The notes beneath the pieces are model-generated. The model did not search any database. It saw only the letters and a program-made list of their open reading frames with translations, and had not been told where the DNA came from. Made by a program: the position numbers and the translations under genes. DNA of 39,751 nucleotides, from contig QMPZ01000002.1 of assembly GCA_003648815.1 (NCBI GenBank), positions 1 through 39,751 on the forward strand. The letters are read 5' to 3'. This DNA comes from Candidatus Aerophobota bacterium (lineage in GTDB: Bacteria > Aerophobota > Aerophobia > Aerophobales > B47-G16). The stretch's first letter is position 1. Each line of letters begins with the position of its first letter. This document shows positions 1 to 39,751 of this stretch, piece after piece.

Positions 1-2
1 TC

Positions 3-908
3 TTTATTCTGCTGGCTTCTTCTCTAAGAGGAGCAGGAGATGTCCTTACCCCTACCAAAGCCTTGGCCTTAGCTACCTTTTTAAACATCGCCTTGGACCC
101 TCTTTTTATCTTTGGCTTCTGGAGATTTCCTCGAATGGGTGTAGCTGGCTCTTCCCTGGCCACGGTCATCGCCCGAGGATGCGGGATGTTTTATCTTCTG
201 CGTGCCTTTTTTCTGAAGAAATCCGTACTTCATCTTAGCTTGAGGAAGTTGAAATTGGACTTTGGTGTAATGTACAGGATCATAAGGATAGGAGTCTTCA
301 GTTCTTTGGAGATGTTGATGAGGAACTTCTCAGGACTGGTAATGATGAGAATCGTGGCCATTTACGGTACCTTCGCCGTGGCCGCTTATGGGGTAGGAAT
401 GAGGTTAATGATGATGGTCTTGATGCCTGGCTTTGGCATCGCTCAATCAGCGGCCACCTTAGTTGGTCAGAACTTAGGGGCGGGAAAACCTGACAGGGCC
501 GAAAAGAGTGCCTGGCTGGCCGCAGGGTTATATGGGATTATCATGGCCAGCTTGACCGTAATTTATCTTTCTTTTTCTCATTTTTTAATCAGCTTGTTTA
601 ACAGCAACCCTGAGGTAATCAGGATCGGGACCGAGCTCATAGGTTATCTTTCCTGGGGATTTATTTTTACCGCCCTGGGCATGGTATTGGCCAGGGCGAT
701 GGGAGGAGCAGGAGACACTTTAACTCCTATGGTCATTACTGGCGTGTGTCTTTTTGGCTTTAACATTCCTCTTTGTATAATCTTTTCTCAAACAATGGGC
801 TTAGCTACTAAGGGAATATGGCTGGGAATGCTCATCTCTAATATGATACAGGGCTCGATCACATCTTTGTGGTTTAGCAGGGGAAAGTGGAAGTATAAAG
901 AGGTATAA
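3..908 (+). CDS. MATE family efflux transporter, C-terminal portion (5' end outside window)
   Basis: The frame is open from nt 3 (FILLASSLRGAGDVLTPTKA...), so the TTG at 63 in the ORF track is internal. Hydrophobic multi-pass sequence with RGAGD..P and GQNLGAGK motifs typical of NorM/DinF-type MATE proteins. Confidence 0.85.
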   Translation, partial: FILLASSLRGAGDVLTPTKALALATFLNIALDPLFIFGFWRFPRMGVAGSSLATVIARGCGMFYLLRAFFLKKSVLHLSLRKLKLDFGVMYRIIRIGVFSSLEMLMRNFSGLVMMRIVAIYGTFAVAAYGVGMRLMMMVLMPGFGIAQSAATLVGQNLGAGKPDRAEKSAWLAAGLYGIIMASLTVIYLSFSHFLISLFNSNPEVIRIGTELIGYLSWGFIFTALGMVLARAMGGAGDTLTPMVITGVCLFGFNIPLCIIFSQTMGLATKGIWLGMLISNMIQGSITSLWFSRGKWKYKEV

Positions 909-930
909 GAATTGTGAGGGTAAGATAAAG

Positions 931-2382
931 ATGACCGCACTTACATTTTACGGAGGAGTAGAAGAGATAGGAGGAAACAAGATTCTTCTACAGACGAAAA
1001 ATAGCAAGATTTTCTTTGATTTTGGAATGAGCTTTAAAAGAGCAGGCCTTTACTTTTCCGAGTTTCTTCAGCCTCGAAAGCTTAATGGAATTGGTGATTT
1101 TCTGGAATTTGGGCTGATTCCGGATTTAAGCGGGCTGTATCGGACTGACTACCTCAAGCATATGGGAAGGAAAGAGGAAGAGAGGAAATACGATGCGGTA
1201 TTTTTAACCCACGCTCATGCGGACCACATCTCCTACGTTCATCACCTGAGGGAGGATATACCTATCTACAGCTCAGAGGCTACAGAGAAGATTATGCAGG
1301 CTTTGGAGGATACAGGAAGTTCGGGATTTACCGATTTTATCCACCTTAAGGTGAACTTTAAGCTGGAGGAAAGGAAAAAAGGAGAAGGTTTGAAGAGGAT
1401 GAGGGGATACAAGGTAAAAAGGGACTTTCGTATTATCAAACAAGAGATTAAGATAGACGATATCAAGGTAACTGCGCTTCCCGTGGACCACTCACTTCCC
1501 GGTGCCTTAGGTTACATCATAGAGACTCCGGATGGTCCCATCGTATATACCGGAGATCTTAGATTCCACGGCTATCAGCGAGAGCTGACGGAAAGGTTCA
1601 TCGAGAAAGCTTCCAGGATAAAACCAAAGGTCTTAATCATCGAGGGGACGAGGATAGGGGAAAAAGGCGCCCTCTCGGAGGAAAAGTTAGGTGAAAGGGT
1701 TTATGAGGTTGTGAAGAGGACAAAAGGGCTGGTGGTGGTTAACTTTCCCATGAGGGATCTCGATAGGATGAAATCCTTCCTCAAGGTAGCTCAAAGAACA
1801 GGAAGAAGGCTGGTCATCAATACCAAGCAGGCATATCTTTTGAAGCTTTTATCCGGGGTCAATTGCGATTGTCCTTCCCTTGAAGATGTGGGGATATATA
1901 TTCAGAGAAAGACCTGGGGTCTCATCGGAAGGGACGATTTTCCCGAGGATATCATAAGGCAGGATTATTCCCGCTATCCCTGGGAGCTGGAGTTTATAGA
2001 TCACTCCAGTGCCTTAACCTACAGGGACATAAGAAACAATCCAGAGCATTTTATATTCAGGTGCGACTTCTTTGAGCTTAAGGAGCTAATAGACATAAGG
2101 CCTCCCCGACAAAGCTGTTACGTTCGTTCGGTAACCGAGCCCTTTGATGAGGAAATGGAGATAGAGAAAAAAAAGGCGGACAACTGGCTGAAGCATTTCG
2201 GCCTTTATCCCTATGAGCAAATTCACTGCTCAGGCCATGCCAGCGGAGAGGAACTTGTGAAAATTGCCAGGGAACTTCACCCCCAAATCTTGATACCAGT
2301 GCATACAGAACATCCTCACCTTTTTAAGAAGTTTTACAAAAATACGAGAATAGTAAAAGAAGGTGAGACGGTTTTTATATAA
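931..2382 (+). CDS. MBL-fold metallo-hydrolase, beta-CASP / compact RNase J-like
   Basis: HxHxDH motif (THAHADH), DHSLPGALGY, and C-terminal IHCSGHASGEEL...IPVHTEH resembling beta-CASP motifs B/C of RNase J. N-terminus FYGGVEEIGGNKILL. Confidence 0.75.
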   Translation: MTALTFYGGVEEIGGNKILLQTKNSKIFFDFGMSFKRAGLYFSEFLQPRKLNGIGDFLEFGLIPDLSGLYRTDYLKHMGRKEEERKYDAVFLTHAHADHISYVHHLREDIPIYSSEATEKIMQALEDTGSSGFTDFIHLKVNFKLEERKKGEGLKRMRGYKVKRDFRIIKQEIKIDDIKVTALPVDHSLPGALGYIIETPDGPIVYTGDLRFHGYQRELTERFIEKASRIKPKVLIIEGTRIGEKGALSEEKLGERVYEVVKRTKGLVVVNFPMRDLDRMKSFLKVAQRTGRRLVINTKQAYLLKLLSGVNCDCPSLEDVGIYIQRKTWGLIGRDDFPEDIIRQDYSRYPWELEFIDHSSALTYRDIRNNPEHFIFRCDFFELKELIDIRPPRQSCYVRSVTEPFDEEMEIEKKKADNWLKHFGLYPYEQIHCSGHASGEELVKIARELHPQILIPVHTEHPHLFKKFYKNTRIVKEGETVFI

Positions 2383-2408
2383 GATTTTCTCTTTTAGGGA
2401 GGCAAGGT

Positions 2409-3449
2409 ATGCCAAGGGAGATCGTGGCCGTAGGCAAAGGAAAGGTGGTGATAAGAGAATATGAGGAAAGGATGCCTGGGCCAGGCGAGGTGTGTATAAG
2501 GAGCGAGCTTTCAGCTGAAAAACACGGCACCGCCTTAACCTTTTATAAGGGGCTTAGTCCTTTTGAGGAAAAGAGCTGGGATGAGGAGCTTAAGCTTTTC
2601 GTTCCCAAGAAAAAAGAAAGGAAAGAAAATAGCCGGGTAATGCATTTGGGGAACATGACCGTGGGCACGATAGTTAAAGTGGGAAAGAAGGTCACCACCT
2701 TTAAGGTAAACGATAGGGTTTATGGATACCTGCCTTTTCGGGAAACGCATATCGTAGAGGAAGATAAAGTGCATCCGGTCCCCTCCGGTTTAAGGGATGA
2801 GCAAGTTGTATGTATTGATCCTGCGGTTGTGGCTTTAATGTCTGTCCGTGAGGGACACATCAGCTTAGGCGATAAGGTAGCAGTATTTGGTCTGGGCGCT
2901 ATAGGACTTTTGGCAGTGCAAATGGCAAGACTTTCCGGTGCCAGTTTTGTTGTGGGAGTGGATCCGATTCCGGCAAGAAGGAAATTAGCTGAAGAGTGTG
3001 GAGCGGACCTCACTATAGATCCAGTTACATCTGATGCTGGACTGAGGATAAAGCTGGCAACCGAGAGGAAAGGAGTCGATGTAGCGATAGAGGCGAGCGG
3101 CTCGTACAAGGCTCTTCAACAGGCCATCAGGGGAACAAGATATGGTGGAACGATAGTTCCGGTGTCCTTTTATCATGGTGAGGCAAAGGACTTGAACTTG
3201 GGGGAGGAGTGGCACTTTAATCGTCAGGTTATGGTCTCGGGCGCCAGGGTAGAAAGCGAGCCATATAGAGATTATCCCCGTTGGGACAGAGAACGCGTAT
3301 ACAGGACAGTTATCGAGCTTTTCCAGAGAGGAAATCTTAAGATAGGTGGCTTACTTCAAGTAGTAGACTTTGACGATGTTCCTCAGGCCTATGGGGAAAT
3401 TGACAAACACCCGGAAAAATGGATTAAGTTAGGTGTAAGGTACAGGTAA
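2409..3449 (+). CDS. MDR-superfamily (zinc-ADH-like fold) dehydrogenase lacking the canonical zinc ligands
   Basis: GroES-like N-domain plus Rossmann GLGAIGLLAVQMA. GGGAGG RBS 6 nt upstream. The positions of GxCxxD and GHE read LSAEKHG and LGNM. Confidence 0.75.
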   Translation: MPREIVAVGKGKVVIREYEERMPGPGEVCIRSELSAEKHGTALTFYKGLSPFEEKSWDEELKLFVPKKKERKENSRVMHLGNMTVGTIVKVGKKVTTFKVNDRVYGYLPFRETHIVEEDKVHPVPSGLRDEQVVCIDPAVVALMSVREGHISLGDKVAVFGLGAIGLLAVQMARLSGASFVVGVDPIPARRKLAEECGADLTIDPVTSDAGLRIKLATERKGVDVAIEASGSYKALQQAIRGTRYGGTIVPVSFYHGEAKDLNLGEEWHFNRQVMVSGARVESEPYRDYPRWDRERVYRTVIELFQRGNLKIGGLLQVVDFDDVPQAYGEIDKHPEKWIKLGVRYR

Positions 3450-3516
3450 GTCCTGGTGGAAAATGTGTCACCAATCTACGGCGAACCTTGTAAAACAAAA
3501 GGAAAAGGAGGGGAAG

Positions 3517-4305
3517 ATGAAGTTAGCCATTCAGGAAAACTTAGTTCCTGGCAAAAGTTTTTTGGAGAAAGTAAACAAGGCCACCGAATATGGTTTTCAG
3601 GCAATTGAAGTCTGGGGAATGGATATCGTCAACAGGGTGGAGGAGATTAAAGGAGCCCTGTCCGGGAGTAAGCTAAGGATAAGTACTATCTGTGCAGGAT
3701 ACAGGGGATCTTTGCTCAGCTCGAGTAAAGAAGAAAGAGATAAGGCCATAAAGGATATCAAGGAACTTTTAACCATCGGCTCAGATCTTGGGGCAGTGGG
3801 GCTGATAGTGGTGCCCATTTTCGGTCCGCCTCAGATTCCTGACCTTTCTCCCTGGAAAAGAGCGGAAGAGATAGAGAAGGAGCTTTTGGTAACTCTTCTA
3901 AAAGAGATAGGGGAAAAAGCTGAAGAGGTGGGCTGTTTTTGCCTTTTAGAGCCTCTAAATAGGTATGAGACTCACCTGATCAAAACAGTAGAGCAGGCAA
4001 TTGAGATAGTTAAAAGGGTCAACAGTCCAGCAGTTAAAGTTATGGCTGACTTTTTCCATATGAGCATTGAGGAGGCAAAAATAGATGAGGCCATTAAAAA
4101 GGGGAAGGATTTTATCTGTCATGTCCACTTAGCAGACTCTAACCGGCTTTTGCCTGGCTGCGGGCATACCGACTTTAAAGCTGGGTTCAGTGCTTTAAAA
4201 GAGATAGGCTATGACAAATATATGGCCCTGGAATGCAGGATTCCTGGAAAAGCTGAGGAGGAGCTACCTAAATGCGTGGAGTATCTGAAGGGATGTATGG
4301 AGTAA
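3517..4305 (+). CDS. sugar phosphate isomerase/epimerase (xylose isomerase-like TIM barrel)
   Basis: MKLAIQENL...GFQAIEVWG, LEPLNRYE, HLADSNR motifs of the AP_endonuc_2 / xylose-isomerase-like family. ATG 3517 is preferred over 3463 because GGAGG lies 5 nt upstream. Confidence 0.8.
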   Translation: MKLAIQENLVPGKSFLEKVNKATEYGFQAIEVWGMDIVNRVEEIKGALSGSKLRISTICAGYRGSLLSSSKEERDKAIKDIKELLTIGSDLGAVGLIVVPIFGPPQIPDLSPWKRAEEIEKELLVTLLKEIGEKAEEVGCFCLLEPLNRYETHLIKTVEQAIEIVKRVNSPAVKVMADFFHMSIEEAKIDEAIKKGKDFICHVHLADSNRLLPGCGHTDFKAGFSALKEIGYDKYMALECRIPGKAEEELPKCVEYLKGCME

Positions 4306-4361
4306 GGTGAAGGTAAACCTTGAAAAAGGTGCTTTAAATAATGGAAAGGAGAGATGACGTC

Positions 4362-5540
4362 ATGGAGGTTCGTTTCATAAATCGCGAGGATGTAGATTTA
4401 GTTAAGCGTATGAACATGTACTGTTTTGGTTTGCCAGAGGAGCGCGTTAATTGGCTGGCAGAAAATGTTTTCAGTCCCGAAAACTGTATTGGTGCTTATG
4501 AGGAAGGAAAGCTTGCTGCATCTTTGTATATTTTTCCTTTTGAGATCTTTCTCGGGGAAAGAGTTGTGAAGATGGGGGGCATTGCTAATGTAGCTACGCT
4601 ACCTGAGCACCGCAGAAGAGGATATGCCTCAAGGATGCTCATCGAATCCTTAAGGATCATGAGAGAACGCGGCCAGATTTTTTCCATGCTGGGTCCCTTC
4701 TCTTACGAATTTTATAGAAGATATGGTTGGGAGCTGGGATTTCATAAAAAGAAATACACGCTTCATATGGAAGATATGAAGAAGTTCGGTGATCCAGGCT
4801 GGAGTTTTCGTCCTTTAGGTCCTGATGATATTGATTCGATGAACAGCGTTTACGAAAGTTTTATAAAACACTACCACGGAGGGGTCAGGCGCAATCAAGA
4901 TATGTGGAAGAGGAAGTTTGAGGAGATAAAAAAATTTGAGAAAAACTTTCACTGCTACGGCACAGAGGATCAGGAGCATAATTTGCGAGGTTATATTTTC
5001 TTTTCGATAAGGGAGGAAAAGTTTTATGTAGAGGAACTGGCATATGATTCTCTTAGAGCAAAGAAGGCTCTCTTTTATTTCATATATCTTCACGATGCCC
5101 AGGCCCGCCAGATTATCTGGCGGGCGCCGGCTGACGATAACACTTCCCTTTTGCTGGATGACCCCGGACATAAGCTTGAGATACAGAGCGGGATGATGGT
5201 GCGCGTTGTGGACGCAAAATCGGTGCTGGAAAACTATCCCTTTGATCCCGCCTTAAAAGAAAGTTTTACCATGAAGATAGATGATATCTACGCACCGTGG
5301 AATAACGCAGTTTTTAAAGTAGAGGTTGAAGATGGAAGGGCAAAGGTAGAGGTTCTCAGGAGCAATGTTTCTGCGGATTTGAGATGCTCAATTCAGGTCT
5401 TCTCACAGGTTGCCATTGGGTACATAGGTTTGAAGGAGGCAGTGCAGCTTGAAAAGGTAAAGGCACCCAACAAGGGAAAACTTGATAAAATAAAGAGGCT
5501 CTTTCCGGCAAAGGTGACCTACATCAATGATCATTTTTAG
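4362..5540 (+). CDS. GNAT N-acetyltransferase, Eis-like three-domain architecture (GNAT + GNAT-like + SCP2-like)
   Basis: Acetyl-CoA loop HRRRGYASRML, then MLGPFSYEFYRRYGWE. About 390 aa, ending in C-terminal Phe. AGGAGA RBS before ATG 4362 (alternative start 4341). Confidence 0.7.
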   Translation: MEVRFINREDVDLVKRMNMYCFGLPEERVNWLAENVFSPENCIGAYEEGKLAASLYIFPFEIFLGERVVKMGGIANVATLPEHRRRGYASRMLIESLRIMRERGQIFSMLGPFSYEFYRRYGWELGFHKKKYTLHMEDMKKFGDPGWSFRPLGPDDIDSMNSVYESFIKHYHGGVRRNQDMWKRKFEEIKKFEKNFHCYGTEDQEHNLRGYIFFSIREEKFYVEELAYDSLRAKKALFYFIYLHDAQARQIIWRAPADDNTSLLLDDPGHKLEIQSGMMVRVVDAKSVLENYPFDPALKESFTMKIDDIYAPWNNAVFKVEVEDGRAKVEVLRSNVSADLRCSIQVFSQVAIGYIGLKEAVQLEKVKAPNKGKLDKIKRLFPAKVTYINDHF

Positions 5541-5549
5541 GAGGTATAT

Positions 5550-6179
5550 ATGCCAAGGATAAAGACGCTGGTATTTACCGGAGGGGAAATTCATGATTTT
5601 AAAGGGTGTGGAGAGGCTATCGTTGAGGCCCTGTCACAGAACGAGCAATTCGAAATTAGTAAGGTGGAAAATGACCTTTCTGTCCTGGAGGCGCCTGGGC
5701 TTGATCCCTATGACATTGTTGTTTTCTACTATACCGTGGGCAAGATCACCGATGCTCAGAAAAACGGACTTCTCAATTTTGTAGCCTCGGGCAAGGGATA
5801 TGTGGGCATCCATTCTGCGGCGGATTCCTTCAGAGATTGTCCTGAATATCAAGCCATGGTGGGAGGTCGTTTCCTCACTCATCCCCGTTATCGAGAATAT
5901 CAAGTGAGCGTCGTCGATCCTGAGCATCCCATCACCAAGGACCTTACAGAATTCACGGTTACGGACGAGCAGTATATTTTGGATTTTGATCCCCGGGTGA
6001 ATGTCCTCTGCTCAGCTTTATGGAAGGGAAAGGCTATGCCCGTTGCCTGGACGAAAAGCTGGGGTAAGGGGCGTGTCTTTTACCTTGCCTTGGGACATGA
6101 TAGGAAGGCCTGCGAGCAAAAGATTTTCCGTCTCCTTCTTATAAGAGGAGCTTTATGGGCAGCAGGATTGGATTTGTGA
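5550..6179 (+). CDS. ThuA-domain (trehalose-utilisation-like) protein
   Basis: About 210 aa with GYVGIHSAADSF, HPITKDL and ALGHD motifs characteristic of ThuA-like class-I glutamine-amidotransferase-fold proteins. AGGAGG RBS 6 nt upstream. Confidence 0.75.
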   Translation: MPRIKTLVFTGGEIHDFKGCGEAIVEALSQNEQFEISKVENDLSVLEAPGLDPYDIVVFYYTVGKITDAQKNGLLNFVASGKGYVGIHSAADSFRDCPEYQAMVGGRFLTHPRYREYQVSVVDPEHPITKDLTEFTVTDEQYILDFDPRVNVLCSALWKGKAMPVAWTKSWGKGRVFYLALGHDRKACEQKIFRLLLIRGALWAAGLDL

Positions 6180-6248
6180 TGTGAGCCTTTGATCTTGTAT
6201 ATAAATTTACCGAATTCGAGTAAGATAACAAATAAGGAGGAAGGACAC

Positions 6249-7373
6249 ATGGCAGAGAAGGTAAAGCTGGCATTTATCGGTTGTGGAGGAATGGCCAGAT
6301 TTCATCTCAAGGGCCTCAAGGATTTGAAAGAGGAAGGGAATGAGCTGTTCAGCATTGAGGCAGTATGTGATGTAGAAGAGCAAAGAGCTAAGTCCTTTTC
6401 AAAGGAGGTGTCAGGCTTATTTGGCAATCAGCCCCTCGTCTATACCGATCCTGAGGAGCTTTTAAAAAGAAAAGATATAGAGGCAGTATCCATATGTACT
6501 ACCCACATCACCCACTACCCCCTGGCAAAGGAAGCAATAAAGGCGGGAAAACATATCATGATTGAAAAGCCTCTGGCTATTACCTTAAGTGAGGGAAGAA
6601 AGATAGTGGAACTAGTGGAGAGAAGTGGTCTTGTCTTTGCTGTGGCGGAGAACTATAGAAGAATCCCCTTAAACAGGGCTATCAAGAGGATGCTGGAGGA
6701 AAAGCTGATAGGTGAGATTTACTTTTTCCTTTACCAGTGGGCTGGTGTAGGCGATAAGATTTTCTGTGGAACACCCTGGCGCCACAGGAGAAGTGAAAGT
6801 GGAGGAGGATGCATGTTTGATAACGGCGTTCACGACTCCGACCTTATGCAATATTGGTTTGGTGAAGTGGATGAAGTTTACGGGACGATAAAAACCTATA
6901 TCCCTATAAGGGAGGAAAAATCCTTAAGGGTTGAGGCGACCAATGAAGATTTCGGGGCAGCGATAATTTCTTTCAAGAGCGGCGTAAGTGGTTCATGGAT
7001 GGGAAGCTGGGCGGCGAACAAGGGATTTCATTTTGTAGAAATCGTGGGAAGCAGGGGAACCTATTACGGCGAAAGAGGAGTTGAGCTTAAAAGTGGGCAG
7101 GTAATTTCCAAGGAAGAATTAGTCAAAAAATATGCTTCCGATGTGAGAGAGAACTCTGTAGCCAGCGAATATGAAGATTTTTTCAGGGCGATTGCCACTG
7201 GCAAAGGGCCGGAAACAGATGCACTTGTAGGGCTGAAAGCAATGGCTCTATCCTATGCTCTTTACGAGTCTGCTGAACTGGGAAAACCGGTAAAATTCGA
7301 TGATGTTCTGGAGGGAAGGATCGCTAATTTTGAGAAGAAGGTAGTGGCGGCCATAGAATCTCGCCTTTCCTGA
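6249..7373 (+). CDS. Gfo/Idh/MocA family oxidoreductase (ThuB-like position)
   Basis: N-terminal Rossmann KLAFIGCGGMA and MIEKPLA motif. ATG 6249 is preceded by AAGGAGGAAGG, so the 6189 extension is unlikely. Confidence 0.85.
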   Translation: MAEKVKLAFIGCGGMARFHLKGLKDLKEEGNELFSIEAVCDVEEQRAKSFSKEVSGLFGNQPLVYTDPEELLKRKDIEAVSICTTHITHYPLAKEAIKAGKHIMIEKPLAITLSEGRKIVELVERSGLVFAVAENYRRIPLNRAIKRMLEEKLIGEIYFFLYQWAGVGDKIFCGTPWRHRRSESGGGCMFDNGVHDSDLMQYWFGEVDEVYGTIKTYIPIREEKSLRVEATNEDFGAAIISFKSGVSGSWMGSWAANKGFHFVEIVGSRGTYYGERGVELKSGQVISKEELVKKYASDVRENSVASEYEDFFRAIATGKGPETDALVGLKAMALSYALYESAELGKPVKFDDVLEGRIANFEKKVVAAIESRLS

Positions 7374-7450
7374 TCCGGGTGGAAGATTCGCGTGCAGGAG
7401 CGAAAAAGCGTGAGGGTTAAATAGAATATGATTTAAGGTATCTTTTGAAA

Positions 7451-8074
7451 ATGTCAGCTTCCATGAGGAAACTAAGAAATTTCCTCGTAGCGGTCGTCAT
7501 ATCCTTTGGCATTTTATACCTTCCCTTCACCCAACGAGAACTTGCTGAGATTCTGAACGTGGAAGAGGTTCTTCAGCCCTCCGAGGCCATCGTAGTTCTG
7601 GGAGGAGGGTTGAAGAGGGACGGGACCTTGGGCGTCAGCACGAAGGAGAGGGTCAGCTACGGGGTCTTTTTATTTAAGCAAGGTTTGGGAAAGTATCTTA
7701 TCTTAAGCGGTGGGGACAGGGTCGCAGGAAAGATTGAGGCTGAGGAGATGTATGAGATAGCCCTGGATAAAGGTGTTGCTACAGAGGTAATGATAAAGGA
7801 AGCTAAATCCTCAAATACGTACGAAAATGCTGTATATACGAAAAGAGTTCTTCGTCAGCGCGGCATCAAGGGAGAAATAATCCTGGTAACTTCCCCTTAT
7901 CATATGCGAAGGGCTCTTTGTTGCTTTAAGGAACAGGGCTTTAAGGTTTTGCCCGCACCGGTAAAGGAGAGCGAGATTTACAGGTTCGGATTTTATCAGA
8001 ACTTGAGGAACATAAGACTCCTCCTTCATGAATTTTTAGGGCTGGCTTACTATTATTGTCTTGGCCGGATTTAG
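7451..8074 (+). CDS. YdcF/DUF218 family protein with N-terminal membrane anchor
   Basis: VVLGGG, LILSGG and TSPYHMRRA motifs of DUF218 (ElyC/SanA/YdcF). Hydrophobic N-terminus FLVAVVISFGILYL. Start is ATG 7451 or TTG 7445. Confidence 0.75.
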   Translation: MSASMRKLRNFLVAVVISFGILYLPFTQRELAEILNVEEVLQPSEAIVVLGGGLKRDGTLGVSTKERVSYGVFLFKQGLGKYLILSGGDRVAGKIEAEEMYEIALDKGVATEVMIKEAKSSNTYENAVYTKRVLRQRGIKGEIILVTSPYHMRRALCCFKEQGFKVLPAPVKESEIYRFGFYQNLRNIRLLLHEFLGLAYYYCLGRI

Positions 8075-8091
8075 TCCAGGGAGGATTAAGA

Positions 8092-9234
8092 ATGCAGGGG
8101 CCTCGAGGAACTAAAAGAGAGGAGTTTGAAGAGGTCTTAAAACTGGTAAACTATGTATTTCGGGAAAGCAGGAATGAGCCGCCTAATATGGGAAAGTGGT
8201 ATCCGCTGATATTCAATTACGATAACCTGGAAAATATGCGCATTGTGCTGGAAGATGGTAAGGTCGTCTCTCACATTGGTATTTCCGAATCAAAGATAAT
8301 AGTTTATGGATGCACGACAAAACTCGGCAGCATTGGCTCCGTGTGCACCCATCCTGAATACAGGGGAAGGGGGCTTGCGAGCTTGCTCTTGAAGGATGCC
8401 ATGGAAAAACTGGACAGGGATGGGGTCGACATCATGCTGGTCTCCGGTGGACGCGGGCTTTATAGAAGAGCTGGTTGTGTGGAGGCAGGGATAATATATG
8501 AGTTTAGAGTTCCTCAGGATAAGTTAAAATGCTTTAATTTTTCAGATGTCGAGCTTTTCCCTTACAAGGAAGAATACTTAGAGGAGATAGTCAAGCTTTA
8601 TCAGGAGGAGCCGGTAAGGTTTCATCGCTCCTTAGAGGATTTCAGGATGATCTTGAGCACCGGTGCCGCTATGAATAGAAAAGCGCAGACCTTGTTGATC
8701 CGTAAGGATGAAAGGATCCTGGGCTATCTGGTATCTCAACTTCCCACACAAGAAGGGGAAAGAAAAGTTAGCTACATAGCTGAGTACTCAGGTGCAAGAG
8801 GGGCAATCCTTGATGCCATAGGATCTCTCTTTGACAGGTATGGTGTCCAGGAGCTGATCCTTAGCGTTCCCTTTTATGATGAAGAGTTTGTTTACCTGTG
8901 TCAGAGGATGGGTCTTGACTGGACTACGAAGAACATACCAGGCCACACAGTCAAGATAATAAACCTTCCCAGGCTTATGGAGAGGTTCTGCTCCTATCTT
9001 CAGGAGCGTTTAGGTAAAAAAGAAGCTGATCTTGTCAAATTTGCTCAGGAAGGTGACAGTTTCATCATCCAGCTTGGAAAAGAGCAGGCTGTCCTTGATC
9101 AGAAGATGTTTACTCAGATTGTGTTTGGTAACAAAGAGCCTAAGGTAGCTTTAAAAGTGAGCGAGAAGATATCAAAGATTTTGCGGAGCATCTTTCCTTT
9201 GCCGTTAGTTTGGCCGGGATTAAATTATGTATGA
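8092..9234 (+). CDS. GNAT N-acetyltransferase, Eis-like architecture (second copy, divergent)
   Basis: HPEYRGRGLASLLL acetyl-CoA loop, about 380 aa with a long C-terminal extension as in 4362..5540. ATG 8092 is preceded by GGAGG. Confidence 0.65.
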   Translation: MQGPRGTKREEFEEVLKLVNYVFRESRNEPPNMGKWYPLIFNYDNLENMRIVLEDGKVVSHIGISESKIIVYGCTTKLGSIGSVCTHPEYRGRGLASLLLKDAMEKLDRDGVDIMLVSGGRGLYRRAGCVEAGIIYEFRVPQDKLKCFNFSDVELFPYKEEYLEEIVKLYQEEPVRFHRSLEDFRMILSTGAAMNRKAQTLLIRKDERILGYLVSQLPTQEGERKVSYIAEYSGARGAILDAIGSLFDRYGVQELILSVPFYDEEFVYLCQRMGLDWTTKNIPGHTVKIINLPRLMERFCSYLQERLGKKEADLVKFAQEGDSFIIQLGKEQAVLDQKMFTQIVFGNKEPKVALKVSEKISKILRSIFPLPLVWPGLNYV

Positions 9235-9255
9235 ATTAAAAACTGGAGGTTTTCG

Positions 9256-10044
9256 ATGAAGAAAGGTATCTATATAGGAGGACTTCCAGAGGGGTATTCT
9301 TACCGAGAAAAATTTGAACTGGCTAAAAGAGCAGGATTTGATGGTGTTGAGGTTTCTACCGTTGAAAGCCAAAGCGAGCTGGAGGAAATTAAGAGAGCCT
9401 CAGAGGAGACAGGAGTAAAGGTTCCCTCAATTATGAATGAGGGTCACTGGCAGCATCCATTTTCCAGCAAGGACAGCTCGGACATCGAAAAGGCAATCTC
9501 AGGTATGAGAAGGTCCTTAGAATGCGCTGAGTTTTTGGGAGCAGATACTGTCCTTTTGGTTCCGGGGCTGGTAAAGGAGGATGTAACCTACGAGGAAGCC
9601 ATGAAAAACTCCGTAGCCAATATCAAGAGGATTATCCCTGAATATGAGGCAAAAGGAATATTTATCGGGATTGAAAATGTCTGGAATAAGTTTCTCTTAA
9701 GTCCCATAGAGTTTAAGGAATACGTAGATGGTTTCGGCAGCGATATCGTGAAGGCTTATTTTGATGTGGGCAACATCCTTCTTTATGGATATCCTGAGCA
9801 TTGGATAAGAAGCTTGGGAAAGCGCATAAAAAAAGTCCACCTGAAGGACTTTAGGCTTTCCTCAAAGTCCTTTGTCTACCTGTGGCAGGGTGATGTGAAC
9901 TGGAAGGCGGTGATGGAAGCCCTAAAAGAGGTTGGTTATGATGATTACCTGACTGCGGAGCTTCCGCCGGACAAAAGTGACCCGGAGGGAAGAGTTCACA
10001 AGATAAGCGAGGATATGGACAGGATAATGAATCTGTTAAAATGA
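9256..10044 (+). CDS. sugar phosphate isomerase/epimerase (xylose isomerase-like TIM barrel, UlaE/SgbU-like)
   Basis: GIYIGGLPEGYSYREKFELAKRAGFDGVEVS, IGIENVWNKF, YFDVGN, VHLKD. GGAGG 5 nt upstream. Confidence 0.8.
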   Translation: MKKGIYIGGLPEGYSYREKFELAKRAGFDGVEVSTVESQSELEEIKRASEETGVKVPSIMNEGHWQHPFSSKDSSDIEKAISGMRRSLECAEFLGADTVLLVPGLVKEDVTYEEAMKNSVANIKRIIPEYEAKGIFIGIENVWNKFLLSPIEFKEYVDGFGSDIVKAYFDVGNILLYGYPEHWIRSLGKRIKKVHLKDFRLSSKSFVYLWQGDVNWKAVMEALKEVGYDDYLTAELPPDKSDPEGRVHKISEDMDRIMNLLK

Positions 10045-10055
10045 GATGAAGAAAT

Positions 10056-10079
10056 GGGTGAGAAAAGGAGCTCTCACCC
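10056..10079 (+). terminator. 8-bp stem-loop GGGTGAGA-(8 nt)-TCTCACCC just after the TIM-barrel gene; possible weak terminator or RNA stabiliser
   Basis: Perfect inverted repeat read directly, 12 nt after the stop codon. Only a short CTTTT lies 8 nt downstream, so it is not a canonical intrinsic terminator. Confidence 0.3.
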
Positions 10080-10196
10080 GAGGACCTTTTGCTGGAGACA
10101 TATTGCGACAGTGTAGAGGAAGCTGAGGAGCTTTTAGAAAGGGTGAAGAGGTGGGCCTGAGAAAGACTTAAGTTAGGGAGAAGGAGGAAGGTGAAG

Positions 10197-11213
10197 ATGA
10201 GAGCTATGTATCTTGAAAGACCCGGAAAAATAGTGGAAAAGAAGATACGGGAGCCTTCTCCAAAGGAAGGAGAGGTTCTGGTGAGGATAAGATCAGTGGG
10301 CGTGTGCGGTTCTGACATACATTACTACCAGGAGGGAAGGATAGGCAAGTTTGTGGTGAGAAGACCCCTTATCTTAGGGCATGAGTGTTCAGGAGAGGTT
10401 GTGGAGGTGGGAAAGAAAGTTGATGACCTTAAAGTGGGAGATAGGGTAGCCTTGGAGCCGGGAATTCCCTGCAGAATGTGCGAGCATTGTAAGAGCGGAA
10501 GGTATAATCTTTGTTCGAAAATTAGATTTATGGCCACTCCTCCCATAGATGGTGCTTTCGTGGAATATGTCGCCCATCCGGCGGATTTTGCCTTTAAGAT
10601 TCCTCGGAAAATAAGCTTTGATGAGGCAGCCTTATTTGAACCCTTAGCGGTGGGACTGTATGCCGCAGAAAGGGCCAGGATCAAGCCTACAGATAAGGTC
10701 CTCATCTTAGGAGCCGGACCTATAGGCCTTACCACCTTGCAGGCAGTCCGATGCATGAGGGGAGTTGAGGTGAGCGTCATCGACCTTTATGAGTTCAGGC
10801 TGGCCAAGGCTAAGGAACTGGGTGCGGATGAGGTGATCAACCCTAAGGAGGAGGATATCTGGAAGAAGCTGAGCTCCAGCTTTGACGTCGTCTTCGAGAC
10901 AGCGGGAAGCGCAGTTACCGTAAAGCAGACGGTAAAACTGGCCAAGGAAGGTGGAAGGGTGATTCTGGTGGGTCTGCCAGGTGAGGATGAGATAGCTCTG
11001 GATACAAAGCAGATTGTCTTTAAGGAACTGGATGTCCTGGGAATGCACAGGTATGCGAACATGTATCCTCGAGCCGTAAAGCTGACCCAGGAGGGCAGCA
11101 TAAACCTTAAGACCCTTATAACGCATAGGTTTTCCTTCGAGGAGACGGAAAAGGCCTTAAAGTTTGCCCGGGACAACAAGGATTCCTGTATAAAGGTGAT
11201 CGTGCGGATCTGA
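10197..11213 (+). CDS. zinc-dependent alcohol/polyol dehydrogenase (sorbitol / L-threonine dehydrogenase-like MDR)
   Basis: GVCGSDIHYY, LGHECSGEV, structural-zinc loop CRMCEHCKSGRYNLC, Rossmann ILGAGPIGL. AGGAGG is 9 nt before ATG 10197 (GTG 10191 is too close to the RBS). Confidence 0.9.
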   Translation: MRAMYLERPGKIVEKKIREPSPKEGEVLVRIRSVGVCGSDIHYYQEGRIGKFVVRRPLILGHECSGEVVEVGKKVDDLKVGDRVALEPGIPCRMCEHCKSGRYNLCSKIRFMATPPIDGAFVEYVAHPADFAFKIPRKISFDEAALFEPLAVGLYAAERARIKPTDKVLILGAGPIGLTTLQAVRCMRGVEVSVIDLYEFRLAKAKELGADEVINPKEEDIWKKLSSSFDVVFETAGSAVTVKQTVKLAKEGGRVILVGLPGEDEIALDTKQIVFKELDVLGMHRYANMYPRAVKLTQEGSINLKTLITHRFSFEETEKALKFARDNKDSCIKVIVRI

Positions 11214-11233
11214 AAAGACAAAAGAAAAATTGG

Positions 11234-12232
11234 TCAGAAACTTAAGTTAGGTCTGGCATCTAAGGAGAGGGGGGAGAGTCTACCTTCTTTTACCTTGGGA
11301 TATGCACAGGCAGCTATCATAGCTGCGTTGTCGGTACAAAGCTCTAAGGAGGGGAAAAAGACCTTTAAATCATTGGGCTTTTTCCTTTCTATGAAGGAAC
11401 GAAGAAACAGGTTGGCAGAAACACCCCCTCCTAAGATTACCTGTTTTACTCCCTTCAAGCGAACTGCTTTGAGCAGCCTTTCTGTGAGCATCTGGGCCAC
11501 TTTCATCTGAAAGCTGGCGGCCAAATCTGGGACGGGAACAGGATCTCCTTTTTCCTCCAGCTTCTTTACGTAATATAATATAGCTGTCTTTATTCCACTG
11601 AAACTAAAATCCAGGGTATCTTCCTTAAAACGAACCAGAGGGAGGTCTATGGATTGAGGATCTCCCCGCCTGGCTACTTTCTCGATTATCGGTCCTCCAG
11701 GATAACCTAACCTGAGAATCTTAGCTACCTTATCGAAGGCCTCCCCTACGGCATCGTCCCTGGTGGTACCTAAGGGATAGTATCTTCCCTCCCTGTCCAA
11801 GTAGACCAGATCGGTGTGTCCCCCGGAGATGACCAGGCCCACCAGGGGGGATTTGATCTCGGGATGTTCAAGGAAGTTGGCGTAAAGATGTGCCTCTAAG
11901 TGATTAATGCCTACAAAGGGCAACTTCAGGGCATAAGCTATTCCCTTGGCCACGGTCAATCCCACGAGGAGAGACCCTAAGAGTCCCGGTCCGTAGGTGG
12001 CGGCGATGGCATCCAGGTCCGTTAACTTTATACCAGCTTTTTCCAAAGATTCCTCGATTACAGGGATGATCATCTCCAGATGCTTTCTCGAAGCAATCTC
12101 CGGGACCACTCCCCAAAACTTTCGGTGTAGCTTCACTTGAGAAGATACCACGTTGGAGAGGATGTTTCTACCATCCTCCACCACCGCCGCTGATGTCTCG
12201 TCGCAGGATGTCTCTATTCCCAGGATAAGCAT
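11234..12232 (-). CDS. tsaD: tRNA N6-adenosine threonylcarbamoyltransferase
   Basis: MLILGIETSCDETSAAV start, HLEAHL and GGVSAN motifs of Kae1/TsaD. The internal Met at 12232 avoids overlap with lpdA. Confidence 0.93.
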   Translation of the reverse strand: MLILGIETSCDETSAAVVEDGRNILSNVVSSQVKLHRKFWGVVPEIASRKHLEMIIPVIEESLEKAGIKLTDLDAIAATYGPGLLGSLLVGLTVAKGIAYALKLPFVGINHLEAHLYANFLEHPEIKSPLVGLVISGGHTDLVYLDREGRYYPLGTTRDDAVGEAFDKVAKILRLGYPGGPIIEKVARRGDPQSIDLPLVRFKEDTLDFSFSGIKTAILYYVKKLEEKGDPVPVPDLAASFQMKVAQMLTERLLKAVRLKGVKQVILGGGVSANLFLRSFIERKKPNDLKVFFPSLELCTDNAAMIAACAYPKVKEGRLSPLSLDARPNLSF

Positions 12233-12242
12233 AGCATCTTCC

Positions 12243-13622
12243 TTAAATTGAGTGAATGGATTTTCCCTGAGCACTGAGAGCAGCTTCCATGATGGCCTCG
12301 GATAAGGTGGGATGGGCGTGGATGGTCTGGTCCAATTTTTCTACATCGATACCCCATTTGATGGCCAGGGCCATCTCATGAATGAGTTCGGTGGCCTGAG
12401 GTCCTATAATCTGTGCTCCTAAAATTTTTTTCCCTTCTGTAACTATCTGGACAAATCCCGTTGTCTCTCCCATAGCCTGTGCTTTCCCGTTGGCAGAGAA
12501 TGCAAACCTGCCTATCTTCACCTTTATCCCCTTTTCCTCTGCCTCATCAGGACTCAGTCCAACCGTCCCTATTTGAGGAAGAGTGAAGATACAATGAGGA
12601 ACGGCGCTGTAGTCCATCCTGGAGTTTATCCCCAAGGCATTCTCTACGGCAACTATTCCCTCCTTGGAGGCTACGTGGGCAAGCAGAGGCTCTCCGATGA
12701 CATCCCCTGCCGCATAAACCCCCTCAACGCTGGTCTCCATTCGTTCATTGACCTTGATGTTTCCCTTCTCGTCAACTTCTAAATCCAACCTTTCCAGACC
12801 AAGCTCTTGCGTATCAGGCACCCTGCCTATACAGATGAGGATTCTGTCAACTTCAAGTTCCTCGCCGTTTTCCAGTCTTGCGACAAGACCATCTTCTCGG
12901 TACTCGGTTATCTTTTCCAGTTTGGTCCCGGTGAGAACCTTTATTCCCCTTTTTTGAAAGATTCTTTCCAGCTGCTGGGAAACTCTTTTGTCCTCTGCAG
13001 GTAGAATCTGATTCATCATCTCCACCATGGTGATCCTGCTTCCCAGGCTGGAGAAGATGGTGCCGAGCTCGCAGCCGATCACTCCGGCTCCGACGATGAG
13101 GAGGCTTTGGGGTGCCTTGTCAAGTTTTAACGCCTCCTCGCTGGTCAAAACTTGGGGATGAGAAGCATCGATGAATGAGGGGATGAGAGGTCTGGAGCCT
13201 GTGGCGATGATGACTTTCTTGGCCTCAATTTCCTCTACCCCACCTGGGGTATCTATTTTGATTCTGTGAGGTGAAAGAAATTGTGCTCTTCCCTGAACCA
13301 GGCTAATCTTGTTTGCCCTGAGAAGATAATGAACCCCTCTTCGAAGCTGGTCCACTATCCTGTCCTTTCGCCTCACCATTGAAGAAAGATTTGGCCTTAC
13401 CTTGTCTACTTCAAGGCCAAACTCCTGCGCTCTTCTGGCAAGGTTTAAGACCTCAACAGAGGAAAGAAGTGATTTGGTGGGAATGCAACCTCTATTAAGA
13501 CAGGTCCCTCCCACCGTATTTTTTTCCACCAGGACAGTCTCAGCGCCGAGTTGACTGGCCCTGATGGCAGCTACATAGCCGGCTGGGCCAGCACCGATGA
13601 TTACGAGTTCTGCTTTTCTCAT
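12243..13622 (-). CDS. lpdA: dihydrolipoyl dehydrogenase
   Basis: GAGPAGY FAD motif, redox-active GGTCLNRGCIPTK, C-terminal HAHPTLSE interface motif. AGGGAGAG RBS. Confidence 0.93.
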   Translation of the reverse strand: MRKAELVIIGAGPAGYVAAIRASQLGAETVLVEKNTVGGTCLNRGCIPTKSLLSSVEVLNLARRAQEFGLEVDKVRPNLSSMVRRKDRIVDQLRRGVHYLLRANKISLVQGRAQFLSPHRIKIDTPGGVEEIEAKKVIIATGSRPLIPSFIDASHPQVLTSEEALKLDKAPQSLLIVGAGVIGCELGTIFSSLGSRITMVEMMNQILPAEDKRVSQQLERIFQKRGIKVLTGTKLEKITEYREDGLVARLENGEELEVDRILICIGRVPDTQELGLERLDLEVDEKGNIKVNERMETSVEGVYAAGDVIGEPLLAHVASKEGIVAVENALGINSRMDYSAVPHCIFTLPQIGTVGLSPDEAEEKGIKVKIGRFAFSANGKAQAMGETTGFVQIVTEGKKILGAQIIGPQATELIHEMALAIKWGIDVEKLDQTIHAHPTLSEAIMEAALSAQGKSIHSI

Positions 13623-13667
13623 CGTTCTCTCCCTTAATTTTGACTCGATATGACTGTTTTTTTCAAA

Positions 13668-13696
13668 AACTTAGCAGAGTTTTTAAAGGTAGTCAA
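13668..13696 (-). promoter_or_regulatory. candidate sigma70-type promoter for lpdA (TTGACT-17-TAAGTT on the - strand)
   Basis: Reverse complement of 13691-13696 is TTGACT. Reverse complement of 13668-13673 is TAAGTT. About 40 nt upstream of the lpdA start. Confidence 0.4.
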
Positions 13697-13734
13697 CATT
13701 TTCTAAATTGGGACACTTTTTAGAGGATGGAAGA

Positions 13735-13763
13735 TTGACTTCTTTTTTGAATTATCCTATAAT
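13735..13763 (+). promoter_or_regulatory. near-consensus sigma70 promoter for recJ (TTGACT-17-TATAAT)
   Basis: TTGACT 13735-13740, 17-nt spacer, TATAAT 13758-13763, 27 nt before the recJ ATG. Confidence 0.7.
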
Positions 13764-13789
13764 TTCTTTGAAAGGGGATAACTTATTTT

Positions 13790-15499
13790 ATGATGAAAAG
13801 AAGGTGGATCGTTAAAGAGCCATTAAATCAGGATTTAGCTACCTTTCTTTCCAGAAGCTGGAACCTTTCTCCAGTTATGGTTCAGCTTTTACATAATCGG
13901 GGAATAGAGGAAGGTGAGGTCGAGCAATTTCTTCATCCTTCTTTAAAAGACCTGCACAGTCCCTTCTTGATGAAGGGGATGGAGAGGGCAACCGAGAGAA
14001 TTCTTAAAGCGTTTTCACGCAGGGAGAGGATTCTTATCTTTGGCGACTACGACGTGGACGGTATTACCGCCACCTCTCTTTTGTCACTCTTTTTAAGGGA
14101 CCTGGGAGTTTCCGCTTATTTTTACATCCCCCAGAGAAAAGAGGAAGGATACGGTTTGAACAGGAGTGCTATAGATAAGGCAGCCAGCAAAGGGATTGAC
14201 CTTATCATCACCTGTGATTGCGGAACTTCCTCTTTTGAGGAGGTAAAATACGCCAGAAGGTTGGGTATAGAGGTGATAGTTACCGATCACCACCGGGTCA
14301 GGAACGTCCTCCCCTCTTCCTTGATCGTCATCAATCCTGACCAGCCTGACTGTTCCTATCCCTTTAAGAAATTGGCTGGAGTAGGAGTTGCCTTCAAATT
14401 AGCTCAAGCCCTGAGAGAAAGGCTTTCTCCTGAGGAAAAGGTGGACCTTTATAAATATCTGGATCTGGTCGCCATAGGGACCATAGCTGATCTGGTTCCC
14501 TTAAGGGGTGAGAACAGGGTATTGGTAAAGTTGGGTCTGGAGCATCTTCAACATACCTCTAATGTAGGCCTTAGGGCATTGATCGAGGCAACCGGCCTTT
14601 CCGGAAGAGAAATTGGAGAGAGGGAGGTGGGGTTTGTCCTTGCCCCCAGGCTTAATGCCTGTGGCCGTCTTTCCTTAGCAAAAAAGGGAGTAAAACTTCT
14701 TCTTTGCACCTCTTCAGGACAAGCTTTCAGGCTTGCTCAGGAGCTGAACAGGGAAAACAGCGAGCGTCAGAGGATAGAGGAGAGAATGTGCCGAGAGGCC
14801 GAAGAGCTCCTGGCAAAAAAAGAAGAAGCGGTAATTGTCCTTGCTAAGGAGGGATGGCATCCGGGAGTGATAGGTCTGGTGGCCTCTTACCTTAAGGAAA
14901 GGTATTTTCGCCCCATTATTATCTTTTCCCGGGATGGCGATGTGGCCAGAGGTTCGGCGAGAAGCATTCCTGAGTTTCCCATATTTGAAGCTCTGAAGGA
15001 ATGCAGCGATCTGCTCCTCAGTTTTGGAGGTCATAAGATGGCCGCCGGAATGGACATCCGGGTGGAGAACATAGATAAACTGGAAAGAAGGTTGAATGAG
15101 CTGGCCAGGCAAATGCTAAGCCCGGAGGATCTAACCCCTTCCTATCTTATAGATGCTAAGATAGGCTTAGAGGAGCTGAACGAGAAAGTCTTTGAGGAGT
15201 TAGAACTTCTTCCTCCCTATGGTGTGGAGAATCCCGTTCCTCTTTTTCTGAGCGAGGACCTACGTCTTTCCTCACCAGTCAAAGTGGTGGGTAGAGGTTG
15301 TTTTAGAACGTCTTTAAGCTCTGGTAAAGGCAAGGTGAGCTTTGAGGCCATTGGATTTGGTCTGGCTAGGTACGAGGAGGAAATGCTAATTTCAGGTGAG
15401 GTGGATGTGGTCTTTACCCCCCGTATAAATCGATGGAAGGGCGAGAAGATCTATCAGCTTGAAATTAAGGATTGGCGATCTTCTAATGCTACCACTTAA
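13790..15499 (+). CDS. recJ: single-stranded-DNA-specific exonuclease RecJ
   Basis: DHH-family motifs DYDVDGITA, DCG, VTDHH, GTIADLVPL and the GGHKMAAG DHHA1 motif. Confidence 0.93.
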   Translation: MMKRRWIVKEPLNQDLATFLSRSWNLSPVMVQLLHNRGIEEGEVEQFLHPSLKDLHSPFLMKGMERATERILKAFSRRERILIFGDYDVDGITATSLLSLFLRDLGVSAYFYIPQRKEEGYGLNRSAIDKAASKGIDLIITCDCGTSSFEEVKYARRLGIEVIVTDHHRVRNVLPSSLIVINPDQPDCSYPFKKLAGVGVAFKLAQALRERLSPEEKVDLYKYLDLVAIGTIADLVPLRGENRVLVKLGLEHLQHTSNVGLRALIEATGLSGREIGEREVGFVLAPRLNACGRLSLAKKGVKLLLCTSSGQAFRLAQELNRENSERQRIEERMCREAEELLAKKEEAVIVLAKEGWHPGVIGLVASYLKERYFRPIIIFSRDGDVARGSARSIPEFPIFEALKECSDLLLSFGGHKMAAGMDIRVENIDKLERRLNELARQMLSPEDLTPSYLIDAKIGLEELNEKVFEELELLPPYGVENPVPLFLSEDLRLSSPVKVVGRGCFRTSLSSGKGKVSFEAIGFGLARYEEEMLISGEVDVVFTPRINRWKGEKIYQLEIKDWRSSNATT

Positions 15500-15529
15500 G
15501 AACTATCTTACTTATTTAAGGAGAGGAAG

Positions 15530-16045
15530 ATGGAAAAGTTAGCAAAGAAGATCAGAAATATACCGGACTTTCCCAAGAAGGGAATTTTGTTCAGGGATAT
15601 CACTCCGCTTTTGCAGGATCCTTCTTCCTTTAGGAGGGCTGTTGACCTTTTATCCAGGCATTACCAGGGAAAGGAACTTGATCTGGTGGTCAGCGTGGAA
15701 GCTCGCGGCTTCATCTTAGGGGCACCTCTTGCCTACAAACTTGGCCTGGGGTTTGTACCCGTCCGAAAGCCGGGAAAACTTCCCTATAAGGTGGAAAGAA
15801 CCACCTATGAGCTGGAATATGGACAGGACACAATAGAGATACATCAGGATGCTATCAGAAGGGGGGATAGGGTCCTGGTCTTCGATGACCTTTTGGCTAC
15901 AGGGGGAACAGCGAGGGGAATCTGTGACCTGGTGGAAAAGTTAGGAGGGAAAATAGCCGGGGTTTGTTTTTTGATCGAGCTGACGTCCCTGAAAGGAAGA
16001 GATAAGCTTAAGGAATACGATGTCTTTTCCCTCATTAAGTTTTAA
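15530..16045 (+). CDS. apt: adenine phosphoribosyltransferase
   Basis: [26 protein letters not shown] loop [14 protein letters not shown]. 171 aa. Confidence 0.95.
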
Positions 16046-16064
16046 AGGGAGGATACCTTCGTAA

Positions 16065-17276
16065 ATGGTTTCTGCATTGAAGGACAAGAACATCCTTTTA
16101 GGAATAACCGGGAGCATCGCTGCCTACAAGGCGGCTGAGATCATAAGGCTTCTGAGGAAAAGAGGGGCCCAGGTATATCCCATTATGACCAGGGCAGCCA
16201 CTTACTTCGTCCACCCCATCACCTTTCAGACTCTGGCCTCCCGGAGGGTGGTTCTCGAGTTATTCAGGCAGGAGGATAAGATAAAGCATATCTCATTAGC
16301 TGAGCTCGCCGATGCCCTTCTAATTGCTCCAGCCAGCGCTAATATAATAGCCAAGCTCGCCAATGGGATTGCCGATGATATCCTCAGCACCGTCGCCTTA
16401 GCCACCAAGGCCCCTGTGCTCATTGCTCCGGCGATGAATCATCAGATGTATGTCAATCCTATCCTTCAGCAGAACATAGATAAGCTCAAAAGAGTTGGGG
16501 TCAAGTTCATCGGACCGGAGAAGGGCCAGCTGGCCTCGGGCAAGGTGGGCATAGGGCGAATGAGCGAGCCTTCCCGCATCGTGGAGTGCCTGGAAAGCCT
16601 CATTCAATGCAGGGACGAGTTTAAAGGAAAATGCTTTCTGGTGACTGCTGGCCCCACCAGGGAGAGGATAGATGAGGTGCGCTTTATCAGCAATTACTCA
16701 AGCGGGAAGATGGGCTATGCCCTGGCCGAAGAGGGAATATGTCGGGGTGCGAGGATAATTCTCGTCAGCGGTCCCACCTCACTTGTTCCTCCTGCTGAGG
16801 CTGAATTTTATCGCGTGGAATCGGCCGAAGAGATGAGGAAAAAGGTGATGGAAGAATTTGCGCGAGTTGATGGAGTTTTGATGGCAGCGGCGGTTTCGGA
16901 CTTTCGACCTGAAAGGAAAAGGGAGGGCAAGATTAAAAAATCGGTCGGGGAAAGGTTCACCTTGGAGCTGAGGCAAAATCCAGATATTTTAAGCGAGTTG
17001 GGGAAAAGAAAGGAAGGCAAGATCTTGGTGGGATTCTGTGCCGAGACGGAAAACCTGGAAGAGGAGGCAAAGAGGAAGTTGAGGGAGAAGAACCTTGATT
17101 TGATTGTGGCTAATGACATTACCCTGGAAGGAGCCGGTTTCGGCGTGGATACCAACATCGTGGTCCTCATCGATCGATATGGAAACTTAACTCACCTTTC
17201 CAAAAGAAGCAAGAGGGAGGTGGCGAGGGCAGTATGGGACAAAATAAAGGAGATAACGAAAAATCTTTATAGATGA
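16065..17276 (+). CDS. coaBC: bifunctional phosphopantothenoylcysteine decarboxylase / phosphopantothenate-cysteine ligase
   Basis: ILLGITGSIAAYKA flavoprotein N-domain, PAMN motif, C-terminal ligase domain (ISNYSSGKMG, AAAVSDF). Confidence 0.93.
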   Translation: MVSALKDKNILLGITGSIAAYKAAEIIRLLRKRGAQVYPIMTRAATYFVHPITFQTLASRRVVLELFRQEDKIKHISLAELADALLIAPASANIIAKLANGIADDILSTVALATKAPVLIAPAMNHQMYVNPILQQNIDKLKRVGVKFIGPEKGQLASGKVGIGRMSEPSRIVECLESLIQCRDEFKGKCFLVTAGPTRERIDEVRFISNYSSGKMGYALAEEGICRGARIILVSGPTSLVPPAEAEFYRVESAEEMRKKVMEEFARVDGVLMAAAVSDFRPERKREGKIKKSVGERFTLELRQNPDILSELGKRKEGKILVGFCAETENLEEEAKRKLREKNLDLIVANDITLEGAGFGVDTNIVVLIDRYGNLTHLSKRSKREVARAVWDKIKEITKNLYR

Positions 17277-17331
17277 ATTTTCTCTCCGCCTCATCAATTC
17301 TGGTAAAATTAAAGAAAAAATACCAACCTAA

Positions 17332-17359
17332 TTGACTAAACGCTAAAGTTCGCTAAAAT
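17332..17359 (+). promoter_or_regulatory. candidate sigma70 promoter of the AAA+/VWA cassette (TTGACT-16-TAAAAT)
   Basis: TTGACT 17332-17337 and TAAAAT 17354-17359. The spacer carries a direct repeat CGCTAAA (17341-17347, 17351-17357). It lies in the 121-nt gap after coaBC. Confidence 0.55.
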
Positions 17360-17397
17360 TATAGTGGTAAGAATTACCGTCTCCTTCCTAAAAGAAG

Positions 17398-17961
17398 ATG
17401 GCAAAGTATATCGTCAGGACAGGAAAAGGTAGAACTTTCCTGTTTCTGGTAAAAAGAAAAAATGAGCTTATAGGGCATATCGACTATGACTTCATCCTGA
17501 GAGGAGGAATCCTTCCCGTAAGATCTAAGATAATGGCCTGTGGAAAGATAGCGGGATGGGTTGAGACCTTTTACCCCTCGATTTCCTGCATCAGGGTCTA
17601 CAACAAGAGAAGAGAAGAGGTCGCCTATCTGGAAAGATCTAACAGGTTAAGAATAGACGGTGTATATGTTTCGTTTAGCAGGCTATCCAAGGAGGAGACG
17701 ATTCTCGTTGAGGAAAGGGAGGGGAGGGGAAAGCTCAAGGAAAGGCTGGAAAAAACAGGTTTAACACATTCTTACCTCCTCGAGGACTCAAAGATTAAGG
17801 GAAGGGTCTATTGCTTTGCCAGAGAGAGCGATATATCCACCCTTCTTTATACCAGCACTGACATTGAAGCTGGCATCGATGAGCTTTTGCGGTTTTTACC
17901 CTTAGCCATAGCGAGGAGAGTCTTCGAGCAGGAGTTCATAAGGAGGTTTATGGGAAGATAG
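17398..17961 (+). CDS. hypothetical protein (ORFan A); free-standing paralog of the N-terminal domain of the AAA+ ATPase at 18957
   Basis: 187-aa ORF with no recognisable motif. By-eye collinear similarity to residues 1-175 of the downstream ATPase (see findings). No strong SD. Confidence 0.65.
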   Translation: MAKYIVRTGKGRTFLFLVKRKNELIGHIDYDFILRGGILPVRSKIMACGKIAGWVETFYPSISCIRVYNKRREEVAYLERSNRLRIDGVYVSFSRLSKEETILVEEREGRGKLKERLEKTGLTHSYLLEDSKIKGRVYCFARESDISTLLYTSTDIEAGIDELLRFLPLAIARRVFEQEFIRRFMGR

Positions 17962-17977
17962 CTTCCCTTGAGCAAAG

Positions 17978-18922
17978 ATGAAGATAAAGGAACTTCATGA
18001 TGAGTTAGGGGAAGGTATAGGCGTATATATAGACAGCAAGTTTTTTGAGATAAGGATAAAGGAAGCTTGTCAGTCAAGAATCTACGGAGATGATAGCGAC
18101 TGCCGGGCAATCATATGGGTTGAAAGCGGCAGAAAAATCTATAGATATTTTAAAGTATTTACCGAGAGAATTACCCGTCTCTTTGAGATAAGCATCAAGG
18201 ATAAAGAAGAGGATTTTATCAGATATTTGAGCAGGGGCTTTGAAAAGAGCTTCGGACCCGGAAGAATGAGGATAAATCCGACTTATAAGGGATTGGAGGA
18301 ACTAAGGAAATATGCTGCCAGAAAGGCTATAAAATATGGCCTTCTGACAGAGGTGCTCGGCTGGGCCACTCTTATGATAGCTACCTGTGCGGATCTTAAG
18401 GTTATGGCGGTGATTATGGGCTTTTATTTCGTATTCGGAGATGTCATTTGTGGTCTTCTCGTTTCCTGGTTAGCTGATCTGGGCACATTTACCTCTCCTT
18501 TCTTTCAGATTGGTGCCTTTCCTGCGGGAAGGCGTCTCTTGAAAAGATATATCTCACTCAATGAAGGCCTGTTAGCTCATTTTAAGAGAAGGGGGAAAAG
18601 AATAAAGGGGCTTGAGGAAAGATTTTTAAAAACGCAGGATGATGTAGAAAAAAAGTCATCTTTGAGTAGACTCTTGGAAAGAGAAAACGAGAGGTTAGCT
18701 AAGGAATGGGAACCTGTGGCTCTGTCCTTCGCAAAATGCAACGAGTTCAAGGGACTCATCGTGGAGTATAAGGGAAGATATCGGGATTCCTTTGCCTTTT
18801 GCAATTACATAGTCAACGGAATAGAACCTGAGGGGGAGGAACTGGACGTATGGCACATCCCGATAGAGGGACCGGAGGAGGAAGGGGAAGGAAGCGATTT
18901 TGATAAGATCTGGGAGGAATGA
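17978..18922 (+). CDS. hypothetical membrane protein (ORFan B): soluble N-domain, two adjacent TM helices, charged coiled-coil-like segment, acidic tail
   Basis: Hydrophobic hairpin LLTEVLGWATLMIATCADL / VMAVIMGFYFVFGDVICGLLVSWLA (about nt 18341-18475). KRRGKRIKGLEERFLKTQDDVEKK...ERENERLAKEWE segment. C-terminal EGPEEEGEGSDFDKIWEE. Confidence 0.65.
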   Translation: MKIKELHDELGEGIGVYIDSKFFEIRIKEACQSRIYGDDSDCRAIIWVESGRKIYRYFKVFTERITRLFEISIKDKEEDFIRYLSRGFEKSFGPGRMRINPTYKGLEELRKYAARKAIKYGLLTEVLGWATLMIATCADLKVMAVIMGFYFVFGDVICGLLVSWLADLGTFTSPFFQIGAFPAGRRLLKRYISLNEGLLAHFKRRGKRIKGLEERFLKTQDDVEKKSSLSRLLERENERLAKEWEPVALSFAKCNEFKGLIVEYKGRYRDSFAFCNYIVNGIEPEGEELDVWHIPIEGPEEEGEGSDFDKIWEE

Positions 18923-18956
18923 ATGCGGTCAAAAATAGCAAAGGGGGAAGGTAAAG

Positions 18957-20384
18957 ATGAAAAGATGCATAGTGGAGTTTAAGGAAAAATCTGCTCTGAT
19001 CAAGGACCTTTCCTCGGAAAAGATGATAAAGCTGGATTTTCCTCCTCTTACGGAGAAGATATATCTTCCTGTGCATTACCATATAGATATGGTCGAAGGA
19101 GCTCATCTGAAGAGGATTGGTAGGTTGAGCGTCTGGATGGCTGAAAACTACCCCATAGAGGATTATCACATAAGGATGGTGAGTCGCAACAGGACAACAT
19201 ATCTATCCTTCAAGGATGAGCAGACCTTAGTTCTCAAGTCAGCATCCGACGTCTACGAGATAATGGTCATCGACGAGCGAAAACTGAACAGAAGGCAAAG
19301 GGAAAAGCTTAAGAAAAACGGCTTCTTTAAGGGCTATGACATCAAAAGGAACGTAAGTGTGGGAAGTTTTTATCTCTTCAGGAAGGAGTCCAGGATCAGA
19401 GGACTTCTGGAGATAGAGGAGGCATTTGACCTTCTCGACTTTCTTTCCTTAATCGTGCTGGACAGGTTAATGGAGGAACTGAAGGACAAGGAGGCTAAGG
19501 TCTCCAAGTCCGTTGAGGTGCCGAAGGAGGCTAAGGAAGGAAGGTACAGGAACTTTGTCCTCCTGAACTACCCGGTCAACAGGGTAACTGAAGCTGTGGA
19601 GTACGTGGATCAAAGGGGGGAGTGGGAGCTCTTCTGTGAACTGATGGATAAGGGAAAGCCCGTGCTTTTGAACGGACCGACTGGCTGTGGAAAGAGCACG
19701 ATGATCAAGTACTACGCTTATATAAATAACCTGCCCTTTTATATGTCTCCCACCGGAAACAGGGAAACGACCATGGATGACATAGTTGGCTCCTGGGTTC
19801 CTGCTGATCCAAAGCCCATAAAGGCGCCAGGAGCTTTGATTTTAGCTATGGTCCACAATGGCATATTCTACTTTGAGGAGATAGGGCCCGTGGATCCCGG
19901 TGTACTGTACGGCCTGCACGGCGTTCTGGATGACAGAAAAATAACGGTTCAGTCACAGTATGGGTTTGAGGTCATCGAAGGGGGAGAAAATTTTAAGATA
20001 GTCTCCTCGGGAAACCTGGACAGCAAATATACCTCCATTGAGCTCAGCGATGCCTTTCTCGAGAGGTGGGCTCAGATAAGGATGGATTATCCGGACAAGG
20101 AAGGCACCATCAAGATACTAAAGTCAAGGGCACCCAAGGTGGATGATAAGATAGCCGAGATGATAACCGATTTACTTTTTGACTTCAGAGAGGTGCTGAA
20201 GGGCTATAGAAGAGATATGGGACTCAGAGGAGCTGTTGAGGTCTGTCAGGCAGCTCAAAACGCCAACCAACCCCTCAAGAAGCTGATAGAAGTACATATG
20301 CTCAACCCGAAGTCCACCTATGAGAGCGATAGGACCCTGTACAAGAAACTGATGGAGAAGATCGACAAGAGAGTGAGGAGGTGA
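18957..20384 (+). CDS. AAA+ ATPase, AAA_5 / CbbQ-NorQ-GvpN (MoxR-related) type, with about 205-aa N-terminal extension
   Basis: Walker A GPTGCGKS (19674-19697). Walker B-like IFYFEEIG (EE at 19875-19880). Sensor-1 SSGN. LSDAFLERWAQIRMDYPDKEGTIKIL (Arg finger / YP...E..IL signature of the CbbQ/NorQ group). Sensor-2 GLRGA. AAGGGGGAAGG RBS. Confidence 0.85.
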   Translation: MKRCIVEFKEKSALIKDLSSEKMIKLDFPPLTEKIYLPVHYHIDMVEGAHLKRIGRLSVWMAENYPIEDYHIRMVSRNRTTYLSFKDEQTLVLKSASDVYEIMVIDERKLNRRQREKLKKNGFFKGYDIKRNVSVGSFYLFRKESRIRGLLEIEEAFDLLDFLSLIVLDRLMEELKDKEAKVSKSVEVPKEAKEGRYRNFVLLNYPVNRVTEAVEYVDQRGEWELFCELMDKGKPVLLNGPTGCGKSTMIKYYAYINNLPFYMSPTGNRETTMDDIVGSWVPADPKPIKAPGALILAMVHNGIFYFEEIGPVDPGVLYGLHGVLDDRKITVQSQYGFEVIEGGENFKIVSSGNLDSKYTSIELSDAFLERWAQIRMDYPDKEGTIKILKSRAPKVDDKIAEMITDLLFDFREVLKGYRRDMGLRGAVEVCQAAQNANQPLKKLIEVHMLNPKSTYESDRTLYKKLMEKIDKRVRR

Positions 20385-20390
20385 TAAGAG

Positions 20391-22409
20391 GTGGCCAATT
20401 GTGAAAAGATAAGAGAGGAGCTTAAAAGAATAGTGGATTTTAGAATAGGTGAAGGAGCGAGCAGAAGACATCCTCTCATTTTCAATAAGAGGACTTTCCT
20501 TCCCGCTCTCACCGGAGCGGCCATCTTTACCGATGGTGAGAAGATATATCTTCCCCTTCAGTTTAGTCTTTGCCGGGATGAGTCGGACAATCAGATGATG
20601 GTCGCCAACGCGGTAAGGCATGAGTCGGACCATATAAAGGAGTTCATCAAGCTACACAGAAAAATAAGCGGTTCTGATAAGTACAACCCCAAGTATGTAA
20701 ATCGATTCTTGGAGGATTTCTTTCTTCAGGACCACTTCAGGGAAAATTCCACCCTTGCCCATGAGATATTCAACATAGTCGAGGACAACAGGATAGACCG
20801 CAGGGCCAGAGAGGAACTTCCTGGACTGAGGCGGTTTTCAGAGGAGAAGGAAAGACGAGTGTATCTTTCCAGACGGCCAAGTCCGAAGTATTTGCTGAAG
20901 AAGGGAAGGAAGCTGGACGCCTTCAGGGAGTTCTTCTTAGAGAAGACCCTGCTCGATGAGACCGTTGACGAGGTACCTGAGGAGTATCAGAAGCTTTTGA
21001 AGGAATGCGTGGATATTGCTCGATCAGCTGAGGGTAAGGACATTTATGCTTCCTTTGCCGCGACCAAGAAGATCTATGACAAGTTCAAGGAAAACTTTGA
21101 CATAAAGGGGCCGATGACTTCCCTTCCCCCCTTTGGTGGCCGGGGTCATGATAAGATGTATCCCGGTATTCCGAGAAGGTACAGGGGTTCTGTAAAGCCA
21201 GGGGAAGGAAGAGGAGAAGAGGAAAGGAAGGCCGGACAGGGGGAAGGAGAGAAGATAAAAAAGGAAGAAAATAGAAAGGAGGGGATGAGAAGTTCTGAGG
21301 AGGCCAAGGAGATTGAGCGGGAAAAGGAGATGAGAAGAGAGGACCAAGCTAAGGCAGACAGGGAAAAGAAAGGAAGAGAAAAGGGGCAGAGAAAGGAAGA
21401 GGGAAAGAGAGAAAAGAGAAAAGAGGGGGAAGGTGAGCAGGATGAAAAAGAGAAATCCTTCAGGGACCAGATGGATGAAGGAAAGAGAACTGAGAAAAGA
21501 AGTGAAGATTTAAATAGCAGATATGATCCTCATAGAAGCAGACCCCTCATTAGACTGGTGCCGAAGCCAACTCCTGGGGTAAACTTAAAAGTTCCCAAAC
21601 CCTCTCTTTACGATGTGAGGGAATCGCAGAGGATAATAAATAAGTACGATGGTGAGATCAGGGCTATTGAAAGTTATTTTAAGAAGCTGGAGGAAAGATA
21701 TCGGGGAAAGAAGATGGCAAAGGAGGGGGAGGAGATAGATATAGGGGAGTATGTGCAGGCGGAGTTAGAATATGAGGCCACGGGGGTAAGGCCGGCGAAA
21801 AAGAAGATATTCCGGAAGAGAGCCCCTGTTAAGAGGAAGGTAGCCTGGGCGATATTAGCTGATATAAGTGCCTCTACGGGATTCGGGTTCGGATACAGGG
21901 TAATTGATTCCATCAAGGAAGCTCTCCTGATCCAGGGAGAAGCACTGAGCTATTCGGGTTATCCCTTTGGCATCTTCGCCTTCCACTCGGGTGGGAATAC
22001 CTTGAGGGAACTGATGGAATACAAGGATACAGTGTATGTGATAAAGGATTTCGGGGAGGATTACACCCCTGAGAACAGGGCAAGGGTGATGTCTCTTTAT
22101 CCCTACGGAGGGACGTTGATGGTGAATGCGATAAAGTATGTGTCCGACAAGCTCAAGAAAATAGAGGGCAGACCAAAGGGTCTGTCCATAATAACTGATG
22201 GAGAACCGGACGTTCCGGAAGAGGTGAGAGCTCTCCTCCAGAAACTGCCGGAGGATGGAATTCTTCCCTTCCTGTTCGTCATCGGCTCAGAGCACGAGAA
22301 GTTTGCCAGGTCACTTATGTCTGAGTACGTGATCATAAAGAAAGACAAAATAAAGGAGCTACCGAATGAGGTGCTGAGAATATTTACCACCTATGGAATT
22401 ATGAAATAA
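20391..22409 (+). CDS. NorD/CbbO/CobT-like VWA (MIDAS) protein with N-terminal HExxH metallopeptidase-like region and K/E/R-rich linker
   Basis: GTG start 10 nt after GAGGAGG. FTDGEKIYLP...RHESDHI (HExxH at 20619-20633). Pre-VWA segment EGEEIDIGEYVQAELE...KRKVAWAILADISASTG with MIDAS DxSxS (21861-21875), GGT (T575) and ITDGEPD (D603). Confidence 0.85.
   Translation: MANCEKIREELKRIVDFRIGEGASRRHPLIFNKRTFLPALTGAAIFTDGEKIYLPLQFSLCRDESDNQMMVANAVRHESDHIKEFIKLHRKISGSDKYNPKYVNRFLEDFFLQDHFRENSTLAHEIFNIVEDNRIDRRAREELPGLRRFSEEKERRVYLSRRPSPKYLLKKGRKLDAFREFFLEKTLLDETVDEVPEEYQKLLKECVDIARSAEGKDIYASFAATKKIYDKFKENFDIKGPMTSLPPFGGRGHDKMYPGIPRRYRGSVKPGEGRGEEERKAGQGEGEKIKKEENRKEGMRSSEEAKEIEREKEMRREDQAKADREKKGREKGQRKEEGKREKRKEGEGEQDEKEKSFRDQMDEGKRTEKRSEDLNSRYDPHRSRPLIRLVPKPTPGVNLKVPKPSLYDVRESQRIINKYDGEIRAIESYFKKLEERYRGKKMAKEGEEIDIGEYVQAELEYEATGVRPAKKKIFRKRAPVKRKVAWAILADISASTGFGFGYRVIDSIKEALLIQGEALSYSGYPFGIFAFHSGGNTLRELMEYKDTVYVIKDFGEDYTPENRARVMSLYPYGGTLMVNAIKYVSDKLKKIEGRPKGLSIITDGEPDVPEEVRALLQKLPEDGILPFLFVIGSEHEKFARSLMSEYVIIKKDKIKELPNEVLRIFTTYGIMK
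21192..21512 (+). repeat. purine-rich low-complexity tract encoding a K/E/R/G polyampholyte linker (aa about 268-374 of the VWA protein)
   Basis: Coding strand is almost exclusively A/G, with uninterrupted homopurine runs at 21200-21231 (32 nt), 21360-21386 (27 nt) and 21388-21433 (46 nt). No exact tandem unit. Confidence 0.85.
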
Positions 22410-22430
22410 AAAGATGGAGAGGAAAGATAA

Positions 22431-23363
22431 ATGAACAAAAAAAGGATTGCCTTGTGGATGGTGTTGGCAATCATCTTTATATGGCTCCTGTCCGGGATGT
22501 ATATCGTTCATCCAAATGAGGAGGGAGTGGTAAGGCGCTGGGGTAAATATACGGTTTCTACGGGTCCCGGAATGCATTATCACATTCCATGGCCTGTGGA
22601 AAGGGTAGATAAGGTAGCGGTGACCAAAATTGAGAAGATGGAGATCGGCTACCGGACGATAAAGAAGGGTCCTCCAGCAATTTATGAGCCTGTGGAGGAG
22701 GAAGCTTTAATGCTGACAGGGGACATGAACATAGTCGAGCTATGGTTCATAGTTCAATACAGGATTAAGGATGCTAAAAAATATCTTTTTAACATCAGAG
22801 GTCCTCAACAGATGATAAAGGATGCCGCAGAGGCATCGATGAGGCAGGTCGTCGGGGACAGAGGCGTTGACGAGGCATTGACCATTGGCAAGGAGGAAAT
22901 CCAGGAAGCTGTGGCGGAAAAACTTCAGGAGATTCTGGACTTGTACGAAAGCGGCATAGAGGTGGTTACGGTGAAGCTACAGGATGTTCATCCTCCTGGA
23001 GAGGTGAAGGCGGCCTTTGAGGCGGTTGCAAGTGCAAAGGAGACCAGAGAGCGATTGGTCAACGAAGCCCTGGGAAAATATAATCAGGAGATTCCCAGAG
23101 CTAAGGGTGAGGCGGAGAAGATAATAAGGCAGGCAGAGGCATACGCTGTGGAGAGGATAAGACGTGCTGAAGGCGATGCAAATAGATTCTTGGCCAGGCT
23201 GAGGGAATACAGAAAGGCCAAACAGGTTACGAAGGACAGGCTGTATCTCGAGACGATGCGGGAGATTCTGCCCGACATCGAAAAGATAGTTATACCTGAG
23301 GAGGAAGGGTTCATAAAGTTCTTGAACCTTAGGGGGAAAGGTTTGGAAGGTTCATCCAAGTGA
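22431..23363 (+). CDS. hflK: FtsH protease activity modulator HflK (SPFH domain)
   Basis: N-terminal TM helix, EEGVVRRWGKY...PGMHYHIPWP, SPFH core and a C-terminal coiled coil. Precedes hflC as usual. Confidence 0.88.
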   Translation: MNKKRIALWMVLAIIFIWLLSGMYIVHPNEEGVVRRWGKYTVSTGPGMHYHIPWPVERVDKVAVTKIEKMEIGYRTIKKGPPAIYEPVEEEALMLTGDMNIVELWFIVQYRIKDAKKYLFNIRGPQQMIKDAAEASMRQVVGDRGVDEALTIGKEEIQEAVAEKLQEILDLYESGIEVVTVKLQDVHPPGEVKAAFEAVASAKETRERLVNEALGKYNQEIPRAKGEAEKIIRQAEAYAVERIRRAEGDANRFLARLREYRKAKQVTKDRLYLETMREILPDIEKIVIPEEEGFIKFLNLRGKGLEGSSK

Positions 23364-23374
23364 GGTGAAAAGAC

Positions 23375-24307
23375 ATGAGCAAATTGAGAATAATTGAATT
23401 TATCATAGCCATAATCGGTCTTCTCACGCTTAACAGTGCCCTTTTTACGGTTGACGAGACAAATCAGGTGGTGGTCACTCAGCTTGGGAAACCGATTAAG
23501 GTGATAAAAGAGCCGGGTCTATACGTGAAGATTCCCTTTATTCAAAAGGCGAACAAATTTGAGGATAGGCTATTGGGCTATGATGTGGAGGCAAGAAGGT
23601 GCGTTACCAAGGACAAAAAGTACATCTTCCTCAACAACTACGCCAGATGGAGGATAGTCGATCCACTTTTATTTATGAAGACGGTGAGAAACGAGGCAGG
23701 AGCGCAGGCAAGACTGGACGATATAATTTACGCTGCTGTAAGGACTGAGGTGGGAAAGCACAATTTCATAGATGTCTTGAGGACCTCAAATAGAAAGATG
23801 TTGGCAGTAGAGCCTCTTCTGAAAAGGGAAAAAGAGGAAGAGAAGGTGGAGGTGGGAAGGGAAAAGATAATGCTCGATGCTACAAGGAGAGCTAATCAGA
23901 TAGCTAAGAGGTACGGGATAAAGGTAGTGGATGTGAGGATAAAGAGGGCGGACCTGCCCGAGGCAAACACCCATGCCGTATTTGCCAGGATGAAGGCGGA
24001 AAGAGAGAGAATATCAAATAGATATATATCCGAGGGAGAAGGGGAAAGGGCAAAGATATTAGGGGAAATGGAAAAGGAGCTGGCACGGATTCGCGCGGAG
24101 GCTTACAAGACAGCTCAACAGATAAAGGGAAAAGCAGATGCCACAGCCACCAGGATCTACGCAGAGGCTTACAAACAGGATCCGGATTTCTTTAATTTCC
24201 TGAAGACCCTCGAGACCTATAAGGAGACACTTCCGAAGAAGACAACAATTGTGGTTCCCTTAAGTTCAAAGTTCTTCAAGTATCTCACTCCAGAGGAGGA
24301 AGAGTAA
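23375..24307 (+). CDS. hflC: FtsH protease activity modulator HflC (SPFH domain)
   Basis: TM helix, VDETNQVVVTQLGKPIKVIKEPGLYVKIPFIQ, RIKRADLPE, ERERIS. Confidence 0.88.
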   Translation: MSKLRIIEFIIAIIGLLTLNSALFTVDETNQVVVTQLGKPIKVIKEPGLYVKIPFIQKANKFEDRLLGYDVEARRCVTKDKKYIFLNNYARWRIVDPLLFMKTVRNEAGAQARLDDIIYAAVRTEVGKHNFIDVLRTSNRKMLAVEPLLKREKEEEKVEVGREKIMLDATRRANQIAKRYGIKVVDVRIKRADLPEANTHAVFARMKAERERISNRYISEGEGERAKILGEMEKELARIRAEAYKTAQQIKGKADATATRIYAEAYKQDPDFFNFLKTLETYKETLPKKTTIVVPLSSKFFKYLTPEEEE

Positions 24308-24327
24308 ACCTTTCCTTCTTTAAAGAG

Positions 24328-24972
24328 ATGAAGAAAGGGCTGTTCATAAGCTTTGAGGGAATAGATAAAAGTGGAAAGAGCACGCAGATATCCCTCCTGG
24401 CGGACTATCTTAAGAGGAGAGGATATGAGGTGCTCACGACGTGTGAGCCTGGGGGAACTGAATTGGGGAAAATAATCAAGGAGGTGCTTCTTTCACCTTC
24501 CCTTGATGGTATGAGCAGGATCAGTGAGCTCTTCTTATATTTGGCTGATAGAAGAGAACATGTGGAAAAGGTGATCAAACCAGCTTTGAGAGGTGGAAAG
24601 GTGGTAATCTCTGATCGTTTTGTCGATGCCTCCGTTGCTTATCAGGGTTATGGAAGAGGAATAAGCATAAGCTGGATCGAGGATTTGAACAAAATAGTCA
24701 CAGGCGGGATCTTGCCGGACATTACCTTTCTCTTGGATATAAGCCCATCTTTAGCCAAGGAGCGGTCTGAGAAGAAGGACAGGATGGAAAGGGAAGATAC
24801 AAAATTTTATGAGAAGGTGCGCCAGGGATATCTTGAGATTGCCAAATCCTTTCCGGACAGAATCCGCATAATCAAAGCAACTCGAGGAGTTTGGGAGATT
24901 TTCTCAGAGGTTAAAAAAGAAATTTCTAAGTACTTAGATAAAGGACAAAAGGAATGTCGTTCCAAGACATAA
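24328..24972 (+). CDS. tmk: dTMP (thymidylate) kinase
   Basis: FISFEGIDKSGKSTQ P-loop, DRF, LID region. Confidence 0.93.
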   Translation: MKKGLFISFEGIDKSGKSTQISLLADYLKRRGYEVLTTCEPGGTELGKIIKEVLLSPSLDGMSRISELFLYLADRREHVEKVIKPALRGGKVVISDRFVDASVAYQGYGRGISISWIEDLNKIVTGGILPDITFLLDISPSLAKERSEKKDRMEREDTKFYEKVRQGYLEIAKSFPDRIRIIKATRGVWEIFSEVKKEISKYLDKGQKECRSKT

Positions 24973-25955
24973 TAGGCCAACGGCAAGCCATAAAGATGCT
25001 TCAAGCTAATATAGCCAGCTCCTCGATTGCAAATGCTTACCTTTTTGTCGGCCCTGAGGGAGTGGGAAGAACTCTTACCGCTTTCACCTTTGCCAAAGCG
25101 CTAAACTGTGAAAGAGGAGGAAAGGATAGCTGTGACAGCTGCTCTTCCTGTCGGAAAATTGATCATTTAAATCATCCTGATGTGCGGACTATAAAACCAG
25201 AGGGAAATTCCATTAAGATTGACCAGATTAGAGACTTAAAAAGAGAGATTGGATATAAGCTTTATGAGGGGAAAAAAAGGGTTTGGATTATCCAGGAGGC
25301 AGATAAATTAACCTTAGAGGCCTCCAACTCCCTTCTTAAAATATTGGAAGAACCTCCTTCCACTGCGGTGCTCATCTTAATTGCTCAATCCTTGAGGAAC
25401 CTGCCTCCCACTATTTCCTCTCGCTGCCAGCTCATCCGTTTTCTTCCGCTTTCCTCCAGGCAGATAGAAAAGATCTTAAATGAAAGATTGGGCGGAGAGC
25501 CCCAAAAGATACGTCTCATTGGAAGATTATCTAAGGGGAGGGTCTCAGAGGCGATGAAGTTGATGAAAGAGGAGACTTTTCTAAGGGAGAGGGAAGATCT
25601 CTTAAACAGGATATGTGGTGAGCTCAAGATTGAGGATGTATTTAGTCTGGCTGATCGGTGGAAAAGTTATGACAGGGAGAAAATTGAGGATTTTCTGGAT
25701 GTGCTGCTTTTTTGGTTTCGCGACCTTTTAGTTCTGAATCAAAAGGGAGATCAGAACCTGATAGTTAACTTAGACAGGACAGATCAGCTGAAAAGATATG
25801 CTAAGATGTATTCCTCCTGGGCGATAAAGCAAGCCATCCTGACAATAGAGAGAACCAAAGATTATCTTCGAGATAACGTCACCCCAAAGTTCGCCTTAGA
25901 AGTTATGGGGCTGAAATTAATGAGGATACTTGAGGGGGTCATTCCGGAAGAATGA
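24954..25955 (+). CDS. holB: DNA polymerase III subunit delta'
   Basis: MSFQDIIGQ, YLFVGPEGVGRT, zinc module CDSCSSC, ILEEPP, SRCQ. Overlaps tmk by 19 nt. Confidence 0.9.
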   Translation: MSFQDIIGQRQAIKMLQANIASSSIANAYLFVGPEGVGRTLTAFTFAKALNCERGGKDSCDSCSSCRKIDHLNHPDVRTIKPEGNSIKIDQIRDLKREIGYKLYEGKKRVWIIQEADKLTLEASNSLLKILEEPPSTAVLILIAQSLRNLPPTISSRCQLIRFLPLSSRQIEKILNERLGGEPQKIRLIGRLSKGRVSEAMKLMKEETFLREREDLLNRICGELKIEDVFSLADRWKSYDREKIEDFLDVLLFWFRDLLVLNQKGDQNLIVNLDRTDQLKRYAKMYSSWAIKQAILTIERTKDYLRDNVTPKFALEVMGLKLMRILEGVIPEE

Positions 25956-25980
25956 ATGGAAGCCCATCTTCCCCCCTCAA
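25930..25980 (+). repeat. inverted repeat TTGAGGGGG / CCCCCTCAA (copy 1) straddling the holB stop codon
   Basis: Arms at 25930-25938 and 25972-25980. The same arms recur at 35173/35197 and 35399/35415. The 17-mer TTCCCCCCTCAACGCTT (25969-25985) equals the reverse complement of 35394-35410. Confidence 0.8.
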
Positions 25981-25981
25981 C

Positions 25982-26015
25982 GCTTTTGCTTCAAAGAGAA
26001 AAGCTTTTAATTTTT
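25982..26015 (+). terminator. weak AT-rich hairpin plus T-tract after holB (possible intrinsic terminator)
   Basis: GCTTTT (25982-25987) pairs with AAAAGC (25999-26004), followed by TTTTAATTTTT. Confidence 0.4.
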
Positions 26016-26092
26016 GTCTTCCTACCCGGCATTTGCGGTAGCTAAGATGTCTTCGCCCACCTTCATCACCCTTAACTTTAATATCGCCTTTG

Positions 26093-26120
26093 TTGACAAG
26101 GTAGAATAGCTCTATATAAT
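26093..26120 (+). promoter_or_regulatory. near-consensus sigma70 promoter of the shikimate operon (TTGACA-16-TATAAT)
   Basis: TTGACA 26093-26098 and TATAAT 26115-26120. Only 9 nt separate the -10 box from the aroE ATG. Confidence 0.65.
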
Positions 26121-26129
26121 AAAAAAGCC

Positions 26130-26996
26130 ATGAAGATTACCGGCAGGACAAAGGTAGTAGGAGTAATTGGTCATCCTATCTCTCATTCTCTTTCGCCTAT
26201 CTTCCATAATGCTGCGTTTGAGTACTTAGGGCTCGACTTCGTCTACGTACCATTTTCAGTAAGGCCAGAGGAACTAAAGACAGCCCTCAGGGCAGTGAGG
26301 GCTTTAAATATAGTCGGAATTAACGTCACCGTACCCTTCAAGGAGAAGGTTATATCTTATCTTGATGAGCTTTCTCCAGAGGCAAGCTCGATCGGAGCAG
26401 TGAATACCATCTCGAATGAAGATGGCAAATTAGTTGGCTATAACACAGATGAAGAAGGGTTCATAAGGTCACTGACCCGAGAGGGAAAATTCGACCCTGA
26501 GGGAAAGAGCGTTCTTCTCTTAGGAGCAGGAGGCGCCGCTTATGCGATTTCTTTCGCCCTGATCAAGGCGGGGATAAAAAAGCTTGTGCTCACCAATCGA
26601 ACCGAGGAGAAGGCAAGGAGATTGTTATCTCATCTACGGAAATTTTTTAAGGATAAATGCGAGCTTTGCTTTCTCGAGTTTTCCCGGAGAAACTCCCCTG
26701 AGGTCATGCGCAAGGTGGATTTGTTCGTCAATGCTACCTCGGTGGGTATGCGTCCGGATGACCCGGTGCTGATTAAACCGCATCTTTTTCCCCAAAACAC
26801 CTTTGTCTATGATATCGTCTATAATCGAGAGACGGAGATACTTCGAGCGGCCAAAAAAAGGGGGCTTTCGTGTATGGGTGGGCTTGATATGCTTATTTAT
26901 CAGGGAGCTCTTTCCTTCGAGATCTGGACCCATCAAAGGGCACCTGTAGAGATAATGAGAAAAGCACTGAAGGAGAAAGGATGCTGCGTTATCTGA
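26130..26996 (+). CDS. aroE: shikimate dehydrogenase
   Basis: VVGVIGHPISHSLSP, NVTVPFK, GAVNT, LLGAGGAA. Confidence 0.93.
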   Translation: MKITGRTKVVGVIGHPISHSLSPIFHNAAFEYLGLDFVYVPFSVRPEELKTALRAVRALNIVGINVTVPFKEKVISYLDELSPEASSIGAVNTISNEDGKLVGYNTDEEGFIRSLTREGKFDPEGKSVLLLGAGGAAYAISFALIKAGIKKLVLTNRTEEKARRLLSHLRKFFKDKCELCFLEFSRRNSPEVMRKVDLFVNATSVGMRPDDPVLIKPHLFPQNTFVYDIVYNRETEILRAAKKRGLSCMGGLDMLIYQGALSFEIWTHQRAPVEIMRKALKEKGCCVI

Positions 26997-28150
26997 CCGC
27001 CGGAGAGTCTCACGGTAGGGCTTTAATTGCCATCTTAGAGGGGATACCCGCAGGCTTAAAACTTACCGCGGAGGACATCGATAAGGATCTGGCCCGTCGC
27101 AAGGTGGGTTATGGTCGTGGGGATAGAATGAAAATTGAGAAGGACAAAGTTAAAATTCTTTCCGGGGTTCGTCATGGCAGGACCCTTGGCAGTCCCATCG
27201 CTTTGATGATTGAAAATCTTGACTGGCAAAACTGGCATAAGATAATGAAGGTGGAAGAAGATGAGGTTTCCTTAAGAGAAACTACTCCGGTGACGAATCC
27301 CCGACCAGGCCATGCGGACCTGACAGGGGCAATTAAGCGTAACCTGAAGGACGTAAGAGACGTGCTGGAGCGGGCCAGCGCCCGGGAGACAGCTGTCCGT
27401 GTGGCAGTGGGGGCAATCTGCAAGAAGTTCCTTCGACAGTTCAACATTTCCTTTTACAGCCGGGTGCTCCAAATCGGGTCGGTAAGGGATAGGAGTGACT
27501 GGCACCTTGCAGTCGAGAACTATCAGTTGGTTGAAAGCTCCCCTTTGCGTTGTCTGGATAAAGAAGCTGAGAAAAAGATGATTTCCTTGATCGACAGGAC
27601 AAGGGAAAAAGGCGATAGTCTTGGCGGGATATTTGAGGTCATCGCCACTGGTCTTCCCCCTGGTCTGGGAGATTACGTTCAATGGGACCTTAAACTGGAT
27701 GCTCAATTGGCCAGGGCGATGATGAGCATCCAGGCCATTGTGGGAGTGGAGATTGGACTGGGATTTGCCGCTGCGGAAAGACTTGGCTCTGAGGTGCAGG
27801 ATGAGATATTCTACGATCACGAGGAAGGAAAGTTTTATCGAGGAACGAATAACCTCGGTGGCATAGAAGGGGGTATGAGCAATGGAGAGCCGATAATCCT
27901 GCGAGCAGCTATGAAGCCGATATCTACCCTCAGAAGGCCTCTTCGCTCGGTGAACCTCCTCACCAAGGAAAAGGTGAGAGCAACTAAGGAAAGATCTGAT
28001 ATCTGTGCTGTTCCAGCAGCCTCGGTGATCGCAGAAGCAGTGGTTGCTTTTGAGATTGCTAAAGCTGTGCGGGAAAAGTTCGGAGGGGACAGCGTGGAGG
28101 AGGCAAGAAGAAACTACATAAGTTATATGGATTATGTCAAGAGGTTTTAG
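26981..28150 (+). CDS. aroC: chorismate synthase
   Basis: LTAGESHG, RPGHAD, GGxSNGEPI and RSDxCAVPAA motifs. Overlaps aroE by 16 nt. Confidence 0.95.
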   Translation: MLRYLTAGESHGRALIAILEGIPAGLKLTAEDIDKDLARRKVGYGRGDRMKIEKDKVKILSGVRHGRTLGSPIALMIENLDWQNWHKIMKVEEDEVSLRETTPVTNPRPGHADLTGAIKRNLKDVRDVLERASARETAVRVAVGAICKKFLRQFNISFYSRVLQIGSVRDRSDWHLAVENYQLVESSPLRCLDKEAEKKMISLIDRTREKGDSLGGIFEVIATGLPPGLGDYVQWDLKLDAQLARAMMSIQAIVGVEIGLGFAAAERLGSEVQDEIFYDHEEGKFYRGTNNLGGIEGGMSNGEPIILRAAMKPISTLRRPLRSVNLLTKEKVRATKERSDICAVPAASVIAEAVVAFEIAKAVREKFGGDSVEEARRNYISYMDYVKRF

Positions 28151-28157
28151 AGGATAA

Positions 28158-28670
28158 ATGAACATCGTGCTGATTGGCTTTATGGGGACGGGAAAGAGTG
28201 CGGTGGGAAGAAAATTGGCAAAAAAGTTGGGAATGAGGTATCTTGACACGGATCAGATGATCGAGGAAAGGGAAAGATGCAGGATCTTTAAGATATTTCA
28301 GGAAAAGGGAGAGGAGTACTTTCGCCAGGTAGAATCCCGGCTGATCAAGGAGGTTGCCTTGCGCGATAACTGCGTAATCGCCACAGGAGGAGGGGTGGTC
28401 TTAAGAGAGGAAAATATGCTCGCCCTGAGGAAAAATGGCCTTATCATCTGCCTTTCAGCAGATCCGGAGACGATATGGAAGAGGACGGAAAACGATCAGG
28501 AGCGACCTCTTCTAAAGTGCAAAGATCCAAAGAGAAGAATTGAAAAGCTGCTTAAGATGCGCAAACCTTACTATCAGAAGGCAGATTTTACCATCGATAC
28601 CTCCAGGTTAACCGACGAGGAGGTAGCAGAGAGGATAATCGAGGTCCTCAGGAAGGAAAAATGGATATAG
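28158..28670 (+). CDS. aroK: shikimate kinase
   Basis: IVLIGFMGTGKS P-loop, DTD, ATGGG. 170 aa. Confidence 0.93.
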   Translation: MNIVLIGFMGTGKSAVGRKLAKKLGMRYLDTDQMIEERERCRIFKIFQEKGEEYFRQVESRLIKEVALRDNCVIATGGGVVLREENMLALRKNGLIICLSADPETIWKRTENDQERPLLKCKDPKRRIEKLLKMRKPYYQKADFTIDTSRLTDEEVAERIIEVLRKEKWI

Positions 28671-29749
28671 TTGAGGTTAACTTAGGCAGGCGCAGCTATC
28701 CTGTCTACATAGGGGGCAGACTTAAGGATATTGGCAAGATAGCCAGTACATTTTCTATAGGAAAGAAGGTTTTAATCATCAGTAGTGATCGCATCTTTAG
28801 CCTTTATGGAGATATGGTAAGGGATGCCCTCAGCGCCTCAGGGTTCGATGTTTATCTGGCAAGAATTCCAGAAGGGGAAAGATACAAGTCCTTAACGTGG
28901 GCCTCAAGACTGTATGCTCGGTGTCTTGAGGTGAAGCTGGATCGGTCCTCCACCATCCTTGCCCTCGGAGGAGGAGTGATAGGAGATTTAGCCGGGTTTG
29001 TTGCCTCCACTTTTCTGAGGGGAATAAACTTCGTCGTCGTTCCCACCACCTTGTTGGCCCAGGTGGATGCCAGCGTGGGAGGTAAGGTGGCGGTGAATCT
29101 TCCTCAGGGTAAGAACTTAGTTGGCTCTTTTTATCAACCGAACTTTGTCTACATTGATCTTGCGGTCCTTGCCAGCCTTCGTCCAAGGGAGATCAGGTCC
29201 GGATTAGCTGAGGTGGTAAAATATGGAATGATAGAGGATAAGGAGCTTTTTTCCTTCTTAGAGAAAAACTCGGCCAGGATAAAGAGGTTGGATGAGGAAA
29301 CCCTTCATTTCATAGTGAGCCGGTCGGTAAAGATTAAGGCCAAGGTAGTGGAGGAGGACGAGAGGGAGGAGAAGGGGAGAAGGCAAATTTTAAACTTCGG
29401 GCATACCATCGGTCATGCCATTGAGGCGACAGCTGGATACAGAAGCTACAGACATGGGGAGGCCGTGGCCATAGGGATGGTGGCGGCGGCAAGGCTTTCC
29501 CTGAGGATGAAATCTTTTCCTTTAAGTTCTTTTGTAAGGCTGAAAAGTCTTTTAGAGAGATTAAATTTACCTGTTGCACTAAGAAAAGGAATAGATACAG
29601 ATGAGCTTTATAACACCTTATACCTGGATAAAAAGGTGAGGGGTGGCAGACTTCATTTCGTCCTTCCAAAGGATATAGGTAGCGTGTTCCTCACCAAAGA
29701 TGTTCCTTCTCCCTTGATAAGGAAGGTTTTAAAGGAGCTTGCGGAATGA
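28661..29749 (+). CDS. aroB: 3-dehydroquinate synthase
   Basis: LGGGVIGDLAGFVAS, VPTTLLAQVDASVGGK, NFGHTIGHA. Confidence 0.93.
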   Translation: MDIVEVNLGRRSYPVYIGGRLKDIGKIASTFSIGKKVLIISSDRIFSLYGDMVRDALSASGFDVYLARIPEGERYKSLTWASRLYARCLEVKLDRSSTILALGGGVIGDLAGFVASTFLRGINFVVVPTTLLAQVDASVGGKVAVNLPQGKNLVGSFYQPNFVYIDLAVLASLRPREIRSGLAEVVKYGMIEDKELFSFLEKNSARIKRLDEETLHFIVSRSVKIKAKVVEEDEREEKGRRQILNFGHTIGHAIEATAGYRSYRHGEAVAIGMVAAARLSLRMKSFPLSSFVRLKSLLERLNLPVALRKGIDTDELYNTLYLDKKVRGGRLHFVLPKDIGSVFLTKDVPSPLIRKVLKELAE

Positions 29750-30195
29750 TGCATATACTGGTAATTCATGGGCCGAATCTTAATCTATTGGGCACAAGGG
29801 AAACGCATATTTACGGAAAGACTACTCTTGGGCAAATTAATCAGATGATCGAGGAAAAAGCAAAACAGCTGAGCTGCGAGGTGAGGATCCGACAATCAAA
29901 CAGTGAAGGGGAAATCGTCTCCCTTATTGGGGAGAGCAGAGGTTGGGCAGATGGAATTATAATTAACCCCGCCTCCTACACTCATACCAGCATCGCCATA
30001 AGGGATGCTATTCTGGCCGTCGACGTTCCCACTATAGAGGTTCACCTGTCAAATATCTATGAGAGGGAGCCATTTCGACAGAAATCCATGATAGCCGGAG
30101 TCTGTGTAGGGCAGATAAGTGGATTCGGTCCGAACAGTTATCTTTTGGCTCTCGAGGCGATGGTGGAGACTTTAAAGAAAGAATCTTCGAGGTAA
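29746..30195 (+). CDS. aroQ: type II 3-dehydroquinate dehydratase
   Basis: ILVIHGPNLNLLGTRETHIYG, INPASYTHTS, EVHLSNI. ATGA overlap with aroB. Confidence 0.95.
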   Translation: MMHILVIHGPNLNLLGTRETHIYGKTTLGQINQMIEEKAKQLSCEVRIRQSNSEGEIVSLIGESRGWADGIIINPASYTHTSIAIRDAILAVDVPTIEVHLSNIYEREPFRQKSMIAGVCVGQISGFGPNSYLLALEAMVETLKKESSR

Positions 30196-30199
30196 TAAA

Positions 30200-31261
30200 A
30201 TGGATCTGAAAAAACTGCGTGAGGAAATCGATGAGATTGATTCAAAGCTTCTGGAGCTTTTGAACAGGCGAGCGGAGAAGGTTCTGGAAGTTGCTCGAGC
30301 TAAGAGCAGGGCAAAGAAAAGCTATTATTCTCCGGGAAGGGAAAAGAGGATACTGATGCGCCTGATCAGGGAGAACAAGGGTCCCTTGCCTAAGGAGGCA
30401 TTGGAGGAGATCTTCCATCTTATCCTTAAGACTTCCTTGGCCTTGGAGAAGAAGCTGAGGGTTGGCTATCTGGGTCCTCCAGCGACCTTCACCCATCAGG
30501 CGGCACTCAAAGCATTTGGTAAGGGGGCAGAATTTGTCCCCATGAGGAGCATTGGCCAGATCTTCACCGAGGTGGAAAAGAATCAAGTTGATTTTGGTGT
30601 TGTGCCTGTGGAGAACTCAACCGAGGGCGTGGTCAGCCATACCCTGGATATGTTTCTGGACTCAAGTCTGAAGATCTGTTCTGAAATCATTCTGGAGATC
30701 TCTCATCATCTTTTGGGCAGGGGAGAGCTTAAGAATATAACCAAGGTTTACTCCCATTCCCAGGCCCTTGCCCAGTGTCAGAACTGGCTTGAGGAGAACC
30801 TGCCAAAGGCAAAGTTGATCGAGGTCGAAAGTACAGCAAGGGCAGCTCAAAAAGCCGTAAAGGAGGCAAATTCTGCTGCCATTGCCTCTGATGTGGCTGC
30901 TTCCCTTTATCGCCTGAGGGTGTTGGCTTCTCACATTGAGGATAGGGCGAATAACTACACCCGATTTTTTGTCATCGGTAGGAGTTACGCGGAAAGATGT
31001 GGAAATGATAAGACCTCGATTCTCTTTTCCATCAAGGACAGGGTAGGTGCACTCTATGATATGCTCTCTCCTTTTCGCAAGCAGGGGATTAACTTGACCA
31101 AGATTGAGTCCCGACCGACCAAGAAAAGGCCATGGGAGTATGTCTTCTTCGTCGATTTTATTGGTCACAAGGATGATGAGCCGGTAAAAAAGGCCTTATC
31201 TGAACTTGAGGAAAAGTGTCTGTTTTTAAGGGTTTTAGGTTCTTATCCCCGGGAGGAATAA
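30200..31261 (+). CDS. pheA: bifunctional chorismate mutase / prephenate dehydratase (with ACT domain)
   Basis: N-terminal CM helix [23 protein letters not shown] domain ([21 protein letters not shown]), ACT region with TKIESRPTK. Confidence 0.92.
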
Positions 31262-31265
31262 GACA

Positions 31266-32279
31266 ATGATAATTACCTTAAAGCCCGGAACCACGAAAAA
31301 GGGGGTGGAGCAGGTAATTCAAAAGGTCAAGGAGTTAGGTTTTACTCCCCACATCTCAAAGGGTACTGAGAGGACGATAATCGGTGTGATTGGTGAGAAT
31401 CCTATCCGCACGCGTGAGATATTCGAAGCCATGTTTATCGTGGAATCCGTCACGCCGATCTCCAAGCCCTATAAGCTGGTCAGCCGGGAGTTTAAGGGGA
31501 AGGATACGGTTGTCAAGGTAAAAGATGTTAAGATTGGAGGAAAAAAGGTTGTGATCATCGCTGGCCCCTGTTCGGTGGAGGGCAGGGAAGTTCTTGTTGA
31601 GATTGCCCAAAAGGTCAAGGAGGCGGGGGCAGGCTTGCTCCGAGGTGGGGCCTTCAAACCTCGCACCTCTCCTTACTCCTTCCAGGGCTTGGGAAAAGAG
31701 GGTCTGAAGTATTTAGCTGAGGCAAGCAAGGCCACAGGACTTCCCGTGGTGACCGAGGCGATGGATCCAAGGCAGGTGGAGCTGGTATCCCAATACGCTG
31801 ATGTTATCCAGATTGGAGCACGAAATATGCAAAACTTTGACCTCTTGAAGGAGGTAGGAAGAAGTGACAAGCCAGTTCTTCTCAAGAGAGGAATGGCCTC
31901 CACGATAAAGGAGCTTTTGATGTCAGCGGAATACATTTTGTCCCGGGGCAATGAAAACGTCATTCTTTGCGAGAGGGGGATAAGGACATTTGAGGATGCT
32001 ACTCGCTTCACCCTTGATCTTTCTGCAGTCCCCCTGATAAAGAGGTTAAGTCATCTTCCTGTCATCGTAGATCCCAGTCACGGAACAGGGAAAAGGGAGC
32101 TTATCCGCCCTATGTCCAGGGCAGCTATAGCTGCCGGAGGGGATGGTTTGATGATTGAGGTACATCCCAGGCCTGAGAAGGCACTATCGGATGGTTTTCA
32201 ATCGATAGTTCCGGATGAATTTCAGCAAGTGGTAAAGGAGGTAAGTTTGGTGGCAAAGGCGGTGGGAAGGGATGTTTAA
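31266..32279 (+). CDS. aroF: 3-deoxy-7-phosphoheptulonate (DAHP) synthase, type I-beta with N-terminal ferredoxin-like regulatory domain
   Basis: About 65-aa N-terminal extension ([26 protein letters not shown]...), then [33 protein letters not shown]. Confidence 0.9.
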
Positions 32280-32296
32280 ACTCACTGAATAAATAA

Positions 32297-33610
32297 ATGG
32301 TTTTGAAGATGTCAGCTAACTATATCTACGTAAATCCGGTAAAACAGCTGAGAGGAGAGATTTATCTACCCGGAGATAAATCGATTTCCCATAGGGCTCT
32401 CATCCTCACCTCCATTGCTAAAGGGAAATCCCTTATCAAGGGGATGCAAAGGGGCAGGGATTGTCTGGCTACCCTTAAGGCAATGAAAGCGATGGGGGTG
32501 GAAGTCGAGGAAAATCGGGATGGTTTGGTTGTTCACGGTCGGGGACCTGATGGACTGAAGGAGCCGGAGAACGTCCTTTATTGTGAAAATTCCGGCACGA
32601 CGATGCGCCTTCTGGCAGGGCTTCTTTCTGGACAAAGCTTTTATAGCGTTCTTTCGGGTGATGAGTATCTGACAAAAAGGCCTATGAGGAGAATAACTGA
32701 GCCCTTGAGAAGGATGGGAGCACAGGTGTTTGGAAGAAAAAACGGTCAGTTTCCCCCCTTAAGCATCTTGGGTGGAAACCTTAAGGGAATGGATTACTCT
32801 CTTCCCGTTCCTTCAGCACAGGTAAAGTCATGTTTACTTTTAGCCGGACTTTATGCCGATGGTAAGATTTGTCTGACTGAGCCTTGTAGATCCCGCGATC
32901 ATACGGAGCGTATGCTTAAGTTCTTAGGAGCCGAGATCGAGGTGAATGGCTTAAGGATTAGGCTGAAGGGAGGCAGTTTCCCCTCGGCAGGAAAAATATT
33001 TGTTCCCGGGGATATCTCATCTGCCTCCTTCTTCATCGGCGCTGCCTCACTCTTAAAAGGATCGAAGATAAAGATTTTGAACGTTGGCTTGAATCCCACG
33101 CGAAGGGGATTTGTAGAGGCTTTGCTTCGGATGGGGGCGGACATAAGAATTACCCGCATGGAGAAAAGATGTGAAGAGGAAGTAGGAGATCTGGAAATAA
33201 GAGGGAAGGATAGCTTGAAAGGAATAGTTGTAGAGGGGGAAACTATCCCCCAGCTAATCGATGAGATTCCTATATTGGCTGTGGTAGGCTGTTTTGCCGA
33301 AGGAGAGACGGTCATCAAGGACGCTCAGGAGCTAAGGGTTAAGGAGACGGATCGAATCAAGGCCACGGTTACTGAATTAAAAAAGATGGGTGCCGATATC
33401 GAGGAAAGAGATGATGGGATGATAATCAGGGGGAAAGGAAAGCTAAAAGGCGCAGAATGTAACAGCTACGGGGACCATCGAATGGCCATGGCCTTGGCCG
33501 TTGCTGGCCTGTGTGCTAAGGGAAAAACTAAGATTTTAAATCCTGAATGTGTCGCCATATCTTTTCCTGAATTCTGGGACATCCTTGGAAAACTCACAGC
33601 TGCTGGATGA
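32297..33610 (+). CDS. aroA: 3-phosphoshikimate 1-carboxyvinyltransferase (EPSP synthase)
   Basis: LPGDKSISHRALIL, NSGTTMRLL, KETDR, GDHRMAMA. The start could be ATG 32309 instead, and neither has a clear SD. Confidence 0.93.
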   Translation: MVLKMSANYIYVNPVKQLRGEIYLPGDKSISHRALILTSIAKGKSLIKGMQRGRDCLATLKAMKAMGVEVEENRDGLVVHGRGPDGLKEPENVLYCENSGTTMRLLAGLLSGQSFYSVLSGDEYLTKRPMRRITEPLRRMGAQVFGRKNGQFPPLSILGGNLKGMDYSLPVPSAQVKSCLLLAGLYADGKICLTEPCRSRDHTERMLKFLGAEIEVNGLRIRLKGGSFPSAGKIFVPGDISSASFFIGAASLLKGSKIKILNVGLNPTRRGFVEALLRMGADIRITRMEKRCEEEVGDLEIRGKDSLKGIVVEGETIPQLIDEIPILAVVGCFAEGETVIKDAQELRVKETDRIKATVTELKKMGADIEERDDGMIIRGKGKLKGAECNSYGDHRMAMALAVAGLCAKGKTKILNPECVAISFPEFWDILGKLTAAG

Positions 33611-33614
33611 GAAA

Positions 33615-34349
33615 ATGCTGATCAGTATTGAACGAAGAAAGAAGCTAACAGGAGTAATTCTTTTCTGCATCATAGTTTTTCTCTTCTTGATCAAAATAAA
33701 TATGGACTCTGAAGTGGCGAGCTCGCACGATTTTCTTTTGGGAGAGGTTATCTATCAGCTGGCTGATACCCACCCCAAGGAGGCACTCTTAGGAGGAGTG
33801 ATGGCTGGTTTGGGGTTCAAGGAAATTGTCTCTGATCTTTTCTTCCTTCAATCCATTCAATACTTCGGCAGCTGGACGGAGAGCAGGGAAAAAAGATATA
33901 AGATGGCCTGTCCCCTGCTTAAGGCTATGGGAAAGCTCAGCCCACATTTTGTACCGGGATATTCCTTCGGTGCTTTGATTATGGAGGAGACAGGTCATGT
34001 AGATGAGGCAATTGCCTTTCTCGATGAGGGAATAGAGAACAACCCTTACGCTTTTGAGCTATGGATTTACAGAGATTTCATGATAAGGCTTTTTAAGACC
34101 TGTGAGTATTCGAAAGCCATCCAGGGTCTTAAAAAAGCCATTCAGCTTGAGGGGCATCCACCCATCCTGGAAAGGATTTTAGCCTATGCTTACGAGAAAA
34201 ACGGACAGATAAAAGAGGCAATTCTTCAGTGGAGGAAGGTATATCTTGAAGGGGAAAATTCTCGCGTGAGGAAGATTGCTCGTCGAAATATAGAAAGGCT
34301 TTTAAAACTCTTAAGGGAAAAACACGATGAGACTGATAAGGAAAATTGA
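33615..34349 (+). CDS. hypothetical membrane-anchored TPR-like repeat protein
   Basis: TM helix LTGVILFCIIVFLFLI followed by helical-repeat sequence (EAIAFLDEGIENNPYAFELW..., KAIQGLKKAIQLEG..., EAILQWRKVY). ATG 33615 avoids a 62-nt overlap with aroA. Confidence 0.6.
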   Translation: MLISIERRKKLTGVILFCIIVFLFLIKINMDSEVASSHDFLLGEVIYQLADTHPKEALLGGVMAGLGFKEIVSDLFFLQSIQYFGSWTESREKRYKMACPLLKAMGKLSPHFVPGYSFGALIMEETGHVDEAIAFLDEGIENNPYAFELWIYRDFMIRLFKTCEYSKAIQGLKKAIQLEGHPPILERILAYAYEKNGQIKEAILQWRKVYLEGENSRVRKIARRNIERLLKLLREKHDETDKEN

Positions 34350-35166
34350 TGAGATGAGAAAATACGTAAGGGAAAGGAAGAACAAAAAGCTCATCGGCTT
34401 TGTTCCCACCATGGGATATCTTCATGAGGGCCATCTTTCCCTGATAAGAAAAGCCAGAAGAGAATGCGATGAGGTGATAGTGAGCATCTTCGTCAATCCC
34501 ACCCAGTTTGGACGAGGAGAAGACTATCATAGCTATCCTCGGGATTTGAAGCGGGACATAGCCTTAAGCGAGAAGGAGAAGGTGGATGTGATCTTTGCTC
34601 CCTCAGTGGAGGAGATGTATCCTGAGGGTTACTCTACCTTTGTTCAGGTGGAGGGAAGGCTATCCTCCGTTCTGGAGGGAGCCTCACGTCCCGGACATTT
34701 TAGAGGTGTCTGCACCGTCCTGGTGAAACTATTCAACATAATCAATCCTGACATAAGTTTTTTCGGAGAGAAGGACTTTCAGCAGGCTCTAATCGTGAAG
34801 AAGATGGTAGAGGATTTGAACATAGATACCAGGATCGTCCTCCTTCCCACGGTAAGGGAGGAGGATGGTCTGGCGATGAGTTCCCGTAACTCCTACTTTA
34901 ATGAAGAGGAAAGAAAGGCAGCCATCATACTTTACAGGTCTCTTAAGAAGGCGAAGGAATGGATTGATCAAGGAGAAAGGAACTCTTCCCGAATTATTCA
35001 AAAGATGAAAGACTTTATAGCAAAAGAGCCCTTGGCCAGGATAGATTACATCGCCATCGTGGACTCCAAAAGCCTTGAGGAAGTTGAGCAAGTTGAAAGG
35101 GGAAATCTTATCGCCCTTGCTGTGTACATAGGAAAGGTGAGGCTCATCGATAACATGAGGGTATAA
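34327..35166 (+). CDS. panC: pantoate--beta-alanine ligase
   Basis: GFVPTMGYLHEGHLSLI (HIGH-like), VSIFVNPTQF, GEKDFQQ, SSRN. Confidence 0.95.
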   Translation: MRLIRKIDEMRKYVRERKNKKLIGFVPTMGYLHEGHLSLIRKARRECDEVIVSIFVNPTQFGRGEDYHSYPRDLKRDIALSEKEKVDVIFAPSVEEMYPEGYSTFVQVEGRLSSVLEGASRPGHFRGVCTVLVKLFNIINPDISFFGEKDFQQALIVKKMVEDLNIDTRIVLLPTVREEDGLAMSSRNSYFNEEERKAAIILYRSLKKAKEWIDQGERNSSRIIQKMKDFIAKEPLARIDYIAIVDSKSLEEVEQVERGNLIALAVYIGKVRLIDNMRV

Positions 35167-35172
35167 ATTAAC

Positions 35173-35205
35173 TTGAGGGGGACATGCTTCGCATTTCCCC
35201 CTCAA
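35173..35205 (+). repeat. inverted repeat TTGAGGGGG-(15 nt)-CCCCCTCAA (copy 2), 7 nt after the panC stop
   Basis: Arms at 35173-35181 and 35197-35205, read directly. Possible operon-end hairpin, with no U-tract. Confidence 0.75.
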
Positions 35206-35407
35206 CGGCCCGATCGGCTAAGCCGACCCTCGCTTCGCTCGGGCAAGTCGGGCCTGCTCCCCCTAAAATAGGCCAGGTCTGGGTACAAAAAGGTTCAAGG
35301 TTCGGTAGCCGCAACCTTCAGGTTGCGCTTATTTCCGCTTATCTTGAAGCATAGGAAAGTATAAACATTTGTTTAATAAAGGGGGGAGCAGCGAAGCGTT
35401 GAGGGGG
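35197..35407 (+). other. long-range interrupted helix / structured GC-rich element in the panC-lpxB spacer
   Basis: 35382-35407 (GGGGGAGCAGCGAAGCGTTGAGGGGG) is the reverse complement of three collinear blocks: 35197-35207, 35231-35238 and 35254-35263. The blocks are separated by 23-nt and 15-nt GC-rich inserts. The apical part carries a 7-bp hairpin at 35310-35327. Confidence 0.6.
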
Positions 35408-35437
35408 GAAGATTCCCCCCTCAAGTGTCGTTTTCTT
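35399..35437 (+). terminator. perfect 12-nt inverted repeat TTGAGGGGGGAA-GA-TTCCCCCCTCAA (copy 3) plus TTTTCTT; terminator/attenuator-like hairpin just upstream of lpxB
   Basis: Arms at 35399-35410 and 35413-35424. T-tract at 35431-35437 (6 nt after the stem, so not canonical). It ends 6 nt before the lpxB ATG at 35444 and overlaps the GAGGAG RBS region. Confidence 0.4.
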
Positions 35438-35443
35438 GAGGAG

Positions 35444-36607
35444 ATGCCCGTGTCGAAATTGAAGATTATGCTCTCAGCGACGGAGGTCTCGGGAGATCTT
35501 CACGCATCCAATTTGGTGAAGGCTATAAAGAGGATTCATCCCTCTGCTGACTTTGTTGGCATAGGTGGGGAGAGAATGCAAGAGGCAGGAGTGGACGTGA
35601 GAGCTTTCACCACTCATATGGGGACAATAGGGCTTTTGGAGGGAGTAAAGTTCTATCCCTCCTTTTTAAGGATAAAGTCGATGGCCGAAGAGATCTTAAG
35701 GAAAGAGCGTCCTGACTTGGTAGTCCTGATAGATAGTCGGGATTTTAACTTAAGGATTATCCGCTTGGCCAAAAAATTTAAGATCCCTACCGTCTATTAT
35801 GTCGCTCCCCCGGTGTGGGCCTGGCCGGATTGGGAGGCCAAAAACATTGCCAGAAGTGTCGACAGAGTCATCGCCATCTTTCCCTTTGAAGTTGAACTTT
35901 ACGAAAAGCTTGGGGCAAAGGTTACCTTTGTTGGACATCCGTTGCTCGATTTGGCCAAACCTGAGATGAAAAAGGAGCAGGCCTACCGGAAGTTCGACCT
36001 TAATCCTGTCAAACCCATAATTGGCCTTCTTCCGGGAAGTCGAGAGCAGGAGATAAACAGGCTTCTTCCGGTGATGCTAAAGGCCGCCCATATCTTAAAA
36101 GAAAACCTGAAGGAAGCTCAGTTCTTGCTTCCTGTGGCTGCCTCCGTTTTTCGGGATAAGATCGCCAGAATGCTCAAAAGAAGCACGGTTCCCATCAAGA
36201 TGACGGATAACAGTGTCTACGAGATAATGACCATCTCCAGCTTGCTCATCACCGCCTCCGGCACAGCTACCCTTGAGGCAGCCTGCTTGAATGCTCCAAT
36301 GATTATCCTCTATAAGACAAGCATTTCCACGTATCTTTTGGGAAAGATTCTGCTCAAGATTCCTTATGTAGGTCTTCCGAATATCCTGGCCCAAAGAAGA
36401 ATAGTTCCTGAACTACTGCAGTTTAAGGCGACGCCAAAGCGCGTGGCGGATTTAGCTTTAAAGATGCTTGCTGATTCCAGGAGGCTAAAACGGATGAGGG
36501 ATGAGCTCAAGGAGGTGGCGGGAAAACTTGGTAGACCCGGCGCTATAGATCGAGCAGCCAGAGCCGTCTTGGAGACGGCCGGACTTTATAAGAGGGGCAA
36601 ACGTTAA
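35444..36607 (+). CDS. lpxB: lipid-A-disaccharide synthase
   Basis: KIMLSATEVSGDLHASNLV, LLPGSREQEI, ASGTATLEAACLNAPMII (GT19). The ORF-track start at 35369 would translate the hairpin, so ATG 35444 (or GTG 35451) is preferred. Confidence 0.88.
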   Translation: MPVSKLKIMLSATEVSGDLHASNLVKAIKRIHPSADFVGIGGERMQEAGVDVRAFTTHMGTIGLLEGVKFYPSFLRIKSMAEEILRKERPDLVVLIDSRDFNLRIIRLAKKFKIPTVYYVAPPVWAWPDWEAKNIARSVDRVIAIFPFEVELYEKLGAKVTFVGHPLLDLAKPEMKKEQAYRKFDLNPVKPIIGLLPGSREQEINRLLPVMLKAAHILKENLKEAQFLLPVAASVFRDKIARMLKRSTVPIKMTDNSVYEIMTISSLLITASGTATLEAACLNAPMIILYKTSISTYLLGKILLKIPYVGLPNILAQRRIVPELLQFKATPKRVADLALKMLADSRRLKRMRDELKEVAGKLGRPGAIDRAARAVLETAGLYKRGKR

Positions 36608-36640
36608 GCGAGCCCTTTATTCCTCTGTAGGGCATTAAAG

Positions 36641-37870
36641 ATGTATATCTTTATAGTGACAAATAGTCCAGGAGAGCTGGCAGGCTGGGTAAGGCCTGTG
36701 GCAAGGAGCTTGAAGAGAAAAAAGCCCGAGGTAAAGGTCATCGTGGTGATAGCTCCCTGTCAATACGCCAGTGGAAGTGAAAAAAAATTTGCCAAGGATC
36801 TTCCAGAAGTAGATTATGTGATGGGAAGGCTCGAATACCTCAAGTTTGTCCTTTGGGGTCTTAAGCCACCTCTTCTTGACCTGGATGCTCCCCTTAAGGG
36901 AGTTGTTCTCTTCTTGGGAGGCGATCCGGTGCATAGTTTGCTTCTTTCCAAAAGATTAGGTCTTCCCGCCTTCTCCTACATGCATAGACCGAGATATAAA
37001 AAGTACTTTAAGAAATTTATGGTGGTAGATGAGAAGATGAGGAAAAAGTTTATAGAGGAGGGGGTAAGTTCGGATAAAGTTGTCGTGATTGGGGATCTGG
37101 TGGCGGACGCAGTAGAAGATATAATGCCCAAAGAGAAGATATATACTTCTTTACAGATTAACCCTGCTTCTTTATGCATTTCCCTTTTTCCTGGAAGTAG
37201 GCCGCAAATAGTTCGTTATATGAGCCCCTTCTTTTTGAGGGTAGCTGAGATAGTTAAAGAAGAGTTTGCCGAAGCTCGTTTTCTTTTGGTCTTATCACCC
37301 TTCATTTCGAGAAAGGAGCTGACAAGTTTAACTGAGGAAGAGTTAAATAAGGTCTTTCAGGTAAGGCAAGCCAAGCTAAAAAGGAAAGAAGGAAGGTGGG
37401 AGCTTATCACAGCCTCAGGGCTTGAAGTTTTAGTAGTTGAGGAAAATCGGTATGAGGCGATGAGCATATCCACTATAGCGATCACCATTCCAGGTACCAA
37501 TACCCATGAGCTTTCTCTTCTGGGAGTGCCGATGGTGGTAGCTGTTCCTTTAAATAAGCCTGAGGCAATCCCTTTTGATGGACTGGCAGGACTGATGGGG
37601 AATCTGCCGGTGGTGGGTAGCTCAATTAAAAGATGGATGGTGAAAAGATATAATAGCAAGGTCAAATTTACTGCTATTCCAAACAGATGGGCAGGAAAAA
37701 GCATTGTTCCTGAGGTAAGGGGAAAGCTTGAGCCAGAAGACGTAGCCGAGAAGGCAGTAAAGCTTTTAAGAGAGCCTGAACGCCTCCGCCAAATATCCCG
37801 TGAGCTTAAGGGATTATTCCCCCGAGCAGGCTCAGCTGATAGGTTAGCTGAGGCGATATTAAATAATTGA
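36641..37870 (+). CDS. LpxB-related (GT19-like) glycosyltransferase of unknown function
   Basis: Collinear motif similarity to LpxB: IFIVTNSPGELAG vs LSATEVSGDLHA, LFPGSRPQIV vs LLPGSREQEI, IPGTNTHELSLLGVPMVV vs ASGTATLEAACLNAPMII. Confidence 0.65.
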   Translation: MYIFIVTNSPGELAGWVRPVARSLKRKKPEVKVIVVIAPCQYASGSEKKFAKDLPEVDYVMGRLEYLKFVLWGLKPPLLDLDAPLKGVVLFLGGDPVHSLLLSKRLGLPAFSYMHRPRYKKYFKKFMVVDEKMRKKFIEEGVSSDKVVVIGDLVADAVEDIMPKEKIYTSLQINPASLCISLFPGSRPQIVRYMSPFFLRVAEIVKEEFAEARFLLVLSPFISRKELTSLTEEELNKVFQVRQAKLKRKEGRWELITASGLEVLVVEENRYEAMSISTIAITIPGTNTHELSLLGVPMVVAVPLNKPEAIPFDGLAGLMGNLPVVGSSIKRWMVKRYNSKVKFTAIPNRWAGKSIVPEVRGKLEPEDVAEKAVKLLREPERLRQISRELKGLFPRAGSADRLAEAILNN

Positions 37871-37885
37871 GAAAGAGGTTTTTAT

Positions 37886-39619
37886 ATGAACGTTCAACGT
37901 CGCCTGATGGGCTATCTTCGTCCATACAGGATGAGTTTAATCTTGGCTTTGGCTTGCACGGTATTTGTCTCCTTGACCTCTTTAGTGGTCCCCTGGCTTA
38001 CTGGTAAAGGCTTGATCGACAAGGTTATAATAAAGAAAAATGTGCACCTGTTAAACCTGGTAGCCTTAGGATTTATAGCATTGGTGATGGTAAAGGGGGC
38101 TTTCTCTTACCTTCAAACCTATCTGACATCCTTCATCGGCTACCGGATAGTTATGGATATGCGTGATCAAATATTTCAGCATCTACAAAGACTTTCCTTA
38201 AGCTTTTACAAAAGAAGGCGAGCCGGGGAGATCATGTCCCGTCTGATAAATGATACTGGTTTGCTTCAGAACATCTTCGTCGAGAATATGATGAGGCTTA
38301 CCCTAAACATCCTTACCGTGGTAGGGGTTTTGATATTTGTCTTTTATATAGACTGGCGTCTTGCCCTCTTTACCCTTCTCGTTCTTCCCTTCATCGGTTT
38401 TACCCTCAGAAGGTTTGGCTCAAGGATAAAGAAATTTAGCAACTTAGTTCAGATGAAGGTAGCCGACATCTCCTCCACCGTCCAGGAGGTATTAGGGGGG
38501 ATTGAGGTGATAAAATCCTTCGCCACTGAGGAGAAGGAAGTGGAAAGGTTTCAAATGCAGAATATACAGAACTTTCGCCTGAATATGAGGAGAACACGTG
38601 TATCTGCCGTCCTTCCCCCTTTAATGGAGATTTTAACCACCGTAGGGCTCACCGCAATTTTATGGTATGGGGGATTGGAGGTGATAAGGGGACAGCTGAC
38701 CATAGGAGAACTCGTGGCCTTTTTAGGATATGTGGCCTTGGCCATCAATCCCCTAAACCGGATAGGCAAGGATTATAGTCAGTATCAACAGGCCTTGGCT
38801 TCCGCGGAGAGGATATTTGAGATACTGGATACCGAGCCCGAGATAAGGGAATCCCCACAAGCAAGGGAGATGCCACGCATAAGGGGTCACATCCAGTTCA
38901 GGAATGTCTCTTTTGGTTACGATGATAAGGAGTTGGTGCTGAAGGATATCAACCTGGATTTAAGGCCCGGAGAAAAGGTGGCACTGGTAGGACGAAGTGG
39001 TGTAGGCAAGACAACTTTGGTTAGTCTCATTCCTCGCTTTTACGATCCTAAATCTGGATGCATCATCATAGATGGATACGATATAAGACAGATGAAGCTG
39101 AAGAGTTTAAGGAGACAGATAGGCATCGTCTCACAGGAGACAGTTCTTTTTAACGGGACCATAAGGGATAACATTGCCTACGGGAGGACGGAGGCAACTG
39201 ATGAGGAGATTATAGATGCGGCTAAGAAGGCCAATGCCCATAACTTCATCATGGCCCTGGAAAAAGGATATGATACCCCTGTGGGCGAGAGGGGGGTAAA
39301 TCTTTCTGGAGGACAAAAGCAACGTATCGCCATAGCCAGGGCTATCCTTCGAGATCCTCGCATACTCATCCTGGATGAAGCTACCTCTGCCGTGGATGCG
39401 GAATCCGAGATCTTAATCCAGGAGGCTCTGGAGAAGTTAATGAAGGATAGGACCACCATCATCATCGCCCATAGGCTATCCACCATTCTGGGAGCGGACA
39501 GAATAGTTGTCCTTAATGAGGGAAAAATAGAAGAGATTGGCACGCACGAGGAGCTTTTGTCCAGGAAAGGAACGTATGCAAAGCTGTATGAGGCTCAATT
39601 CAGTAGGATGAGGGAATAA
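37886..39619 (+). CDS. msbA: ABC transporter permease/ATP-binding protein, MsbA-like lipid exporter
   Basis: Six-TM exporter domain, Walker A GRSGVGKTT, signature LSGGQKQR, Walker B ILILDEATS, H-loop IIIAHRL. Lies next to lpxB. Confidence 0.8.
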   Translation: MNVQRRLMGYLRPYRMSLILALACTVFVSLTSLVVPWLTGKGLIDKVIIKKNVHLLNLVALGFIALVMVKGAFSYLQTYLTSFIGYRIVMDMRDQIFQHLQRLSLSFYKRRRAGEIMSRLINDTGLLQNIFVENMMRLTLNILTVVGVLIFVFYIDWRLALFTLLVLPFIGFTLRRFGSRIKKFSNLVQMKVADISSTVQEVLGGIEVIKSFATEEKEVERFQMQNIQNFRLNMRRTRVSAVLPPLMEILTTVGLTAILWYGGLEVIRGQLTIGELVAFLGYVALAINPLNRIGKDYSQYQQALASAERIFEILDTEPEIRESPQAREMPRIRGHIQFRNVSFGYDDKELVLKDINLDLRPGEKVALVGRSGVGKTTLVSLIPRFYDPKSGCIIIDGYDIRQMKLKSLRRQIGIVSQETVLFNGTIRDNIAYGRTEATDEEIIDAAKKANAHNFIMALEKGYDTPVGERGVNLSGGQKQRIAIARAILRDPRILILDEATSAVDAESEILIQEALEKLMKDRTTIIIAHRLSTILGADRIVVLNEGKIEEIGTHEELLSRKGTYAKLYEAQFSRMRE

Positions 39620-39622
39620 GGG

Positions 39623-39751
39623 ATGATAGAGGTAAGTGTAGTTATCCCCACCTACAATCGTAAGAAACTCCTGCAAAGGGTGTTAAAGTTTTTATTTGAA
39701 CAGAACTATCCCAAGGATAGATATGAGATAGTCGTGGTCGATGATGGGTCA
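39623..39751 (+). CDS. family 2 glycosyltransferase, N-terminal fragment (3' end outside window)
   Basis: ATG 39623 gives MIEVSVVIPTYNRKKLLQRVLKFLFEQNYPKDRYEIVVVDDGS, the classic GT2 start with DDGS. Open to the window end and not in the ORF track. Confidence 0.8.
   Translation, partial: MIEVSVVIPTYNRKKLLQRVLKFLFEQNYPKDRYEIVVVDDGS

Follow-up and report, generated by a model that had tools for sequence, protein, structure and literature searches.

The four adjoining genes described here, which we refer to as A, B, C and D, are the Aerophobetes form of a small and previously undescribed family of AAA+/VWA remodelling systems that resemble NorQ/NorD and CbbQ/CbbO. The reading that we favour, with moderate confidence, is that the system is a NorQ/NorD-type motor addressed to proteins carrying a common C-terminal tail, and that B is its membrane-anchored tagged partner beside HflKC. 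The tail contains tryptophan and is common to otherwise different proteins, and it may show how such machines choose their targets.

An earlier note on this DNA had described a cassette of four genes, and all four ORFs are present with the sizes, coordinates and spacing that it gave (Table 1), the intergenic gaps being 16, 34 and 6 nt. The cassette begins 121 nt after coaBC, the identity of which is given by TIGR00521 at 459 bits. The same note had also placed a TTGACT-16-TAAAAT promoter ahead of A. This element is present, but by itself it is weak evidence and only suggestive, since promoter-like matches in the region (10) are not enriched over shuffled sequences (8.0 +/- 3.2). At the other end of the cassette, no terminator-like site was found in the 21 nt that separate D from hflK and, with such close spacing, the transcription unit probably continues from D into hflK-hflC.

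Table 1. Positions of the genes and features of the cassette and of the two genes that follow it
Feature	Positions (nt)	Strand	Remarks
Promoter-like TTGACT-16-TAAAAT, upstream of A	17332-17359	+	10/12 consensus positions
Gene A	17398-17961	+	187 aa ORF
Gene B	17978-18922	+	314 aa ORF
B hydrophobic stretch, aa 122-168	18341-18481	+	47 aa; Kyte-Doolittle scan
B tail motif 1, LDVWHIPIE, aa 289-297	18842-18868	+	Aerophobetes variant of shared [DN][PV]W..IP tail
B tail motif 2, DFDKIWEE, aa 307-314	18896-18919	+	Second Trp motif; last eight residues of B
Gene C	18957-20384	+	475 aa ORF, AAA_5
C N-terminal domain, aa 1 to ~180	18957-19500	+	Paralogous to A; absent from NorQ, CbbQ and GvpN
C AAA+ module, aa ~205-475	19569-20384	+	MoxR/AAA_5 type; PF07728 and PDB matches
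C Walker A GPTGCGKS	19674-19700	+	
C Walker B-like IFYFEE	19863-19886	+	
C Arg finger in FLERW	20055-20069	+	
Gene D	20391-22409	+	672 aa ORF, GTG start, MIDAS VWA
D N-terminal helical domain, aa 1-262	20391-21176	+	Invariant HExDH and NIVxDxRID
D HESDH (HExDH)	20619-20633	+	Invariant in 9 sequences from three phyla
D NIVxDxRID	20772-20798	+	Invariant in 9 sequences from three phyla
D linker, aa 263-400	21177-21590	+	K/E-rich, predicted disordered; pLDDT <50 over 261-300 and 321-395
D 'finger' segment, aa 421-465	21651-21785	+	HMMER alignment to NorD 396-440
D VWA domain, aa 485-672	21843-22409	+	MIDAS and conserved C-terminus ELPxEhhRhFxxYG
D MIDAS DISAST	21861-21878	+	
D MIDAS GGT	22107-22115	+	
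D MIDAS TDG	22194-22202	+	
hflK	22431-23363	+	21 nt after D; TIGR01933 273.6 bits, cut-off 159.4
hflC	23375-24307	+	Last gene of the six-gene unit; TIGR01932 234.4 bits, cut-off 134.4

Comparison with related loci proved informative. The A+C+D core was analysed in 14 genome and 33 metagenome loci, the hosts being Aerophobetes, one Nealsonbacteria (CPR) MAG, Pacearchaeota, Woesearchaeota and other archaeal MAGs, and it recurs in one CPR bacterium and many DPANN archaea. A-B-C-D occur together in every related Aerophobetes locus, and the MoxR-type AAA+/VWA cassette that had been described is a genuine and conserved module. The gene order differs by lineage (A-B-C-D, D-A-x-C or C-x-D-A), which argues for selection on the co-occurrence of A, C and D. 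The context of the core is one of housekeeping genes, with the SecY and S5 operon, other ribosomal genes, SMC, EF-2, RpoA', tRNA synthetases and smpB among its neighbours, and the system was not found on viral contigs. It is also rare, with only 12 cluster representatives at E<=1e-30 among 1.84 billion. The reported absence of nor, cbb, cox, gvp and chelatase genes from the window (the whole 39.7-kb stretch of DNA that was analysed) was confirmed when all ORFs of at least 170 aa were read by eye. None was noticed in 56 related loci either, where selected flanks were annotated and the remainder judged by their called genes and Pfam labels, and the cassette was not embedded in a nor/cbb/cox-type locus in those inspected, an arrangement that the earlier note had considered.

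The likeness of C to CbbQ, NorQ and GvpN that had been suggested for its AAA_5 ATPase is well founded. Residues 235-370 match positions 1-138 of the 139 in the AAA_5 model (PF07728) at 50.4 bits, against a cut-off of 22, and the nearest solved relatives are midasin (E 3e-25), CbbQ (9e-15) and NorQ (3.5e-13). Assignment of C to GvpN itself was rejected, as TIGR02640 gives 51.5 bits against a cut-off of 266.8 and the window has no gvp genes. Solved NorQ and CbbQ chains have 268-281 aa (380 aa in one CbbQ) and align only to residues 209-452 of C, which at 475 aa, residues 1-180 being an extra domain, is not a compact single module of ~270 aa. The family keeps Walker A as GPTGxGK[ST], the sensor-1 N and the Arg finger, and has R at sensor-2, with K there in DPANN. 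Its Walker B reads hhhhEE and not hhhhDE in all 10 sequences examined and in all lineages, a conservative yet non-canonical substitution, so that C is presumed to be competent as an ATPase.

Gene A encodes a stand-alone version of the beta-rich domain, specific to this family, with which C begins: BLASTP of A against residues 1-200 of C gives E 6e-8, and hhalign of the two families gives a probability of 97.2% and E 3.9e-11 over 161 columns. A and B had both been called ORFans, a description that no longer suits A as it duplicates this domain and has orthologs in the CPR and DPANN loci. The two proteins do fall outside characterised families as the earlier note held, A having no Pfam, NCBIfam or PADLOC family and B no Pfam, NCBIfam, PADLOC or PDB family. 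The AF2 model of A (pLDDT 88.9, pTM 0.86) has 13 strands and a long C-terminal helix. A structure search returned no PDB or BFVD match to it at E<=1e-3. The best PDB match, a weak one, is to TULP1 (3c5n_A; probability 0.85, TM 0.41, E 0.048), whose tubby-like fold is a closed beta-barrel enclosing a C-terminal helix, and no sequence match accompanies it; uncharacterised proteins of giant viruses align to the model with TM 0.42-0.48.

From its alignments and predicted structure, D has the layout of NorD, namely an N-domain, a disordered linker, a finger, a MIDAS VWA domain and a conserved C-terminus, the predicted disorder lying in stretches within residues 257-395. The NorD-type MIDAS VWA domain that had been recognised at its C-terminus is supported by matches of the C-terminal half to NorD by phmmer (6.8e-10), profile (3.1e-13) and Foldseek (1.9e-14). 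The best six Foldseek matches to D are NorD chains, with the VWA domain of NorD matched in 9qh6_G and 9qhd_G at E 1.9e-14, and the MIDAS domains of MDN1 and Rea1 come after them. Identity to NorD over the VWA domain is 22-24%, and residues 421-608 of D align to NorD 396-576 (HMMER). The MIDAS motif DxSxS...T...D is complete (D491, S493, S495, T575 and D603). In nine sequences from three phyla D491, S495, T496, G574 and D603 are invariant, and S493 and T575 are kept in most, with T replacing S493 in two DPANN members and I replacing T575 in one. The linker, which differs in length between lineages, corresponds to residues 242-393 of NorD, a linker unresolved in the structure (PMC13036017). The finger is predicted to be a helical hairpin (helices 406-437 and 451-464), and the stretch of NorD aligned to it overlaps the NorD finger, residues 403-448 (PMC13036017).

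The N-domain of D went undetected in a direct search against PDB sequences, and its profile matches the N-domains of many VWA/CobT_C-type proteins. In the AF2 model (pLDDT ~90) its HExxH lies within helix 64-93, with short strands before it. D was also considered as a zincin-VWA protein of the DUF2201 type and this was rejected, as full-length D matches neither PF13203 nor PF09967 at E<=1 and the N-domains of the nine sequences match neither PF13203 nor any other Pfam family at E<=10; only the HExxH and its helical context are zincin-like.

The proteins on which this motor might act are marked by a C-terminal tail with the position-specific consensus [IF][IP][ND]PW[DE][IV][DE]IP[KE][IL]. The pattern [DN][PV]W occurs in the last 45 aa of 94 of the 255 same-strand ORFs inside the systems and in none of the 475 ORFs elsewhere in the same loci. 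Every sufficiently complete locus has between 1 and 14 adjacent tail genes, a count that may be off by one or two as ORFs in related loci were called mechanically and some starts are over-extended. With their tails removed, the tail-bearing proteins (100-380 aa) fall into at least six unrelated multi-member families and a number of singletons, and many are membrane proteins with a flexible S/P-rich linker before the tail. The Aerophobetes tail has V/I-W in place of P-W and is not always terminal, since a K/E-rich extension follows it in some orthologs.

B is the sole carrier of the tail in the window. Its residues 52-240 are homologous to archaeal tail proteins (for example those encoded at L020 4437-5423 and L022 1818-2621), and within the B family LDVWHIPIE aligns column for column with the archaeal xIDPWEVDIPEI. 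Motif 1 is kept as [LM]D[VI]W[RH][IM].[IV] in 17 of the 19 distinct Aerophobetes B orthologs, those with the tail region displayed; in the other two the displayed window has only a remnant of motif 2 and a long K/E-rich extension. Motif 2, conserved among Aerophobetes orthologs as DFD[KRQ][IV]W, parallels INPWEKK, a second copy in CPR tails, and DPWxKLE in L023, and the full Aerophobetes form is LDVWHIPIE…DFDKIWEE. Two TM helices and an acidic tail had been claimed for B. The acidic tail is there, and the hydrophobic region is a single stretch that is probably a two-helix TM hairpin, in which case both termini would lie on one (cytoplasmic) side. The earlier note saw no recognisable client gene in the cassette, but B bears the very peptide found on neighbour genes in CPR and DPANN. 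It is proposed here that B is a membrane-anchored tagged client or adaptor, and B and its analogues are the prime candidates for these roles because the peptide is common to so many genes of the related loci.

A motor addressed to tail-tagged proteins would work much as NorQD does. By analogy the mechanics are likely to be the same, the finger occupying the pore and the linker being placed under torsion: C would form a hexamer, the finger of D would sit inside its pore and the C-terminus of D would dock onto the ring, and ATP hydrolysis would rotate the VWA domain against the N-domain of D, so straining the molecule that is held. The anatomy of the tail suggests an address tag. It is short, alternately hydrophobic and acidic, and bracketed by proline, and could be suited to strand addition to a beta-sheet. 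Its acidic residues might furnish a ligand to the MIDAS metal, although a simple version of this idea is weakened by there being no acidic residue at a fixed position across all tails. The reader of the tail might be A, D or the N-domains that C contributes to the ring. Through such binding tagged proteins would be recruited so that the motor could assemble, disassemble or extract them, and A, being a soluble version of the receptor domain, would either hand tails over or mask them. Since the tagged partner here is the membrane protein B, the machine may work on the cytoplasmic side of the inner membrane, adjoining the HflKC scaffold.

In Aerophobetes the conserved unit is one of six genes, A-B-C-D-hflK-hflC, and not of four as first described. 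In all 16 loci that extend past D, hflK-hflC come next, at gaps of 8-97 nt and despite at least five different flanking contexts. This invariable linkage and the predicted hairpin of B both bear out the membrane association that had been suggested. They are also consistent, as is the lack of a terminator-like site between D and hflK, with a reading in which the real client of the Aerophobetes motor is HflKC and, by way of HflKC, FtsH. The HflKC cage would then be remodelled or opened, and B would be no more than the membrane adaptor that positions the motor. We consider this unlikely. HflK and HflC are without the tail motif, and if the E. coli complex, the bulk of which is on the periplasmic side, is a guide, most of HflKC would be away from a cytoplasmic ATPase. 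The CPR and DPANN versions keep A, C, D and the tail proteins with no Band_7 genes nearby, and so HflKC cannot be the client of the family as a whole and the connection with a membrane scaffold may be lineage-specific.

It is also improbable, in our view, that the N-domain of D is an active zincin-like peptidase that removes the tail from B and other tail proteins, maturing them or releasing the peptide, with the AAA+/VWA pair presenting the substrate. The HExDH, the E/D-rich helix downstream and the strands before it are invariant across three phyla, related VWA proteins often retain HExxH at the equivalent place (it is kept in the aligned segment of roughly a quarter of the N-domain profile matches listed), and flexible linkers precede the tails. 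There is precedent in some vWA-MoxR systems, which are coupled to a zincin-like peptidase that cuts a variable precursor and frees a conserved C-terminal peptide (PMC7159879). Set against this, the N-domain has no Pfam peptidase or DUF2201_N match at E<=10, there is no peptidase among the best 50 Foldseek matches, and none of the linked genes is a radical-SAM or other peptide-modifying gene. The tail carriers, at 100-380 aa and with some bodies conserved between bacteria and archaea, are also unlike leader-type precursors.

A conflict or defence system of the vWA-MoxR type, in which the variable array of tail proteins would be diversifying effectors or sensors, is very improbable, and the conflict module that had been put forward as an option gained no support. 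The tail genes vary strongly in number and family between related loci, as is characteristic of the turnover in conflict systems (criteria in PMC7159879). The Aerophobetes loci, however, have an unchanging content with just one B, and PADLOC gives nothing beyond a match to Walker A alone. D ends at its VWA domain with no fused effector, and A, B and ten archaeal tail proteins have no Pfam match at the thresholds used, so that, on the assumption that Pfam has models for them, no VMAP, iSTAND, FtsH, propeller or effector is recognised. The neighbours are core housekeeping genes, there is no viral contig, and the family is hosted by CPR, DPANN and Aerophobetes, whereas vWA-MoxR systems concentrate in multicellular lineages. 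The least probable reading is that of a classical activase or chaperone for metal insertion, as are NorQD and CbbQO, dedicated to a client encoded elsewhere in the genome and with A and B as accessories. NorQ, CbbQ and NorD are the closest solved relatives, and the HExxH of D could conceivably hold metal for delivery. Against it, no candidate client is present in the window, none of the genes sought was noticed across the 56 related loci, respiratory and carbon-fixation enzymes are in general poorly represented in CPR and DPANN genomes, and tail-tagged genes in strict linkage provide a more economical set of clients.

The motor addressed to tail-tagged proteins that we prefer can be set beside several known systems. 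NorQ/NorD is the chaperone that inserts FeB into NO reductase (PDB 9qh4-9qhg; PMC13036017), and CbbQ/CbbO, a close relative, is a Rubisco activase. As in NorQ/NorD, the gene for an AAA_5 MoxR-type ATPase adjoins that for a VWA partner, the parts of D are in the same order as those of NorD with a disordered linker of ~135-150 aa, and the best sequence and structure matches are to these two pairs. Unlike NorQ and CbbQ, C has a 180-aa N-terminal domain, also encoded separately as A, and EE in place of DE in Walker B; unlike NorD, D has an invariant HExxH in its N-domain; and in place of a nor or cbb client beside the cassette there are linked tail-peptide genes. The vWA-MoxR ternary conflict systems likewise have a MoxR and vWA core with extra conserved partner proteins, and some pair with a zincin-like peptidase and proteins conserved only in a C-terminal peptide (Kaur, Burroughs, Iyer and Aravind 2020, PMC7159879). 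They differ from the present family in that it has, as judged by missing Pfam matches, no VMAP, iSTAND, FtsH, beta-propeller or effector domain, in its peptide, which is DPW..IP and not of the FxSxx, RxD or acidic types, in its sizeable tail carriers, many of them membrane proteins, and in its housekeeping context and its hosts.

Midasin (Rea1) is a eukaryotic AAA+ protein whose own MIDAS docks in the ring and binds the UBL domains of assembly factors. It is the best AAA+ sequence match of C, D is matched in structure by the MIDAS domains of MDN1 and Rea1 next after NorD, and the concept is similar in that one motor removes different factors with a common recognition element. Midasin is, however, a single polypeptide of 4,700-4,900 residues with six AAA modules, and the element recognised is a folded UBL domain, whereas here it would be a short C-terminal peptide. 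Short terminal peptides are read by other AAA+ systems, as with the cofactor motifs bound by the N-domain of p97/Cdc48, HbYX tails and ssrA-type tags. These are likened to the present family by function alone, and not by sequence or fold, in that unrelated proteins share a short peptide that is read by an accessory N-domain on a hexameric AAA+ ring. No MoxR-class ATPase is known to thread its substrates, and it is the VWA partner that is expected in the pore here.

Re-examination of the window placed the four genes A-D exactly where the earlier note had put them (see table), and the intergenic gaps of 16, 34 and 6 nt, as well as the 121 nt separating the cassette from coaBC, were as it had described; the identity of coaBC was also confirmed. 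In the public record the products of A-D, from Candidatus Aerophobetes, are named 'hypothetical protein' or 'AAA family ATPase'. The promoter proposed for them, TTGACT-16-TAAAAT, is present in the sequence, but it is weak as evidence because promoter-like matches are no commoner here than in shuffled sequence. No terminator-like site was found between D and the next gene, and the two Band_7 genes of the window are hflK and hflC according to their NCBIfam equivalog scores. The run from A through hflC to tmk and holB lies on one strand with gaps of at most 34 nt, and the transcription unit may therefore reach past hflC; tmk and holB overlap. Further downstream is a near-complete shikimate and aromatic amino-acid block, called by eye from translations only, followed by panC, lpxB and msbA (identified in the same way), and the presence of lpxB and msbA suggests that the organism is probably diderm. 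The absence from the window of any nor, cbb, cox, gvp or chelatase gene was upheld when every ORF of at least 170 aa was inspected by eye.

Positions of the features discussed (nucleotides of the window unless another locus is named; aa, residues of the protein named)
Feature	Position	Strand	Remarks
Promoter-like element	17332-17359		
A	17398-17961	+	187 aa
B	17978-18922	+	314 aa
B, first tail motif	aa 289-297		LDVWHIPIE
C	18957-20384	+	475 aa
C, Walker B	19863-19886 (aa 303-310)		IFYFEE
D	20391-22409	+	672 aa, GTG start
D, N-domain	aa 1-262		helical, pLDDT about 90
D, linker	21177-21590 (aa 263-400)		K/E-rich, mostly predicted disordered
D, finger-like segment	aa 421-465		aligned to NorD finger
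D, VWA domain			complete MIDAS motif, strongly conserved C-terminus
tmk/holB overlap	24954-24972		19 nt
Shikimate/aromatic block	26130-33610		aroE, aroC, aroK, aroB, pheA-like, DAHP synthase, aroA (by eye)
NfeD-family and third Band_7 genes	L008, 7176-9234		Aerophobetes contig
Longer B	L015, 3553-4665		Aerophobetes
Longer B	L016, 7444-8559		Aerophobetes
Four double-tail genes	L023, 252-3206		Woesearchaeota

The assignment of C to the AAA_5 ATPases held, with a score of 50.4 bits against a cut-off of 22. Membership tests placed it among the MoxR/AAA_5 ATPases, and of the solved structures those closest to it are midasin, CbbQ and NorQ. Identity with the gas-vesicle protein GvpN was rejected, the GvpN score being far below the cut-off. 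Apart from Walker B, C retains intact AAA+ motifs; its Walker B has the form hhhhEE where hhhhDE is expected, and since this form is kept in Aerophobetes, CPR and DPANN homologs, it is a signature of the family. Ahead of the AAA+ module lie about 180 residues that are not covered by alignments with the solved NorQ and CbbQ chains, and this N-terminal domain is homologous to A (BLASTP, E 6e-8; profile-profile alignment, eleven A orthologs against ten N-domains of C, probability 97.2%, E 3.9e-11 over 161 columns). The view that A and B have no characterised family was borne out by searches of Pfam, NCBIfam and PADLOC, in which neither had a match; at E≤10 eleven A orthologs gave scattered chance matches only in Pfam, and a PDB profile search with A returned nothing meaningful. 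The AlphaFold2 model of A (pLDDT 88.9, pTM 0.86) has 13 strands and a long C-terminal helix. It matched nothing at E≤1e-3 among solved and viral-predicted structures, the best leads being weak ones to a tubby domain (probability 0.85, TM 0.41) and to giant-virus proteins of unknown function (TM 0.42-0.48).

The C-terminal half of D matches NorD in sequence, in agreement with the NorD-type VWA domain that had been claimed for it, and the protein was found to belong with the NorD/CbbO-type VWA partners. Its parts occur in the same order as those of NorD in a 2026 cryo-EM study (PMC13036017). With the D model as query, Foldseek returned six NorD chains on top (E 1.9e-14), followed by MDN1/Rea1 MIDAS domains; matches to the full model were mostly to the VWA, and none placed the fold of the N-domain. 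An invariant HExDH motif lies within a long helix of this N-domain, with short strands before it and an invariant acidic helix after. A profile of the N-domain matches the N-domains of many VWA/CobT_C-type proteins, and about one quarter of the matches listed retain HExxH in the aligned segment. No Pfam peptidase family matched the domain, and nine D N-domains searched against Pfam at E≤10 gave scattered chance matches only. The D family proper is tiny: a search of 1.84 billion proteins gave 12 cluster representatives at E≤1e-30. The linker measures about 135 aa in Aerophobetes, whereas CPR and DPANN homologs have a much shorter one; as it has been proposed that the motor stretches the equivalent linker of NorD (PMC13036017), linker length in D may set the working distance.

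Related loci were gathered from gene neighbourhoods and from two collection scans with D alignments, the scans contributing 14 genome and 33 metagenome loci; gene calls in these loci were mechanical, with some starts over-extended, and MAG taxonomy labels were accepted as given. All homologs sharing 68-81% identity with C are of the Aerophobetes type; those near 40% identity form a second group, in which a Nealsonbacteria (CPR) MAG is represented. Every Aerophobetes-type locus has the order A-B-C-D, and two Band_7 genes come after D in all those reaching past it (16/16). The flanks seen in the window, coaBC upstream and tmk downstream, recur in none of the related loci of this type, and the unit has at least five different flanking contexts. 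Since the two Band_7 genes follow A-B-C-D despite the differing flanks, the conserved Aerophobetes unit consists of six genes. On the Aerophobetes contig L008 an NfeD-family gene and a third Band_7 gene stand directly after hflK-hflC and represent a second SPFH/NfeD module. Loci L010-L012, L015 and L016, labelled 'Clostridia bacterium', carry the six-gene Aerophobetes-type unit (60-67% D identity), and L020, labelled 'Methanosarcinales', resembles the DPANN type; both labels are probably errors of binning or classification. A, C and D also occur together in the CPR MAG, in the order D-A-x-C, and in Pacearchaeota, Woesearchaeota and other archaeal MAGs, in the order C-x-D-A. No Band_7 genes were found near these CPR and archaeal loci. 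Outside Aerophobetes the core genes have as neighbours the SecY and S5 ribosomal operon, SMC, EF-2, RNA polymerase A', tRNA synthetases and smpB. Viral contigs yielded no relative, none of 260 pattern matches being confirmed.

The main finding is a short C-terminal tail common to proteins encoded beside the core. Four small core-adjacent proteins of the CPR locus end in NPWEPVDIP...INPWEKK, and every archaeal locus has 1-14 core-adjacent genes with the same kind of tail, of which the peptide FINPWDIQIPKLG is an archaeal example; locus L041 has 14 tail genes, L048 and L020 nine each and L043 six. When core-strand ORFs of at least 80 aa were counted inside the systems, [DN][PV]W was present in the last 45 residues of 94 out of 255, against none of 475 ORFs in the remainder of these loci. 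The tails have the consensus [IF][IP][ND]PW[DE][IV][DE]IP[KE][IL]; the motif, whose start lies 19 residues (median) before the C-terminus, is duplicated in some proteins and is preceded in many by an S/P-rich linker. Stripped of their tails, the proteins form at least six unrelated multi-member families, together with singletons. One is the B family, whose 25 members come from both Aerophobetes and archaea; others consist of small membrane proteins marked by a YEWYRYEK motif, of soluble proteins of 211-254 aa, and of proteins of 330-383 aa with a signal-like N-terminus and TM segments. Ten archaeal tail proteins matched no family in Pfam. Four adjacent genes of the Woesearchaeota locus L023 have a double tail with a conserved cysteine, [IV]DPWCELEE ... 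[IV]DPW[VT]KLE, which is a lineage-specific dialect of the tag. A sortase- or exosortase-type sorting signal was rejected, there being no TM helix or basic anchor after the tail, and so was an encapsulin-type cargo peptide, there being no shell gene.

The B protein of the window is one of these tail proteins. Its body shows homology to archaeal members, its first motif aligns with archaeal IDPWEVDIPEI, and it ends in a second motif, DFDKIWEE; both are conserved in the Aerophobetes orthologs that were inspected at the tail. In L015 and L016 B has about 55 extra residues, with a K/E-rich extension running past the second Trp motif, and the tail is therefore not always at the extreme C-terminus. 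Eleven B-family members gave scattered chance matches only in Pfam at E≤10. A PDB profile search with the family found nothing meaningful, and its sole match, the influenza HA2 coiled coil (E about 0.004), was discounted as reflecting coiled-coil composition.

These comparisons show that A, C, D and the tail-tagged proteins are a conserved gene set in three very different lineages. What is said here of the function of A-D we infer throughout. We tentatively suggest, as a possibility somewhat short of an even chance, that the C-terminal 'DPW' tag ([ND]PW[DE][IV][DE]IP) could be a general address code by which as many as 14 unrelated proteins of a locus, membrane and soluble alike, would be sent to a single NorQ/NorD-like motor via a new receptor domain, carried on the ATPase and as free A. 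A targeting and assembly (or extraction) system of this kind would be new, and would have been horizontally transferred among Aerophobetes, CPR bacteria and DPANN archaea; its task may be to build or remodel a membrane-associated structure that matters to ultra-small cells. By analogy with NorQD (PMC13036017), C is probably a hexamer, with the finger of D in its pore and the D C-terminus docked on the ring, and ATP hydrolysis would strain the D linker and whatever D holds. The tail would serve to bring diverse proteins to this motor, and its receptor would most economically be sought in the family-specific N-domain of C and the free copy A, because they distinguish the family from NorQD and strictly co-occur with the tails. 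Alternatively, the tail might be read by the MIDAS of D, a site that needs an acidic ligand, or by its HExxH domain. It is also conceivable, if unlikely, that D cleaves the tails, for which vWA-MoxR-linked peptide-processing systems provide a precedent (PMC7159879). In this genome B, a membrane hairpin, is the only tagged protein, and the operon probably continues into hflKC, so the machine most likely acts at the inner membrane beside the HflKC scaffold; that HflKC is instead the real client in Aerophobetes seems to us doubtful. The cassette is very improbable as a conflict system, Pfam and PADLOC searches having recognised none of the third components and effectors that define the vWA-MoxR conflict systems, and a classical chaperone for an unlinked client is the least probable reading.

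To our knowledge, the clients of most MoxR/VWA pairs are unknown or were found by genetics only, and we are aware of no answer, even for NorQD and CbbQO, to how the motor recognises its target. In the genomes considered here the partners seem to be marked by a conserved peptide that is easy to synthesise, which makes target recognition directly testable, and the tag dialect of L023 could be used to seek co-variation with the receptor. The A, C and D system is among few multi-gene modules common to CPR bacteria, DPANN archaea and a free-living candidate phylum, and its core housekeeping neighbours in very small genomes suggest a cell-biological role worth knowing. Its fixed fusion to hflKC in Aerophobetes offers a new angle on SPFH/FtsH membrane quality control.

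No paper describing this system was found in the literature on MoxR/vWA, DPANN, HflK and Aerophobetes. C and D are not NorQD or CbbQO proper: they come without a client operon, and C has an extra N-domain and a non-canonical Walker B. The motor itself is familiar; what is new is the receptor-like domain and the peptide tag common to arrays of partner proteins.

Follow-up and report, generated by a model that had tools for sequence, protein, structure and literature searches.

The cassette and its neighbours

The window analysed here, a stretch of 39,751 nucleotides from a Candidatus Aerophobota contig, contains a cassette of four genes, A to D, all on the forward strand. The open reading frames and residues quoted in the initial annotation of this DNA were found in place, with gene A two genes upstream of the ATPase gene C. 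The locus comprises the following features.

17332–17359, + strand: promoter-like site TTGACT-16-TAAAAT, within the 121 bp that separate coaBC from gene A
17398–17961, + strand: gene A (187 aa), free-standing copy of a beta-rich domain
17978–18922, + strand: gene B (314 aa)
18842–18919, + strand: C-terminal tail of B, LDVWHIPIEGPEEEGEGSDFDKIWEE (residues 289–314), with two Trp 20 residues apart
18957–20384, + strand: gene C, the ATPase (475 aa)
18957–19481, + strand: fused domain copy, ATPase residues 1–175 (BLASTP, shuffles, reciprocal profiles)
19482–19571, + strand: charged linker, ATPase residues 176–205 (pLDDT < 50 at residues 183–194)
19572–20384, + strand: MoxR-class AAA+ module, CbbQ/NorQ-like (Pfam, PDB sequence, Foldseek)
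20391–22409, + strand: gene D (672 aa)
22431–24307, + strand: hflK and hflC (Band_7/SPFH), beginning 21 nt past D

Upstream of the cassette lie recJ, apt and coaBC, and downstream hflK and hflC. The promoter-like site, a consensus match alone, is the best such match in positions 16800–26000 (10/12), and it ends 38 nt 5′ of the start codon of A. Homologous cassettes were found in three clades: Aerophobetes together with ‘Clostridia' MAGs (clade 1), CPR Nealsonbacteria (clade 2) and DPANN Pacearchaeota (clade 3). In clade 1 the upstream neighbours vary while hflKC is constant, being present 3′ of D in every locus that reaches that far (n=19). A terminator-like site was looked for on the + strand of the D–hflK interval and none was seen; hflKC is possibly co-transcribed with the cassette. 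No norCB or Rubisco client genes lie beside the cassette in the window, and in the other clades its neighbours are unrelated. One clade-3 cassette adjoins an integrase and RHH gene pair.

Homology of A and the ATPase N-terminal domain

The initial annotation had described A as a stand-alone paralog of the N-terminal extension of the ATPase, a claim that is confirmed here. BLASTP aligned A with residues 1–205 of C over 131 columns (E = 5e-8, 27% identity). The Smith-Waterman score of the pair was 102 (BLOSUM62, 11/1), as against a mean of 34–35 (sd 6, maximum 67) for 4000 composition-preserving shuffles (z about 11; Gumbel fit p about 3e-7), and A scored only 31–40 against the remaining cassette proteins. 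A profile built exclusively from free copies matched the ATPase N-terminus (E = 1.2e-9), one built exclusively from fused copies matched A (E = 1.7e-10, profile positions 1–167), and neither found a further match among the six-frame ORFs of the window. Against the fused domains of clade 3, the profile of free copies reached E-values down to 2e-14. Both A and C are rich in Lys, Glu and Arg, and a chance or compositional origin of the similarity might be considered on that account; as shuffles of the same composition never exceeded 67 and the reciprocal profiles agree at E-values of about 1e-9 to 1e-10, with the clade-3 matches beside them, we rejected this explanation, whose probability we put at next to nothing.

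Alignment of the two families with hhalign bore out their collinearity, which spans residues 1 to about 157 (E = 2.7e-4), but with a probability of only 41%. AlphaFold2 modelled A with high confidence (pLDDT 94.7, pTM 0.90) and the ATPase N-domain, residues 1–175, with a pLDDT of about 80–94. Both models present the same order of elements, namely seven strands, two or three short strands, one or more helices, three strands and C-terminal helices. Together, alignments and profiles show that A and ATPase residues 1–175 are homologous, with a predicted order of secondary structure in common.

A beta-rich domain without earlier description

Pfam, NCBIfam, PADLOC and the sequences in PDB were searched and contained no significant match to A or to the ATPase N-terminal domain, and likewise nothing usable for B or the tail-bearing proteins described below. 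The best Pfam match to the domain was DUF6143 (E = 0.17), with no family recurring among 37 members, and the best PDB profile match had an E-value of 0.21. An exhaustive search of 1.84 billion representatives returned only 33 relatives, about 30 of them free proteins (167–195 aa) and two of them fused ATPases. The 35 close homologs of A (181–220 aa) carry no Pfam domain, and 37 columns are invariant over these 35 sequences. When the N-terminal fragment of the ATPase served by itself as query in a word-indexed search, one fragment was returned, a limitation of the index; the family was gathered with the full-length ATPase as query and by locus scans.

In the AlphaFold2 model of A, about 12–13 strands are followed by a conserved hydrophobic C-terminal helix. 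Foldseek comparison of this model with PDB and BFVD gave nothing at E <= 0.001, and matches to sliding clamps and OspA were dropped (TM-scores < 0.3). The PDB match of highest probability was a Tubby-like beta-barrel (2fim_A; 0.93, E = 0.038, TMq 0.40), and giant-virus proteins of unknown function in BFVD matched A with probabilities of 0.96–1.0 (TMq 0.37–0.48). The E-values of these matches are weak (0.002–0.04), the TM-scores are below 0.5 and no sequence profile links A to the Tubby-like barrels; the predicted resemblance to the Tubby C-terminal domain is offered as a lead, not as a classification. The domain shared by A and the ATPase is described here as a beta-rich domain that has no earlier description.

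A MoxR-class motor paired with a NorD-like protein

The motor of C is a MoxR-class AAA+ module of the CbbQ/NorQ-like kind. Pfam AAA_5 (PF07728) matched residues 235–370 with 50.4 bits (gathering cutoff 22), and among PDB sequences C matched midasin (3e-25), CbbQ (9e-15) and NorQ (3.5e-13). In Foldseek the module matched CbbQ2 (6l1q_A, E = 1e-15, TMt 0.83) and NorQ (9qh7_E, TMt 0.88). The alignment shows a Walker A motif (GPTGCGKST), a Walker B motif (FYFEEIG) and the motifs SSGN, FLERW and GLRGA. In all three clades Glu occupies the Walker B position at which the canonical hhhhDE has Asp, and the ATPase activity of C is for this reason an assumption. The length of the linker that precedes the motor differs between clades. 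The initial annotation had also stated that CbbQ/NorQ-type ATPases normally have no such N-terminal domain, and the solved chains agree: they comprise 231–281 residues and align only to residues about 209–452 of C. Among the NCBIfam equivalogs GvpN, CbbQ, NorQ and MadB no cutoff was reached (MadB, 30.2 versus 475); C was rejected as a GvpN, the best NCBIfam score being 51.5 bits against a cutoff of 266.8. The anti-phage models of PADLOC matched no cassette protein over its full length and gave short P-loop matches only (for example, mad8 at residues 231–255, E = 2.7e-5).

Protein D has an N-domain joined to a C-terminal VWA domain by a linker rich in Lys and Glu. Its N-domain contains an invariant HExxH (RHESDH, nt 20619–20633), with R76, H77, E78, D80 and H81 invariant in the ortholog alignment. 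The MIDAS motif DISAS lies at nt 21861–21875, and the MIDAS is complete, D491, S493, S495, T575 and D603 being invariant in 10 orthologs. The D profile matches NorD chains with E = 1.3e-13 (VWA) and 2e-11. D is a NorD-like VWA protein, and the core of the cassette, C with D, is a MoxR–VWA pair of known kind.

Small proteins with a Trp tail

B has a central hydrophobic hairpin (about residues 125–170) and an acidic C-terminal tail, as judged from hydropathy and the ortholog alignment, and is without a Pfam match. The gene is syntenic across all clade-1 loci, and its tail is conserved among orthologs. Among all six-frame ORFs of the window, [DN][PVI]Wx[IVM]x[IVMF] has a single match. The tails of Nealsonbacteria, NPWEPVDIPKEK..INPWEKK, likewise place their Trp 20 residues apart, and there is also a relationship between the B tail and the NPW(D/E)(I/V)xIPK tails of clade 3; the resemblance of the clade-1 tail, D-V-W-H-I-P-I, to the NPW tails of the other two clades is no more than loose. 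Tail-bearing proteins of clade 3 that resemble B show weak homology to it (B-profile E 1e-5 to 3e-10). Overall, the cassettes encode 1–13 small, mostly membrane, proteins with a common C-terminal Trp motif, the number reaching 13 in one DPANN locus. The NPW tail was found in 60 ORFs, all of them on the strand of the ATPase and with the motif within about 25 residues of the C-terminus, as against zero on the other strand.

Distribution of the cassette and age of the duplication

The distribution was analysed in metagenomic loci, about 54 in number and many of them closely related. The 5′ end is intact in 52 of the 54 ATPase homologs and the fused domain is present in all 52, while one free copy accompanies it in 36/36 loci long enough to judge. 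Free and fused copies thus occur together in all informative loci, bacterial and archaeal alike. Wherever a locus is of sufficient length, it encodes a free copy, a fused copy, one or more small proteins with the conserved C-terminal Trp motif and a VWA protein of the NorD-like kind. The gene orders are A-B-C-D, D-A-x-C and B′-C-(small genes)-D-A; in clade 1 the operon opens with A. Viral contigs of IMG/VR contained no relatives, and a phage origin was ruled out on this basis.

Free and fused copies are reciprocally monophyletic in 200/200 bootstraps, with all three clades represented on either side. Free copies are 43% identical to one another, fused copies 41%, and free–fused pairs 16%; the two sets of copies diverge at similar rates. 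The division into two groups implies that the duplication is old. The gene phylogeny shows it to be older than the divergence of the three clades, which cover both Bacteria and Archaea, and the two-copy architecture is old and maintained.

These data contradict the suggestion in the initial annotation that A could equally be a remnant of gene fission or fusion. Nothing but the paralogy itself speaks for A as the decaying, functionless product of a recent event of that kind. A remnant would hardly show 37 invariant columns over 35 sequences or yield a confident model, nor would free copies be expected to persist in three clades and two domains of life at all 36 informative loci, conserved to the same degree as the fused ones. 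We consider this explanation very improbable and rejected it on the 200/200 monophyly.

Comparison with known systems

The cassette resembles NorQ–NorD and CbbQ–CbbO in its core: the AAA+ module of C superposes on CbbQ2 and NorQ (TMt 0.81–0.88), the VWA domain of D matches NorD with a full MIDAS, and the ATPase gene adjoins the VWA gene. NorD also shares with D the layout of N-domain, long linker and VWA domain (PMC13036017). In NorD, a VWA finger is inserted into the ATPase pore and the MIDAS holds the client (PMC13036017). By contrast, NorQ and CbbQ lack the N-terminal domain that C possesses and have DE where the Walker B motif of C has FEE; NorD and CbbO differ from D, whose N-domain carries the invariant HExxH; and the present cassette adds an obligatory free domain copy and tail-bearing membrane proteins, with no nitric oxide reductase or Rubisco genes near it in the window.

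A second comparison is with the vWA–MoxR ternary conflict systems of Kaur et al. (2020), which comprise VMAP, iSTAND, FtsH and beta-propeller types (PMC7159879). There, too, a MoxR and vWA core is joined by further conserved components, some MoxR proteins have N-terminal extensions, and one domain may occur in two neighbouring gene products, following the logic of effector-associated domains (PMC7159879); linked small proteins are likewise expanded and diversified. However, A, B and D gave no VMAP, iSTAND, FtsH or propeller match in Pfam, NCBIfam and PADLOC (in which VMAP-C is perhaps not modelled), D ends at its VWA domain with no fused effector domain, and those systems occur in multicellular bacteria whereas this cassette occurs in Aerophobetes, CPR and DPANN.

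A stand-alone homolog of the N-terminal domain of the same system's AAA+ protein has a precedent in ClpT1 and ClpT2 of chloroplasts, free-standing paralogs of the ClpC N-terminal domain that are accessory subunits and not pseudogenes (PMC5347014). This may serve as an analogy, and membership is not proposed: the ClpT/ClpC N-domain consists of helical repeats and is unrelated in fold to the beta-rich domain of A, ClpC belongs to another AAA+ clade, and ClpT, which is specific to plants, is a partner of the protease core, to which it binds.

Proposed role of the free copy

The positions conserved in both the free and the fused family are almost all hydrophobic or glycine, and each family has its own set of conserved polar residues. 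This speaks against A as a mere decoy, or mimic of a substrate, that works through the same binding surface, and the pattern of residues would better fit a subfunctionalised accessory subunit. A decoy or competitive regulator, as entertained in the initial annotation, would bind the ligand of the fused N-domain and titrate clients away from the motor, or mimic a substrate. Such a role would suit the order of secondary structure that A is predicted to share with the fused domain, and the position of A at the head of the clade-1 operon; since the polar residues differ and free and fused copies are only 16% identical, a common ligand-binding surface is not evident, and we think a decoy distinctly improbable.

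We propose instead that an ancient duplication gave rise to A and to the N-terminal stretch of about 175 residues in the ATPase, both obligatory in a distinct CbbQ/NorQ-like MoxR–VWA system, with A most likely an accessory or adaptor subunit. This is the reading we favour, if tentatively. N-domains are docking modules in other AAA+ proteins. C would form a hexamer whose N-domains serve in that manner, while the free copy would have kept the fold and evolved a different conserved surface. A may then be the bridge between the motor and either D or the tail-bearing membrane proteins of the same cassette (B in this locus), whether through homotypic contact with the fused copy or through recognition of the Trp tail, and D would act like NorD, its VWA finger entering the ATPase pore and its MIDAS holding the client.

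A purely structural role for A is also conceivable, in which it would dock homotypically on the fused N-domains, for example to complete or cap an N-terminal ring, and bind no clients. The hydrophobic core and predicted fold common to A and the N-domain are consistent with this, as is the presence of one free and one fused copy per locus, and domain pairs in adjacent genes have been taken as homotypic adaptors in other vWA–MoxR systems (PMC7159879). The free copies have conserved polar motifs of their own (THxY, CFEK and a C-terminal QE(F/Y)I helix), which suggest a separate ligand. The present data do not separate this role from that of an adaptor; we judge it unlikely, if worth keeping in view.

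A further-reaching model, which we consider doubtful, would make the cassette a novel AAA+ machine common to Aerophobetes, CPR bacteria and DPANN archaea. In it a new beta-barrel-like domain, obligatory in two copies of which one is free and the other sits on the motor, would read the conserved (D/N)-x-W-x-hydrophobic-x-I/P tails of the 1–13 co-encoded small membrane proteins, and the motor and D would remodel, assemble, extract or process these proteins. Vps4 MIT domains read the MIM tails of ESCRT-III. The logic of the putative machine would be similar, with the free paralog acting as a co-adaptor.

Significance

The cassette is a rare four-part system without earlier description, found in a few uncultured bacteria and archaea. 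Its novelty lies in the accessory set, the MoxR–VWA core being already known. MoxR–VWA pairs are widespread, and their mechanism is understood for few clients, namely Rubisco, nitric oxide reductase and the chelatases. Three features set this cassette apart from the pairs described so far: its motor bears a new N-terminal domain, a free paralog of the domain is obligatory, and the co-encoded small membrane proteins have a C-terminal peptide in common. CPR bacteria and DPANN archaea, whose genomes are reduced, also possess the system, which suggests a role that they cannot do without, possibly at the membrane. If the domain reads the C-terminal peptide, the operon itself would spell out both the client and the code by which it is recognised, and the choice of substrate by a MoxR–VWA system would become directly testable.

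Protein A is a paralogue of the ATPase N-terminal domain

The cassette in the window is formed by four closely packed ORFs, all on the + strand. The residues of A and C quoted in the initial annotation match these ORFs, and the gene order bears out its placing of A two genes upstream of the ATPase.

Cassette region (window positions)
17332-17359, promoter-like site TTGACT-16-TAAAAT in the 121-bp gap before A; best site of the region, a consensus match only
17398-17961, +, gene A, ORF of 187 aa
17978-18922, +, gene B, ORF of 314 aa
18957-20384, +, gene C (ATPase), ORF of 475 aa
20391-22409, +, gene D (VWA protein), ORF of 672 aa
22431-24307, hflK and hflC, directly after D with a 21-nt gap

The same annotation had described A as a stand-alone paralogue of the N-terminal extension of C, and the similarity is real homology. 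A and residues 1-205 of C share 27% identity over 131 columns (BLASTP, E = 5 × 10−8). Their Smith-Waterman score of 102 compares with a mean of 34-35 (sd 6) and a maximum of 67 in 4,000 composition-preserving shuffles (z ∼11; p ∼3 × 10−7, Gumbel fit); alignments of A with B, with D and with the AAA+ part of C reached only 31-40. A profile of free (stand-alone) copies only matched the ATPase N-terminus (E = 1.2 × 10−9), and one of fused (ATPase-borne) copies only matched A (E = 1.7 × 10−10, profile positions 1-167); neither had another match among the six-frame ORFs of the window. The two families were collinear from residue 1 to ∼157 in hhalign (E = 2.7 × 10−4, probability 41%). AlphaFold2 models of A (pLDDT 94.7, pTM 0.90) and of the ATPase N-domain (pLDDT ∼80-94, followed by a disordered linker at residues 183-194 and the AAA+ module) run through a common order of elements, starting with seven strands and two or three short ones, then one or more helices and three further strands, and closing with C-terminal helices.

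The domain family is small. A has 35 close homologues, each at least 54% identical and 181-220 aa long, the closest (99%) belonging to a Candidatus Aerophobetes MAG. When 1.84 billion representatives were searched exhaustively with HMMER (E ≤ 0.001), using a profile that combined A and the fused copy, only 33 proteins were retrieved, ∼30 of them free (167-195 aa) and two ATPases with the N-terminal domain. Family members had no consistent Pfam family match and no PDB sequence match, and Foldseek with the A model found nothing at E ≤ 0.001 in PDB or BFVD. The highest-probability PDB match was the Tubby C-terminal domain (probability 0.93, TMq 0.40) and the best BFVD matches were giant-virus proteins of unknown function (TMq 0.37-0.48); a Tubby-like barrel around a C-terminal helix is, from these models, a lead only.

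Free and fused copies co-occur and form separate families

Genome and metagenome scans and look-ups, annotated with family profiles, yielded 54 loci with this ATPase type, all relatives being metagenome-derived.

Clades of cassette loci
Clade 1, Aerophobetes and "Clostridia"-labelled MAGs; ATPase 68-100% identical to C; order A-B-C-D
Clade 2, Candidatus Nealsonbacteria (CPR) and relatives; ATPase 38-43% identical to C; order D-A-x-C
Clade 3, including the Candidatus Pacearchaeota (DPANN) protein MBS3075027.1; ATPase 30-34% identical to C; order B'-C-(0 to several small genes)-D-A

The N-domain is present in all ATPases with an intact 5' end (52/52). A free copy was found in 36 of the 54 loci, the remaining 18 all being cut off where it is expected; both forms thus occur together in every locus long enough to judge (36/36). 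Neighbour-joining trees built from 30 free and 41 fused domains separated the two kinds of copy in 200/200 bootstraps. Free copies are on average 43% identical to one another and fused copies 41%; identity between the two groups averages 16%. Because all three clades lie on each side of the split, the duplication is older than the clades, and both copies have been kept ever since. This contradicts the suggestion that A is a remnant of gene fission or fusion; that reading and chance resemblance are, even taken together, extremely improbable.

Nearly every position that the two families both conserve is hydrophobic or glycine, and these positions mark the fold core. Free copies conserve R, T, DF.L, ETF.P, THxY, CF.K, DIS and a C-terminal QE(F/Y)I helix, and fused copies P.L..EI.LPV.Y, GY.I and R..L.L, which points to one core with different surfaces. 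We consider a decoy role improbable, this pattern being unlike a simple decoy and fitting a subfunctionalised accessory subunit.

Genomic setting

In all clade-1 loci that extend far enough (the window, L005, L007-L009, L011-L014, L020-L023, L026, L028 and L029), D is followed directly by hflK and hflC, while the upstream neighbours vary (recJ-apt-coaBC in the window, an opp transporter in L005). The arrangement suggests that A-B-C-D-hflK-hflC form a six-gene unit with a membrane-linked role. Consensus matching found no terminator-like site between D and hflK.

The system spans Bacteria and Archaea; no relative was found in IMG/VR viral contigs. Directly upstream of one clade-3 cassette, an ORF of 415 aa resembling tyrosine recombinases and a small ribbon-helix-helix-like ORF (L033:4515-5980) hint at mobility. 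G+C is 0.43-0.44 across A and B (17001-19000) against 0.45-0.51 in most of the window, a mild dip that could reflect horizontal origin or merely Lys/Glu-rich coding.

The cassette has a NorQ/NorD-like core

The AAA+ portion of C belongs to the MoxR class: it matches Pfam AAA_5 (50.4 bits, cutoff 22) and, in PDB, midasin (3 × 10−25), CbbQ (9 × 10−15) and NorQ (3.5 × 10−13), and Foldseek aligns its module with CbbQ2 at a TMt of 0.83 and with NorQ at up to 0.88. Solved CbbQ/NorQ proteins have 231-281 residues, and their alignment with C is confined to its last 270 residues, so the earlier statement that such ATPases have no such extension holds. Walker A is canonical. In Walker B (FYFEEIG, residues 305-311, window 19869-19889) Glu-Glu replaces the usual Asp-Glu; all three clades conserve this change, which is therefore characteristic of the family rather than a mutation confined to this locus. 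GvpN, a named NCBIfam equivalog, was rejected for C (51.5 bits, cutoff 266.8).

D combines an N-domain and a Lys/Glu-rich linker with a VWA domain at the C-terminus, whose MIDAS motif is complete, and the D profile matches NorD (E = 1.3 × 10−13).

Features of D (window positions)
20619-20633, HExxH (residues 77-81) within RHExDH, invariant in the N-domain
20763-20798, E125, N128, D132, N133 and D136, invariant, downstream of HExxH
21200-21560, low-complexity Lys/Glu/Arg-rich linker (residues ∼270-390) between N-domain and VWA

The N-domain could hold a putative zinc-peptidase-like site; D had no match to a Pfam peptidase family. The linker, whose length differs among orthologues, has the position of the NorD linker remodelled by NorQ. 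In NorQD, a VWA-domain finger is inserted into the ATPase pore and that linker is remodelled by the motor (PMC13036017).

At its core the cassette carries a MoxR-VWA pair of CbbQ/NorQ-NorD type that falls outside the named equivalogs. Unlike CbbQ/NorQ-NorD systems, the cassette has no client enzyme genes nearby, and by Pfam, NCBIfam and PADLOC matching it lacks the third components that define described ternary conflict systems.

Small proteins with C-terminal tails

A hydrophobic hairpin lies in the centre of B, and the protein has an acidic tail; A, B and D had no usable match in Pfam, NCBIfam or PADLOC. Clade-1 B proteins have the C-terminus LD(V/I)W(R/H)(I/M/V)xI(E/K)..DF(D/E)(K/R)(V/I)W(E/G), a pattern found once in the window, at the end of B; its two Trp are 20 residues apart, the spacing seen in Nealsonbacteria, where four small proteins carry C-terminal NPWEPVDIPKEK..INPWEKK. 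The clade-3 B' proteins, weakly homologous to B, have an NPW tail in the same place. Their cassettes encode up to 13 small, mostly membrane proteins, all with a C-terminal motif such as (F/I)(I/V)NPW(D/E)(I/V)xIPK(I/L). NPWxx(x)[IMVLF]P occurred in 60 ORFs, all 60 on the ATPase strand and ∼25 residues or less from the C-terminus, with none on the other strand. Cassettes of related clades hold 3-13 tail-bearing small proteins, mostly of the membrane (L047:5356-13496, L048:1280-13988, L043:6442-10279, L032:300-5258 and L015:3794-8004), the motif often preceded by a Ser/Pro-rich linker and LEEKVEK. No tail-bearing protein had a Pfam match.

The tails could be read by the free domain, the fused domain or the MIDAS site of D; in other systems this site holds an acidic residue of the client.

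A possible role for A

We tentatively propose that A is an accessory or adaptor subunit. C would form a hexamer with its N-domains as docking modules, and A would couple clients to the motor through contact with the fused copy or with the Trp tails of B-type proteins, D serving as a NorD-like cofactor. Precedents for this logic exist: ClpT1 and ClpT2 are free paralogues of the ClpC N-domain that serve as accessory subunits (PMC5347014), and the products of two adjacent genes in vWA-MoxR ternary systems share an "effector-associated" domain that is read as a homotypic adaptor (PMC7159879). A could also be a purely homotypic structural subunit, which we regard as rather unlikely.

Literature searches found no published description of the domain, the free-plus-fused pairing or the tail family. 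That A and the N-domain are paralogues is a solid finding and a moderately surprising one; of greater interest is the wider system to which it points.
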